A stretch of 63,554 nucleotides of DNA, the filler included, from Atractiella rhizophila (taxonomy: Eukaryota): the NCBI GenBank assembly GCA_021432655.1. It is 3 parts of 3 records of this genome, joined end to end, with 100 filler letters (N's around TTAATTAATTAA, not from the genome) between each part and the next. Parts side by side here need not be neighbours in the genome. Positions count along the whole stretch, not along the records: positions 1 to 30,333 come from MU271710.1; 2 more parts are not named here. One strand, written 5' to 3'. Positions 1-63,554 of this stretch are shown here, piece by piece; the stretch's first letter is position 1, and each line of letters begins with the position of its first letter. Position numbers and translations under genes: made by a program. The notes under the pieces were generated by a model that was not told the DNA's origin, searched no databases, and saw only the letters and a program-made list of their open reading frames with translations.

Positions 1-937
1 GAGCGTTCGCTTCCTGCAGTCACGCAAAATACTAAGTGGGCGAATTGGCGCACAGAATTGCCATCATCTTCTACGCTGCAAATTTATCGTTCGACTTGCT
101 GCTCACAATCCTGACTTCGGCGCAGCTTTTCAAAAATGTGAGTGCTCCTCACCGTTCTCTACGCCTACTCAACGCGAATGACTTGCAGATGTCAGGTTCT
201 GGCTTCTGGCCACCATTCTCCGCCTTCCTCTTGAAAGAAGGTCTCATCTATCTGCTCGTTGTCACCGCTTTCAACGTTGTCAACTGCGTCTTTTGGTCAC
301 TTCCAAGCTCTTCGGGACTTCAAAGCATCGGAGCGACCATTGCTGTCGCTATGAATAGCAGTCAGCCTTTCTCACTTCCTTCTTTCCAACGTGACATTGA
401 AGCGCTCGCATGTAGTAATGGCTCAACACGTCGTCCTTTCCCTCCGAGATCCTTCTAACGGCTCTCGATCGCGCTCAGGTGGAAATTCCAGTGGTGGCGG
501 AGCGTCTCAGAGTGGAAGAGGAAGATCAGGAGGAGCTCCTGGCGGTACTGGAGCCAACAAGAGTATCCGACATAAGATGCAAAGCGGAGCTGCGCTGGAG
601 ATGGGAGTTCGAGTGGAGTTCGTCTTTTTTTTTTCTCTTCCTTTCTGCCAGATCTTTACGATGCTTTCTAAGTAGCACTCACGTTCTCACTTTGTACGAG
701 AAACAACAAAACGAATCTTCGAGCGGCGAGAAGCGCGAAACTGCTTTGGACATCGATCCTAAAACTCCTCAGTACCCGAATTCTGCCACCTACATGATGT
801 CGCCTAGGCAGTCACCTCTCTCTCCACGATCGCAGCGGGAATTGGAAGCAGGGATGGATATGGGAATGGACAGTCCGGAGATCATAAGCCCATCAAAAGA
901 TGATTACGATTTCCATATTCGCCCAAAGGGTGTCTGA
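1..937 (+). CDS. 3' part of a multi-exon integral membrane protein (fungal GPCR-like/7TM type); 5' end lies outside the window
   Basis: Successive exons encode hydrophobic helices (IAIIFYAANLSFDLLLTILT; LLKEGLIYLLVVTAFNVVNCVF; IGATIAVAMN..MAQHVVLSLR) followed by a Ser/Gly-rich tail; GTGAGT..CAG intron at 138-189; stop at 937. Confidence 0.55.
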
Positions 938-1971
938 AAGTTCATGCTGGTCTCATGGGAGTCTGAAATTCAACAGTGTTGAGTGTCTTATTATTCTCGT
1001 CTTTTTGAGTACTTAGACTTATTGAGGAGTGAATTTTGGGTCTTACATGGAGAGTTGGAGGAATGTACCTTTCGTGTTGCCTATCTGATGTTGTCGCCTC
1101 TCATTGCAATGGATTCCTTTGGAATTTCTCAAAATATTGCATGTTCGCCGTCCAAGATTGACCAGCCCACTCCCGTGCCATTCTAACCCGCCTTCCTAGC
1201 GAACTTCCGTTATTTGCAATCATGAGAAAGGCTGGAAGCGAAACAAAAACGTCGGAAAGCGGAAAGCACTCCTTCGATTCCTTCCTGACAGCGCCTCTGG
1301 TGCCACATTCCACTGAATTCCGGTTGATTGCAATCTCTCCATTTCATTTGCATCCTTCCGCTTTCCATTGTTTCCATTGTGTGCGCAATTTCTCCCCGTC
1401 TTGTTCCCGAATTTCGAGAGCAGGACTCCAAGCGATGAGGCAGAACGGGTACTTCGATTCATTCCTCCCCGCCAAGACTCTCGGGTCACCAATTCTGCAC
1501 TTCTGCTGCGCTGTAAGAGAGGTGATGGAACATCGATGGAAGTTTGAGAAGCTGCCGCAGCTACATACATTCATGGATGCTCCACCAGACGTCCCAGACC
1601 TCTGACAAACGGGATGACAGATAATTTCATTTGTAACTTCTAAGCTTCCTTGGAGCGCAAACTTCCGGCATCCATCCATCTCACTTCTACATCTGATGCA
1701 TCGGAACAAAAGCCATGGGCATTGGTTGCCATCCTCATGGAGCTGCCTGCTTGACATTCGCGGCCTCCCTGGTTTTCCGAGGGGAAGACAACGGAAGGAT
1801 GTCTGGGAAAGGTTGTCACTTTCTCAGAGCGTCAAACACGTCAAAGCGTGTGCCTGATGGAAAAGTTGAGTGTTAAGTTGCATCACCAACCCTGCAGACG
1901 CGTGCCTGTCAAAAGGTGATAATGAATGTCAAGCGGCTACCAAACGATTGGAGCAGAAGTAGGTCTAGCCC

Positions 1972-1996
1972 AAAGCTTATCTCTGAGATAAGCTTT
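1972..1996. promoter_or_regulatory. Perfect 12-bp inverted repeat (AAAGCTTATCTC-T-GAGATAAGCTTT) containing two inverted GATAAG motifs, upstream of the FAD monooxygenase
   Basis: The palindrome is read directly from the sequence; a GATA-factor role is inference. Confidence 0.35.
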
Positions 1997-2343
1997 CGGA
2001 ATGATTAACAAAACCGATCGACAGATCGGCGCGTCCAAATCTGGCCAACCGCCCCCGAAGAAGGGAGTCTCCTCCCTCCCCACAGGCAATCCTCCATCTC
2101 GCTCGGTTGCATCGGCCCTTGCTCCTCTTTCTTCTCAATCGAAGCATGGACTGACGGGCCTAGACGGGCCTCGATCGAAGAGACAGCTTGCGCTCCGTCC
2201 GAGATCACCTTCCTGTCAGATTCCAGCGAAGGAACGACCCGCCTCCTTCTCCCTTCCTCTTCCAGTTCGCGAACTCTTATATCCCTTCTTTCCGACTCCT
2301 GCACGTCCTCAGCAGCGTCTGTTCGCTCCAGTTACGCGTAACT

Positions 2344-3797
2344 ATGACGGAAATTGCCATCTTCGGTTGCGGGATCATTGGTCCGCTCACCGCTCACTTC
2401 CTCCTCTCCAAGTTCTCTTCTTCTCCAGAACAAATACACATCACCATCTACGAGGTCTACGCGTCCCTTCGCACCATCGGAGGAGCCGTGAACCTCTCCC
2501 CTAACGCTGTTCGACTGCTCTCTCATGTCGGTTGCGACCCGAGACGATATGGAGGCAAAACACCAATGGTTCTCTTCCAAAACGAACGCGGAGAGAGGGT
2601 GGGAGAATTTTTCTACTCGTGGCCAGCTGACGGCTGCGTCGGAATGCGTGTAGGAAGAAGAGATTTGATGGAGGACCTCGTCTCTCACCTTCCTGAGGAC
2701 GAAGGGAGGGTGAAGATCTCGTTCGGGAAGCGAGCTGTGCGAATGGAGGAGGTGGAGGAAGCGAAAGTGCGAGTGACGTTTGAGGATGGAGAAGAGAGGA
2801 TGTTCGACTGGGTCATTGGAGCGGATGGGATCCATTCTTTCACACGCTCCCAGATCCACGCTTCTTCCTCCGATGCACCAAAAGCGGTTTACAGCGGCAT
2901 TACGACCGTCTATGGTCTCCTTCCCTCCACTTCTATCCCAAAGGATCTCCTCGCCCCTCTCTCCTCGCACCGGTCGATCCGCACCATCTCACCGCACGCA
3001 GGACTCTTCTCTGTATCCTATTCGCGTGCTGACGACTCTCAGGTTCACTGGTTCTCCTCTCGCGCGCCACCCACACCTCCTTCTCCTGACGAAGCCGCAC
3101 CAGACGGCGAAGAGGTGAGGAAGGAACTGTTGGAGGCATACAAGGACTTCCCGGCGCCGATAGAGGAGGTGATACGGAAAACGGAGAAGATTTATTACTG
3201 GCCTGTCTTTCGTCTCTCCGATAAGGAACATAAAGGCCAGTGGTACTCTCCTAACGGACGAATAGTGCTAGTAGGCGTACGTCTCATCTTCCCTTCCTTT
3301 TCGTCCTAACATTGCTGACGTGGAGGAAGGATGCTGCTCACGCCCTCCCACCGTTCGCAGCTCAAGGCGTAGGCATGGGAGCGGAAGATGCTTCCCTCGT
3401 CTCTTCCATCCTTCACGCTATCACCACCTCCCATAAACCCATCTCTCCCTCCTCCATCCCTAAAATCTGGGAACGTGAATACGTAGCTCGGCGCGTTCCT
3501 CGAGTAGATGGGTTTATCAAGCATGCTGAGAGTCAAGGACGAGGGAGGAAAGACGATGGATGGTGGATTGGAAAGTTCAGGTCTGTCGTTCGTTCATCTA
3601 TCGTTCTTTTTCCCAACCCCTTTATCTGTTTCATTCTAAAAGCTATTTTGCGACACACTGTTGATACTGGGAACAGGGAATGGAGCCTCTGGCTCGCCTT
3701 TCCTCTCATCTCGCTCGTCAATTCTATGGGTTATTGGGACGTCCAAGGATGGGGTTATGATACCGAGAAGGAAAAGATATCAGTAGAAGACTTTTGA
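2344..3797 (+). CDS. FAD-dependent monooxygenase (salicylate hydroxylase/UbiH-like, FAD_binding_3), 2 introns
   Basis: N-terminal Rossmann motif IAIFGCGIIG, DG motif VIGADGIHS, and GD motif RIVLVG|DAAHALPPFAAQG split by an intron near 3276-3329; second intron about 3581-3677. Confidence 0.9.
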
Positions 3798-4365
3798 TTG
3801 GTTAGGTGCTCTTCCAGACGATGACGGCGACAATAGGTTTATTGACTCAATTAGGATCTGGTTTCTGGTTTCAATCTGCAAGGGCATTAGATTTCCCTAC
3901 CCTGTTCATATCCACTTATTGCTCATTGTAAATGGAAGTCACATACATTTTAACTTCGTAGGTATTTCACAGTCGCTCCAACATCTCTCCAGTGAGGTGG
4001 AAGCTTGGAAGCATAAAGCAGCCGCTGGAAGCTCAAGTAGTCCGACTCAGCACGATTAGGAAACAGATATGACCTGGGTTACAGCTCAGTTTCAGGTCCA
4101 AGATTTACAGGGGACGAAGGGACGAGGATCTTCAGTCGTGAGAGAAGTAGGGTTGGAAACGAGGAAGAGTTTCCAAGATGATTGTCAATATTGGATCCAT
4201 GGGTGGCGCGGTATATATCAAGAGGATAGTTAATATCTCTACCCGTAACCATTCATAACTTTAAGATATTGAAAGAATTGCTCAGGCAAAATCCCACACC
4301 TGCAACAGGAGGTCAGCTTAGAAGTGAGAGAGAGAAGTGTGCTGAAACCATTTCGACTTCGTTCA

Positions 4366-7300
4366 TCACTTGCATTCCGCCTGCGAAATTTTGTGTAGTA
4401 GATCATCACAGTCCTTGACATCGGCGGTGGCAAGACAACTTTCGTAAAGCTGACGGGCGCGAGTGGCCTCCTCCCTCGCGGGGACGTACCGTGAAGATTG
4501 GAAGAGGAGTTGGGCCAGGTCCTTTCTGCTGCGACCTTCGTAGTACTTCCCAGCTGCTGGACTCAAATTGACGGCTTCCTCAGAAACCTGGATCGCCTTG
4601 ACCATCTTATTGGGGTCTTGAGCGTAAACGGAACTTTGGCCAGCGAGGCAGTCAATTTGACCTCTAAGGTTTTGTACCGCCAGATAGAGCTCCTTCGCCT
4701 CCTCGAAACGTTTCAGCGATTCCTCCATTCGCCCGCGAAACTGCTCGATCCTGCCCATGCCACAATGGCAGTCTGCCAATCCCCACGGGTCTCCCACTAA
4801 CAAATAGAGCTCCATCGCCTCCCTGAAATGTTCCAACGCTCCTTCCATCCACCCCAAATGGCGCTTCAACTGCCCTGCGCTGCGAATGCAATGGGCTTCC
4901 CCTTGTCGATCCCCCACTTCGATGTAGAGCTCTCTCGACTCCATGAATGCTTTCAGCGCATCTTCGTTCCGACCACATCGAGAATCAATCTCCCCGACGT
5001 TGCGGATGCAGTGAGCCACCCCTTGTTGATCTCCCACTTGCATGTAGAGCTCTCTCGCCTTCTCGAATGCCTTCAACGCCTCCTCGTTCCGGCCGAGTCG
5101 AAAAGCAATCTCCCCAACGTTGCGGATGCAGTGAGCTTGCCCATTTCGATCTTCCACTTCGATGTAAAGCAATCTCGCCTCCTCGAATGCCTTCAACGCC
5201 TCCACGTTCCGGCCACATCGAAAATCAACTTCCCCGACGTTGCGGATGCAGTGAGCTTGCCCCATTTCGATCTTCCACTTCGATGTAAAGGAATCTCGCC
5301 TTCTCGAATGCCTTCAACGCTCCTCGTTCCGGCCACATCGAAAATCAACTTCCCCGACGTTGCGGATGCAGTGAGCTTGCCCATTTCGATCTTCCACTTC
5401 GATGTAAAGGAATCTCGCCTTCTCGAATGCCTTCAACGCTCCTCGTTCCGGCCACATCGAAATCAACTTCCCCGACGTTGCGGATGCAGTGAGCTTGCCC
5501 ATTTCGATCTTCCACTTCGATGTAAAGGAATCTCGCCTTCTTGAATGCCTTCAACGCCTCCTCGTTCCGGCCCGCGTCGAAAAGCAATCTCCCCAACGTT
5601 GCGGATGCAGTGAGCTTGCCCATTTCGATCTTCCACTTCGATGTAAAGGAATCAGCCTCATCGTGTTCGCCTTCGTCGACCCATCGCCTTCAACGCCTCC
5701 TCGCTTCCGTCGTCCACATCGAAAATCAACTTCCCCGACGTTGCGGATGCAGTGAGCTTGCCCATTTCGATCTTCCACTTCGATGTAAAGGAATCTCGCC
5801 TTCTCGAATGCCTTCAACGCCTCCTCGTTCCGGCCACATCGAAAATCAACTTCCCCGACGTTGCGGATGCAGTGAGCTTGCCCATTTCGATCTTCCACTT
5901 CGATGTAAAGGAATCTCGCCTTCTTGAATGCCTTCAACGCCTCCTCGTTCCGGCCGCGTCGAAAAGCAATCTCCCCAACGTTGCGGATGCAGTGAGCTTG
6001 CCCATTTCGATCTTCCACTTCGATGTAAAGCAATCTCGCCTCCTCGAATGCCTTCAACGCCTCCTCGTTCCGGCCACATCGAAAATCAACTTCCCCAACG
6101 TTGCGGATGCAGTGAGCTTGCCCATTTCGATCTTCCACTTCGATGTAAAGCAATCTCGCCTCCTCGAATGCCTTCAACGCCTCCTCGTTCCGGCCACATC
6201 GAAAATCAACTTCCCCAACGTTGCGGATGCAGTGAGCTTGCCCATTTCGATCTTCCACTTCGATGTAAAGCAATCTCACCTCCTCGAATGCCTTCAACGC
6301 CTCCACGTTCCGGCCACATCGAAAATCAACTTCCCCCGACGTTGCGGATGCAGTGAGCTTGCCCATTTCGATCTTCCACTTCGATGTAAAGGAATCTCGC
6401 CTTCTCGAATGCCTTCAATGCCTCCTCGTTCCGGCCACATCGAAAATCAACTTCCCCGACGTTGCGGATGCAGTGAGCCCCCTTGTTGATCTCCCACTTG
6501 CACGTAGAGCTCTCTCGCCTTCTCGAATGCCTTCAACGCCTCCTCGTTCCGGCCACATCGAAATCAACTTCCCCGACGTTGCGGATGCAGTGAGCTTGCC
6601 CATTTCGATCTTCCACTTCGATGTAAAGGAATCTCGCCTTCTTGAATGCCTTCAACGCCTCCTCGTTCCGGCCGCGTCGAAAAGCAATCTCCCCAACGTT
6701 GCGGATGCAGTGAGCTTGCCCATTTCGATCTTCCACTTCGATGTAAAGCAATCTCGCCTCCTCGAATGCCTTCAACGCCTCCACGTTCCGGCCACATCGA
6801 AAATCAACTTCCCCGACGTTGCGGATGCAGTGAGCTTGCCCATTTCGATCTTCCACTTCGATGTAAAGGAATCTCGCCTTCTCGAATGCCTTCAATGCCT
6901 CCTCGTTCCGGCCACATCGAAAATCAACTTCCCCGACGTTGCGGATGCAGTGAGCCACCCCTTGTTGATCTCCCACTTGCACGTAGAGCTCTCTCGCCTT
7001 CTCGAATGCCTTCAACGCCTCCTCGTTCCGGCCACATCGAAAATCAACTTCCCCGACGTTGCGGATGCAGTGAGCTTGCCCATTTCGATCTTCCACTTCG
7101 ATGTAAAGGAATCTCGCCTTCTTGAATGCCTTCAACGCCTCCTCGTTCCGGCCGCGTCGAAAAGCAATCTCCCCAACGTTGCGGATGCAGTGAGCTTGCC
7201 CATTTCGATCTTCCACTTCGATGTAAAGCAATCTCGCCTCCTCGAATGCCTTCAACGCCTCCTCGTTCCGGCCACATCGAAAATCAACTTCCCCAACGTT

Positions 7301-9694
7301 GCGGATGCAGTGAGCTTGCCCATTTCGATCTTCCACTTCGATGTAAAGGAATCTCGCCTTCTCGAATGCCTTCAACGCCTCCTCGTTCCGGCCACATCGA
7401 AAATCAACTTCCCCGACGTTGCGGATGCAGTGAGCTTGCCCATTTCGATCTTCCACTTCGATGTAAAGGAATCTCGCCTTCTTGAATGCCTTCAACGCCT
7501 CCTCGTTCCGGCCGCGTCGAAAAGCAATCTCCCCAACGTTGCGGATGCAGTGAGCTTGCCCATTTCGATCTTCCACTTCGATGTAAAGCAATCTCGCCTC
7601 CTCGAATGCCTTCAACGCCTCCTCGTTCCGGCCACATCGAAAATCAACTTCCCCAACGTTGCGGATGCAGTGAGCTTGCCCATTTCGATCTTCCACTTCG
7701 ATGTAAAGCAATCTCGCCTCCTCGAATGCCTTCAACGCCTCCTCGTTCCGGCCACATCGAAAATCAACTTCCCCGACGTTGCGGATGCAGATGGCAAGCC
7801 CCTGCCGATCTTCCGCCAGCCAATACAGCTCCTTTGCCTCTCCAAAACAATTCCATGCTTCTTTCATCTGCTTGCGAAGCAAATAGATCGTCCCTATGCC
7901 GTGAATGGAGTTAGCTTGTCCCCGTTGATCTTTCAGCAACAGAAACAGTTTCTTTGCCTCCTTAAAACGTTCTAGCGCTTTCTCCATCTGCCCGATCTTT
8001 CCTCTGCTGTGAGTGTAGCGCACTTCGCCTTGTCGACCTTCTATCTCTAGATAGAGCTGCGTCGCCTCCTGAAAAACTTGCTGTGCTGAATGTCGTAGGT
8101 CAGTCTCTGCCAGCGCATTTGTATTCTCTTTTTCTTCTGTTCTTTTTGGCTGAGAGATATCAAGACTTGCAAGGCTGGACTGGAGGTTGTTTGTGGATAA
8201 CTCATCCTCATTTTTGAGGATGAGTGCTGCATCTGCACCAGACGACGGAAGGTACCAGTCGTCAGGGAATTCGAGTGTCACCGCTACGCATTAGACGTCA
8301 CGGCTAGGCAGCTGAGCAGCAGAAACTTACAATCATCCTTTTCCTTAATGCAGTTTTGGCATGCCTCTAATAGGCCGGTCGCTTTCTTCACAGTCCATGC
8401 TTCGGGATCAAAAATCCACTGTGACTATGCCGAATCCTCAGCAATTTGATAACAAAAAGGGTCGATATAAAGGAATAAAGGGTATCTACCGTTTTACACA
8501 AGAGAGTGAGATGAATGTCAGAAGAAATGGCGACTTTGTTGCTTGGCCGTAACTGTCATAGGCGTGAGCGGCAAGTTCCCCTCAGAATGTAAGATGATAT
8601 CACCATCAACATGGCTTCGAGAAGAATATCCAAGGGATCAGGAGTCTGCCAAACGACACCAATTCAATCAGAACCACTGTTGAACCATGTTAGAAAGTTA
8701 CCAACCTTTTCACTTCCAGTAATCTCACAGAAGATTGGGTCAACAGATTCATCTTCACGTTGGGAGGGGGATGGTGGCCTGGAGCCTCGAGCTTCAGTCT
8801 TTAAAGGCAGAACTTTGTGCCACCTAAGCTTGATTCGACTGACAAACAATGTTTGATCTCCGACCCTATATGCAGCTGTGGACAAAATGCCATCTCCTGA
8901 AAATGGTGCTTGAAATTGGGACAAAGCATAAATGACGGCGGGCGCTTACGCGGCTGATGGAGACGTGGACCACGATGCAGACGAGCACCAGAAATGTTTC
9001 CACAATCACGTCCTATGTCGAATCCTACAGGCTGTAATCCAAATGTGAGATGAAAAGATTGACCACTCTCGGCAAAAGTTGCGTGAAGCCAGTCATATGC
9101 CTTAACAACTCCGATTACCATACAGATATCTCTGTCGTTGGCACAGCGGAAGTCGTTATCCAAATCTTCTCTTAGGACTTGCTCGTAATATCGCTTGAAG
9201 TAGGCCACTGCTAGAGGCACCTTTGCAACTTGGAAACGAGGGGCATCTTGTTTCGTGACGAGGAAAGCCGAATGTACAGAGTGACTTGCAATTTGAGCCG
9301 CGAAAGTTGGGGCGGGAACACTACGCTACTACTGAGCGTGAAATGCTTCATGATCGAGCAGAAGGACGTACATGGGGGCAGTGACATTTGCTGTAAAATT
9401 CGTAGATGACTTTGTACCCTTATATATGGGGGAGCCTGGACAGCAGCAAGCAGTGTCCAGAACGACCAGACCAAGCTCTGGGGCACCAGGACCCAACAAT
9501 TCGCGAACATTTCGCGACACCCAGAATTGGCCATCTCGGCAGTATCCGAAATCACCAATCTCACATTCTCCGTAAGGTTGTATCCTTCTTATCGAGCCAG
9601 ACGGATCCAACGGGTATGTTGGGTTGAAGAGGGGGAAATGATGACGAGAGTCGTACATCGTCTTCTGGTATATTTCCAGATCAGAGAGCGGCAT
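4366..9694 (-). CDS. Gasdermin-like N-terminal domain fused to a long TPR-like repeat array. Exons 9694-9372, 9320-8950, 8896-8706, 8645-8604, 8552-8490, 8424-8331, 8283-4366. Several frameshifts inside the array as assembled
   Basis: All six introns are GT..AG, 47-65 nt, and keep the reading frame. N-terminal motifs in order: FPLFNP, CEIGDFGYCRDGQF, ICMVIGVVKAYDWLHATF, HRGP, DQTLFVSRIKLR, DPLDILLEAML, VAISSD; I recognise these from basidiomycete gasdermin-like proteins. C-terminal 40-aa helical repeats ALKAFEEARLLYIEVEDRNGQAHCIRNVGEVDFRCGRNEE. Confidence 0.72.
4890..7790 (-). repeat. Coding tandem array of about 24 near-identical 120-bp (40-aa TPR-like) units, flanked by more divergent units (about 4366-4890 and 7790-8090)
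   Basis: The core CCCGACGTTGCGGATGCAGTGAGCTTGCCCATTTCGATCTTCCACTTCGATGTAAAG recurs every ~120 nt; only a few codon positions vary. Confidence 0.97.
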
Positions 9695-10816
9695 CGTAGT
9701 TATCCGCAGGTTCGAATCCTATTTTATCTGTGTTTCTCTCGTATGGCGTAGTGTTGATCAGAGATAGATGTTCGACCCTTACAGCTTTTATACCATCAGT
9801 AGAGCCTATCTGGACGTTTTCCAGCACAGGAGATTCGCAGAAATTACGGACAAAGGCGCGATATTGAGAACTTGACAGGAAGTGGAGGAGTTGCACTTGA
9901 ACACGTACGAACCGATATCTAAATTGATAACAATTGATTCTGACAGTTTCTTGAGCAACCTGTGGGTTCGCCCACAAAGTTCTGGGAGCCATTTTCTTTT
10001 CCTTCCAGAACACAGGTCGACACACAGGCCCTGTTTGGTTTGACTTCTTATCAAGCCAAAGTCAGCTCAAGACCACTTTCATCTTCCGAATGATTTACTG
10101 GCTGCCAGCCGGTGAAAAGCGCGAAGGTCGACAAAAGTGCAATGTGTTCTGGCACGACTTCGCATTCAAATTGAATATACTCTGCTAACTTTGTTTTTCA
10201 TGTCAACCTTGGGTATTGGATAACGTCTCTATCATCTGAAAGATTCACAGACTTCAGTCCTACTCGAAGGCACGAAAGTAGAAACTAAGATAGGACAACT
10301 GAGATAAAATATCGGAGTGTGACCTCTTGTCAGATTAAGAGTTACTGGGTTATTCCTTTGCCATAAAAAGGGTGTAAACCAACTATCTTTCAACACCTGT
10401 ACGATGAGACAAGCCAAAAAAAGTGCAATTTAATCAAATGCACTTACTAAAGTCTAACTGCACCTTATGATTCAAACATACTGCTTGTAGAAACATTTAG
10501 GGAAGGATTCAATCAGAGAGACCTCCAGCAGTTGTACTAGATACCAACGCCGAGATCATGGAGGAAGCGTACCGTTCCATCTTTATCTTTATCACGACCA
10601 AGCAACCAATTACTCTATCAGTTCATGTTCCTTTTCTCTTCCCTTCTAATAGCCTCTCTTCCATGTAGATACCCTAGATCTACTTTGGCATTTAGTTCCA
10701 CAACCCGTAGTAAGTTAGTTGACCGTAATCTTAAGGACAATGACACTACAGTCAGCAAGGGCCACGTAAAACAACGACTCTCGGTTATCCACTCAGCGCT
10801 CTCTTCGAGTGCAACC

Positions 10817-11389
10817 ATGTCCATCCCCACCCCCATCACCCTCCACCTGACCCACTTCCCACCCCTCCCCTCTCCCCCCTCACCCAAGACCACCACACGC
10901 ATCCTACCACCCACCGACTCCCTCTCCTCCCTGCGCACATCCATCCCTCTACCCTCCGAGGCTTCCTTCGCATTGCGTGCGGGAAGGTGTATCACCGAGG
11001 AGGAGGAGCGGAGAGGCGTTTGGGAGCTGCTGGGGTGGCCGGAGAGGGACGCGTTTTGGAATACTTTTGGGGGAGAGGGAGATGGAGAGAGGGAGAGGGA
11101 TGGGGCGTGGGAAGTGGAGGTGTGGTATCCGGGCGAAGGGATGGAGGAGGCTTTTCTTGCGACGAGGAGAATGGACACTACAATACCGGATAAAGTGACG
11201 GTGAGGTTGTGTTTGGATGGGAAGGAGAGGATGGTGGAGGTGGAGAAGGATGCGTGTGTGGGAGAGCTGAAGAAGTGGGTTAAGGAGGAGGTGGAAGGAT
11301 TGGAGAATGAGCAGGAGGTGTACTTTGTTATGGCTGGGAGAGTTCCGGTTGATGACGAGTTGTTGGGGTTGTTGATGGCGGGAAGCGAG
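10817..11389 (+). CDS. Exon encoding ubiquitin-like domain(s); either a short stand-alone gene or exon 1 of the downstream Herp/Usa1-like gene
   Basis: DKVTVRLCLDGKERMVEVEKDACVGELKKWVKEE..VYFVMAGRVPVDDELL has a ubiquitin-fold pattern; a weaker second pattern lies upstream (ALRAGRCITEEE); phase-0 donor GAG|GTGAGT at 11390. Confidence 0.6.
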
Positions 11390-12256
11390 GTGAGTCTCAG
11401 TCTTTTTATTTATTTTTGCTGTTAGTGCTGTGTAAACGGAGGGAATGTTGCTCTTCTAACGTTGAGAAGAGCGGTGAGGTAGGATGGAAGAGGTGGAGCA
11501 CCGTTTCACCCCTTTGCTACATTCTCCTCTTTACGTGTTCTAAGTATGATGGATGGGCCGAGAGTCGTGTCTGCGAGTTGATGTATTCGTGCATGATGAG
11601 TGGACAATGATTGTAAAGGGGTGACCAAATGTTTTCCCGGAGATATGGAGTCTCCTTTTTGTGCTTCAATCTAATGGACAGCCGAAACTGCTCAATTCGA
11701 GCTCTCCTTTCTTAATCTCGCTGGTGTATAACACCTTACGTCAACGGGCATCATCGAAAAATTGCCGTTCCATTTAGAATTGAAGGGGAGCAGTAGCAAT
11801 ATAACAGCACCGTCATTTGGTATGATGATTGAGTTCAGAGGGGATCTTGGCATTTTCTCAGTAAGGAATGGCCTTGTGTCGGGAGGTGAACTAGTTGCGT
11901 GATTGCAGGCCGGCATTCTGTTCTCTACGTCAAAATTTGTGATGAGACGAGAGACGAGAATGCAGAGAAACATTGAGGGAAGGAGCACTCTGTCGTTCTT
12001 AACAGTCTTCTGGGTGCGTTTTGAAAAGGGATAGTAAATCCACCATTTGTTTTCATTGCCTTCTTGGCTAGTTTCGATATGGAAGTTGTCTACATTCTCT
12101 GTGTATTTCAAACATCGACTGAAGAGTAAAACATGGACGTCGTCCTTGACCCTTTCTGCCTTGACCGAAGCTGTTTGGACGCGTTGTCGGTCTTATTTTC
12201 TCGATATCATGCTTATATCTCTAGTTTGAATTGGGATACTGATTCTTTACTGCCAG

Positions 12257-15142
12257 TCGCGACCAGTGCCGATTTTAATCCACCCGTCTAATTCGAAGGT
12301 GACCTGGAAGTCCGTCGAGCCTGCAAAACTGGCTCTTCTGCTGGATATCACTGCGACTCGCACAGCTCCAACCTTTGTTCCTCCCCCGAACACCAAGCCT
12401 GCGTTGTCTGCTCTTCCCCCTCAGAAAAAGACCGCCTTCTCGCCTTCTAATACGACACAATCAGGGCGCGATGATATTTTGAAGAACAAAACAGAGCGGC
12501 CGAGTAGCAACGGGACCACCAGTGCTGCTTCGACCAACGGATCTCTACCCGTCTTTTCCTCTTGGATGGACTTTGATCCGAACAAGCCTTCAATGCGAGA
12601 GATTTCGGATCCCGATGTTAGGAATAGCGTCAAACCAGAGGCAAATGGCACTACTGCTAACGGTTCTACGAGCACCATTCCGAGTGATCCTCGAGAACCG
12701 TCTTCGCTGCGACAACGCCTTCGCCTCCCTTTAAGTCGTCCAGTTCCTCTTTCAAGGTCTCCCTCGTCGTTCCGATCCGCTTCTCAACCTCCAGAAACGG
12801 CGCGTTCCACCGCTGTGTTTACTCCTAGCACCTCTCCTCCAAACCGCTTCACACCACTTGCTCCCCCAATGGGCCGTATGAACCGAACGTCCTCCGACCC
12901 CGTCCTAACAGCAACAGCATCCTCAGCAGCTGCGACAGCAGTCCAACCCCCACCTCGCCCAAAACCAGATCTGCCCGACTATACAAAGTTTTTGCAGTTC
13001 ATGAGGAAGCTGTCGAACGCACAACGGTACACCCTGCTTCAGCAATTAAATCGTGCAAGTGGCGTTTACAAGAGTTGGCTGAAGAATGAGAAGGGCGGGA
13101 ACCGGAGAGATGGCTGGGAATCGTCATGGGATACCGTCGCTAATGTCACTTCGTTCCCCTTCAGCGCAGAATCGGCGACGCCGTTTGGTACGAGAATGGT
13201 TTCTTCCCAAATTTTGCAACTTATAACGAGGGACAGGGGAAAGAGCAAAGTTTGATATCCCTAAGGACGTAAAAGCTCAGGTTGAGCAGCTACTACGAGA
13301 TATAGACGTATGGGAATGGATTGAGAAACAAGTATTGAAATTGAAACAAGCCGAATATACATCCTTGACGATGAGCAACAACGGGCGAGTGACCTGGAAG
13401 GTCGTTTATGTTGAGTATGTTTTATTCTCCCAAATGAAAACTGGCTGAGGTGGAGAGTAGCAATCTACCCTACCTCCTCGTGAACGAGTATGCACATCCA
13501 CGCCTCATCCCACGGACACCAGACAGCGTCTTCCGCGCCGAAGCCGTCTATCACGTCCTCACCAACATTTCAGCCATAGTATCCATCAGTCACAATGTCG
13601 AAACCACACAACAAAGAGCACGCCTCATGCAACTTGCAAATACTCGACTCCTTCAGCGACCGTTAGGACGACATCAAGACATCCTGGATGGGCTCGGAAT
13701 CGGACTCGGTGGCCCTGCCGTCGACGTTCGAGCAGGAGGTTTGGGAGCCGCCGGAGCAGGCGGAAGACGAGGGGTTGCCATCATCATCAACCTCACCGTC
13801 GTTGTTCAGATCCTTTACCGGTTGTTCCTTCTATGTGCCAAACTAGGGGTCTTGTTCCTTCTGTTTGGTCGACATGTCTCGTGAGTATACCTCCACTTTG
13901 TTAACGACCTCGCTCACTTTGACATTCAGACCTACGAAACGATTTGTCATTCTCGGCTTGGCTTTTCTCTACTTTCTCTACCAAGCCCGTCAAATTATCT
14001 TTCCGAATGCAGATGCGGATCGAGCAGCTGCCAGGAACCGTCCTCGCAGGGCTCCGCGTCCTGCGAATCCCGTACCAGCGCCAGCTGAAGGGAATGCAGG
14101 TGCGAATCCGCCAGCGGCTGAGCCTGGGCCCGAACTGGATCGCCTTCGACAAGCGCTGCAACAAGCTGGTGTCGGAGCAGGAAATGCCCGTCCCGCTGCT
14201 CCTGCAGCACTAGGCCGTGGTATGGAGCGTGCTGCTCCTGCTCCTGTCCCTCCTGCTGGAAACAATCGTCCTCCTACCCCGACCCCTACCATTCGAAGGC
14301 GTGCGGCTGTACCAGCTTATACGAGATACTCTGTTTTCACCCCGAAGTATTGGATCATGCGCATGGCTTCTGTGGGCCTCATGACGGAGGCTCGAGAATT
14401 ACAAGTCCCCCTCTCTTCAAGATCAACTGTCCCCCCTCCGCCTCTTCTACCTGAAGAGAATACTGCACTAAAACGAACTATCCGAATGACATGGACCGCA
14501 ACCGTTTTGTTTTTTGGAACTTTAATACCCGAGGTGGAGAAAAAAAGGAAACGAGCTCTAGAGAAGAGGCAGAAACAGATAGCTCAGAAACGGATCGACG
14601 AGGCAAAGAAAAGAGCTGAGGAAGCTAATGCGCGCGCCACTCAAGCAACGGAGGCAGCAGCAGCTGCCTCAATGCCTCCCAATCCGCCTACAGAACCCTC
14701 AGTTCCACCAGTCGCGTCAACATCAGCAGTCACCATCGAGAACGCACCATCAACCCCCACCCCCCAACCTCCGCCAGATCCTCGACGGAACAATCCTCCT
14801 CCTGCACCAGTACCTCATTCTTCCGCCTCCTCAGCACCAAGCACACCAGCCGACATCCCTCCTGCCGCTCTTCCTCTGGAAGGGGAAGCACATATACTTG
14901 ACAGAGGAGACGGCGGGCCGGGTCCTGCAGCCGTCCCAATGCTCGAAGCTGCCGGAGCTGAAATTCTTATACCCCCCGATGTACTGAATGCCGTCGACGA
15001 CGCGGTCGCTGCTGAGATTGTTGGAGGAGCGGATACGCCAATTGGAGGAATGGATACGCCGAACGAAGGAATGATTACGGATGATGAAGGTGGTGATGGA
15101 GAACAAGAAGCTGAAGCTGAAGAGGTCGCTGTCATCTTTTAA
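12257..15142 (+). CDS. Herp/Usa1-like ER membrane protein (multi-exon), probable ERAD scaffold
   Basis: Pro/Ser-rich region; VTWKVVYV|NLPYLLV segment; TM hairpin (VVVQILYRLFLLCAKLGVLFLLFG..RFVILGLAFLYFLYQ); late TM plus coiled coil (LFFGTLIPEVEKKRKRALEKR); acidic tail. Start codon uncertain. Confidence 0.55.
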
Positions 15143-15960
15143 TTCTTGATGCTTAGTTTCGACATTGCATTTCGTTTTCTGCTATGTGGCCACAAAAGAG
15201 CTTGTACGATGGGCAATCAAAATGCAATTAATTAGCACGCCTACCCCACTGGCCATGGTGTCGGTTCCTGTTTCTTTCTTGTTCCTCCTGTTTCGATCCA
15301 TGGTCACGCTCGGCTCGAAGACCTACCCGACGCGCGCCGGTTGAATGTGCAAGGCGTCCTCTGGAGATAAGTTTGAGTGGAGGGAGCCGAGGATGCGTGT
15401 CTGTCGACCAACGATGGAGGCAAAAGCCGTCTGGTTCCCGTCTGCCTCAGTATGTTCAGATTCCGAATTCGGGACTTGGGATGCGATCTGTCCCTGTCCA
15501 TGATACGAGAGAAGATTTGGGATTCTGGATCGGTCAAGTTTCCGGGTTCTTTGTGCAAGAATGACCGGATGTGGAAGAAAGTAAGGACAACAGGAAATCG
15601 GGACGCATCTACAAACAGCAACGGTTGGCCCGTATCTGTACCTGAGAGGGTTTCTCGCTTCTGCCTTCCTTCCAGGCTCCCGAGGTTCGCGACGCGAAAA
15701 CAAAGTGGAGGCTTCTTTCTCGTCCGTGAGAGGTGTCACGAAGTACTGGGATGCTACACCCTTTGGACAGGGAGCCTTCGTTCATGGTCTGGCTGCGCTA
15801 CAGACCCGTGCGCTTACATGGCAGTGGTTGGGCCAGGTTTTGTCATGAAGTGCTCGATGCCACGGTGGTGTTGATTTGGTGGAGGAATATATAAGGCTCA
15901 TGTAGCCTTGTTCCATTCCATAATCCGTCATATTGTCTATCTACTAGCTTGAGCGTTGGA

Positions 15961-16706
15961 ATGGCAAAAGGAGTTAGAAGTGGGATGAAGGAAGGAACGA
16001 GACAGCTCTCACAACCTCCTCTTGTGAAGAATACGGCTTGTAAGGTACACCAACGCTCTTCTCCTCGTTTACAGGAGAATTCACGTTGACTTCTTACTAT
16101 GCTTCCAGGTCTGCCGCTCTCGCAAGATACGGTACGCGATTGGATTTCATCTAACCGTATATGTATGAAACTGAGTTTGGTATCGTTCTATGGCTCACAG
16201 TTGTGATGGGAAGAAACCAGTTTGCGGTTAGTTCCCTCTCCTTCACTTGCTTTCCCAGGTATTCACAGGAGGATAGGAACATGTTATCGCACGGCGATAT
16301 CTCGAGGTATCCATCCAAAAGACATGAATTGCACGTGGCCATTCGAGGGAGAAGAAGATGAGGACATGAGAGCGAAAGAAGATAAGATCCGGACTCTGGA
16401 GCAGCGCGTTCGTATGTCTTCCCTTCTTCCCTTCCTATCCAACACTATACTCATGAAGGTGGAATAGAGAGCTTGCAGGAGATACTACATAGTAATGAGG
16501 AGCTCATACGCTCATATCAGGATGCGCAACAACACCAAACGAATCTAAATGGGACGCCTCAGCGACCACTGGACTCGAAAAGGGAAATGGAAATGGAGAG
16601 GGAGAGGGAGGCGACGCCTACGCTCGAGGACTTTCAGTCCTCGCTTTCACACCTTTGGTCCCTTGATACGGGGAAGAAAAAGGAAAGTGAAGAGGGGAAA
16701 AGTTAG
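15961..16706 (+). CDS. Small Zn(II)2Cys6 binuclear-cluster protein with coiled coil, encoded through micro-exons; 3' end may extend to 16964
   Basis: Exons 15961-16044, 16109-16131, 16201-16226 and 16277 onward splice to ACKVCRSRKIRCDGKKPVCGTCYRTAISRGIHPKDMNCTW, followed by KIRTLEQRV..ELQEIL; TATATAA at about 15888. Confidence 0.8.
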
Positions 16707-17033
16707 TGGACGTATCTCAACTTGTCTTCGGGAGGCATGTATATAACCTTCTGACTCTGCTTTTCGTTGTCCAAAATTGCACATCTGGTCATGTCTTTTT
16801 TACCCCTTCGCACTTATTCTGGCATGCTACAGCACGCCACCGATGCTGGTCTAAAGAAGGAGGGTATAAGTGGGGGGAGTGCTACAAAAAGCACTGCACA
16901 AGAGGAGACAACTGAGGAAAGGCGAGAGTATGAAATCATAGAATTCTTGAGAATACCATGTTAATATTGTCAATGTTAATGTTCTATATTGATATTTGAC
17001 GTTCGCAACGTTCACCTCAACTACCTCAACTCC

Positions 17034-20000
17034 AAATTGAACGGTAGCTGTACTCACGATGACGGCCAAAACACGACCCGCATATTGTCCTGTCTACTAT
17101 TCGTGACCATCTCAATCGTTAGTTGTTCCTTGATTTAAACAGTTTCATTATCGGATGTTGGACAAGTTGATGACTGAAAGTGCAGCGGGTACGTACAACG
17201 CGGATACGGCAGCTAGACACGGCGATGTTGACTTCCTTTTCGATCCCGTTTTCGACTTTCTCTTTCACCTTCTTCCCTTATTATTACTTTATTTCAGCAC
17301 GTCAGCTTCAGCCCTCTCTTCAGCGTCATAGCCTCTTCTTTGCCACTACGGTACCACCTACTACAGCTCTTTTTGACAACCAGAGCTACATAGCATAGGA
17401 CAGCACAAGCAGAGCAAGATGCGACTCTTCCCTAAGAAGAAAGAGAAATCCTTCTCCGTCATCTACCCGCCCAAGGACAAGAACAGTCTAAGCGGAGATG
17501 GAGCTGGCGGAGGGGAGGAGTCGAGGTATGATTCAGATACTATTATTGGGAGGGCCAAGGAGAAACCTGTCAAGAGCAGTTTGAAGAAGGTGCGCTTCTC
17601 TTTCTTTCTTGTCTTTTGTTTTCGAGGGTGTCTGGTTCTCTTCTTGTGTCTATTGGAGCTATTGCAGAGTGGATAGGGTGCGATGCAACGCAAACATCAT
17701 GTTGGCAGGAGATGGAGAGCTGAGCGCTAAGCCCGGCGCCACCACGCTAGAAGCTAGAAGCTTCAGGCACGGGTCACATTGTCTCTTGCACTTTCTCCCC
17801 GATTCTCTACTGCTGCATCGACGATAGAAGCTGCGCAAACTGGGGCAGATCTGCATTTTACATTGTTGTGCATTCGACATCTTGGGATCTTGACGTCATG
17901 CGTTCTCCCATTCATTGCCATTCATTCGTCTTTGATCCAATTTCCTTCCAGCATCGATCCATCTAGGCGGATGCCAGCTAAAGTGGTAGCTCTTTAACAG
18001 GTCTGATGAGCATTTAGTTATTTCTTCTTGACGGATCCAATAACAGCGCGGTAGTGTTGACCAGCGAAATCCTGCATACTATGCTCACCGTGGTGTACCT
18101 GTTTGGGTTGCAGTACAGGGTCTGCATTGCTTTATCGTCTCCCTATCTAATGAAGATCACTCTTTTAATTCCACGGCAAAGATGCTGCTGAGGCAGCAAG
18201 TACGAATGCAAGGCATATTGTAGCTTTTGTGCTACCCTAAGGCATGGATAATAGAACTAGTTGGTATACCGGAAGGAGAATTTTATTTCCTGCGATCTAT
18301 TTTCCTGGGCTGTTATTGGATTATCCTTCCTCATGTCACCCTGAATCTGACCCTAAAGGCCCCTCCTTAATTCTCTTGTTCTTTTGACAGACATCTTCCC
18401 GCCCAACGCCAGCGGCGATCGAACTCCCAGATCCTTTCGCGTCTAAACCTCAAGAACCCTCCAGCACCAAAGCCACCACGGCCCACTCCCCAACGTCCAT
18501 CCCACGTTCCTCTTCGCCGCTCGTCCACTCGAATACTCTCACGACCTCTTCTGAGATCGGGGCGTCGACGGCGCCGTCGACTGCGCCGAGTGCGGCGGTT
18601 ACAGATGGGGAGAAGGAGGACGAGGAGGAGAAGGAGGGGGATAGAGAGAAGGCGGAAAGGGGTGGGGAGTTGGAAGGGAATATGAATGCGGATGCGGATG
18701 CGGACGAGAGGAAGGCAACGAAGGATGGGTCGATCAATTATTCTCTACTCATCAAGAGGCTCAAGAGCTCGCGATCGTCTGCTTCTTCTACTCCTTCCTC
18801 TCCTACCAAAGCATCCAAATTCATTCCGAGTGCTCCCCCAGAAAGTTCTAAAGAGACGTATTCGACTGAAAAGGAACCCAAGTCTGCTCCGCGGAAGAAG
18901 AAGGAGTCGACAAAGTCGAGACCGTCCCTCGAATCTTCTTCCCTCGCGAGAGCTAATTCCAAACATTCGACAAAATTGAACGGTAGCTGTACTCACGATG
19001 ACGGCCAAAACACGACCCGCATATTGTCCTGTCTACTATTCGTGACCATCTCAATCGTTAGTTGTTCCTTGATTTAAACAGTTTCATTATCGGATGTTGG
19101 ACAAGTTGATGACTGAAAGTGCAGCGGGTACGTACAACGCGGATACGGCAGCTAGACACGGCGATGTTGACTTCCTTTTCGATCCCGTTTTCGACTTTCT
19201 CTTTCACCTTCTTCCCTTATTATTACTTTATTTCAGCACGTCAGCTTCAGCCCTCTCTTCAGCGTCATAGCCTCTTCTTTGCCACTACGGTACCACCTAC
19301 TACAGCTCTTTTTGACAACCAGAGCTACATAGCATAGGACAGCACAAGCAGAGCAAGATGCGACTCTTCCCTAAGAAGAAAGAGAAATCCTTCTCCGTCA
19401 TCTACCCGCCCAAGGACAAGAACAGTCTAAGCGGAGATGGAGCTGGCGGAGGGGAGGAGTCGAGGTATGATTCAGATACTATTATTGGGAGGGCCAAGGA
19501 GAAACCTGTCAAGAGCAGTTTGAAGAAGGTGCGCTTCTCTTTCTTTCTTGTCTTTTGTTTTCGAGGGTGTCTGGTTCTCTTCTTGTGTCTATTGGAGCTA
19601 TTGCAGAGTGGATAGGGTGCGATGCAACGCAAACATCATGTTGGCAGGAGATGGAGAGCTGAGCGCTAAGCCCGGCGCCACCACGCTAGAAGCTAGAAGC
19701 TTCAGGCACGGGTCACATTGTCTCTTGCACTTTCTCCCCGATTCTCTACTGCTGCATCGACGATAGAAGCTGCGCAAACTGGGGCAGATCTGCATTTTAC
19801 ATTGTTGTGCATTCGACATCTTGGGATCTTGACGTCATGCGTTCTCCCATTCATTGCCATTCATTCGTCTTTGATCCAATTTCCTTCCAGCATCGATCCA
19901 TCTAGGCGGATGCCAGCTAAAGTGGTAGCTCTTTAACAGGTCTGATGAGCATTTAGTTATTTCTTCTTGACGGATCCAATAACAGCGCGGTAGTGTTGAC

Positions 20001-20910
20001 CAGCGAAATCCTGCATACTATGCTCACCGTGGTGTACCTGTTTGGGTTGCAGTACAGGGTCTGCATTGCTTTATCGTCTCCCTATCTAATGAAGATCACT
20101 CTTTTAATTCCACGGCAAAGATGCTGCTGAGGCAGCAAGTACGAATGCAAGGCATATTGTAGCTTTTGTGCTACCCTAAGGCATGGATAATAGAACTAGT
20201 TGGTATACCGGAAGGAGAATTTTATTTCCTGCGATCTATTTTCCTGGGCTGTTATTGGATTATCCTTCCTCATGTCACCCTGAATCTGACCCTAAAGGCC
20301 CCTCCTTAATTCTCTTGTTCTTTTGACAGACATCTTCCCGCCCAACGCCAGCGGCGATCGAACTCCCAGATCCTTTCGCGTCTAAACCTCAAGAACCCTC
20401 CAGCACCAAAGCCACCACGGCCCACTCCCCAACGTCCATCCCACGTTCCTCTTCGCCGCTCGTCCACTCGAATACTCTCACGACCTCTTCTGAGATCGGG
20501 GCGTCGACGGCGCCGTCGACTGCGCCGAGTGCGGCGGTTACAGATGGGGAGAAGGAGGACGAGGAGGAGAAGGAGGGGGATAGAGAGAAGGCGGAAAGGG
20601 GTGGGGAGTTGGAAGGGAATATGAATGCGGATGCGGATGCGGACGAGAGGAAGGCAACGAAGGATGGGTCGATCAATTATTCTCTACTCATCAAGAGGCT
20701 CAAGAGCTCGCGATCGCCTGCTTCTTCTACTCCTTCCTCTCCTACCAAAACATCCAAATTCATTCCGAGTGCTCCCCCAGAAAGTTCTAAAGAGACGTAT
20801 TCGACTGAAAAGGAACCCAAGTCTGCGCCGCGGAAGAAGAAGGAGTCGACAAAGTCGAGACCGTCCCTCGAATCTTCTTCCCTCGCGAGAGCTAATTCCA
20901 AACATTCGAC
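17034..20910 (+). repeat. Direct tandem duplication of 1938 bp (17034-18971 and 18973-20910)
   Basis: Identical ORF set at an offset of 1939; a single extra A at the junction (18972); only three substitutions seen, all near the 3' end. Confidence 0.97.
17419..19077 (+). pseudogene. Truncated 5' duplicate of the PX-domain gene (exon 1, long intron, part of exon 2) reading into a new C-terminus
   Basis: Same MRLFPKKKEK start as 19358; after ANSKHST the frame crosses the junction into KLNGSCTH...ILSCLLFVTISIVSCSLI and stops at 19077. Confidence 0.6.
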
Positions 20911-23900
20911 GTATACCTCTGATGCTCACTTCACTGATGCCCCCGAAGGTGAGAGTGAGGCAGGGCACGCCGTCCCTGGAGAGGAAAGAAAGAAGGAGGA
21001 GGAAAAGGAAAGCGGAGGGTTGAAGAGACCTTCGTTCCCCTTGACGAGGAGGGGAAGCAAATTCAATGAAGAGTTTAAGTCGGCGCCGCCGTCGCCTACC
21101 AAGTCTGCGGATGCGGGCAAGGAGAAGGAGAATGGCGTAGAGAGAAAGAAGAGTGTGCGATTGCCTGCGGATGAGAAATCGTTGAAGAGCACGAAGAGCG
21201 TGAAGAGTGTAAAGAGCGCAAAGGACGAGAATAGACCGGTTAAGAGGACAACGACCAAATTGGTCAAGAGGAGGTCGACGCCTTCAATGGCTGCGGATCC
21301 GAGGAAGGAGGAGAAGATTGAGGTGAAGAGGCTGGCTTATTCCCAGTCTATCAAGGCTAAGGATACGATCGAGAGTCCTGCGGGTTTGGGGAGGACGAGA
21401 TCTGTTGACAGTTCGAAGAGAGAGAAGAAGGATGATCTGGATGAGGGATTCATCGATTTTTCGAAGTCTATCAAGAGAGACACGTCGAGGAGTACGAGGG
21501 AGAAGAGGGAGAGTGTCAAGGAAAAGGAAAAAGAACAGAAAAGAAAGCCAAGTTTGAAGGGGAAGGAGAGGGCGATAGAATATGACGTGGAAGAGGTGCA
21601 AATCGAGAACCGACCCCCGTCCCGTTCCAGTCAGAGATTATTCCTTCGTCCTAAGACGCCGGACGAGAACGAGACGTCGGAAGAGGATGAGCCGCCGCCG
21701 AGGTCGCGACCGCCGTCCATTGCGAGCTCGAGGAGGAGTGGAGTGAGTAAGAAAAGCACGAGGAAGAGCGTGAGGATTGAAGAGTCGTCAGCTGGCGAGG
21801 AGGTGGTGGAGAAGGAGAAGGAGAGGAAAGGTGGATTGACGCTGATGCAGAGGCATTATTTGAACAAGAGTCTCGTCTAGTGCGCATCATTTCCTTGCTC
21901 CAGCCGGTTGGTTGACGTCTGTGGGCTAGTATGGAGATGCAACGCGAGTGGAACACTCTTTCCAAAGTCGGCGCACTGACGAAGTACGGTCCTCCCTTCC
22001 TGCCCACTCCTGCTATCCACAAGACGACCACAAAGGCTCGGATGTCTCGCATCCAATCTGCTACTTCAAGTGATTCGGAAGGCAAACAGTCTCGTCGCCA
22101 AAGCACCTGGTTTGGGACATTCAAGAATCGGAGTTCGAGTACGGGAATCGGAGGGGCAGCTAATGAACCTGAGCATCCAGAACTGATGCAAGTCGAGGTA
22201 GATGCGGAAGTAGAGGAGAGCCCGATGCTCAAGTACCTTTACTGGCGATTTGTCAATAATTTTCCTGGATTGAAAGAGGCCAAGTTGGCATATTGGCAAA
22301 AGAATATTCAGCCTTTCTTCGATTCTATAGCTGCGAGGGAGCTTAGTGAAAGCGGTGGGGAGAGGGCTGAGATCACCAAAAGGTCCGCCTTTCTACTGTA
22401 TATCTGGAAATACTCGTTGATATCCAGTGTAGGAAACTCCTTGCTACTGGCATCACTCGCATCCTTGGTACTTACTTTTCGACTTGCGTAACGAGCGCAG
22501 GAGATTCTACTCCTGCGCGACCAGATAAAAAGATCACGAAGCGATTGGACGACGTGTTCCCTGGTGACATGGATGCGATGTGCATCGAGATTGTTGGAAG
22601 TAGCAAGAAGCAGTCGGGCCAAGCGAGATACAATGCTTGGGTCGCTGTCGTGGATTCACGGGATTCTAAGGGGCAGGTATGCTCTTTTATCACCTTCCCT
22701 TCGTTGTTGAGGCTAACCTAGATGGTAGTTTATTGTTTTAACGCGCGTGTTGACCGGCACATCCAAGCCTTATTACCTTACCCACAGAACGCGAGCAGAG
22801 TTTGAGGCTTTTGATGGAGACGTAGGTTGATGTGCTGAATCGAAAGAATATGCTCATTGCTTTGAACAGCTCAAGGAGATCAAGTTACCATCTTCCTTCG
22901 ATTTCCCCATTCTTTCCAGCGGAGCTTCTCTCCACATTCTGCAACGATGGCTTAGACATGTTGTCATTGCACTCTCCAATCCGAACCCCGAAGTCAAGCG
23001 AACCCCAGCGCTTACCAAGGCACGTCAACTCATGGAGGCTTTCTTGCTAGATGGTGGCAGGCAACTGAACAATCGAGAGCGGGACTCCTTGGTGAACAAG
23101 GCGAAGGCGGCGGATGAGAAAGCGATGCGGGACCGTAAGATTTGGCTGAAGTTGGGAACGAGAGCTAGAAAGGTGTGGTCCTATCCTTACTGGGGATATT
23201 CGAGGTTAAATATTTGAATTGCAGTTGAGAACAACCTGGCATGCCTATAAAGCGGCTCTCATTGATGGTAACGAAATTGACCGCTCTTTCGCCCAACTCA
23301 AGAAGCATGAGCGTTATGAAAATCTGCCGGAGACCTATAGGATCACTCAGGAGTGGGCCCGCATCTGGGTTGCCTACATGCTTCAGTTCGTTCTCTTCAC
23401 TGCCTGGAATCGAACTGACGCTGTTCCAGCTTTGTCTTCGCAGCTGCTCCTAACGCAAGAGACATCACCCTCCTCGTCCAGGCAATTCACAATCACATGC
23501 CCTACGGCTTGATGAAACAGGGGTTAAAGATGATCAACCCCACTTTCATGATCAAGTTAGTTTCCTTCCTGTTCCGTTGCTCCAGTCTCATTTTCGTTCA
23601 GATTTCTCGTCAATCTGTTCTGTGCACATCCGCCTGGAGCTCTGAGCCTCATTCAAAGGTGATTTGCATCAGATTTCCATAGAGCAGGTCTCACAGTTGG
23701 ATCAGGATTTTATGTATGCCGCTCAACAACGAGATCAAGAGCCTGAAGCGGGAGATTCGTGAACTTGAAGCTGAAGTGAAAGATGAACAGATCGTCAAGA
23801 TCCTGGCCGACCATGCCGCTGCATCTAGAGAGGAACAGAGCCGCATTCATTCTATGGCTGGTCCGTATTTGTTTTGCGTATCCAATTTGAGTTTCAATAC

Positions 23901-25083
23901 TGAGTAGCGTTGTGCATCAGATGCTACTGATCAGGATTTGATTGTCACTTTGTTGAAGGAGAAGAAGCTGCATGCTGCCAAGCTCGGTGAAGTGAAGGTC
24001 TGGGAGAAGGCATACAACCCTCGCAGTCATACGGAAGCTGACGACGACGATTTCGAAAAGTCTGCTATCAATCAGGAAGACGCTTCTCGCTACGTTCGAC
24101 TGAAGCAACTTTTGCGGTATGTTACGCCAGCACTCCTTGCATACGATATGGCTGACAGATGATGCAGGGCATACACGTTGAAAAGGGATCGAGAGAAATT
24201 CGTCGATCTCATCCACGAGAACAACACACCAGTGCTCCTTAAATCCACGATTTCCGTCTTTTATTCCGCCATTTACAAGCTCGCCAACGCTTCTGATCTC
24301 GCCAGTCGATTAGGAGAGCTTCAAGCTTTCTTAACGGATCTGATCAACGTTTCTCTATCTAAGAACAACTCTCCTGCTGACTACATCAGCCTTGCCAAAA
24401 GGCACGATCAAGCTTTATGGATGATCCTGCATGAGGCCCATGCGTTTGGAGGGGATCTTACGATCCCAATCTACGAGTGGTGCAAGAGCGGCTTGTCCTT
24501 CATCTCTGAAGGAATCCCGTCCTCTTCTGAAGAGAAAGGTCGACTCGCTGTCGATTTCGAAGCGCTCCTTGGAAATGTTGATCCGGAGACGCGAAGGGAC
24601 ATTTTGGAAGAAATGGATGATCTTATCTTCTACACGAAGTACTACAAAGCCGCTGCAGATCTTCGATTGCGTATAGACTTGCTTCGCATCGATCACCCCG
24701 AATGGGATATCTCCTACTCTTCTACATTGAAGGATGTTCTAGAGCGGGATCCAGAGACACAGTCATATCTGGACAGGGTTGGGGGAGAAGAAGTTACGGA
24801 TCTCAGCTGGGCATGGTGGAGTGAGAACTTGCATGAAGGGGTAGTGGACTGGAAGAAGGTCGAGGAGCAGAACGCATTGAAGACAACGAGCAAGAAGACG
24901 AAGTTGGAGAAGAGAAGCTCGAGCGTCAAGTCAGTCCCGAAGGCTGCCAATGTGAAGAAGGAGGATGTCGCTTTCTCTGCTCTCCCACCACCAAAGTTGG
25001 TGAAGACGCGGCAGTTGTTGGACGGATATGTTGACGCTATTAAAGACGGACTAGATCTTGCTAAAGAGAAAGCGATTAAGTGA
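19358..25083 (+). CDS. LEC1: PX-domain protein of the YPR097W/Lec1 family (PXB + PX + DUF3818) with a long charged, low-complexity N-terminus; multi-exon
   Basis: LTLMQRHYLNKSLV..EMQREW..GALTKYGPPF (PXB-like); FVNNFPGL..YWQKNIQPFFD; MPYGLMKQGLKMINP; KRDREKFVDL; exon 1 at 19358-19528, then an 801-nt intron to 20329. Confidence 0.8.
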
Positions 25084-25251
25084 AAAATACTGAGACCATT
25101 CTTGCTGGATTCATTTGCGAAGGACTATTTTTATTGTCAGGTTGAATTTTGTTGTTTGGAGTCCCTTGGGATATGGATTTTCTATACATCCATGTCGATC
25201 AAGAGACAGTCTCTAGATAGATACCAGGTGTATGTTCATAAGGCACTCGCT

Positions 25252-26110
25252 CTACTCTTTGGCCTTCTCGAGCGCTTTCACCATTTTCACGCTTTGCTCA
25301 ATCGGCACAATGTTGTCCTTCTCTCCATGATGCACCCATTGTGGAATGTCTTTGATCAGAGAAACTCGAAGAGGATCTCCTCCTCCGCAGAGAGGGAGAA
25401 GTGAGGCAAAAGTTTCTGGACGGTGGAGGGCGAGGGACCAGGTGCCGTATCCGCCCATCTGCTCGCTAGATCATCAGCAGTATTTATTTTGCGGAGGAGG
25501 TGAAGGAGCATGCACGGAGAGCCCGGTGACATGTACGCGAGAAAGATCGATGGAATACGTGTCGAGTATTTCGTCCAAAAGGGCGGAAAGCACGGTTGGA
25601 TTCCATCCATATCCATTCGCTTCGGCACAACGACCAGAGTTAGATTACGATAATGGAGGAGGTTGACGAACTCATATCAAGCACTGGTGTGACAGTTACG
25701 AACTCCTCAGCTACAAGTTTGCAGACCTCGACATCCACAGGGTCGGCCGCAAAGTCGACTCCTTTATTCGGATTCCTCCCTTTCAGCTTGCTTGCTTGGG
25801 GGATGTCCACCTTCGGCTCTTTCCCGCTCTTCCAACGATCGTAGCAGAGCACGATTTTTGGCACGCCGTGCCTCAAAGCGGGATAGGATTCCCCGGCGGT
25901 CCGTTGAGATTCGCCCGCACCGTGGAGGAAGAGGAGGAGTGGCCAATGACGCGTGGAGTCTTCCGTATAGGCGGGAGGGAGGGAGAGGTAGTACGTGTAT
26001 GAGAAGGCAGCTGGGGAGATGATCTGTTGGTGATAGGTGAACGAGATGTGGGTAGTTGTGGCATATGAATGTCCAGGATTGAGCAGAGCCTTGGAACTTG
26101 AAGGAATCAT
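25252..26110 (-). CDS. Alpha/beta-hydrolase (phospholipase/carboxylesterase, COG4099-like), with introns
   Basis: WPLLLFLHGAGE; nucleophile motif VTGFS|MGGYGTW across an intron; PLCGGG; WVHHGEKDNIVP. Confidence 0.85.
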
Positions 26111-27696
26111 TGTGATTGATGAGTGAGGTTCTGATCCTTGGTGGCCAGAGGGACGAATGTCGAAAGTCACAATGCTCGCCTTGCAGGGACGACGTCGACC
26201 CGTCGTCGGAGATGCGCAGACGTGGGCAATGAGATATTAGAGCGTGATCTCTTCGTCCTGCCAGCGCCTACTTCAGCTGGCCTGACCTCTTCCCCCGCTC
26301 TCACGTCATCTGACAGTGTTTGACGTAGCCATCAAGTTCTCCCTGTCATAAAAGGAGTAGAGACAAGAATTCCCCCCCGTGACACCTCATTTCGATCTTT
26401 GAGACTCCTCCGCCGACTACCAAATAGTATCAACAACTGCAACCAAAAGCGAGATCATGCCTTGCAGGTTCGCTGCTCCAGAATTCACTCTGAAACTGCA
26501 ATGAAAATGGAATCTGATGTGGATGCAGCAACGACAAATGCAGCTGCTCCGGCACTGCTGGTGCCCAATGTTCCTGCGGCAGCAGTGCGTTATTGCTCCT
26601 CCAGCCTCCTGTCCTGAATCGAGAAGGTTGACGTTATCGTGGATGAATGCTAGGCTGCTCGTCTTGCGACGCTGGCAAGTGCAACTGCGGTCAGAAATGA
26701 AAGCAGATATCCCTTTAACTAGGGGTTCCCTGTGCGTTTTCTCTTGTGCAATCTAAACTCTTGCTGAAGAAGACGCAGAGCACGATTTCCCAATTTCGAA
26801 TAATGTACTATTAAAGATTGCGAGACAAATGAATCACAAGAGATCAGTTAGCCCCTATTACAGGTTCATATTACAGGTTCATATTGTACCTAGCTTTTGA
26901 TGACGTACAAGTTGAGGAGAGGACGACCTAAAGCCTGAGAAAACGAACCAGGTCAAACGAAAAAGAGGTATTTGCGAGGCGTAGACGTTTTCAGTGCTGG
27001 TGCAGCAGGTCCTCCAACATTAAACGCGCAGATGTGAGCACGAAAGTTGGCCACAAAGACCAACACTGGTGTCGATAGCTAGGTAGTCAGGAATCCGCTT
27101 TGTAACAACGTGCTGAAAGAATGGCACTGTATGAGCAATCCTCTGGTCCTTCAGAAGAACCACACTCTCAGTGACGGTCACCGGTAAAAACGAGTTCTAG
27201 CATGTCTGGAATGTACTAGCGGTAGAAAACACGTTTTTTCTCTTGCTGGGTGGAGGCTTGGAAACGTATCATCGTTCCACACTTTGAAGCCTTGGATATC
27301 TGCTGCTGTTGAAAATCAATCATGCCTGGACCAGCTTGAATGACTGGTTATGGCCGGAGAAAGAAATAAGCAGGCCAATAACACGAAAAGAGACGCTTTG
27401 ATCGAGCTCACCTTATGTACACGTGTTACGTCAACCTCGAGAATACCTCCCGACTGGGAGACCTTGATGAGGTCGTGGGGAGTCGCGGGTTTGCGCAAAC
27501 TGACAGTCTGGCAGCTTTGCATGGGAATTTGGAACAACCCGCAACTGGTCAACGACCATCTCACTCTCTGGTGAGTCTTCCGGTGATTTCTCTAAGGTAT
27601 TAGGCTATACTTTACTAGGAATAACTGCTGATGTTCCTCTGTCAGGTACATCTGCGCTACAACCTTTCAATCTCTGAATTGAGACATCGAGTGAAG

Positions 27697-29253
27697 ATGA
27701 CGTCCAGCTCCGCTACTATACCTCTCGAGATTATTGGCGTCATCCTCGCGTTCCTTCCTACCTGCGACTTGCTTCAATGCCACTTGGTGAGCGCAGAATG
27801 GAAGTCGCTCGCTCGTCCTTTGCTCATTTCGAAAACGACTATCGTATTTGACACTTCGCACGACCCTCTTAAAGACGGCGGTTTTCAGCGTTATTTATTC
27901 CGATTGCAACGATTTTTCGACAACGAGCTCAACTTTCAATATGTACGAAGGATTTCGATGAACGCCTTTGCATTCACATTCAACCAGCCATTGTGGAAAG
28001 AACCCGAGGGCGAGGAGAAGGATCCGATGGACAGAAAATTCGGCGGCGACGATGGTTCGAACATTTTGGCTCGCGATTATGTTCGCTCGTTCATCGAGAA
28101 CGCGTCTCCTTACATCACCTCCTTGACGTTTGAAGTTGACTTTTTCGCCTTTTTCGGTTGGGAGTCCATGCAAAAATGGCCGTTTCCTTCTCTGCCAGCT
28201 TTGACAGACATCAAGATCCAATATGTTCCTACCCGATCTATATCTGCCATATTTCCCCTGCTTGGGGCGTCACGACAACTAAAATCCTTGGAATGCACCT
28301 TTGGAACTGCAGACGTCGATGTAGCTGAACACAGTTTCAAGTTGCAAAGTCTTTCCTTGAATTCTGCAATTGTTCCAGCAAAGCTTCCTTCCCTTTCAAA
28401 TCTAAAGGATCTTCATGTCCACGCTATAGGAAGAACTCCAGCAGAACTCGGTCATGTCGCAAATCTGCTTCAACTTGCTTCTCCTACAGTGCAAACCCTC
28501 AATCTTGCACTGCTCCACACTCAAAATGAGCACAGGCATCTTGTCCGATTCCCCGTTGTTTTCCCTCGCTTGAGGCAGTTGAGCGTTTCCGGACCTTCCG
28601 ACCAACCAAGGCGCCTCGACGTTTTGGAAGTCCTACCTTTATTACCACATTTCCCAACTATGGACATCGTCGCCATCAAACATAGTGCAATATGTCTCAA
28701 AGCTCCTTCATTCGAACCTTGGGTGTTTAGACCCATAAACGTCTTGTTACAAAATTGCGACTTCAGCTACACCGGATTATCATCTCTATTTACCACAAAG
28801 CGAAACATGATCTCCTTTCATGTCGCTCCGCTCGAAGGGATCCGGTCCCAGTCCGCCATGGATATCTTGCGCTTTGCTAATGATTGCCAGGGATTTCTGC
28901 AGCTCTTCGAGTCGACAACCACCAGCGATCCCATACGTGATATGGAGCTCCTTTCCGTCGTTCCACACATACATTGCACATGCTGTCTTTCCATCGTTGG
29001 TTTTTCAGCTGGTGCCTTACTTTCTTTCAATGGGAAGGAAGATGCGGGAGTCTGGTTGGCTTTTGCCGATACTATCAACCGTCACTCTTTTCCGGGGATC
29101 CAGGAATACTCTATTGGGTCGGAAAGAGAGCCTGTGGAGGTTAGGACTCAAGCAGGGAGAGACGCGATTCGAGCCTTAGAGTTAGCCGTGGAGCAGCAAA
29201 ATGTTATGCCGTTGAGCACTTTTGTGGAATACTTCGAGGATGACGCACCTTAA
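27697..29253 (+). CDS. F-box protein with LRR-like C-terminal region (intronless)
   Basis: IPLEIIGVILAFLPTCDLLQCHLVSAEWKSLARPLL is an F-box; LxxLxL repeats follow (LPALTDIKI, LQSLSL, LKDLHV, FPRLRQLSV). Confidence 0.8.
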   Translation: MTSSSATIPLEIIGVILAFLPTCDLLQCHLVSAEWKSLARPLLISKTTIVFDTSHDPLKDGGFQRYLFRLQRFFDNELNFQYVRRISMNAFAFTFNQPLWKEPEGEEKDPMDRKFGGDDGSNILARDYVRSFIENASPYITSLTFEVDFFAFFGWESMQKWPFPSLPALTDIKIQYVPTRSISAIFPLLGASRQLKSLECTFGTADVDVAEHSFKLQSLSLNSAIVPAKLPSLSNLKDLHVHAIGRTPAELGHVANLLQLASPTVQTLNLALLHTQNEHRHLVRFPVVFPRLRQLSVSGPSDQPRRLDVLEVLPLLPHFPTMDIVAIKHSAICLKAPSFEPWVFRPINVLLQNCDFSYTGLSSLFTTKRNMISFHVAPLEGIRSQSAMDILRFANDCQGFLQLFESTTTSDPIRDMELLSVVPHIHCTCCLSIVGFSAGALLSFNGKEDAGVWLAFADTINRHSFPGIQEYSIGSEREPVEVRTQAGRDAIRALELAVEQQNVMPLSTFVEYFEDDAP

Positions 29254-30333
29254 AATGACGACTCGATGGCATCTGGCTGTCAGAGATCCCTCTTGGCCAG
29301 CATGCGCCGTCCTATAGCTTCGAATATGTGTTGTATTCATCTGTTATTCCTTTCTTTTACCAAGAATGTTGTTAACAAAATCGAGGGTAGCGATATTATT
29401 GAGCAAATAGCAATGAAAATGCTTTATTCGTTATCCTGAAAATCCGGCCTCATGTCAAAGGCTCACTTAGTTCGTACCCATCATACAGTTGTCAGATCGC
29501 CCTTTATACGATCCTGATGGTTCTACCGTCCCCTTCTCTTAATAACGCCACCGTAAACGCCCCAGCGAGTTTAAATCGTGCTTCATTTATCGAGATTGAC
29601 GACCAAAATGTTGGTGCTGAACCATAATAATTACAATTGTCTAACAGCATCAAAAGAGAATGAGAGACGTACCATCTCTTAGGAAAATCTGCGCCAGCGC
29701 CGACTATTACGGGGCAACTCTGATTTGCAATCTAGTTCCCAATCGCATCAGCAATTGTCCGAAACAACGGGGTGAGTAAAGAAACCTACTCAATCTTCTG
29801 CTTTCGCTCATCGTCCTTCTAATCTCTCTTGCCCTCCTCCTCATCGTCCTCATCGAACAATCGCACCGCTGAAGTCAGGGAGTCATTTCCTCTAGTCTAG
29901 CCGTGGAATGAATGGCGGCATCGTTCAAATCCGAGAGGAGCGTCTAGAATGGAGTAGTTACCGAGGAGTCAGAGTGACAGACACTGAAATAAGCTTCAGT
30001 TTGAGTTGGACGGTGTGCTAGAGCGGTCACTGATGAGAGAAGGGGACGGAGTGAGCAATCGCCTCCGTCTATGTCCTCTGCCCATGAAGTTCCACTGATA
30101 ACTCCTCTTGAGGGTTGCAGCAGCTGCAAAGGTCAACTATTGGACGTTAGGTTGCTGTTTGTTGCGGTTGTAACAGTGACAGTCCGGATTGTCTGCCATT
30201 TAGACCCAAGACTTGGAGCCAGCGTTCCAGTAGTCGGTCGAGGCACCAATTGGGATGGAGGGAGAGATGTGATCCGAGAAACAGTAGGGAGGGCCGATTC
30301 GAGCCCTGGCGGCTTTGGAGGTCGTCCACTTCT

Positions 30334-30433
30334 NNNNNNNNNNNNNNNNNNNNNNNNNNNNNNNNNNNNNNNNNNNNTTAATTAATTAANNNNNNNNNNN
30401 NNNNNNNNNNNNNNNNNNNNNNNNNNNNNNNNN
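30334..30433. other. Artificial contig-join spacer (N44-TTAATTAATTAA-N44)
   Basis: Fixed 100-nt length with a six-frame stop linker, identical to 60692-60791. Confidence 0.97.
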
Positions 30434-30948
30434 CTGTACACTCTTGCAGCTGATCCCGGAGTACGAGAACTTGGGTTGACTTTGGGGCTTGGCTTCAACT
30501 CGATTCCTCAAAGCCAGATTGAGAAGAGTAGAGAAAGGGGAGGTACGGTCATCGATCCCACGGACGGCAATTACGCCCTCATCTACTACGAGAGTGTCTA
30601 CATGACCAATGTAACGGAACGGCTTGCTATTGAAAGCGAAGGCACTATCAATTTCCTGAATGGGTGAGCATTCCTGCAGTGGACAACTTGCACGTCCAGG
30701 AACTGATGCACCATCTACTGCAGAATAAAGCACTCGCCTGGAAAGCCATTTTATCTGAACGAGTCTGACAAGCGACAAATGGTTTTCGAGACTTATGGGC
30801 AATACGAGTTTATGAAACACGTCTACGCGAAGTACGACCCGACAAGGTATGATCTCTCCATCTTTTTCTTCCTGTATTGACGCAGTAACGGCTTGGGATG
30901 CTAAACAGGTTCAATGTTCGACATTCCGCCGGTCCGTCCGGACTCTGA
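30434..30948 (+). CDS. 3' fragment of an FAD-linked oxidoreductase, paralog of 31563-33456; 5' part lost at the gap
   Basis: LGFNSIPQSQIEKSRERGG..PFYLNESD..YAKYDPT|RFNVRHSAGPSGL*, with the same intron positions as the downstream copy. Confidence 0.85.
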
Positions 30949-31562
30949 ATCCGTTTTAGTTCTTGCTTCGACTGAACGGGGATACTCCATTGTGACTGAG
31001 TTATTATATAAATTTGATGACAGCTCTAACTGAGTATGCTATGATGTTCGAACCTCTCAGAGATGTAAAGAACACAATGGATCAATACGCAAAATGATGT
31101 TGGTATTTTTCAGTCTCTCTTCCGAGTCCATTAAGAGACAAATAAGATGGTTGGATAGCTTTGTGCAAGGAAGCAAGTAACAAATTAAGCTAAGCTAACT
31201 GTTGCTTTGTCGATTGTACATGCACGAATCGGTGCGATCCATGCATGTTGGCGAACTCAGTCGATAACTTCTAGTTGAATCCTATCCTCGCCCTCGCCGT
31301 TACGCCAATCAGTTTGTTGTTGACTCACCCATCATACACGAGGAAGCCCTGTTCTTACACAATGCACCGCCTTCAGCTCTGCGACTCTGCTTCTTCCCCG
31401 CACCCACCATATGCCTTTCCACCTGCGTTGTCGATCCTGGGTCTCCTCCTCCCCGGCTTGATGAGTTCGGCCGTCCACCGATCGCTTGACACAAAATTCA
31501 TACATATAAAGAAAGACACAAATCTGCCTTAGTACAACTTGGTGCTGAGGGAGGATTGCAAG

Positions 31563-33456
31563 ATGTATCTCTCCAACGTCACAGCTTCAGGTTATGCGAC
31601 CGCCTTCGCGGCATGTTCTTCCATCTTAGCCTCGCTCGGCGCTTCGAAGGTCGCAATGAAGGGATCGGAAGAATGGGAAGCAGGAAGGACGACCGCTCGA
31701 GATTATTTCAACCAACTCCAAAAGCCTGCGTGTATTGTCTTTCCCGAAGCTGCTGAGGATGTCCAGACGGCTATGAAAGCCATCTATCACCATGAGGCAG
31801 ATTACGCTGTACAAGCAGGTGGCCATAGCCAAATGACAGGATGGAACAAGTGCGCTGCGTACTGCCTCTCCAAGTTTAACGCGCTGAAGCTCTTTGAAGT
31901 GTTGATGACGGAGTTCTCATTCATTTCGAAGACATGAACAAATTCTCTTACGATGCCGAAGCTGACTCCGTTACTCTGCAACCTGGCGTTCGGTGGGGGG
32001 ATGTTTTGAAGGGTTTACAGCAATATGACGTGGCTGTAGCTGGAGGGAGATTAGGGTAAGTTCATTGTGTTCTTGTGATAGAAGCTGAGGTGCATGCTCG
32101 CCGTGCAGGGATGTAGGAACTGGACTCCTCCTTGGGGGTGGCTTCTGTTACTGGTCCCCCCAAGTTGGCTGGTCCGCCTCGACGATTCGAGAGGCGGACG
32201 TGGTATTAACGAATGGGACGCTGGTGACTGCTAGTGCGGATAATGAGCACGCAGATCTGTTCAAATGCCTGAAGGGAGGAGGTAATCGCTTTGGCATTGT
32301 GACCAGATTTGAAGTGAGTAGCTGTTTTTCTCTGATAAACATGATGCTAACGAAAGAGCTTCTTCATTGAGGTGGACGCAATACACACCGGTCCGAATGA
32401 GTGGTACGGTGGACTATTTCTAGTATACCTGCCACTCTCACCCCGTTTGGAGATGCTGATGCCTAATCCAGTATGACAACTCAACAGTTATGGACCTTTT
32501 GGATGCTTTCACGGCATTCGTTCGAGATACGGATGATCCGAAAGCTTGTCTGTTGCTCCTGACATTCTGTATCGCTGCAACTGACTGTTTGAATTCGGTA
32601 GCTGTCATGCAAGGCCTAACCTATGGAATTCTGCCAAATGGCACCATCACCAGCACACACCTCGTTGCCCCCATGTACAACGGACCATCATTTCCAGATG
32701 GCATGTTCGATGCTTTCATATCTATCCCGCATACGACGTATTTGCCCCTCGGCCCACTGACTTACAACGATGGGGTTGCGACAATCCTTGATTCAGTTCG
32801 CCGCTACCTCTTCCTTCCTGCGGATACGTGCTAAAACAACACTTGATCACAGACGACAGGTGGTGGCCCCAGGACGTTCGGGACAAATGCTCAAGTGGGA
32901 GACTATGACCTCTTCTACGATACCTTCACTTCATTTAACAACTTGCTGTACACTCTGGCTGCAGATCCAGATGTTCGAGAGCATGGGATGAGCTTCGGGC
33001 TTGGCTTCAACTCGATTCCTCAAAGCCAGATCGAGAAGAGCAGGGAAAGGGGAGGTACGGTCATCGATCCCACAGACGGCAATTACGCACTCGTCTACTA
33101 CGAGAAAATATACAACACGAATGTAACCAAACCGCTCGCCATCGAAAGTGAAGCGACCATCAATTTCCTGAATGCGTTAGTATTTCTGTCGTAGGCAACT
33201 TGTATGTCGACTGATATGCGCTACTGCAGAATAAAGCATTCGCCGGGAAAGCCGTTTTATTTGAACGAGTCCGACGAGCGACAAAAGGTTTTCGAAACAT
33301 ATGGTCAATACGAGTTCATGAAGAAGGTCTATGCGAAGTATGATCCTACTCGGTACGTCTGCTTTTTACCCCTATCTGCACTGCTTTAGTAGACTGAGGC
33401 ACTGGGGATGGAACAGTTTCAATGTACGACATACCAAAGGGCCTTCTGGACTTTGA
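31563..33456 (+). CDS. FAD-binding PCMH-type (berberine-bridge-enzyme-like) oxidoreductase, multi-exon
   Basis: PACIVFP..YAVQAGGHS (covalent-FAD His motif), GLLLGGG, DLFKCLKGGGNRFGIVTRF, C-terminal YDPTRFNVRHTKGPSGL*; start codon somewhat uncertain. Confidence 0.9.
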
Positions 33457-35277
33457 AAATCCCACGGATTGTGGGAAATCTGCCCGTAGCAATATATTGA
33501 ATTAGCAAATTTCTCAAACATCAGCTCCTCCTGATTCGAACTTGACTCTTATAAGCCAGCGGGCTATGGGAGTCTTATTTCCCACAATACAAGGTCCGTT
33601 ACTTACGAATGCTTCTGGCTCTCCCTTTGCCCAGGTTGTGCTCTGTTTATGCCGTGGTGGGCGAAGCAGTGTATTCCACACCTCTTTTTTTTGTTTTCCA
33701 AGTTAAAGAACCTCAGCATGCCTCCAGGGCTCCGTTGAAGTTGGAGTAAGCGTCATCGCACGTTGACAAACAACCAGAATGAGGCGGTTGTTTCCTGCTC
33801 AACGAACGGGGGAGTTCCATCCTTACGATGGCCGTTGTTGCGGGTCTCTTAGACGACCGTGGTCGAACTTCGATAAGGACGCCATCGATGTCAGTAAGTT
33901 CGGTTCACACTTTCAGCAAGTCCACGTTTCTGAGCTCATGGCGACTAGAGAACGGTCTGACGACATGAATCAGGAAGACTTGAGCAAGAATGAGTTCAAG
34001 GATGCTGAACAGCGGTGAAGAAAACCAGCAAGAGGGAGAGCGTTATGACCTCGTTGCCTATTCGAATACGGATAGCACAAGTCGCGTTCAAAATAATATA
34101 TCCCTTCTCTATCTCCAAACATAAAGCTGATACAAGTGTCACAGTCTAAGCGCGCTGTCGGTATCGAAGCTTTAACCGTACAGGGGGGTTTTTCAACTCG
34201 ATTTGTAGATTGAGGAGGTGCGGCTCCTCTCCGCGCGTGCTGTCCAATAGCCGAAAACTGACCAGATTAAAGACAACTTACCTCCTTTCTACCTGTGAAA
34301 ATCGAAAAAGAATATTCCACCCATCGGATCATGTGACAGCGTCTGAAATGCGAACACAGTGTGCTGTCTTCCCGAGCATCGTTCACACATACCCTTTCCT
34401 ACGGTAACCGTTCGACATAGAGTAGGTCGCAGCTGTCCCCCCGGATGCTGGCAACATCACCAGAGCCATTTCAACCGATTTCTCCTTCCAATTTGGCCCG
34501 CAACTCAAGAGTTCGGCAACCAGGTCGACCGCATCCCCAACAGACAGAACAAGTCACCAACCAATCAATGGCCAGACCATGTACCCTCCAACATATGGGA
34601 ATCAAGTTCCGACAGCCTGCTCCATCATTTCAGTGGGAACAGGCTATGCCGCCGCAGGGAATCTCCCTGGACTTGACATCACCATCGCCGTCACTGAACC
34701 GTCTTTGTCTATCCCACTGCTGGAGCGTCCGTTGTAGCCAGCTCTACCAACAATCGATGCCATCACTTTGCAGCCTATACCTGCAACAGAGGCTGGAATT
34801 TACATCAACCTAGACGACCTAGACGGTTTCACTGATCCTGGGAATATAAAGGGCTGGAATGCAATAATGGGGGGGCGTCAATAGAGGGATGGGTTATGTA
34901 AATAGGCAATCCTAGACTTGATATGTTAGTGGAAGCTTGCCTCTTTTTTGCGTTTGAGGTCTTTATTCGGTCAATATTGTCTTTCTCCTCTCCTGGAAGC
35001 TCAAGCGGTTACGTCGGCATATCTCAAAAGCTGCGATACTTCTCCGCATTTGTTTCCAGTTATCGGTGCTGGGAGCAGACCGTATCATGCGAAACATGCA
35101 ATCTCATTTTGTCAATTGATATGTGCACTTGTCAAAAGGTAATTGGAAAGACAGGACGACCAAATGACAAGAAATGTAACATCGTCAGGGAGTTAGATAA
35201 ATTCTTGTGAGGAAGACATTGGATGCTGGAGGATACAGTCAACTGGGCACAACGGTGGAAATGCCAACCCGCGTACA

Positions 35278-36675
35278 TCATGTAGTGTCCCACTCTATCT
35301 GGACACCCAACCTCTTGCATGCCTCCACGAAAGGTTGAAGCTGTTCCTTCGAAGACGTGTCATCCCATCGCTCCACAGAAATTCTGATCAACTTGAGGTG
35401 TTTGAAGCTAACCTTGCTATCCATTTCCAGACACTTCGCGAGCTCGGACACCATTGCTTGATCCCTAAATTGATCGTAACGTTCCCAAATCCTCTCAATT
35501 GACGCATCCGCAGGGAAGGCTTTCATTCGGTCAAATAGGGTACTGCGGTTATGATTATCGACGCTGACAAGTTCCTTCAACTTTGGAGCACGGGAAATGA
35601 TGGCGCTTGCTTTTGTCGACATGTCAATGAATGTGGCGCTCCTGAGGTTGGAGGCGAGGGGAGCGTACATATCATCAGGGAAAAGAGGTTTCTCGTCTTC
35701 ACCATAGCCACCAGCTACGAGGGAGAAGGTTTGGATGGAACTGGCGCCAACGGAGGACTTCAAGATGAATCTATAATCCTCTTCTAATAACACGCGTTGG
35801 TAGTGACTTCCAGCGGTCATCTTGAGGGTGTGAAGTTGGTAGGTAGGTTCTGGAGGATGACCTCCTTGAGTATCCCAAGAATCAAATGTATCACCGAGAG
35901 CGAGAATCTTGAGCTGAGGCATCTTTGAGAGGAGGCAGAAGAGAAGGGGCTTGGGAAAGTTGAATGCCTCTTGGAAGGCAAATTCGGTCAAAACTGGAAA
36001 AGCAAGGGGCAATCCATTTTGAATCGTCGACATTTCTTGTGGAAGGGTCTGAAATTTTCCTTCTGGCTTGATGGCCGCTTCGGGATATGGAACAAAATCA
36101 TCATTTTGCCAATCTCTCTTGAACCAGGGATCGATGAAGGAGAGGAATTGAAGGTTCTTGTTGCACACTGGAAGACGAAGAAGTTCTACAGTATTCTTCC
36201 ACGTAGGTAAGCCCCACTTCTCTGCTTCTGTTCGAGTCGCTCCGAAGGTTTGGCGCAGGTATGTGTTCTGTGCTCTTGATCCTTTCAAGGAAGCATCATA
36301 GTCGAACACCAGTCGTTGAAACTTCCAACCCGAGATTTTTTGCTCGCTGTCACTCAAAACCTCAATCAAAGCCTCCGCTCCCTTCTTGCTTTTGATCCTC
36401 GCAGTGAGGTAGCCACTCCTCAATACCTCCGAAACCGCGTTTCTCCAATTCTTTGCCACTCGCGCGAAGCGGAAGAGGTCCCGCTGATATAGTTGATATT
36501 TGATCTGGTATTTGTAGGGGTATCGTTCCGAGCCTATGGAATCTGCTGGACGAGGATAATTGTGGTGTCGCTTGATGGGCACAGAATTCGGCGGGTTGGA
36601 GAAACTGAAAAGGTCAGGAGGAGTGGGACGGGCAAGTTTGAATATTTCGACAAGGGTATCCACTGGGAGCGACAT
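35278..36675 (-). CDS. F-box-like/LRR-like protein (intronless, 465 aa)
   Basis: MSLPVDTLVEIFKLA...DLFRFARVAKNWRNAVSEVL (F-box with an insertion); MPQLKILAL, LHTLKM, APKLKELV repeats. Confidence 0.7.
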   Translation of the reverse strand: MSLPVDTLVEIFKLARPTPPDLFSFSNPPNSVPIKRHHNYPRPADSIGSERYPYKYQIKYQLYQRDLFRFARVAKNWRNAVSEVLRSGYLTARIKSKKGAEALIEVLSDSEQKISGWKFQRLVFDYDASLKGSRAQNTYLRQTFGATRTEAEKWGLPTWKNTVELLRLPVCNKNLQFLSFIDPWFKRDWQNDDFVPYPEAAIKPEGKFQTLPQEMSTIQNGLPLAFPVLTEFAFQEAFNFPKPLLFCLLSKMPQLKILALGDTFDSWDTQGGHPPEPTYQLHTLKMTAGSHYQRVLLEEDYRFILKSSVGASSIQTFSLVAGGYGEDEKPLFPDDMYAPLASNLRSATFIDMSTKASAIISRAPKLKELVSVDNHNRSTLFDRMKAFPADASIERIWERYDQFRDQAMVSELAKCLEMDSKVSFKHLKLIRISVERWDDTSSKEQLQPFVEACKRLGVQIEWDTT

Positions 36676-38142
36676 CCTGCTTGAGTGCTTTGTGCTGTGG
36701 CGGATGGAAGCAAACCGCTTAAAAAAAGGTGGAGGAAGTTGCAGTCAGATCTAGTCAAAGAAGAAGTGAATTCAGTCTTTTTAACAACTCATTCAGTGAG
36801 ACCTCGTGGTATCAGCCCCGCAGCGAACAAGGAGGTTGGACGCTTATACTTGCCCTAAAGCCTAGCTTTGTTGAAGGCCCAGCCAATATTAACTAATCAG
36901 CTTTCAATGCTGGGCGAAGTGCATCTTGGAATTTGATACCAAACATTCTCATTCTCTTTCATCCGCATTCCTAAGATTAAGATGCTTGCAGTTTCATGCG
37001 CAACCATCATCTGGTCCTCTGCATTATTTGACAAAGCATTGTGTGAATGTAGAACACGTGCACACCAGCATCATTGTTGCTGTTCCGAATGGCCATTTCT
37101 CATTTCCAACCTGGAATTATTAGAGGAGAACCCTGCAGCTAGCAACCAACGTTGTTCTAGTACTACTTGCCTTGTCGTGCCTCTGAGGTCCATCATTTTA
37201 ATGATGTCGACGAGTTAGAAAAGTGATCCATAGACCTTCCTGCGATATGGCAGGATATGAGAAGAGTACGGCTCCCTTTTGCACGCGCGTCAACACTTTG
37301 TCAGGTGCATCATTAGCGTCATCCTTGATGTTGGTCCCAATGGATGATGACAGGGCTGAGGGAACTGGGGAAGTATCAGCATGTGCCTGTAATGCAAGCG
37401 ACACAGGTAGGACTGCCGAAGGGGGATAAGAAATGTCGTTTACGTTTTCAAGTTAGTTTCGCTTCTCAGAGATATGAAAAGGCAGCAGAACTAATAAAGT
37501 TTATCACAGGCTTGTGGATCGGCTACAGGGATTCAACCAATGCGAAATCTCTATTATCTACAACGGGGATACCCATACTTTCATTGGCATTCGTTGAACA
37601 AGACCGCCGCAGGACGATGGCTGTCAAGTGCGCTCTACCTTTGTGAAGCACGGTACGAGGAACACGTGATTGCTATCAAGCATGTTCGGTATGCATCTAC
37701 AGTTGCGAAGAAAAGGACCTTGAAAGGCAAGCAAAGTTTGAATCAGCATCGGTACTCTCACCTGAGCAGTGACGTGCTCAAAAGAAGGCAGCGGTAATTA
37801 TTCGATGAAACCAACGCAATCAGATAAGCTCTGTCTCATTCACTCAGCACGCATTGTGGACAGATCGTGTAATATCAATTCTTCGTCAACTGCAAACCAT
37901 AACCTCTTCTCAAGCAACCTCAACGAGTGAGGTGGATCGGAAAGTCAGGGAACTTTGCGTTACCCCTTAGTTACACGGTGAAGATAGTTCCTTTGTTTGG
38001 TTCGCTTTTACACATGTTGTGTGTAACGACGACGACTGAAAAAGTTTCGGGGTCTATATGCTTGTTTTTTAAGCTTGCGGTGTAAGTTGGTAGTTTCTAC
38101 AAATTGCAATGGATGAAGTATGGCATCGAAGTTTATAGTGCA

Positions 38143-39679
38143 TTAGAATGCCGAAGTTTTGTACCATAGGAGTCCTGTTTGCGTTGTTAGTGTCGAATGA
38201 AGGAGGAACATGCCTGAAAACGTACCTATTAAAGAGACAAAGTATCCCACGAACTGGAGCGGTGTTATAGGGGTCGCATATATTACGGCAGAACCGGCTA
38301 TTAAAATGATATCTTTCCTGTCTCCCACGGTTGCATTCGGCTTGCTGTCAACAGAATGGAGGAATCGGAACGTACACTACTTTACTTAAGCTAAGAATTA
38401 ATGAACTTAAACCAATGAGGTAAGTGGCTGAAATGTTGAGGGCAAAGGCCAGGAAACAGTTGCTGAAAATGACGAGGAATCCAAGCTGGCGGAGAGCGCC
38501 AAATGGCGCAAAGCCTTCGATCGGAAGGATGAGGACGGCATTGATGACAAAGGAGGGCGGCGCGAAGAGCATGAGAGAGGAGAGGGGATTGAGCTTGAAG
38601 TTATGAAGGATGAGCTGGATCGAGGTGACACGAAGCGCTTCGATCACAACAGCAGAGCACTATGATGCTGCTCAGAAACACTAGAGTCGTCAGAGGAGGA
38701 AGGACGGACTTGTATGAGGAAACCTGTGAGATTAAATTGCGCTTCTGCATATGAAGCCACGGCCACTCCGAGGGATATTACAGTGACTATCTAGTAATAA
38801 GACGGGGATACGACGAAGGGTAAGGGGACGAACCAATGATGAAAAGCTTCTGGCTAGGTTGTTTGAGGCCAAGGAGAAAGGACACTAGTGTGACTGCCAC
38901 CGGAGAGAAGGACTTCAGCATGTGGATGTAGGCCACACTGTTGTGTCCAACATCAGCTTCATTCTCCAAAAGGGAACTACCTGCCTTATGTACAGGTATG
39001 CCCAATTGGAAAAGAGCAGAGACAACGAAAACAATACACCTATGTTGCAATTTCAGCGTGGACTCGAAAGGGAGCATCTTTCCTACAGATCGGCATGACG
39101 TTTCGCCAATAAACTTCCTTGGAATAAATGTTCTTCTGGGGGCTCCCTTCTTGCTGGAGTAGTTGCTCCTGCAGCTGTGCGTCTGTTTCCTTAGGCGCGG
39201 TAGTTACAGGAAGGGGTATAGCTTGAGACTGTGTAGGTGTTGCAGAAGGCATATTGACTAAATTCGTGTACCGTTTGAGTAAGGTAGTCGCTATAGACTG
39301 AAAGGCTAGGTGTAACGTTGTAAGGGTGACAGGGTAGGGAAAACCATAGCCGCCTTTTTCGACTGGATCCTGTGAAAATTCAGGGACAGAATAGGGGATA
39401 GAAGGTCAAGGACGAACCATGATTTGCTTGTTGTAGAGAATTACACCTGAAGAGATGCAGATCCACACGAGTATCATAACCCTTCATAGGGAGACTGCAT
39501 TTAGGCTCTACATTACGACTTAGAGAAAGGATATAATACCAGGCAGCTGCTCCACATGTTAGCGTGTGTCACAGAAATCCTGAAACCTTACGAGCAATGT
39601 TCGCCCATGGCGCTCTGGGGACCTCCTTCACCGTTGGCGGTGTGCCCACCATTGGAGCTCTGACCGGTGGATCTGTCAT
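38143..39679 (-). CDS. Triose-phosphate/nucleotide-sugar transporter family (TPT/DMT) protein, multi-exon
   Basis: VWICISSGVILYNK, FPYPVTLTT, VAYIHMLKSFSPVAV, IEALRVTSIQLIL, FLAFALNISATYLIG, KDIILI..ITPLQFVGY. Confidence 0.88.
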
Positions 39680-40000
39680 CCTGTTCTTCCCGTCCAGTTC
39701 ATCTTGAAGCTGCTCTTTGATGAGTACCATCGTTGTTTTCTGGACGTCTGTCAGTCTCTTGATCCAAACCTCAGGACAATGACCGCTCACCGAACAGAAA
39801 GTGGTCTATATTTCGCGATAGAAGCTCGATATCATCAATGAGCGTTTCGTCACAGGCGTCAAAGAAACGGCAGCAGAAATAATGTGAATGGAAAGCTCTC
39901 GTCTTGTCTTCTTTCTCGACTGCGGGACCGAGGCGATGTGTCCCGTGTCCGTAATTCGTGACCACCAAACTTGGGAAGGCCTTCTCAAAACGACAAAACC

Positions 40001-41010
40001 ATGAATTCCCTCAGTCGGACCCTTTTTCGTGGCCTTAGAGCGAATAGGAGTCTCCATACGACCCCTTCTGTCCGATCAGAGTCTTTGTTTGTGGTATGTC
40101 GAAGGTTTCCAGAGAGAGAACCAATCATGGCTCATGAGAATATCAGCACCGAGACTCGTCTTACAACAATCCCTCCGTATGTTTTCACATTTCGTGTCCA
40201 AGTCAAACACTCAAGATGTGGTTGTGAATAGCTACCCTTTGAATTTAATGCTCAAAACCTCAAGGTCGCAAATACGATCGTCGCGCGGTACCCTCCACAG
40301 TATAAGAAGGCAGCTGTTATTCCACTGTTGGACCTTGCACAACGGCAGAATAAGGGATGGACGAGCTTGAGTGCTATGAATTATGTGGCCAAGTTTCTGC
40401 AAATGCCGCCTATGAGAGTTTATGAGGTTGCCACGTTCTATACCATGTTCAATAGGTGCGCTCTCTTTTCTACTTCACTTGTGGTGCACAATGTTGAAGG
40501 GTGCCTGTTGGGTTGAAGAGAGCCAGTGGGAGAACATTTCGTCCAAGTCTGTACCACCACACCGTGCATGCTCATGGACTCGACAGCAATTGTAGAGACT
40601 ATCCTGAAGCATTTGAAGATCGGTCTGGGAGAGACAACACCGGATAAGAAGTTTACTGTCATCGAAGTTGAATGTCTAGGTGCCTGCTCAAATGCTCCCA
40701 TGATACAAATCAATGACGAGTACTACGTTCGTTGCTTATTTGTCTTCGATGATTTGAGGACTCACGGGGGATGTAATAGGAGGATCTTACGCCGGAAACA
40801 ACCATCAAGATCTTAGACGAACTTGCGGCAGGGAGGAAGCCCAAACCTGGGCCACAGAGCACAAGACAGACGAGCGAAAATTCTGCTGGCCTAACCACCC
40901 TCCTTGAGAAGGTTTGTCTCCCTCTTTTGTGATGGAATCTGTGAACTAATCTGTCTTGGATACTGTAGCCTCCAGGACCAGGACAGTTTTGCACTGCTGA
41001 GTTCGCATGA
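40001..41010 (+). CDS. NDUFV2: NADH:ubiquinone oxidoreductase 24-kDa subunit, mitochondrial
   Basis: Mitochondrial presequence; [49 protein letters not shown] and [12 protein letters not shown] ([2Fe-2S] cysteines). Confidence 0.97.
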
Positions 41011-41350
41011 TTTCGCACAAAATTACTACATTCACACCTTTGTAACATCCTTTGCATACTCAGGGCGCCTAACTCGCAATACTTATTTGCCCATTTCATA
41101 ACAACTATATTAGCATTCTCTGGCAGCAGTTTGTTGTAGCGAAGAAAGTGATGATGTGGACATCCACTAATTTACATCCACTCTCTTGTTGATCACACGT
41201 GCATAACTGTTGCCTGCATTGTGATCGGGTTGCCGTTCCCCTCGAAGGTACAAAAGACGACAACTTTTTGCGCTCCCAATTCTTGCTCATCGCATTCTCC
41301 ACATTCTGAAAACGCGTCCCATTCCTCAATACGGTATGCCTGCTTCGAGC

Positions 41351-42935
41351 ATGCTTCGTCTTTCTCTGCGACCCACATTAGCACTTCGACGCGGCTTCCA
41401 CTCGACTTCAACCCTACATAAGCGGGTGATCAAGCCTTTCTTCCTGGCTGATATTGGAGAAGGCATTGCAGAATGCGAGGTAGTGAAGTGGTGAGCCCTT
41501 TCTTCGAGCCATACAAAGAATAGAGGGTAATAGGCACTGTGGTAGAAGGCTTGTGAAGCCACCTAAGGAACTTGAACGCTTTGATCCAATATGTGAAGTC
41601 CAATCTGACAAGGCTTCAGTGGAGCTCACTTCTCCGTTCGATGGCAACCTTGTGAAGACCTTCTGCGAGCAGGGGGAGATTGTGAAAGTTGGGAGCAAGT
41701 TGTGCGAGTTTGAGGTCGAGGAAGATGTCTTGGATGAGGAGGCACAAGAGGACGTTAAACCTGCGGAGGAAGAGCACCGCGAGAACCAAGAGAGGGGAGA
41801 ACTAGAGGTCAAGGAACAGGAAAAGGAGGACGCAAAAGCAGAGGAAAATGTGTTTGTCCTTGCTACTCCGGCAGTACGACGAGTAGCAAGGGAGGAAGGG
41901 GTTAACCTGTCAAAGATCACCGGGACTGGGAAAGGAGGACGCATAACGAAGGAGGACGTGTTCGCTGCAGCCTCTGGCGCGTCTCCGTCTGCCCCATCCT
42001 CTGGATCTGCACCTGCGCCGACCCAGTCAGGCTCCGCGGTCTCTTACCAAACGCCTTCCTTTGAGTCTCTCTCGACCTCATCAGCTGAACCAGTGTCTCG
42101 TCCTCTTTCCACCGTCCGACGCGCTATGTACAAAGCCATGACATCCTCTCTGTCAATTCCCCACTTCACCTATTCCGACGAGATTGACGTGACGGAACTG
42201 GAAAAGATGCGGCTGAAGCTGAACAAATCAATTCCTTCGCGGTTCAAAAAGGAGCTGTCTCGGAAGGAGAAAGAGCCAGCCGACCGTGTACCTGAAGGCT
42301 CGAGATTCGATCGGCTTACTATGCTACCCTTATTCGTCAAAGCATTATCTTATGTCCTACGTGATCACCCCATCTTCCGATCGAAACTTGTTGTGCCTGA
42401 TGGTCAACTCGAGAAGGCTACACTCTTAGAATCTCCAAAAGGATTAATTTCCCTCGCCCTTTCATCTCCTCTCGGTGGTGGCCTCTTTACTCCTTGCCTT
42501 CCAAACGTTGGCGATGCCACAGTATTTGAGGTTGCGTCGACGATAGCCTATCTCCAATCTCTCGCTCTTGCTTCTCCGACTCCCAAGTTCCCCGAGCCAT
42601 TCAGAACTCCCGGCACCATCACACTCTCCAACATTGGGTCAATAGGAGGAACTTATACGCATCCTGTCATTCCTCCAGGAGGTCAACTTGCCATTGGTGC
42701 CTTGGGGAAGGCAAAGGTGCTGCCTCGTTACGTGGGAAAGGAGCAAGAGATTGCAAAACGAGAGGCGGTTGCTGAGTATGAGGGAGAAGAAGCAAGCTGG
42801 GAGCCGAGGCTGATCATGAATGTTTCCTTCAGCGGAGATCACAGGGTCGTGGAAGGTATGGAGTTAGCTATGTTGGTGAAAGATTGGAAGGAATTGGTGG
42901 AGAATCCAGAGAATATGATTGGTCTGGGACGATGA
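41351..42935 (+). CDS. DBT: Dihydrolipoamide branched-chain acyltransferase (BCKDH E2)
   Basis: FLADIGEGIAECEVVKW; lipoyl motif EVQSDKASVE; E3-binding ATPAVRRVA..GTGKGGRITKEDV; catalytic SGDHRVVEG. Confidence 0.95.
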
Positions 42936-43308
42936 GTATCTATTAATTTGTGTTGCAAGTGTATTTCTGCATCAATTGATTGTGATATTCCATGGATCAC
43001 AAACATGGAGGCAATTTGTAATTAAGTACAGACTTCGTTGACAACGCTCGCCTGTCACCTGAATTCTCCATGTTCTTCCGCAGCAAAGTCAATCATCTTC
43101 ATAATTTTAGACACGCATTCTCTCGGTGGTAAGGACGAGCAATAAACTTGAGGTGCCTTGATGCTCGTATGGCTTCAACTAAGATAGTCTCACTCGTTAT
43201 ACGTACCCTAAGCAAACCAATAAGCAACCGGCTGAAAACACAGGCACAAGAGGTTTGTCCTTCCTACTAACACGTCTCCTCATTTGCTAACTTGGTGGGT
43301 GCAGCATC

Positions 43309-44193
43309 CATGGTTTCGTGAGAGAGTATTATCACTAGCCCAGGTGATCCTCTTTAGTGTATACCTAGTCAGACGACGGCTAGCTGAGTAGCAGGAACCC
43401 AGTTTATGCACAGGTCGGAGATGAGGGTAGGTTCCTGTGCTGTCCCTTCGAAATGATAATCTAACTTATCAATGATTAGATGCGCACAGGGCTACTGAGG
43501 GATCCGCTAGAAGCTAATGTGCCCATACGTCCGCTGAATGAGGCAAAGGCGATCCAAGTATTGTCTCTGCTTCCTTTCTTGGACCCAGCTGAACACAGCT
43601 GACAGAACGGCGCAAATTTCATTTCAGAATCTTTTCTCTTCGCGGTGGCACTGGCACTAAGTTTGTAGCTTCTCTTTCCTGGGAAGTCTTCCGTTGATAT
43701 TGTGCAATATAGTTTTAGGAGAAAGCTATCGAGGTTTGCTCCTCGCTCAAAGTTCGGCACGGAACTCCTAACTCAGATGTCTTTGCAGGTTACCGAAAAG
43801 ACACAAACCGTCGAAACTATGTGGATGAACAGCTCGACAATCTCTCAGGTCAAATAGCAGAGTTAAAGTGCGTTGAAGTCTAAGCGGGATAAATTACCTG
43901 ACTCAACTAAATGTTCGCAGTAATCGAATACACTCAACCAACCAAGAACTTCTAGAACGGCTGAAAGAGACAGAGGCAAGTCGGGATCTTTTCCTTGGAA
44001 GAGAAGATGAGTACTGACATGGCCCAAACGACGTACTTAACCCCATTGTGAAATTTGTCCGTGCGACAACATAATACAGGAACGATCCGAAGAATTGAAA
44101 CTGATTATAGAGAGGATGCTGGAGAGTGCATTAAGAGGGAATGTTGTGCTCGATGCTGGTGTTGAACAAAAACGAAAAACTACGGACAATAGT
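43309..44193 (+). CDS. Possible small multi-exon coiled-coil protein; boundaries approximate
   Basis: Exon-like blocks between GT..AG sites, e.g. NRIHSTNQELLERLKETEASRDLF and ERSEELKLIIERMLESALRG; no family recognised. Confidence 0.3.
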
Positions 44194-44268
44194 AGACTGA
44201 TCAGCTTTTTACATCCTCCTAATAATGAATAATTTGAACTCTTACAAGGCAGCTCTGTTTCCCGTAAT

Positions 44269-47248
44269 TCAACAAAGGGTGGGGCAACACGACCTTAACA
44301 TGGACTGAAAATGGGTTCGACGGACCATCAGCATCGAGCAGCTAAAGGGGAGGGATGGACGAACATGAACAACAGCTTTAGTCGTAGAAGGAGTGCCTAC
44401 CAAAGAAACGCACATTAATACCTCCAATGAAGCATCGAGTAGTATGAAGTATCTATACCTAATCCACCGTAAACCTGCCCGTACGAGGTTGTCCACGTAG
44501 GAATCGAGCCAGATCCCCTCTTTACTGTAATAGTGTGACGCTGAGGACCTTGTTCCGGGGATGGTCGCGCATAATACCACCGGAGAAGCTGACCGTCACT
44601 CTCCCAAGTCCCACTGGATACGGAGACGTCGAGATCCAGTGCCCAACGGTCCTCTTCATCGGAATCGGAATCAACGGACAGATTTGTCTCTCTTCGTGCT
44701 TGCTCCTTGCCCTCATCTTCTCGAATTTGCGGAGCGATGTCGCGCGGATGGGCTGCGTAGTGAACATGAGGGACGTAGACAACTGTGGCGAGGCCGTCCG
44801 ATGCAACGTCATCGAAGGCGACTTCAATAGTGAGAGTAAAGGTGGAAGACTTGATGTCAAAATTGATATCCACTGGTTTACCAACGGTTGCCATCGGATA
44901 AGGCCGACAAAAGGCACTGAGAGCTCGAGTTCCATCATTCAGTTGAAGCATCTCCAGTGTCGACTCAGTAGTTCCCATTGTCGCCAGACTTTCCAGCGTA
45001 GGACCTGTGAGATGAGTGCGAGAGCCGTTGAAGGGAACCTTGGAGAGCTGAGTCGTGGATTCATAAGGTGTGTAATTTTGGGAGGTAAGGCTCTGTGACG
45101 ACGAGGAAAGGAATGTCTTGCTAGGCGGTCCCAACGTCAAGGCACTCCTTTCTCGAGCCTTCATCCTCGCATCATCCGCACTGAACAAGCTGAAGTCCTC
45201 TCCGTTCCACAGGTCGCCATGCTCGTGCGAGCTGTTCGGCGCATACGTCCAAACGGTATAATTGAGACAGTTGCCTCCATCGCAGGCATTCAGGGAAGCA
45301 TCTAGCGCTCGCGTCTGATTGCTGTAGTTCCCGTCTTTGTACGCTTGCTTGTCATCCAGGTCGAAGGGGATGCCAATCTCTCCTATCATCGTAGGGAAGT
45401 CCCCCATGCAATCGAATGTATCTTGTCGAAGGTATCCAAGCTGATCCCGAAAGCACCGCCGGATGGCGGCTTCACCAATTTTGATGGCGAATGGTATTCC
45501 TAGATATTTGCCTCTCAAGGACTCCCATGGCGTCGGCGTTAAACCAGTTCTGGACAAGTGTCAGTCATCCCAAGTAGCGAAGAAGGTAGCATCCGTACCC
45601 AATGTTTGGAAATAAGGGTCCTACAGTGTCGTCAGTTGCGGAAAGAAGAAGAATACACTAATACTCACAGTCCGTCATAAAAATGAGTGCTGTAACATGC
45701 ACGCCCGTTGAAGAGAGCTTTCGTCTGTTCATCGCACGGAGACGGAACATGGAAGACAGGTGTGGCGAGGAAAACGATTGCTTCGCGATGAATTTCTCGA
45801 ATCATGAGAGCCCATTGCCTCCAGAACGGGTAAAGATAATCGGAATCGTAGTGTACCTGCCTTTTCGAACGGGACGGAGATTTGAAGTAGTCGGGTTGGA
45901 GAAGTTGCTTTTGTCTCAACGTCCCAGACGCCGTGTTGAGCCCAAATGCACATCCCAAGCTTCCAATTCGGATCTCTTCTCCAACCCCACGGACTAAGGC
46001 CGTCTGGCTCACTCTGCGGATCAAGCCACACCGTCTTCCCTTTCGGATCCCAGGTGCAATCACCGTCCCTCTTGCTCCCTAGACTTGTGAACTTGTAGTA
46101 CTCCACTTTCATGGCCTCTCCCATACCCAACCTCATCCCTTGAAACGGAGTAGGCATTGCTCCTATTCGTAAAACGCACTCTTCTCCGAGTTCGAGCAGT
46201 TTTTCTCTCCCAGCCAAACCTCCATTCGGCTCGTTCCAGGAATCCCAACCAATCACGCAGCTGTCGAGCAGATCCCCAGCGTCCCGGACTGCTTCCATGA
46301 GCTGACGGCATGCGGTGAAGTAGTGCATCTGCAACCAGTCTTGAATGTTCATTCCGTCAATGATACATTTGGGGGCAAAGTCTCGCCCAGCGAAGAAGAG
46401 GGTGTTGAGGGTTTGACAGGCAAAGTGGTCGTAGTTGGTAGCCCAAATCATCTTCGGGAAGTCCTGTGACGTCTCTGGCGTCTGATGGCCTGCAGGCGGC
46501 CATTCGCAATGGACTATGGCAGCGTTCGTTGCTTGTGAATGAAGTCAGCCAATGCCTACAGCCTACCGGATGCACGCACCCATAAAGTTCCGCGGATTCA
46601 GGCCACAAGCAATGACAGCCCAATATGGAGCACCGTCGCCTCCTGAGAACCGTGAGAACTATCGAAAGGGGAGAGCTGTTTAGCTCGAGAGTACTGAAGG
46701 ACAAAAAAGGGGCTGACGAGGTCCTGATGAGGGTCCATGTAGACTCGAAATCCATACTCCTTCACCTTCCTTAGCATCCTAATCGTGTAATGGATCCACT
46801 CGACATCATACTTTCCCCTGGATAAAGAAAGTGGAAGGCAAATTACACAATGCCAACAATAGCAACAACACCGCACTGGAGGGGAAAGGAGCAAGTGCTT
46901 ACGGTCCATCATGCTCAATCGCTTCCCAAGTAAAAAAGATATCTCAAACAGTTGAATCCCCACTCCCTCAGACGCTCAAGATGCTTATCTGCCTCCCCGT
47001 CGTCCAACCCAAAAACGGTATCCACAAAAGCTGACGTCCACGCTACCAGGCGTGTCCACCGACTCCCAGAACCCGTCCAGTTTCCAACTCGGCCTCCCAC
47101 GAGGATTCTTCGCGGAGGCACAAGCATTTACACCCCGTAGTAAGAGTACGCGACCGTGATTATCCCTGAAATTCGACGAGTTGGCGTGAACATAAAACGG
47201 CGGAACGGGCTCCCCTGTCACGGGAGAATGTGTTGGTGGGAGGGGCAT
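44269..47248 (-). CDS. GH5 endoglycoceramidase-related protein (EGCrP/steryl-beta-glucosidase-like), multi-exon, with three apparent homopolymer frameshifts
   Basis: [37 protein letters not shown], acid/base motif [14 protein letters not shown], nucleophile [21 protein letters not shown]. Confidence 0.92.
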
Positions 47249-47641
47249 TTCGTTCGATTCGTGCAGTATGGTGGCAAGTTGGTCGTTAGGGGTGAATGAT
47301 GAATACTGGGCCTTTGCCTTGACCCTTTTGTGCTCAGCCCTTGTCTGGAGAGAGTCGTCGCCGCCGTCTTGTCATTCCCGATGGATGCTGACCCAGAATC
47401 GTGGATGGCCCTATCATTGGCCGAATAAAACGACACGGTCCCGACTTTCGGATTGGACGACTTTTTGCAGCTTTCTTAGTATTTACGCATCCAAGCACGC
47501 TTGCCTGTCTTCTTGACGCTTGTGCATACAAAAAAGCATAAGCAGAGAACGATGGGCGCCGAAAATAGTAGGTAACCTAGATGCTATACAAACATTTGTT
47601 CAATTTCGTTTACAGCAACTTCTAGTTTACATCACCACCAA

Positions 47642-48606
47642 TCAGTGCGCATACTGTTATATCCAATTAGCCCAATCTCTAGATCAGGTACCGTAGGAAA
47701 GAGGACAGACCTTCTGGACATAAGCCTGCGCCTCCTTTGTAAACTTTGCCTTGTCGTTCGAGTAGACCTCAGCGATGGAGGCGACAAGGGCATCTTCCGC
47801 TAAGGAAGAGGCAGCAACGAGTCAGCCCGTCCCTCTTAGCCAGATCAAAAGAGCGTACGATTGGGTTCGGCTAGAAGTTGAGAAAGAGCGCGGAGGACTG
47901 TGATCAAGCAGCCAAGATTGTCAGAAGGAATGCATTATGAGAGATATCCAAGACGAACCTTGATCAATTTTTGTAGATGGCTTCCATTGGTCCGGTTTCC
48001 TTGCACTCAGTCAGTTGTTTGCTCTGCTGCACGGACCAAGAAAGGACAAACAAAAGACCAATACAGATTCCGCCGTCTTCTGTGATGTTTGGATGATATA
48101 TTCTCGTGAGCTACACGATGGAATTGGCATCAACATGAAGCATCAAGACGATCCAGACGAATCACGCACGAATTTAACCTGCAACGCATTAAAATCTCAC
48201 TTCCCATTCTCTCAATCATACGAGGAAGAAAAACCGTACCACTGGTGCCTATTGCCATCCAAGCAACGCGAAACACAGGTAAGACGCAAACAGCGCGGAT
48301 GATGAGCTCATCGCACCTTAAATGGGTAATCTAAAGAGAACCTGGGTATATCGTCAATTTTGTTAAGACACAAGAGAAAGTCGCGGACGTGATATCAATC
48401 TTGAACTTGCCGCCAGCGTAATACGGTTCGGGTCCTTCAAGTTGCAATCACTGTTGGATTTGGGATGGCGCATAGAAGGCAGACGAACCAGTGAGGACTC
48501 CAACCCAATGATAAAGGTTGCTCTCATCGGGATTGACATCGATGCCCTCTATGCCTTCCTTCTGAATGTCTGCGTATTCTTTTTGAATTCTTCTGAGTGC
48601 TGCCAT
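47642..48606 (-). CDS. Ubiquitin-conjugating enzyme E2, many small exons
   Basis: MAALRRIQKEYADI..NLYHW, GPEPYYAGGKFKIDI, DYPFK, active-site ICIGLL, WKPSTKIDQ, EPN..DALVASIAEVY. Confidence 0.92.
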
Positions 48607-48883
48607 AGCGTATGTCGTATGTCTTGATGTGTCGTTATCTGAAGTTTGGAAGACTTATGCACAAGACTAAAGACCTAGTCAGGTGACCTAATCACTGTTG
48701 AAACGGAAATGCATGGCCATACATAGACACACATTCGAAGCAAAGTGGCACGCGAGCACGTTCGACTTTATCCCAATCCAAGGGGAGAACGTGCCCTTGG
48801 CCGTACTATCGTTTATAACCCCCAGATAACCCCTCGTTCGACTCCCTAGACGTCCTTAGATCTCTTCGCAAGAAATATCAAAG

Positions 48884-49769
48884 ATGCACAGAGTTACCCT
48901 GCCTCCACTTTCCAGTATTATCAAGGATTGTGACCTTCCCAGCGAGTTCTCGAAAAAGGACTCCGTGAGAACTTCCCTGATAACTCTCAAACGTCACAAA
49001 TGACATGTATATATTCTGGATAGGACACAAACGGGTCTCCCAATTATGTACGACGGTCGACACGACCAGCGAAACAAGTCGGTTCCTATGTAGTGGACAT
49101 TCCCTCCCAAACTCCCACCCCGACCCCAGATCCATCACCCTCAATTACTCCTTCAAATCCCACTTCGGTTGCAGCGGCAACAAAAAAGACGACGAGGAAA
49201 GTCTCACGGAAGGTGTCGCACTCTTTGATAGAGAGGAGAAGGCGCGAGAAGATCAACGACTGCCTCGACACGCTCAAGAATATCGTCCCCCAATGCCAGG
49301 AACAAATGAGCAACAAGATGGCTGCGAAGCAGCAAAAGCTAGAAATGGCCAAGAAGTGCAAGAGGAGAAAAAAGAAGGATGAGGCACAAAACGAGGAGCT
49401 TTTGGAGGAAGAGGAAGATGGAACTGGGGCTGGATTGCACAAGCTCGAAATCTTGCAGGTACGTCCAATTCTCCATCTTTAATCGAGTCCTGACAAGAGG
49501 AGCAGGCGACAGTGTCTTACATTCAAGAGCTCCAATCAGCTCTAGACTCACTTCGCGCAGCTTCTCAAGCCTCGCCTACCTCTCGCTCCTTTCCCACCCC
49601 TTCATCCGTTAACACGTCCACCTCTCCCTCCGTGTCCCCTCGTCTTGGGTTCAATGCAGCTGAGCCTCCTGCTCTTATCTTGCCACCACCCTTCTTCGCT
49701 CTTCCCGCAGGCAGGAAAGAGGACGAGGATTATGCGGCCACCGGCCTTTTGAGCCTGCGCTTCTCTTAG
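48884..49769 (+). CDS. bHLH transcription factor
   Basis: RKVSHSLIERRRREKINDCLDTLKNIVPQC..LHKLEILQ..YIQELQ; exon 1 MHRVTLPPLSSII splices in phase at 48965/49024. Confidence 0.9.
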
Positions 49770-50288
49770 TCGTTTGAAAGCCATGACGGAGATGATTATT
49801 CCATATGTTATGTGATTTCTCTTTCCATTTTCCCATGCATCTGGCAGTACCAAAAATGTTGTACGAGTTTTACTATGTCTCAAATGGAATCGAGAGCAAG
49901 TGCGGTTGCTTGAAATATTGATAGTATTGGCTGTATAATTTTCAAGGTTACAGTATCAGGAATAGGTCGAGAGTACCGTCTTTGCCATGACCTGGCAAAC
50001 TGGCACTTGAACAGATTGATTGAAAACTATGCATGAACAAGAAGGATTGAACGCAAGTTTAGGTAACGTCAAACGCTGAACTCTTGAAACGAAACGAGGG
50101 GTGAAGTGGACGGATTGGACTGTATATTGATGGATATCGCTGCATGACGGGAGAAAGTAAAAACGGGAAGGAGGGGTAGATAGAAATACAATGCCGACGT
50201 CGAACTGGAGAACGAGGTGAGCAAACGTGAGGGTAATCTAATCCGGATCGAAAATCAAGTACCAAAAATTGTTAATCACCAAGGTCAT

Positions 50289-52488
50289 CTAAAGTGCCCT
50301 TCCAGTCCCACCCACATCTGAATTATTGCGAGCGTTGAACTCCTCCAACTCCTCAGCCGGGGTCTCGGGGAGCGCTTCATATCCCTCCCCTTCCTGACCG
50401 TCCCAAGGATTCCTCTCCCCATCCTCTGTCGTACTAGTCGCTTCGGTCATCATGCTTTGTTGTCCCACACTACTCGCATGGCTAGACTGATGTGCCAGTG
50501 GTGGACGGAGCGAGCCCGAAGTTGGGATGGGAGGGATGACGGGAGGTTCTGAAGGAATAGTAGGTGTGGCAGAAGTTAATGGTTGAGGAATCGAAGGAGC
50601 AGGTGCGGAGTCGTCTGTAGAATGGGAGGAGCGAGGACGACCCCCTTGCATGTGGATTTGATTGGGAAGGGATATTGGAGCAGAGACGATTGATGCGGCC
50701 TGCAAGCCGGAGGAAATGATGGAGGAGGAGGCTGTGTGAGATTCCCTTCGACCATGGCGATGAAAGAGAGAGGAGAGACCGGAATGGTGTGAGTGGCCAG
50801 TATGCTGAGGTGTCATCTGCCGAGGTGTAGCTACTCCGCTGCCACCACCACTGCCGCCACCTAAGCTCACGCTTCCACTGGGCGACGCATGAGGGACTTC
50901 CAAAGAGTGTGAAGAATCGGTCCGCTGACTGGACTGGAGTTGTTGCGACTGTTGAGACTGTCCTCCATTCTGTGCCTCGCGCTCCCGGGCTTCCCGCTCC
51001 TTCCTCTCCCGCTCCGCCTCTTCCAGTAAGCTCAAGCGCATCGCCTCCATCACCATCAGCTCCTCCAAATCTTGTCCGCTCATCACCAACTGTCCTTCCC
51101 CATTTCCGCGGCGCCGGGAGCGCCGGCCCTCTTCTTGACCGTCAGCAGATGTGCGACCAGAAGTGATGCCAATGGGAACAAGACGGTCTGAAATGCCGCT
51201 TCAAGTCATGAAAGCCGCTATGCCAATAAAACGCACCTCCAACTTGCCGGAATACCCAGCGTCTGTTTGCGCGTCGCGCGATTGTCGCTTGCACTGCAGC
51301 TAATTTCGCCTCCCAATTGGGATGAATGTGGTCTGTTTAAGAATACTAATAAGAATGAATTGTTACATGGAGAGAGTGTACTCACCGACGAGGACGACTT
51401 CTGGCGAGTTTGCAGCTATGCTCTTCCGTCTCCTCTGTCCATCCCTCGACGAACCTTGAGGCATTTTCGACTAAGCGACTCTAATCAGCTCACAGGAAGA
51501 ACTTGAGAGACACACGTACATCGGTATCAGATGACAAGACTCTAGGAGGGTCGTAGATAATGCCAAAGTTGGGTACACCGCAATATGGACATGAAGCGGC
51601 CTCGGAGGTCGGGTTCGTGATCGTCGGGTCTGCACGTTTTATTTGGATGAAACATTCTGTGCAGATTTCCTGCTGACAGCATCGTGATCTGTTTATGAGA
51701 GGGGAATAGTTTCTTCATCCCATAACATCATGAGAAAGGGAAGGACAAAGAGGTTAAGGAAGGACGAACAGGAAGCAGATTGGACATTCTACCGCCTCCC
51801 CCAGATAAGAGGATATTTCTCCCTTCTTTTCCTTCTCCCCAGGACCAAAGGGGTAGATGTGTGGAGGATTCGCGAGAACGGGCGGAAGTGGAAGCTCCTT
51901 CTCTTTCCTCCTGCCCGCATGAGAGGAAGGAAGCATTGTGCTCGAACCTCCTCCACCTCCAGCAGCCTGCGAAGAAGGAGGCAGATCTCCGCCATCGCTC
52001 ATGAAAGAATTGCTGAGGCTGGAAATTTCTCCTCCTCCTCCGGACGACCCAGTGCCGAGAAGTCCCCCAAACGCACCTCTCATCGCCCCCTCATTCGCCG
52101 CCCTCTCCGCGGCTCTCCTCGCCTGCTCTCTCGCCTCCTGACGCTGAGCCATTTCCTCCTCCGCCTCCTTGATCGCCTTCTTAACTCTATCCCTCGCCAT
52201 CTGATCCGCTTCCTTCAACTTGTCCTCAATCTCCTCCTCGCCCCAGCTTGATTCGTAATCCTCCAAGCCACGGAAGAACGGCGCCAATCTCCTATCGACT
52301 ATGAGTCTCTGGACTATAGCTCGGTTGTAAGCTTCCGGTTGGGGAGTAGAAGCGTAGACATGGGAAACGGGCAGGATTCTACCTCCGTCTACGATGGTGT
52401 CTATGTCGATTGGAGGGGTCGCTTGGCGCGGTGGGGAGGATGAGTGTTTGCCGTTGTTCCCGCCTTGGGTAGAGTGATTCTGGCCCAT
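50289..52488 (-). CDS. SIP5: Sip5-like protein (RING-like zinc finger)
   Basis: N-terminal MGQ; VDGG..YNRAIVQRLIVDRRLAPFFRGL; ECPICFL..SRCCQQEICTECFIQIKR..CPYCG; DLEELMVMEAMRLSL. Confidence 0.9.
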
Positions 52489-52763
52489 CTTGGGTGTGCT
52501 GAGCCTGCAAGCAAAGGGAGATGGTCGTCGTTGGTGGATGTGAGCTCCGAGAGTTTGAATTATGACCGCATTCCAGCCGAGTCGCGTGCGCATTTCTCAC
52601 TGAGCTTGGGGTTTCAAAAGGAGGGACATGATGAAAGTATCGTCATCGCTAAATAGAGGAATGACAAACGAAGCAGACGGGTTACAGGTTGAACGGCATG
52701 TTGTTACATTCTTACATCCACTGAGCAAAGCACAAGACATCGTAACAAACGGGTAGCATGGAT

Positions 52764-54103
52764 TTACTCCGTCTTTTCCCTCCCTTGGGGCTGGTCAACA
52801 GGGCCCATAGTCCCAGGAGCCCAACGGCCATACCACCAGCTCCTACTCTGAGACGATGCTGCACTAGCAGGAGAACCGTGTCCATCATCTCTGATATCGC
52901 TAGAGGGGAAGCTCCTCCTCTTGTCCCATCCTTCCACCTCTTCGCGACGGATGTCCTCGTAGGAGAAAGCACCAGCACCACTCCCGCTACCCCCGTATCC
53001 AAACGATTGCTCGATCCTTCGTGCAACCGGATCGCGAGGCGTCTCCACAGCACTAACGCTCCGTCGATTCAAGGAGCTATTTGCAGAATTCGGTGGTCGT
53101 CCCATTCCCATTGCACCCATAGAGAGAACGGAAGGCGTAGATCGACTCGGGATGGAGGCAGGAGGGGAAGGTGCAGAACTGAGGTTATCCAAAACTTGTA
53201 GTTCCCGCTCGATCTCTTCCCTTCTCTGCCTCAGGGAAGCCTCCTTCTCCCTTTCGTGATAGGCATTAGAGCTTGATCTCGCACTCGCGCTTCCATTTCC
53301 TGACGTTCCAGCACGAGCGGCAGTCGCCGCCGCTTGCGCGGTCCGTGTACCCATCGGATGAAAGAGAGCTGAACCCGCAGCGATGGCTGATGGTCCATAG
53401 GTTCTCAAGATGTTGGTAAGAGTTGCAGGAGACCATGGAATGGAGGGATAAGCATCCACGGCATTTGCGGGAGGTTGATCTGACGGCGGTAGTGGAGGAG
53501 GATTGTTTGTGGACCCCACTGATTCTGCCAGTGCCGCAGGCAGGATGACCTCCTTCAGTGCTCGGAAAGCACGACGGATGTACTCCAATCCTGCTGCTCT
53601 GGCTTTATCCTTCGCGTCCGCAATGGCCGCTTCGATTTCTGGCTCGTGAGTTGTTAGGAAAGGGTGGACGAAGGTGACATAGACAAATGTTGATCCCTTA
53701 ATTTCCATGCATCGTCATTCAGATCTATATTTCCACAGGACGAAAATAACGCACTTGGATTTGAGGGAGTGTGAGCCAGAGGACAATAAGCGTCTTAAGC
53801 TCCCAGTAGAAGGGGATCCTACGTGGAAACACAATGCTTCAACCCAACTTCAACAAAGGGTCAAGACACTCACCAGCTTATGGTCCATTCGACGGTCATT
53901 TCCGCAACGCTCACAAATGCAATCACGACCCAATACATCAGCCAAACCTCCAACTGGGCGGCATCGTTCGTCTTTACTGCTTTATAAGAGGAGTATGCAG
54001 GATACGCGTAGCCTGCTAATGTTCTGCACGACAGGTCAGCCTCTAACACATCTCCATATGCGGACAGTACTCACATGATGATTTGGCACAAGTAAAAGAA
54101 CAT
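52764..54103 (-). CDS. TB2/DP1/HVA22 (REEP/Yop1-related) protein with a long C-terminal tail
   Basis: AYPAYSSYKA..WLMYWVV..PFYWELKTLIVLWLTLPQIQGSTFVYVTFVHPFLTTHEPEIE. Confidence 0.88.
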
Positions 54104-54839
54104 CCTGCTAGGCCCACTACGGTCGCTTTGGTGAAAGGGCACTAAATGAGCTGGAAGCAGGAATCACTGATTCTGATTCACTGTTTCGCGCATCCGAGCG
54201 TCAGGAGAGCCTGTACGAACGCAGTGTTCGCATGATGTACGCGCCATTGCGTTATCGGATATGAGTGATCTTTCAACAAGAATTGGACTCTGTCTGGCCC
54301 TCAAAACAGCCACTGTGAGGCAAATAAAAGAATAAGAGTGTTCTAAGGAGGTATTGTCACCACTGAGATTGAAGAGACACCAGAAAAGTACGTTTCCCAC
54401 TTTTACAGCTGAGGGGTTGGACTTGTTGCGAGTTTTGTGTTGTTGAAGTTTCGGTGCGACTTTTTTGGCCAATTACGAGGTATAGAACAGCTTCTTGCTG
54501 CTCGAGCTTTTGTAAAAGTTATATGTTTAAAGACTTAGACTTCTTCGCCTCAAAAGATATTGGCATGAGTTCCGCCAGCCAACTCTCCCGATGTCAGCCA
54601 ACCAAATGTGTGCCAATGCAGGTTTCTGACAAAGCGTGCGCACTGATATACCTACAATTTTCACATACATTCCAAAGCCGTGCGGTTCCAAGCTAAATAT
54701 TCCACCTCTAACCTCTCGCTGGATGGTAACAGTACATCTGCTTCACCTTTAAATTGTGAAGTGGGAGTTTGGAGTCTCCGTTTGGGCTTTGATCTACAAG
54801 AACAGCACTGATATGGGGATACTCCACAGAATTTTTCCA

Positions 54840-56563
54840 ATGCCATCACCACGACCGCCGATTTCTGTGCGAGCCTTTCGGCGTTCCTTGCATCTCTCCT
54901 CAACGCTACGCAGTGGTAAACCCCTTCAACCTCCATCGTTTCCCTGCCTGGACCAACACGACGCGCGCACCGCCAAAATTCTTTCCAGTCGTCAACAGAA
55001 CGCTCCGTCCACATCAGGTTTCTCGCCGTCGTCCGTGTTGGGAAAATTCACTCCTCCTTCCGAACCCCAAGCAGAAAGCGGCCCTGAACCATCTTATTCC
55101 TCTCCATCTCCCACTTCCTACCACATATACACACACAATGAGCCCTTCCCACTAGTCTACTCCTCCGTGCCTCTACCCAACTACACCATTGCCTACGAAA
55201 CGTGGGGAAAGCTCAATAAAGACAAGAGCAACGCCATACTCCTTCATACGGGTCTTTCAGCATCTAGTCATGCCAAAAGCACAGAAGCGAATCCAGAAAA
55301 AGGATGGTGGGAGAAGTTTATTGGACCCGGGAAAGCTCTTGACACAGATCAATACTTCGTTATCTGCTGCAACGTTCTCGGCGGCTGCTATGGCTCCACC
55401 GGACCATCATCACCATTTCCAGAAGCCTTGAAGGACTCGGAGGAAGGAGATGGAGGCGTAACTTCACAAAGATACGGATCGCGATTCCCGCTGGTCTCTC
55501 TATTCGACAATGTGCGGGCTCAATTCAACCTCCTAGACGAATTAGGCATTGAAAAACTATATGCATCTGTGGGATCATCAATGGGAGGAATGTCGAGTAT
55601 CGCCAGCGCTCATCTCTCACCTGAACGCGTAGGAAGGATTATTAGCATCAGTGGAACAGGACGCAGTAGCCCGAGCTCGATTGCGCTTCGATATGCTCAG
55701 AGGAGTGGTAAGTAGCCATTATATCTCACCCACCAGAACAAAGAATAACTTGACGGCGGATAGTCCTCATGGCAGATCCGAATTGGAAGAGGGGTTTCTA
55801 TTACGAAGGTCTTCCACCACATACAGGAATGAAACTGGCACGACGTCGGTCTTTCTCCAAATAGATTTTATCCAGCTAACAGCACAACAGAAATTGCCAC
55901 TATTACCTATCGTTCTGGACCTGAGTGGGAATCACGTTTCGCCCGACGTCGACGAGATCCTTCTGCTTCGCAACCGAACTCACCAGCTCCTCCATCCTCG
56001 CCCCCACCGCCAGTTCTCTGCCCTGACTATCTAATTGAGACGTACCTAGATCATCAAGGGGAACAATTCTGCCTCAAATACGATGCCAACTCACTCATCT
56101 ACATTTCAAAAGCCATGGACCTCTTCGACATGTCATTCGAAGGATTGCAAGAGCTTGAAACGTTGTGGAAAGGCAACAACCCCAACAAGAGCCTCTCCTT
56201 CTTGCCCCGCTCGACTTCCTCCGGAGGCGATGGCGTACCGCATATTCCATTTTCGAAGTCACCCGCGTTCCTCTCATCCCTCACCGATGGAATGAGCAAT
56301 CTTAAGGACATTCCCACTCTTGTCATTGGTGTCCAAAGCGACGTTCTCTTTCCTGTGGAACAACAGAGGGAATTGGCTCAAGCATTGAGAGGTTCTGGTA
56401 ACAAATCTGTCGTCTATTATGAACTTGATGGCCCATGGGGTCACGACACCTTCTTGTGAGCTTTGTGTCTTATGCACTGTGTGGAAATCTGATGACCTCC
56501 CACAGGATCGATACTGCAAATGTTGGAGGGGCTATTCGTGGATTTTTGTCTCAGTCTCTGTGA
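54840..56563 (+). CDS. CYS2: Homoserine-acetyltransferase-family serine O-succinyl/acetyltransferase (Cys2/CysA type) with mitochondrial presequence
   Basis: [73 protein letters not shown]. Confidence 0.88.
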
Positions 56564-56761
56564 TGCCATGGCTCCTTGGAATAAACGTGATCAATGTACT
56601 TATTGAGACGTTCTGATGTAATGGAACAAGGGAGACACAAGATAAATCTATGAATATTTTGATCTTATTTGTACAGGAAAGTGACATATATATACACTTA
56701 AGAATTGAGTGCTTTCTTCTGGTCTACAATGTTACATTGTTATTTCTTGCCCCCGGCTGGT

Positions 56762-59401
56762 TCACGAAGCTGGGGGCTGCTCGGTGACCTCGTTTTGTTC
56801 TACGAAGCGCGACCTCTTGCGAATTTGCGGCCCATACCTCCAAATGAGGAAAAGGAAAGGCATGAGGATCAATGTCAAGCCTGAGCTCATGTCAATAAAG
56901 CTTATCACACACTCCGATTGCAAATTGCTCACCAGCGAGGAGTGAACAACCTCCTTGGATGGTAAGGCCGGCATACATTTGTCGACCGACGAGGGGGAAG
57001 GCTGCGCCTAAAGCGCTTCGAAAGAAGGCGTTGCCGGCCAAAACGGATGCAGCGTAGCTGGGATAGCTTGCTGGAAGGTATGTGCAAACTGAGTTGAACA
57101 GGCAGAACATCCCTACACAATTTCGATTCAGATTTATTGATAGGGAAGCAAGAGTCCCTGTTTACCTGGAACATATAGACCTGAACGGAAATCTGTCAGT
57201 GCTCGATGCCACACCAACTGAGATGAACGGACCTGCAGCGATCGTGGGAACAATCCAGTGAATGGAAGAACGGGCAGTCCAGCCGTAAAAGAAGAGAGAG
57301 ATGGGGATGAGAGGCGCCGCGAACACTGAAATCTCCAAGCGATGCTCAGGCGTGACATATCCTAACTTGCGCTGCCGTGGCTGGAACCATTTCTTTTGGT
57401 AGATTACGAAAGCGCAAAGCGAGCAGATGAACCCAACGAGAATGGCCAGAAAACGGGAGTCCCGATTCGCCCAGGTTAAAGTGATGGATGTCGACAAATG
57501 TCAAAGGGAATGCTTCGAACCATAAGTAAAATATCCCATAAAGCAGGCTGCACATCGTATTAGCGCAAGTGATTCTGTAGAGAGATGGACACTTACCCAA
57601 GGTAGAGGTTCAAAAAGAAGACGGCTGGCTCAGTTAGTAGAACAAAGGGTCGCACGAAAGCGATCTTGAGGCCTTCCGCAGGCGTCATCTTCTCCATTTC
57701 AACTTCACCTGCGGTCTTGAGCTTTTCGTTTCCAGTGAGCTCCCTCAGACGGCGCGACCTTAGATATAAGATGTTGGAAGGCAATGTCTCCCTGACACCC
57801 TTTGAATTTTCACGCTGTGATGATTTGGGAGTTGGACTTACGGCAACAAAAAGAAGAGTACGATCAATGAAAAACCGCTCAACCAAAGAAGTTCCCAAAG
57901 AGGCCAATGCCACCCATTCGCTTGAGCAGCAAAGCCTTGTTGGAAGGCTCATCAGTCGAAATTCAGACGGAGGAGGGGTAGGACACACCTCCAATGACAG
58001 GTCCTAATGTAGGTCCAGCGATGGCTCCGGCCCTAAAAACCGCTAAGCACGCGTTTGGGAAAGGACAGAGCATGAGAGGACGCACCCCCATGCTGCAATG
58101 ATATACGCGCTGCTCTCAAGATCCCAAATATCCATCAAACTCGCTCCGCCGGTTGCAAGCTAAGGACCAGTCAGTGACGCGCTCGTACTGTTAAATGTGC
58201 GAGAAAGTAAAAGGGAAAAACTCACGGCAGGACTACCGACGAATCCGCTGAGAAATCTACAAGCCAGGAGACCCCCGAAGGTCGTCCCACCCGGGATAAC
58301 AAGGGGGATCTGGAGGATGACGAAAAGGAAAAGGGTTCCTATGTAGACCTGTTGCACCAAGTTTTCAGCCAACAATGCAGTTGCCCAGGCGGGCAAGCGA
58401 GCTCACAGGGTTCCGACCAAATGCGGGGACCTAACATAGGGACCGTGTAAGCAACTTAGAGGGCGTGAAGACAAGGTGCAGATGCACTTGCCTCTTGGAA
58501 ACCACAAAAGAACCTGCCAAATGTCAAATGAATGAGGGCTATCAAAGAGGACGATATGCATACATTGGTCCTATCCCATATCCCAGAACGAAAAGACTAA
58601 GGTAAACGATCAACTTTCGGCTATAGCGGTGAGGAAGTAAAGCACCTCAATCCGAGCGTTGCAGCAGTTTGCGAAACGCCAAATTCCATCATGACGCCTT
58701 GGATAGAAGGAGTGTAAATGGCTGATCCGATATCTGCATCGCAATTTCAAAATTTGTCCTTCGAAGCAAGATAGTCGACTCACAGACTGAGAACGTCAGG
58801 AGCATGATACCTCCAGATACGACGCATTTCTTTCTGAAGGACCAGTTCTGAGGGTTTTCTTGATCATTTTCGTCGTACCAATCTTTGTTGCATAAGTTAC
58901 TCAATGAACGAAATCAAAAGAGGCGGACAGACCAACAAGATTTGGATTCGCCTCTGATGAGTCTTCCTTCTTAGGGGGATGGTCATGCTCCACTTCTTCC
59001 TCCATTGGGTCCACGAGACCAGCCTCTAATCGCTTCGCGTCCTCCCTTCGGGACGCAGGTTGCTGTAACTCGGGCGACGGCTTCTTCTCGTCTTCTCCCT
59101 CCAGTCGCTGCGTATTCTTCCCTTCCCCATCATGATCGCGTTGAGGTGAAGGTTCTGAGCTCTCTTCGTTCAATGTCGCTTGATCATGGCCATCCGACTC
59201 TACCCCCCGTGATCTTCGTTTCTCGCCTTCGACCAATGTCGAGTGTCGTTCCAAACCGAGACGGTGCCCGTCCTTTTCAAGATGGTATTTAGGCGGAATC
59301 TTGAAGTTTGGGAGCTGCTCAGGATACTGGAATAGTTTGCCTTTGGAGAACCTATGCACAAGCCGCCCGAAGGTTGTTTCGCGAATCAAGTCAGGGACCA
59401 T
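56762..59401 (-). CDS. MFS multidrug transporter, DHA1 family (Flr1/Caf5/Tpo-like), multi-exon
   Basis: DLIRETTFGRLV..FQYPE, DWYDENDQENPQNWSFRKK, RFLSGFVGSP, LYGIFYLWFEAFP, YAASVLAGNAFFRS, YGPQIRKRSRF. Confidence 0.93.
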
Positions 59402-60001
59402 GGTCGAATTAGCTATTCACAGTAAAAAGTAGGCGGCGGTGGGAGTTTCTAAGAGTGAGCGACTGCTATATATCATACCGGAATGGGATGGAACCGAGTG
59501 GACGATCACAATCATCGGGCTCAACGGACTGAGTGATGTGACGTCGAAGGCTACAATCGCTCAAGGCGGCGATAGCGAAAAACTAGATTGATTACAGCAT
59601 CAGTGACGTCCCCAATATTGCTTCCAATCCGCATATGAACAATCTTGCCTCGGCGTATTCCGAGTCCATATTCAAGCTGCCTGAGATACATCCCTGGACG
59701 TAACCATCATAAATCAATGTGACAATAATCACTGGTAGCCGTGAGGTGGGCCTGAGGTTGTATCTCATGAATCTCACGGTGCGCTGACTGGCTGAAATTC
59801 CTAATTTCACATCTTGAAATAGTAGCCGGCTGCTGTTGTGAATGAAATTTGTTCTATCAGATGGGACCTTGAAGCTGTCTGGAGAAACGATATGATGTTA
59901 AGCAGAGCAGCGATCAAGGTGAAGCTACTGCGTAAACCTTGTCTTTTTGACAAAGACCAAGATCAACTTTGAAGAGCCAGTGTACCATTGAGCAGTGGAG
60001 C

Positions 60002-60691
60002 ATGAGCTGTCCGCACCTCCCTCAACTGCTTCCATACGCCTCTCCGCCACGGTCATCCGACGCAGTGCATCGGGAAGAGTGCACGCAGTGTTTCGACACC
60101 CAAGACTCGCCTAACGGAGTCGACGTCTGCCTCAGCTGTTACAACGGCGGATGCTGTGATAACGAGAGCGAGAGACAACACGCAAAGTTGCATTGGAGGA
60201 AGAATAGACATCCGATCGTTGTCAACGTAAAGAGGAGGAGGAAGCAGTTGCCGAAACGCGTACGTTGCTCACTCATCTTTCATACCTGTGGATGGCATGG
60301 ACGTTGAGATCGGGTTTGTTTCTCGACAGGATGATGGCGAACCACCGTTGAAGAAACTTGCAATAAGGGAAGAAGACGATTCGAAGAAATATGATTACAC
60401 CACAACGCTCAAATGCTACCAGTGTTCCGAAGGAGGCACCATTCTTCCAGATGAGCAGCAGAAGGACGCAGCTGCACAAAAGATCGTCGAGGGGATAATG
60501 AGCGCGATGTCATCAGCAGAGAAGAGCGATGTGAAGGCATGGGAGATGAACGTCACGTCTTGCTTACACATTGATGCTCTGGAGCAACAAGAAGGGAAGA
60601 AAATCGAGCCCGCAGGTTCGTCCTCGAAGATATTGTGGACGATCAGCATACTAAGAGAGGAGGGAACAGGACTCGCCAAGTGCTCAGCTTG
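60002..60691 (+). CDS. UBP14: Ubiquitin C-terminal hydrolase 14 (USP5/isopeptidase T), N-terminal part, truncated at the gap
   Basis: MSCPHL..VHREECTQCFDTQD..VDVCLSCYNGGC; EPPLKKLAI; MSAMSSAEKSDVKAWE..CLH. Confidence 0.9.
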
Positions 60692-60791
60692 NNNNNNNNN
60701 NNNNNNNNNNNNNNNNNNNNNNNNNNNNNNNNNNNTTAATTAATTAANNNNNNNNNNNNNNNNNNNNNNNNNNNNNNNNNNNNNNNNNNNN
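60692..60791. other. Artificial contig-join spacer (N44-TTAATTAATTAA-N44)
   Basis: Identical to 30334-30433. Confidence 0.97.
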
Positions 60792-63323
60792 GTCGCTGAC
60801 CAGATTTCTCCTCAGTCAATTGTCGTAAAAGAGCATAGCACCTACGTCCAAACAGCCGTGGCGATGGCGTTGCCGATGGATCCTCCAAGAAAAGAGTAGA
60901 GGGAATAGATGGCTTGAGCAGACGCGAGGGTTCTGTGAGGAACCGAACCTTGAGCCGCGGACTGAACGTTTGCTGAATCAGTGAGCTGTGGTGAAAGTGG
61001 CGTGCCTACCGTATTGCAGACAACGTGAATACCTGCACTGAACGAGCTTAAAACTCGACTCCAAACTAAGGCTACATCTCTGCAGCTTATGATGAACTGG
61101 TAATCCGCGAGGCTGAATAGGCTCACGTTGCGTTCTCGCCCATGGCATACAGCTGAAAGCCTTTTGCACTGTGGGAAGGGGCGTGAGCTTGCGCATACCT
61201 CTAGTATGCCCCCTTACATGATCTGAAGTGCTAAACCCGCAAAATTGAAGTACTACATGTCCAATGGATGAGTCCTGATACCGTTGAGACGAATGAAGCA
61301 TTACCTTAAACCTTTTGTGTACTCTTAGGACGGTTCCTGCAACGAGGCCAAAGAAAGAGAGCCCAACCGTCGAGATATTCTGAACATCATAAGTCAGGGA
61401 TGACCAGGGATGGAACTCTGTCCTCACAGAAAAGTAGGTGTAGTTTTTAGTTGACCTGTTGCGGTCCCCCTCGGCCTGGCTCAGAAGGAGAGAGGAAACT
61501 CAACATACCAGTCCTTAATGACATAGATCCAACTGAGATAATAGGTGTCCGCAAGTGAGGTTACACAGAAGGCAACAACCTCCGCTTGACAGGCTATCAG
61601 GAAGTTCTATGGCACGGGTACGAGGCATGAGGGTGGAAAGTCTACTTGACAAGTGGGCTCACCTTGTTCAGGATGTCTTTCGTGATAAGTGGCCGAGTTG
61701 CGACCTTGATCTCCCAGTAGAAAAAACCAACTTGAAGGACGCCACCGACCACAAACATGGCGATGAGTGAGGCTACAAAGCATACATAAGTATCAAATAG
61801 ACATTGTGATGTATGTACCATTGGCCCATCCATGGTCTGCAGTAGCGGATAGTGTGAACGGCAGCAGCAATAACGTCCAGGAAAACCCTGTCAGGATCAA
61901 ACCGAAACCGTCGATCTCATTGTAATAGTGCCACGCGAGGTCAACGAAGCGAAAACGCAGAGCAGGAACGTAGAGCGCGGCCTGCTTGGACTTGGGCGGT
62001 AACAAACGCTTCGCCTTGTAATCACCCCAGAACAAGATGATCTGACAAGGGTTAATACTGTGAGAGGGAAGGCTTCATCGGCTTACGATAGCTGGAATGG
62101 TCACCGCGGGAACTATGTTCAGGTTTAGATTAATGGTCCAACGTGTTGAACTGACATACCCATAATGGCAAACATTCCGTAGGCTGAGGACGATGTCAGT
62201 TACCACTTAGCTTTCGAGGTTGGAACCTAGTACCCCATCTCCAATTGGATAAACCGATACCTGACAAATGGATTGTCAGTACACAATACAACGGACTACA
62301 CACATCGCATACCTTCGGTAATGTAACCAGAGATGAACGGGAACACTGTACGATCAAGCTATTCAGGGGAATTGTGCACCAGAAAATGAAGCCGTTTACA
62401 GATATATGGGACGGAGCTGAGGCCGTTAGCTGACAAGAGAGTGAACAACCGCGGAACAGATACAAACCAACAACAGACCAAGCGCCCTCCATTTCAGCGA
62501 TGTGATGTCAGCGATCAGGATGCCCTGAAGCAGAAATAATCCACCCGACCCTACAGCATATATGACCTGACCTGGAACCATATCAGTCTCTCGTTGCTCT
62601 TCTTCCTCGCCTGATACACACCTCCTGCAATCTGCTGCACGGTCTGGCTGGCAGCAACCACTGCAAAACCGATAGCGAACAAAACGATTGCTGGATCCCA
62701 CATTCAGAAAAGGAGTCCGAGTCGCATTGAGAGACACACTCAGCGTCAATGCAACGGGGCGAGTCCCCACATCTGCTCAATGCCAAATTGTTGAGCTTCG
62801 GTCTCTCACCTAGCTCAGTGACGAACCTGCAATTTTTGCGACGAAGGGCTGACAGACCGATCTAATCGAAGCGTATCAGATGGAACCTTGAAGGACAGAA
62901 CAGGCGGCATACTGCGCTATCCCAACTACCACTTGAATTGTCCCATAGAAAGCATGATGACCGAGTCCAGAGGTTGCGAATTGAAGAAAAATAAGGGCAG
63001 TATTCGAACTGACTGCTTTCAGCCTTCGTCTCTTCGAAAGGCGAGAAAGCACACCTAAGGGCATATGCTGTCGCTAGCAAGCCGATAGAAATGTAAAGCA
63101 ACCAGATCGCGTTACCGCGATCCTTGAAAACCTGATAAAGCAGAGAAATTCTCGTCACTCCTTGTACTGCTTCATTTAGCTCGTCTTTCGAGGTGATGGT
63201 ACCTGCAGGGAGGCTCTGAAGAGTTCTACAGGTGGCAATAACGTCGGCCTGCTCGATATCGATACCATGTTTCTCATCAGAAAAAGAGGTTTGTTCGGCT
63301 TTCGAAATTTGGATATCAGACAT
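60792..63323 (-). CDS. MFS siderophore-iron transporter (ARN/Sit1 family), multi-exon, 3' end cut by the gap
   Basis: QGVTRI..WLLYISIGLLATAYAL, FATSGLGHHA, GQVIYAVGSGG..ILIADITSLKWR, WRWG, IDGFGLIL..LLLLPFTL, AAQGSVPH..LGGSIGNAIATAVW. Confidence 0.88.
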
Positions 63324-63554
63324 CTTTGTGCCTTTTATTGCGAAGGTAAAAGCTTGCGAAAGAGGAAGTGGGAGGGTCGACCTTTTATGTCCGCCTGCTG
63401 ACATATATGTACGAATCCAAGCAAGCAGGCTTTTCGCTCATCCGGAGTGGTCCTCAAAGCACCACATGCATATTGAGCACCTGAACAGCAGGAAATCTAA
63501 AGGACCCTTCACGGATTTATGAACCTCCATCCTGATCAGAACATTGAAAGAGGG

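What the first reader, a model, noticed from the sequence alone, without database searches (positions are those of the whole stretch)
4366..9694. Gasdermin-like pore-forming domain fused directly to a hypervariable-type TPR array: candidate one-protein sensor-executioner cell-death system
SEEN: six short GT-AG introns join the fragmentary ORFs at 9694-8331 in frame with the repeat ORF starting at 8283. This gives a ~360-aa N-terminal domain, a ~60-aa linker and ~30 TPR-like repeats. The ORF track shows only disconnected pieces, so the fusion is easy to miss. ESTABLISHED: fungal gasdermins (Neurospora RCD-1, Podospora HET-Q1) execute allorecognition cell death. HET-Q1 is activated by a separately encoded protease (HET-Q2). 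Near-identical TPR/WD/ANK arrays are the variable sensor domains of fungal NLRs, which normally have a central NACHT/NB-ARC domain. INFERENCE: the motif series FPLFNP / EIGDFGY..DGQF / MVIGVVKAYDW..ATF / HRGP / DQTLFV / DPLDILL..ML / VAISSD matches my recollection of basidiomycete gasdermin-like proteins. I see no Walker A motif between this domain and the repeats. The protein may therefore couple ligand sensing by a rapidly reshuffling TPR array directly to pore formation, with no NOD module.
Basis: partly seen in the sequence, partly recalled or inferred. Interest (0 to 1): 0.92.

Follow-up and report, generated by a model that had tools for sequence, protein, structure and literature searches.

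The report
Unknown death-like domain fused to TPRs
A fungal gene joins a poorly known 361-residue domain, which may share the fold of the pore-forming cell-death protein gasdermin, directly to a long array of near-identical TPR repeats, so one protein might both sense and kill; the fold is a lead and not yet shown.

Summary
The gene model holds. Six GT-AG introns of 47-65 nt join the exons at 9694-8331 in frame to the ORF that starts at 8283. The frame is open for 944 codons. One public contig skips exactly intron 1, and RNA contigs stop exactly at two other exon edges. The 361-aa N-terminal domain has relatives only in Atractiella rhizophila (9 proteins; tblastn E 1e-59). There it carries other C-termini, so it is a portable module. 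No Walker A or NOD domain lies between it and about 30 TPR units. Of these, 24 are near-identical 120-nt copies.

Two points weaken the finding. First, the array carries frame-breaking indels in six units between 6595 and 5257. Most are single-base changes in short base runs and look like assembly errors, but reads could not settle this. Second, the gasdermin fold rests on one source. ESM Atlas features and structure both name only gasdermins (TM 0.29-0.47). Pfam, PADLOC, NCBIfam and PDB sequence searches found nothing, and my two AlphaFold models failed (pLDDT 37 and 41).

Verdict: the NOD-less fusion is real, the gasdermin identity is plausible (about 0.6), and the function is untested.

The parts
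9372..9694 (-). Exon 1. It starts at ATG 9694 and encodes the N-terminal helix motif and the EIGDFGY..DGQF strands.
   Evidence: Aligns to the N-termini of Atractiella homologs. X3 record 22 and X4 records 28 and 29 cover it.
9321..9371 (-). Intron 1, 51 nt, GTACGT..TAG.
   Evidence: Skipped exactly by X3 record 22.
8950..9320 (-). Exon 2, the core of the N-terminal domain (YFKRYY, CMVIGVVKAYDW, the amphipathic strand pair SFHLTFGLQPVGFDIG, HRGP).
   Evidence: (phmmer E 1.2e-25 to P0002).
8897..8949 (-). Intron 2, 53 nt, GTAAGC..CAG.
   Evidence: The donor was chosen because GPRLHQP aligns with GPTTHKP of P0002.
8706..8896 (-). Exon 3. It holds the GDQTLFVSRI strand and then an acidic, Pro/Ser-rich loop (about 8831-8706, continuing at 8645-8640).
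   Evidence: 54 residues from GDQTLF to DPLDIL. X3 record 20 ends at 8706.
8646..8705 (-). Intron 3, 60 nt, GTTGGT..CAG.
8604..8645 (-). Exon 4 (TPDPLDILLEAMLM), the start of the helical subdomain.
   Evidence: The equivalent helices in P0004 have pLDDT 70-88.
8553..8603 (-). Intron 4, 51 nt, GTGATA..CAG.
8490..8552 (-). Exon 5 (LRPSNKVAISSDIHLTLLCKT).
8425..8489 (-). Intron 5, 65 nt, GTAGAT..TAG.
   Evidence: The acceptor was chosen to match the homologs' spacing.
8331..8424 (-). Exon 6, the end of the helical subdomain.
8284..8330 (-). Intron 6, 47 nt, GTAAGT..TAG. It joins the N-terminal domain to the repeat ORF.
   Evidence: X4 record 27 stops at 8283.
7796..8283 (-). Start of exon 7: the VTLEF end of the conserved domain, a linker of about 60 aa, then 2-3 degenerate TPR units.
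4866..7790 (-). Array of 24.2 near-identical 120-nt (40-aa) TPR_12-type units.
   Evidence: 88% matches; TPR_12 E 2.1e-64; 17 units, mean 93% nt identity, 15 of 136 pairs identical.
5257..6595 (-). Stretch of the array that holds all the frame-breaking indels. The six affected units are 117, 121, 142, 121, 118 and 120 nt; the last has two offsetting indels.
   Evidence: Not covered by usable contigs.
4366..4865 (-). Divergent last TPR units, the C-terminal cap and the stop codon TGA at 4368-4366.
   Evidence: X1 record 2, X2 record 10 and X3 record 16 cover 4400-5082 with 1 other letter each.
4300..4348 (-). 49-nt GT..AG intron in the 3' UTR.
   Evidence: X4 record 23 skips 4298-4346, which equals 4300-4348 after a 2-nt shift.

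Best explanation
This is a real, transcribed gene of a basidiomycete-like fungus. It has seven exons and encodes a two-module protein with no nucleotide-binding domain. The full protein would be about 1,650 aa if the array indels are assembly errors.

Module 1 (361 aa) is a lineage-restricted, beta-rich domain. It ends in a disordered acidic/Pro-rich loop followed by a small helical bundle. Module 2 is an array of about 30 TPR units of the near-identical, fast-reshuffling type known from fungal NLRs.

Most likely working model (inferred, not shown). Module 1 is a very divergent gasdermin-like pore-former held inactive by its helical bundle and C-terminal part. The TPR array is the cis-acting sensor or regulator. 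Release would follow either ligand binding to the TPRs or a cut in the loop by an unlinked protease. The freed beta-rich part would then insert into the membrane and kill the cell, as a non-self or pathogen response.

Rough odds for each step: gene and fusion 0.9; gasdermin-like fold 0.6; cell-death sensor-executioner function 0.35-0.4.
For: Gene and fusion. Six GT-AG introns of 47-65 nt give a frame open for 944 codons. Intron 1 is spliced out in X3 record 22. RNA-type contigs stop at exon edges 8706 and 8283. An RNA contig runs from the last TPR units through the stop codon and a spliced minus-strand GT..AG 3'UTR intron. Homologs align across the exon 6/7 junction.

Portable module. The nine relatives all come from Atractiella rhizophila. 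They are 39-47% identical over 317-358 aligned columns for the five compared. They carry different C-termini: a weak RNase III-like match in P0008 and P0009 (21.6 and 27.1 bits against a cutoff of 35), and unknown regions in P0004, P0005/P0006 and P0010. An Atlas cluster of 57 Basidiomycota WD40 proteins of 801 aa matches P0002 residues 28-393 at TM 0.58.

No NOD. Only TPR-type families appear in the 585-aa ORF, and there is no Walker A motif.

Gasdermin lead. Gasdermins are the only named families near P0002 in the Atlas, both by features and by structure.

Layout. A 54-residue loop is followed by helices of pLDDT 70-88. This mirrors the gasdermin order of N-domain, linker and inhibitory part as described in PMC13475620 and PMC10197012 (passages read). 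The strongest amphipathic beta segment of the family profile is the conserved strand pair SFGLNVGVQPAGF, about 2.9 SD above the mean.

Array type. 27 of 40 residue positions are invariant and 13 vary. 18 of the 28 variable nucleotide columns lie at codon positions 1-2.
Against: No sequence method sees a gasdermin. Pfam gave nothing at E<=1, PADLOC and NCBIfam gave no gasdermin match at E<=10, and PDB profile searches gave none at E<=10.

The Atlas scores are below the tool's own bars: 0.84 and 0.80 by features, TM 0.29-0.47 by structure, from a model of pLDDT 0.55. The tool counts the two searches as one source.

Both of my AlphaFold2 models were poor (pLDDT 37.3 and 40.6). Fold searches with the second model gave only noise.

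The domain is about 100 aa longer than known fungal gasdermins (244-278 aa according to PMC13475620).

No S8, CHAT or caspase gene was found among 90 ORFs of 75 aa or more in 1-22,000. An RNase III-like C-terminus in paralogs is not an obvious sensor.

The array is out of frame after codon 944 in the assembly as given. No contig shows the 5' exons and the 3' end on one RNA.
Confidence: 0.42

Rival explanations
1. The fusion is real, but the N-terminal domain is not a pore-former. It is a lineage-specific domain with another role, such as adaptor, enzyme or regulator, that is combined with various C-terminal modules. The TPR array would then be a protein-binding scaffold.
For: There is no sequence-level link to any family. 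Atlas gasdermin scores are in the range the tool calls chance or distant. Paralogs pair the domain with an RNase III-like region and other non-repeat tails. That suits a general regulatory or localising module as well as it suits an effector.
Against: Gasdermins are the only named families among the Atlas neighbours, in both of its searches. The order of beta-rich core, disordered loop and helical part fits gasdermins. Near-identical repeat arrays in fungi are typical of non-self-recognition receptors (PMC12881547 and PMC10197012, passages read).
Confidence: 0.3
2. The locus is a decaying or truncated gene. The indels in the array are real, so the product ends at residue 944 after about 11 near-identical units, or is not made at all.
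For: Six units carry indels, the net shift is not a multiple of 3, and there is a stop at 6533. No read or contig evidence contradicts this.
Against: In five of the six affected units the indels are single bases, mostly in short runs of one base (T, G or C). Those units otherwise match intact unit types apart from a single substitution. The sixth unit (5757-5616) is garbled in a way typical of poor long-read consensus. All the indels lie in the interior of the array, where polishing is hardest. RNA contigs cover the 3' end of the array, the stop codon and a spliced 3'UTR intron. The N-terminal exons are intact.
Confidence: 0.25
3. It is a conventional protease-activated gasdermin whose activating protease is encoded elsewhere. 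The TPR array merely replaces the short inhibitory tail or recruits the protease, and senses nothing itself.
For: According to PMC8851545, 20% (373 of 1,884) of fungal gasdermin genes lie away from a protease gene (passage read). A 54-residue exposed loop is a plausible cut site. PMC13475620 describes a bacterial gasdermin fused to a LysM-like domain that still has a neighbouring protease.
Against: No protease was found within the window region scanned. A fast-varying array of about 30 units is costly for a mere plug. Variation is concentrated at 13 of 40 positions, which suggests ligand-facing diversity.
Confidence: 0.2

Closest known systems
Fungal gasdermins HET-Q1 / RCD-1 with HET-Q2-like proteases (PMC8851545, PMC12881547, PMC13475620; passages read)
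   Same: A possible shared pore-forming fold (Atlas lead). The order of beta-rich core, flexible loop and inhibitory part is similar. TPR, WD40 or ANK repeats take part in the pathway.
   Different: In the known systems the repeats sit on the separate protease, not on the gasdermin. Known proteins are 244-278 aa and mainly from Ascomycota. Here there is no Pfam PF04598 match, the domain is 361 aa, it is fused directly to TPRs, and no protease gene was found in 1-22 kb.
Fungal NLRs with near-identical TPR, WD40 or ANK arrays (for example PLP-1 NB-ARC-TPR, HET-E; PMC4986451 seen in search listing only; PMC12881547 passages read)
   Same: An N-terminal putative effector plus a C-terminal array of highly similar repeats, with variation at a minority of positions.
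   Different: There is no NACHT or NB-ARC domain and no Walker A motif. The oligomerisation switch that defines NLRs is therefore missing.
Gloeobacter GKIL_3049, a bacterial gasdermin fused to a LysM-like domain (PMC13475620, passage read)
   Same: A gasdermin-type module joined by a flexible loop of about 50 aa to an extra C-terminal domain.
   Different: It is bacterial, its partner is a LysM-like domain rather than a repeat array, and a protease gene lies next to it.
Atractiella rhizophila hypothetical proteins BT69DRAFT_681786, _1355560, _1293587, _1351345, _1290713 and others
   Same: True homologs of the N-terminal domain: 39-47% identity, all conserved motifs shared, and the same loop and helical part.
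   Different: None of those retrieved carries TPRs. Their C-termini are RNase III-like or unknown. They are unannotated and unstudied.

Membership tests
Gasdermin (Pfam PF04598 / PF26164) | Significant match to a gasdermin sequence profile | tested here: not met
   No Pfam family at E<=1 for the window exons or for P0002-P0006. PF04598 is in the library (accepted it). PF26164 is not in this copy, so the bacterial profile was not tested. PADLOC gave nothing at E<=10.
Gasdermin (Pfam PF04598 / PF26164) | Gasdermin-N fold (twisted beta-sheet core with an N-terminal helix) | tested here: inconclusive
   Atlas model of P0002: Gasdermin D TM 0.36/0.29 (211 aligned); bGSDM TM 0.33/0.47 (187 aligned) and 0.32/0.44 (179 aligned). 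All are under the tool's bar. My own AF2 models had pLDDT 37.3 and 40.6. Foldseek and VIA searches on the second model were uninformative.
Gasdermin (Pfam PF04598 / PF26164) | Exposed linker followed by an inhibitory C-terminal part | tested here: inconclusive
   A 54-residue acidic/Pro-rich stretch lies between GDQTLF and DPLDIL. It is followed by helices of pLDDT 70-88 in P0004. Inhibition itself was not tested.
Gasdermin (Pfam PF04598 / PF26164) | Neighbouring activating protease (S8, CHAT or caspase-like), as for about 80% of fungal gasdermins | tested here: not met
   0 of 90 ORFs of 75 aa or more in window 1-22,000 matched a protease family at E<=0.01. The same was true of the 17 longer window ORFs up to 56 kb. 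Exons shorter than 75 aa would be missed.
Gasdermin (Pfam PF04598 / PF26164) | Membrane pore formation and toxicity of the freed N-terminal fragment | not testable with these tools
   This needs expression and liposome assays.
Fungal NLR (STAND NTPase receptors) | Central NACHT or NB-ARC domain with a Walker A motif | tested here: not met
   Only TPR-type families (plus low-scoring overlapping matches on the same repeats) appear in ORF 8290-6533. No [AG]xxxxGK[ST] motif in the 944-aa spliced frame.
Fungal NLR (STAND NTPase receptors) | C-terminal array of highly similar TPR, WD40 or ANK repeats | tested here: met
   24.2 copies of 120 nt at 88% matches. 17 intact units have mean 93% nt identity, and 15 of 136 pairs are identical.
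TPR repeat proteins (Pfam TPR_12 / TPR_10) | Match above the gathering score | tested here: met
   TPR_12 at 214.1 bits against a cutoff of 30.1 (E 2.1e-64) and TPR_10 at 111.9 bits in ORF 8290-6533. The other two array ORFs gave similar matches.

The most novel reading that the evidence does not exclude
The domain belongs to a large gasdermin clade in Basidiomycota that sequence methods cannot see. Atlas clusters of 57 to 113 members point to it. Members would carry their own sensor in cis: a TPR array here, WD40 in another cluster, and RNase III-like in Atractiella. That would make them single-chain pyroptosis-like immune receptors that need neither a NOD domain nor a dedicated neighbouring protease.
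Probability: 0.3. Interest if true: 0.85.

Novelty: new variant of a known kind. Interest (0 to 1): 0.6.

Why it matters
Known fungal cell-death pathways split the work. Either an NLR or a repeat-bearing protease senses while a separate gasdermin or HeLo protein kills, or a NOD domain couples sensing to killing.

A protein that fuses a killing domain directly to a fast-evolving repeat sensor would be the shortest such pathway. It would raise the question of how activation works without oligomerisation through a NOD domain or cleavage by a partner.

It would also extend gasdermin-type death to Basidiomycota, where the papers I read describe few or none. Finally, it would name a family of hundreds of proteins now labelled hypothetical.

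If the fold lead fails, what remains is a new, unannotated modular domain of root-associated basidiomycetes. That would be of modest interest.

Tried and rejected
**Wider homologs.**
- Three word-seeded searches found nothing, or only Atractiella rhizophila proteins: a 102-aa exon piece against longer proteins, alignment A1, and the core-only alignment A3 at E<=10.
- The one exhaustive phmmer job, run with the exon piece, gave 6 hits. Five were Atractiella proteins and one was a low-complexity match, P0007.
- Metagenome scans with A1 and with exon 2 found no relative.

**Route to bacterial gasdermins for a profile-profile test.**
- Genome-contig scans with the TPR ORF and with the E2 acyltransferase ORF found no relative.
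- The genome search has no centre genome for this window, and PF26164 is absent from its Pfam copy.
- No gasdermin alignment could therefore be built, and no hhalign test was run.

**Structure.**
- AF2 of P0002 with 12 rows and of P0004 with 13 rows both failed.
- The Atlas search with the 102-aa piece gave only sub-0.9 bacterial hits.

**Reads.**
- Logan contigs do not cover most of the array interior, so the indels could be neither confirmed nor rejected. Several bins had depth 0 in all four runs, including bins made up of units without indels. This absence of cover proves nothing.
- Joints such as 4714-7800 and 4726-8124 look like repeat collapse or paralogs and were not used.

**Other.**
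- Earlier notes of this scan held nothing on this genome or on relatives. The list covers bacterial gasdermins only.
- Four literature searches were run. The passages read did not describe a gasdermin fused to TPR or WD40 repeats. Supplements were not opened, and subscription papers such as Science 2024 adm9190 were not seen.

Full report
**What is in the sequence.**
The region 9694-4366 is read on the minus strand. ATG 9694 is the first start after an in-frame stop. I derived the exon model from the three-frame translation and from the homologs found later.
- Exons: 9694-9372, 9320-8950, 8896-8706, 8645-8604, 8552-8490, 8424-8331, and 8283 onward.
- Introns: 51, 53, 60, 51, 65 and 47 nt, all GT..AG. 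Three have good donors: GTACGT, GTAAGC and GTAAGT.
- The spliced frame is open for 944 codons.
- The first six exons encode 361 aa.
- Exon 7 begins with the last conserved motif of that domain (VTLEF). It then runs through a linker of about 60 aa and 2-3 degenerate TPR units into the repeat array.

No [AG]xxxxGK[ST] motif occurs in the spliced frame. Pfam sees only TPR-type families in the 585-aa ORF (TPR_12 E 2.1e-64).

**Independent support for the model.**
A tblastn of eight Atractiella proteins against the whole window hits only 9697-8335, exon by exon. The best E-value is 1.3e-59. Local alignments of the spliced product to P0003 and P0006 continue to own residues 412 and 407, past the exon 6/7 junction and into the exon that carries the TPRs.

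I laid public contigs from four runs on 4200-10100.
- X3 record 22 covers 9720-9372 and then 9320-9160, so it skips exactly intron 1. X3 is of unrecorded kind and here behaves as cDNA.
- X3 record 20 ends at 8706, the end of exon 3.
- X4 is a root metatranscriptome. Its record 27 ends at 8283, the start of exon 7, with 26 letters that do not lie on the stretch.
- X4 record 29 reaches 9734, which gives a 5' UTR of at least 40 nt.
- X4 record 23 runs from 4707 in the last TPR units through the stop codon (4368-4366). It skips a 49-nt minus-strand GT..AG intron at 4348-4300.
- X1 and X2 contigs run unspliced through the introns and so are DNA.

No single contig links the 5' exons to the 3' end.

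**The array.**
TRF reports 24.2 copies of a 120-nt unit at 4866-7790, with 88% matches. With the degenerate units on both sides the total is about 30.

Seventeen intact canonical units average 93% nucleotide identity, and 15 of 136 pairs are identical. At the protein level 27 of 40 positions are invariant and 13 vary. Of the 28 variable nucleotide columns, 18 lie at codon positions 1 or 2. The units fall into a few types arranged in higher-order blocks, which is the pattern left by recent unequal exchange. This is the near-identical repeat type described for fungal NLR sensor domains (PMC12881547 and PMC10197012, passages read).

A unit near the 3' end (bin 4594-4790) has 4-20 times the depth of flanking single-copy sequence. 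At position 4719 it is shared by 16-25 contigs per DNA run. The genome therefore probably holds many related TPR genes.

Six units carry indels: 6595-6479, 6358-6238, 5757-5616, 5615-5495, 5494-5377 and 5376-5257. They split the array into three ORFs (8290-6533, 6414-5551 and 5313-4366). The net shift is not a multiple of 3.
- In five of the six units the indels are single-base changes, most of them in short runs of one base. These units otherwise match intact unit types, apart from a single substitution.
- The unit 5757-5616 has 22 extra bases scattered through it.
- All six lie in the array interior.

This looks like unpolished long-read consensus, and I put that at about 0.75. The contigs do not cover this part, so it stays open.

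**What the N-terminal domain is.**
It has no match in any sequence library I could search:
- Pfam at E<=1;
- PADLOC at E<=10;
- NCBIfam, where one unrelated match for P0006 scored far below its cutoff;
- PDB sequences by profile, where the only row was a YceI-like protein at E 1.7.

An exhaustive phmmer search with 102 aa of exon 2 found five true relatives. Word-seeded profile searches added four more. All nine are hypothetical proteins of Atractiella rhizophila. Identity to the window protein is 39-47% for the five compared.

The relatives share the whole domain, including the acidic Pro/Ser-rich loop and the helical part that follows it. After that they differ.
- P0008 and P0009 end in a region with a weak RNase III-like match (below the Pfam cutoff).
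- P0005 and P0006 share another unknown region.
- P0004 and P0010 each have their own C-terminus.
- P0002 stops shortly after the domain.

The domain is thus a portable N-terminal module.

**The gasdermin question.**
My two AlphaFold2 runs on shallow alignments failed: P0002 had pLDDT 37.3 and P0004 had 40.6. Only the helical part of P0004 (residues about 262-327) was confident, at 70-88. Fold searches with the second model gave nothing meaningful.

The ESM Atlas holds P0002 with a model of pTM 0.62 and pLDDT 0.55.
- *By features,* the 30 nearest clusters are Basidiomycota hypothetical proteins without a Pfam family. The top three score 0.97, are 330-363 aa long and have 66-113 members. The nearest clusters with a family are Bact_GSDM (0.84) and PJVK/Gasdermin (0.80).
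- *By structure,* the neighbours are Basidiomycota proteins (TM 0.42-0.64). One is an 801-aa WD40 cluster of 57 members, aligned over P0002 residues 28-393. After these come Gasdermin D (TM 0.36/0.29) and two bGSDM clusters (0.33/0.47 and 0.32/0.44).

Each score is below the tool's bar, and the tool counts the two searches as one source. Still, no family other than gasdermin (and the fused WD40) is named. I take the gasdermin-like fold as likely, about 0.6, but not shown.

Two generic features fit. The layout of beta-rich core, 54-residue loop and helical part matches the gasdermin order of pore domain, linker and inhibitory part (PMC13475620). The strongest amphipathic beta segment of the family is a conserved strand pair with alternating hydrophobic and small residues.

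Three things count against membership. There is no profile match. The domain is about 100 aa longer than HET-Q1 or RCD-1. No S8 or CHAT protease was found among 90 ORFs of 75 aa or more in 1-22 kb, nor among the longer window ORFs further along.

**How it most likely works.**
This part is inferred. An inactive N-terminal killing module is held by its helical part and C-terminal region. The TPR array binds a ligand. The module is released by a conformational change or by a cut in the loop, and then damages the membrane.

The three rivals are a non-pore role for the domain, a decaying gene, and a conventional protease-activated gasdermin with a TPR tail.

**Comparison and novelty.**
The papers I read describe fungal gasdermins as short proteins, mainly of Ascomycota. 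They are activated by separately encoded proteases that carry the TPR, WD40 or ANK repeats (PMC8851545, PMC10197012 and PMC12881547; passages read). One bacterial gasdermin fused to a LysM-like domain is reported (PMC13475620). Four searches turned up no gasdermin-repeat fusion. I did not read supplements or non-open papers.

I rate this a new variant of a known kind. The fusion is solid, and the identity and function remain open.

Noticed in passing
window 17028-20915: A head-to-tail tandem duplication of 1,939 bp. Region 17028-18976 is 99.4% identical to the sequence 1,939 bp further on. The ORF sets are duplicated too: 18388-19074 is cut short, while its copy at 20327-21877 runs on for 517 aa with no Pfam match.
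   Followed up: partly
window 4300-4348 (minus strand): A 49-nt GT..AG intron lies 18 nt after the stop codon, in the 3' UTR. It is spliced out in a root metatranscriptome contig (X4 record 23).
   Followed up: partly
window 4594-4790: One late TPR unit has 4-20 times the contig depth of the flanks. At position 4719 it is shared by 16-25 contigs per DNA run, which points to a large family of related TPR genes in the source genome.
   Followed up: no
window 9721-9856, and 8902: The DNA runs X1 and X2 hold two versions of the promoter region, with many substitutions and small insertions. They also show a 1-nt deletion in intron 2. The source appears heterozygous or dikaryotic. X1 record 5 is a more diverged copy of exons 1-2 (15 and 27 other letters), possibly a paralog.
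   Followed up: no
P0008 residues 558-661 and P0009 residues 258-286 (Atractiella rhizophila proteins): Two paralogs join the same N-terminal domain to a weak RNase III-like region (21.6 and 27.1 bits against a cutoff of 35). If real, this could bind double-stranded RNA.
   Followed up: partly
window 2164-3794 (+), 27625-29253 (+), 41487-42935 (+): These are ordinary neighbours: a FAD-binding monooxygenase-like ORF next to the 3' end of the gene, an F-box protein, and a 2-oxoacid dehydrogenase E2 acyltransferase. No protease and no NACHT/NB-ARC domain matched among the ORFs scanned: those of 75 aa or more in 1-22 kb, and 17 long ORFs up to 56 kb.
   Followed up: partly
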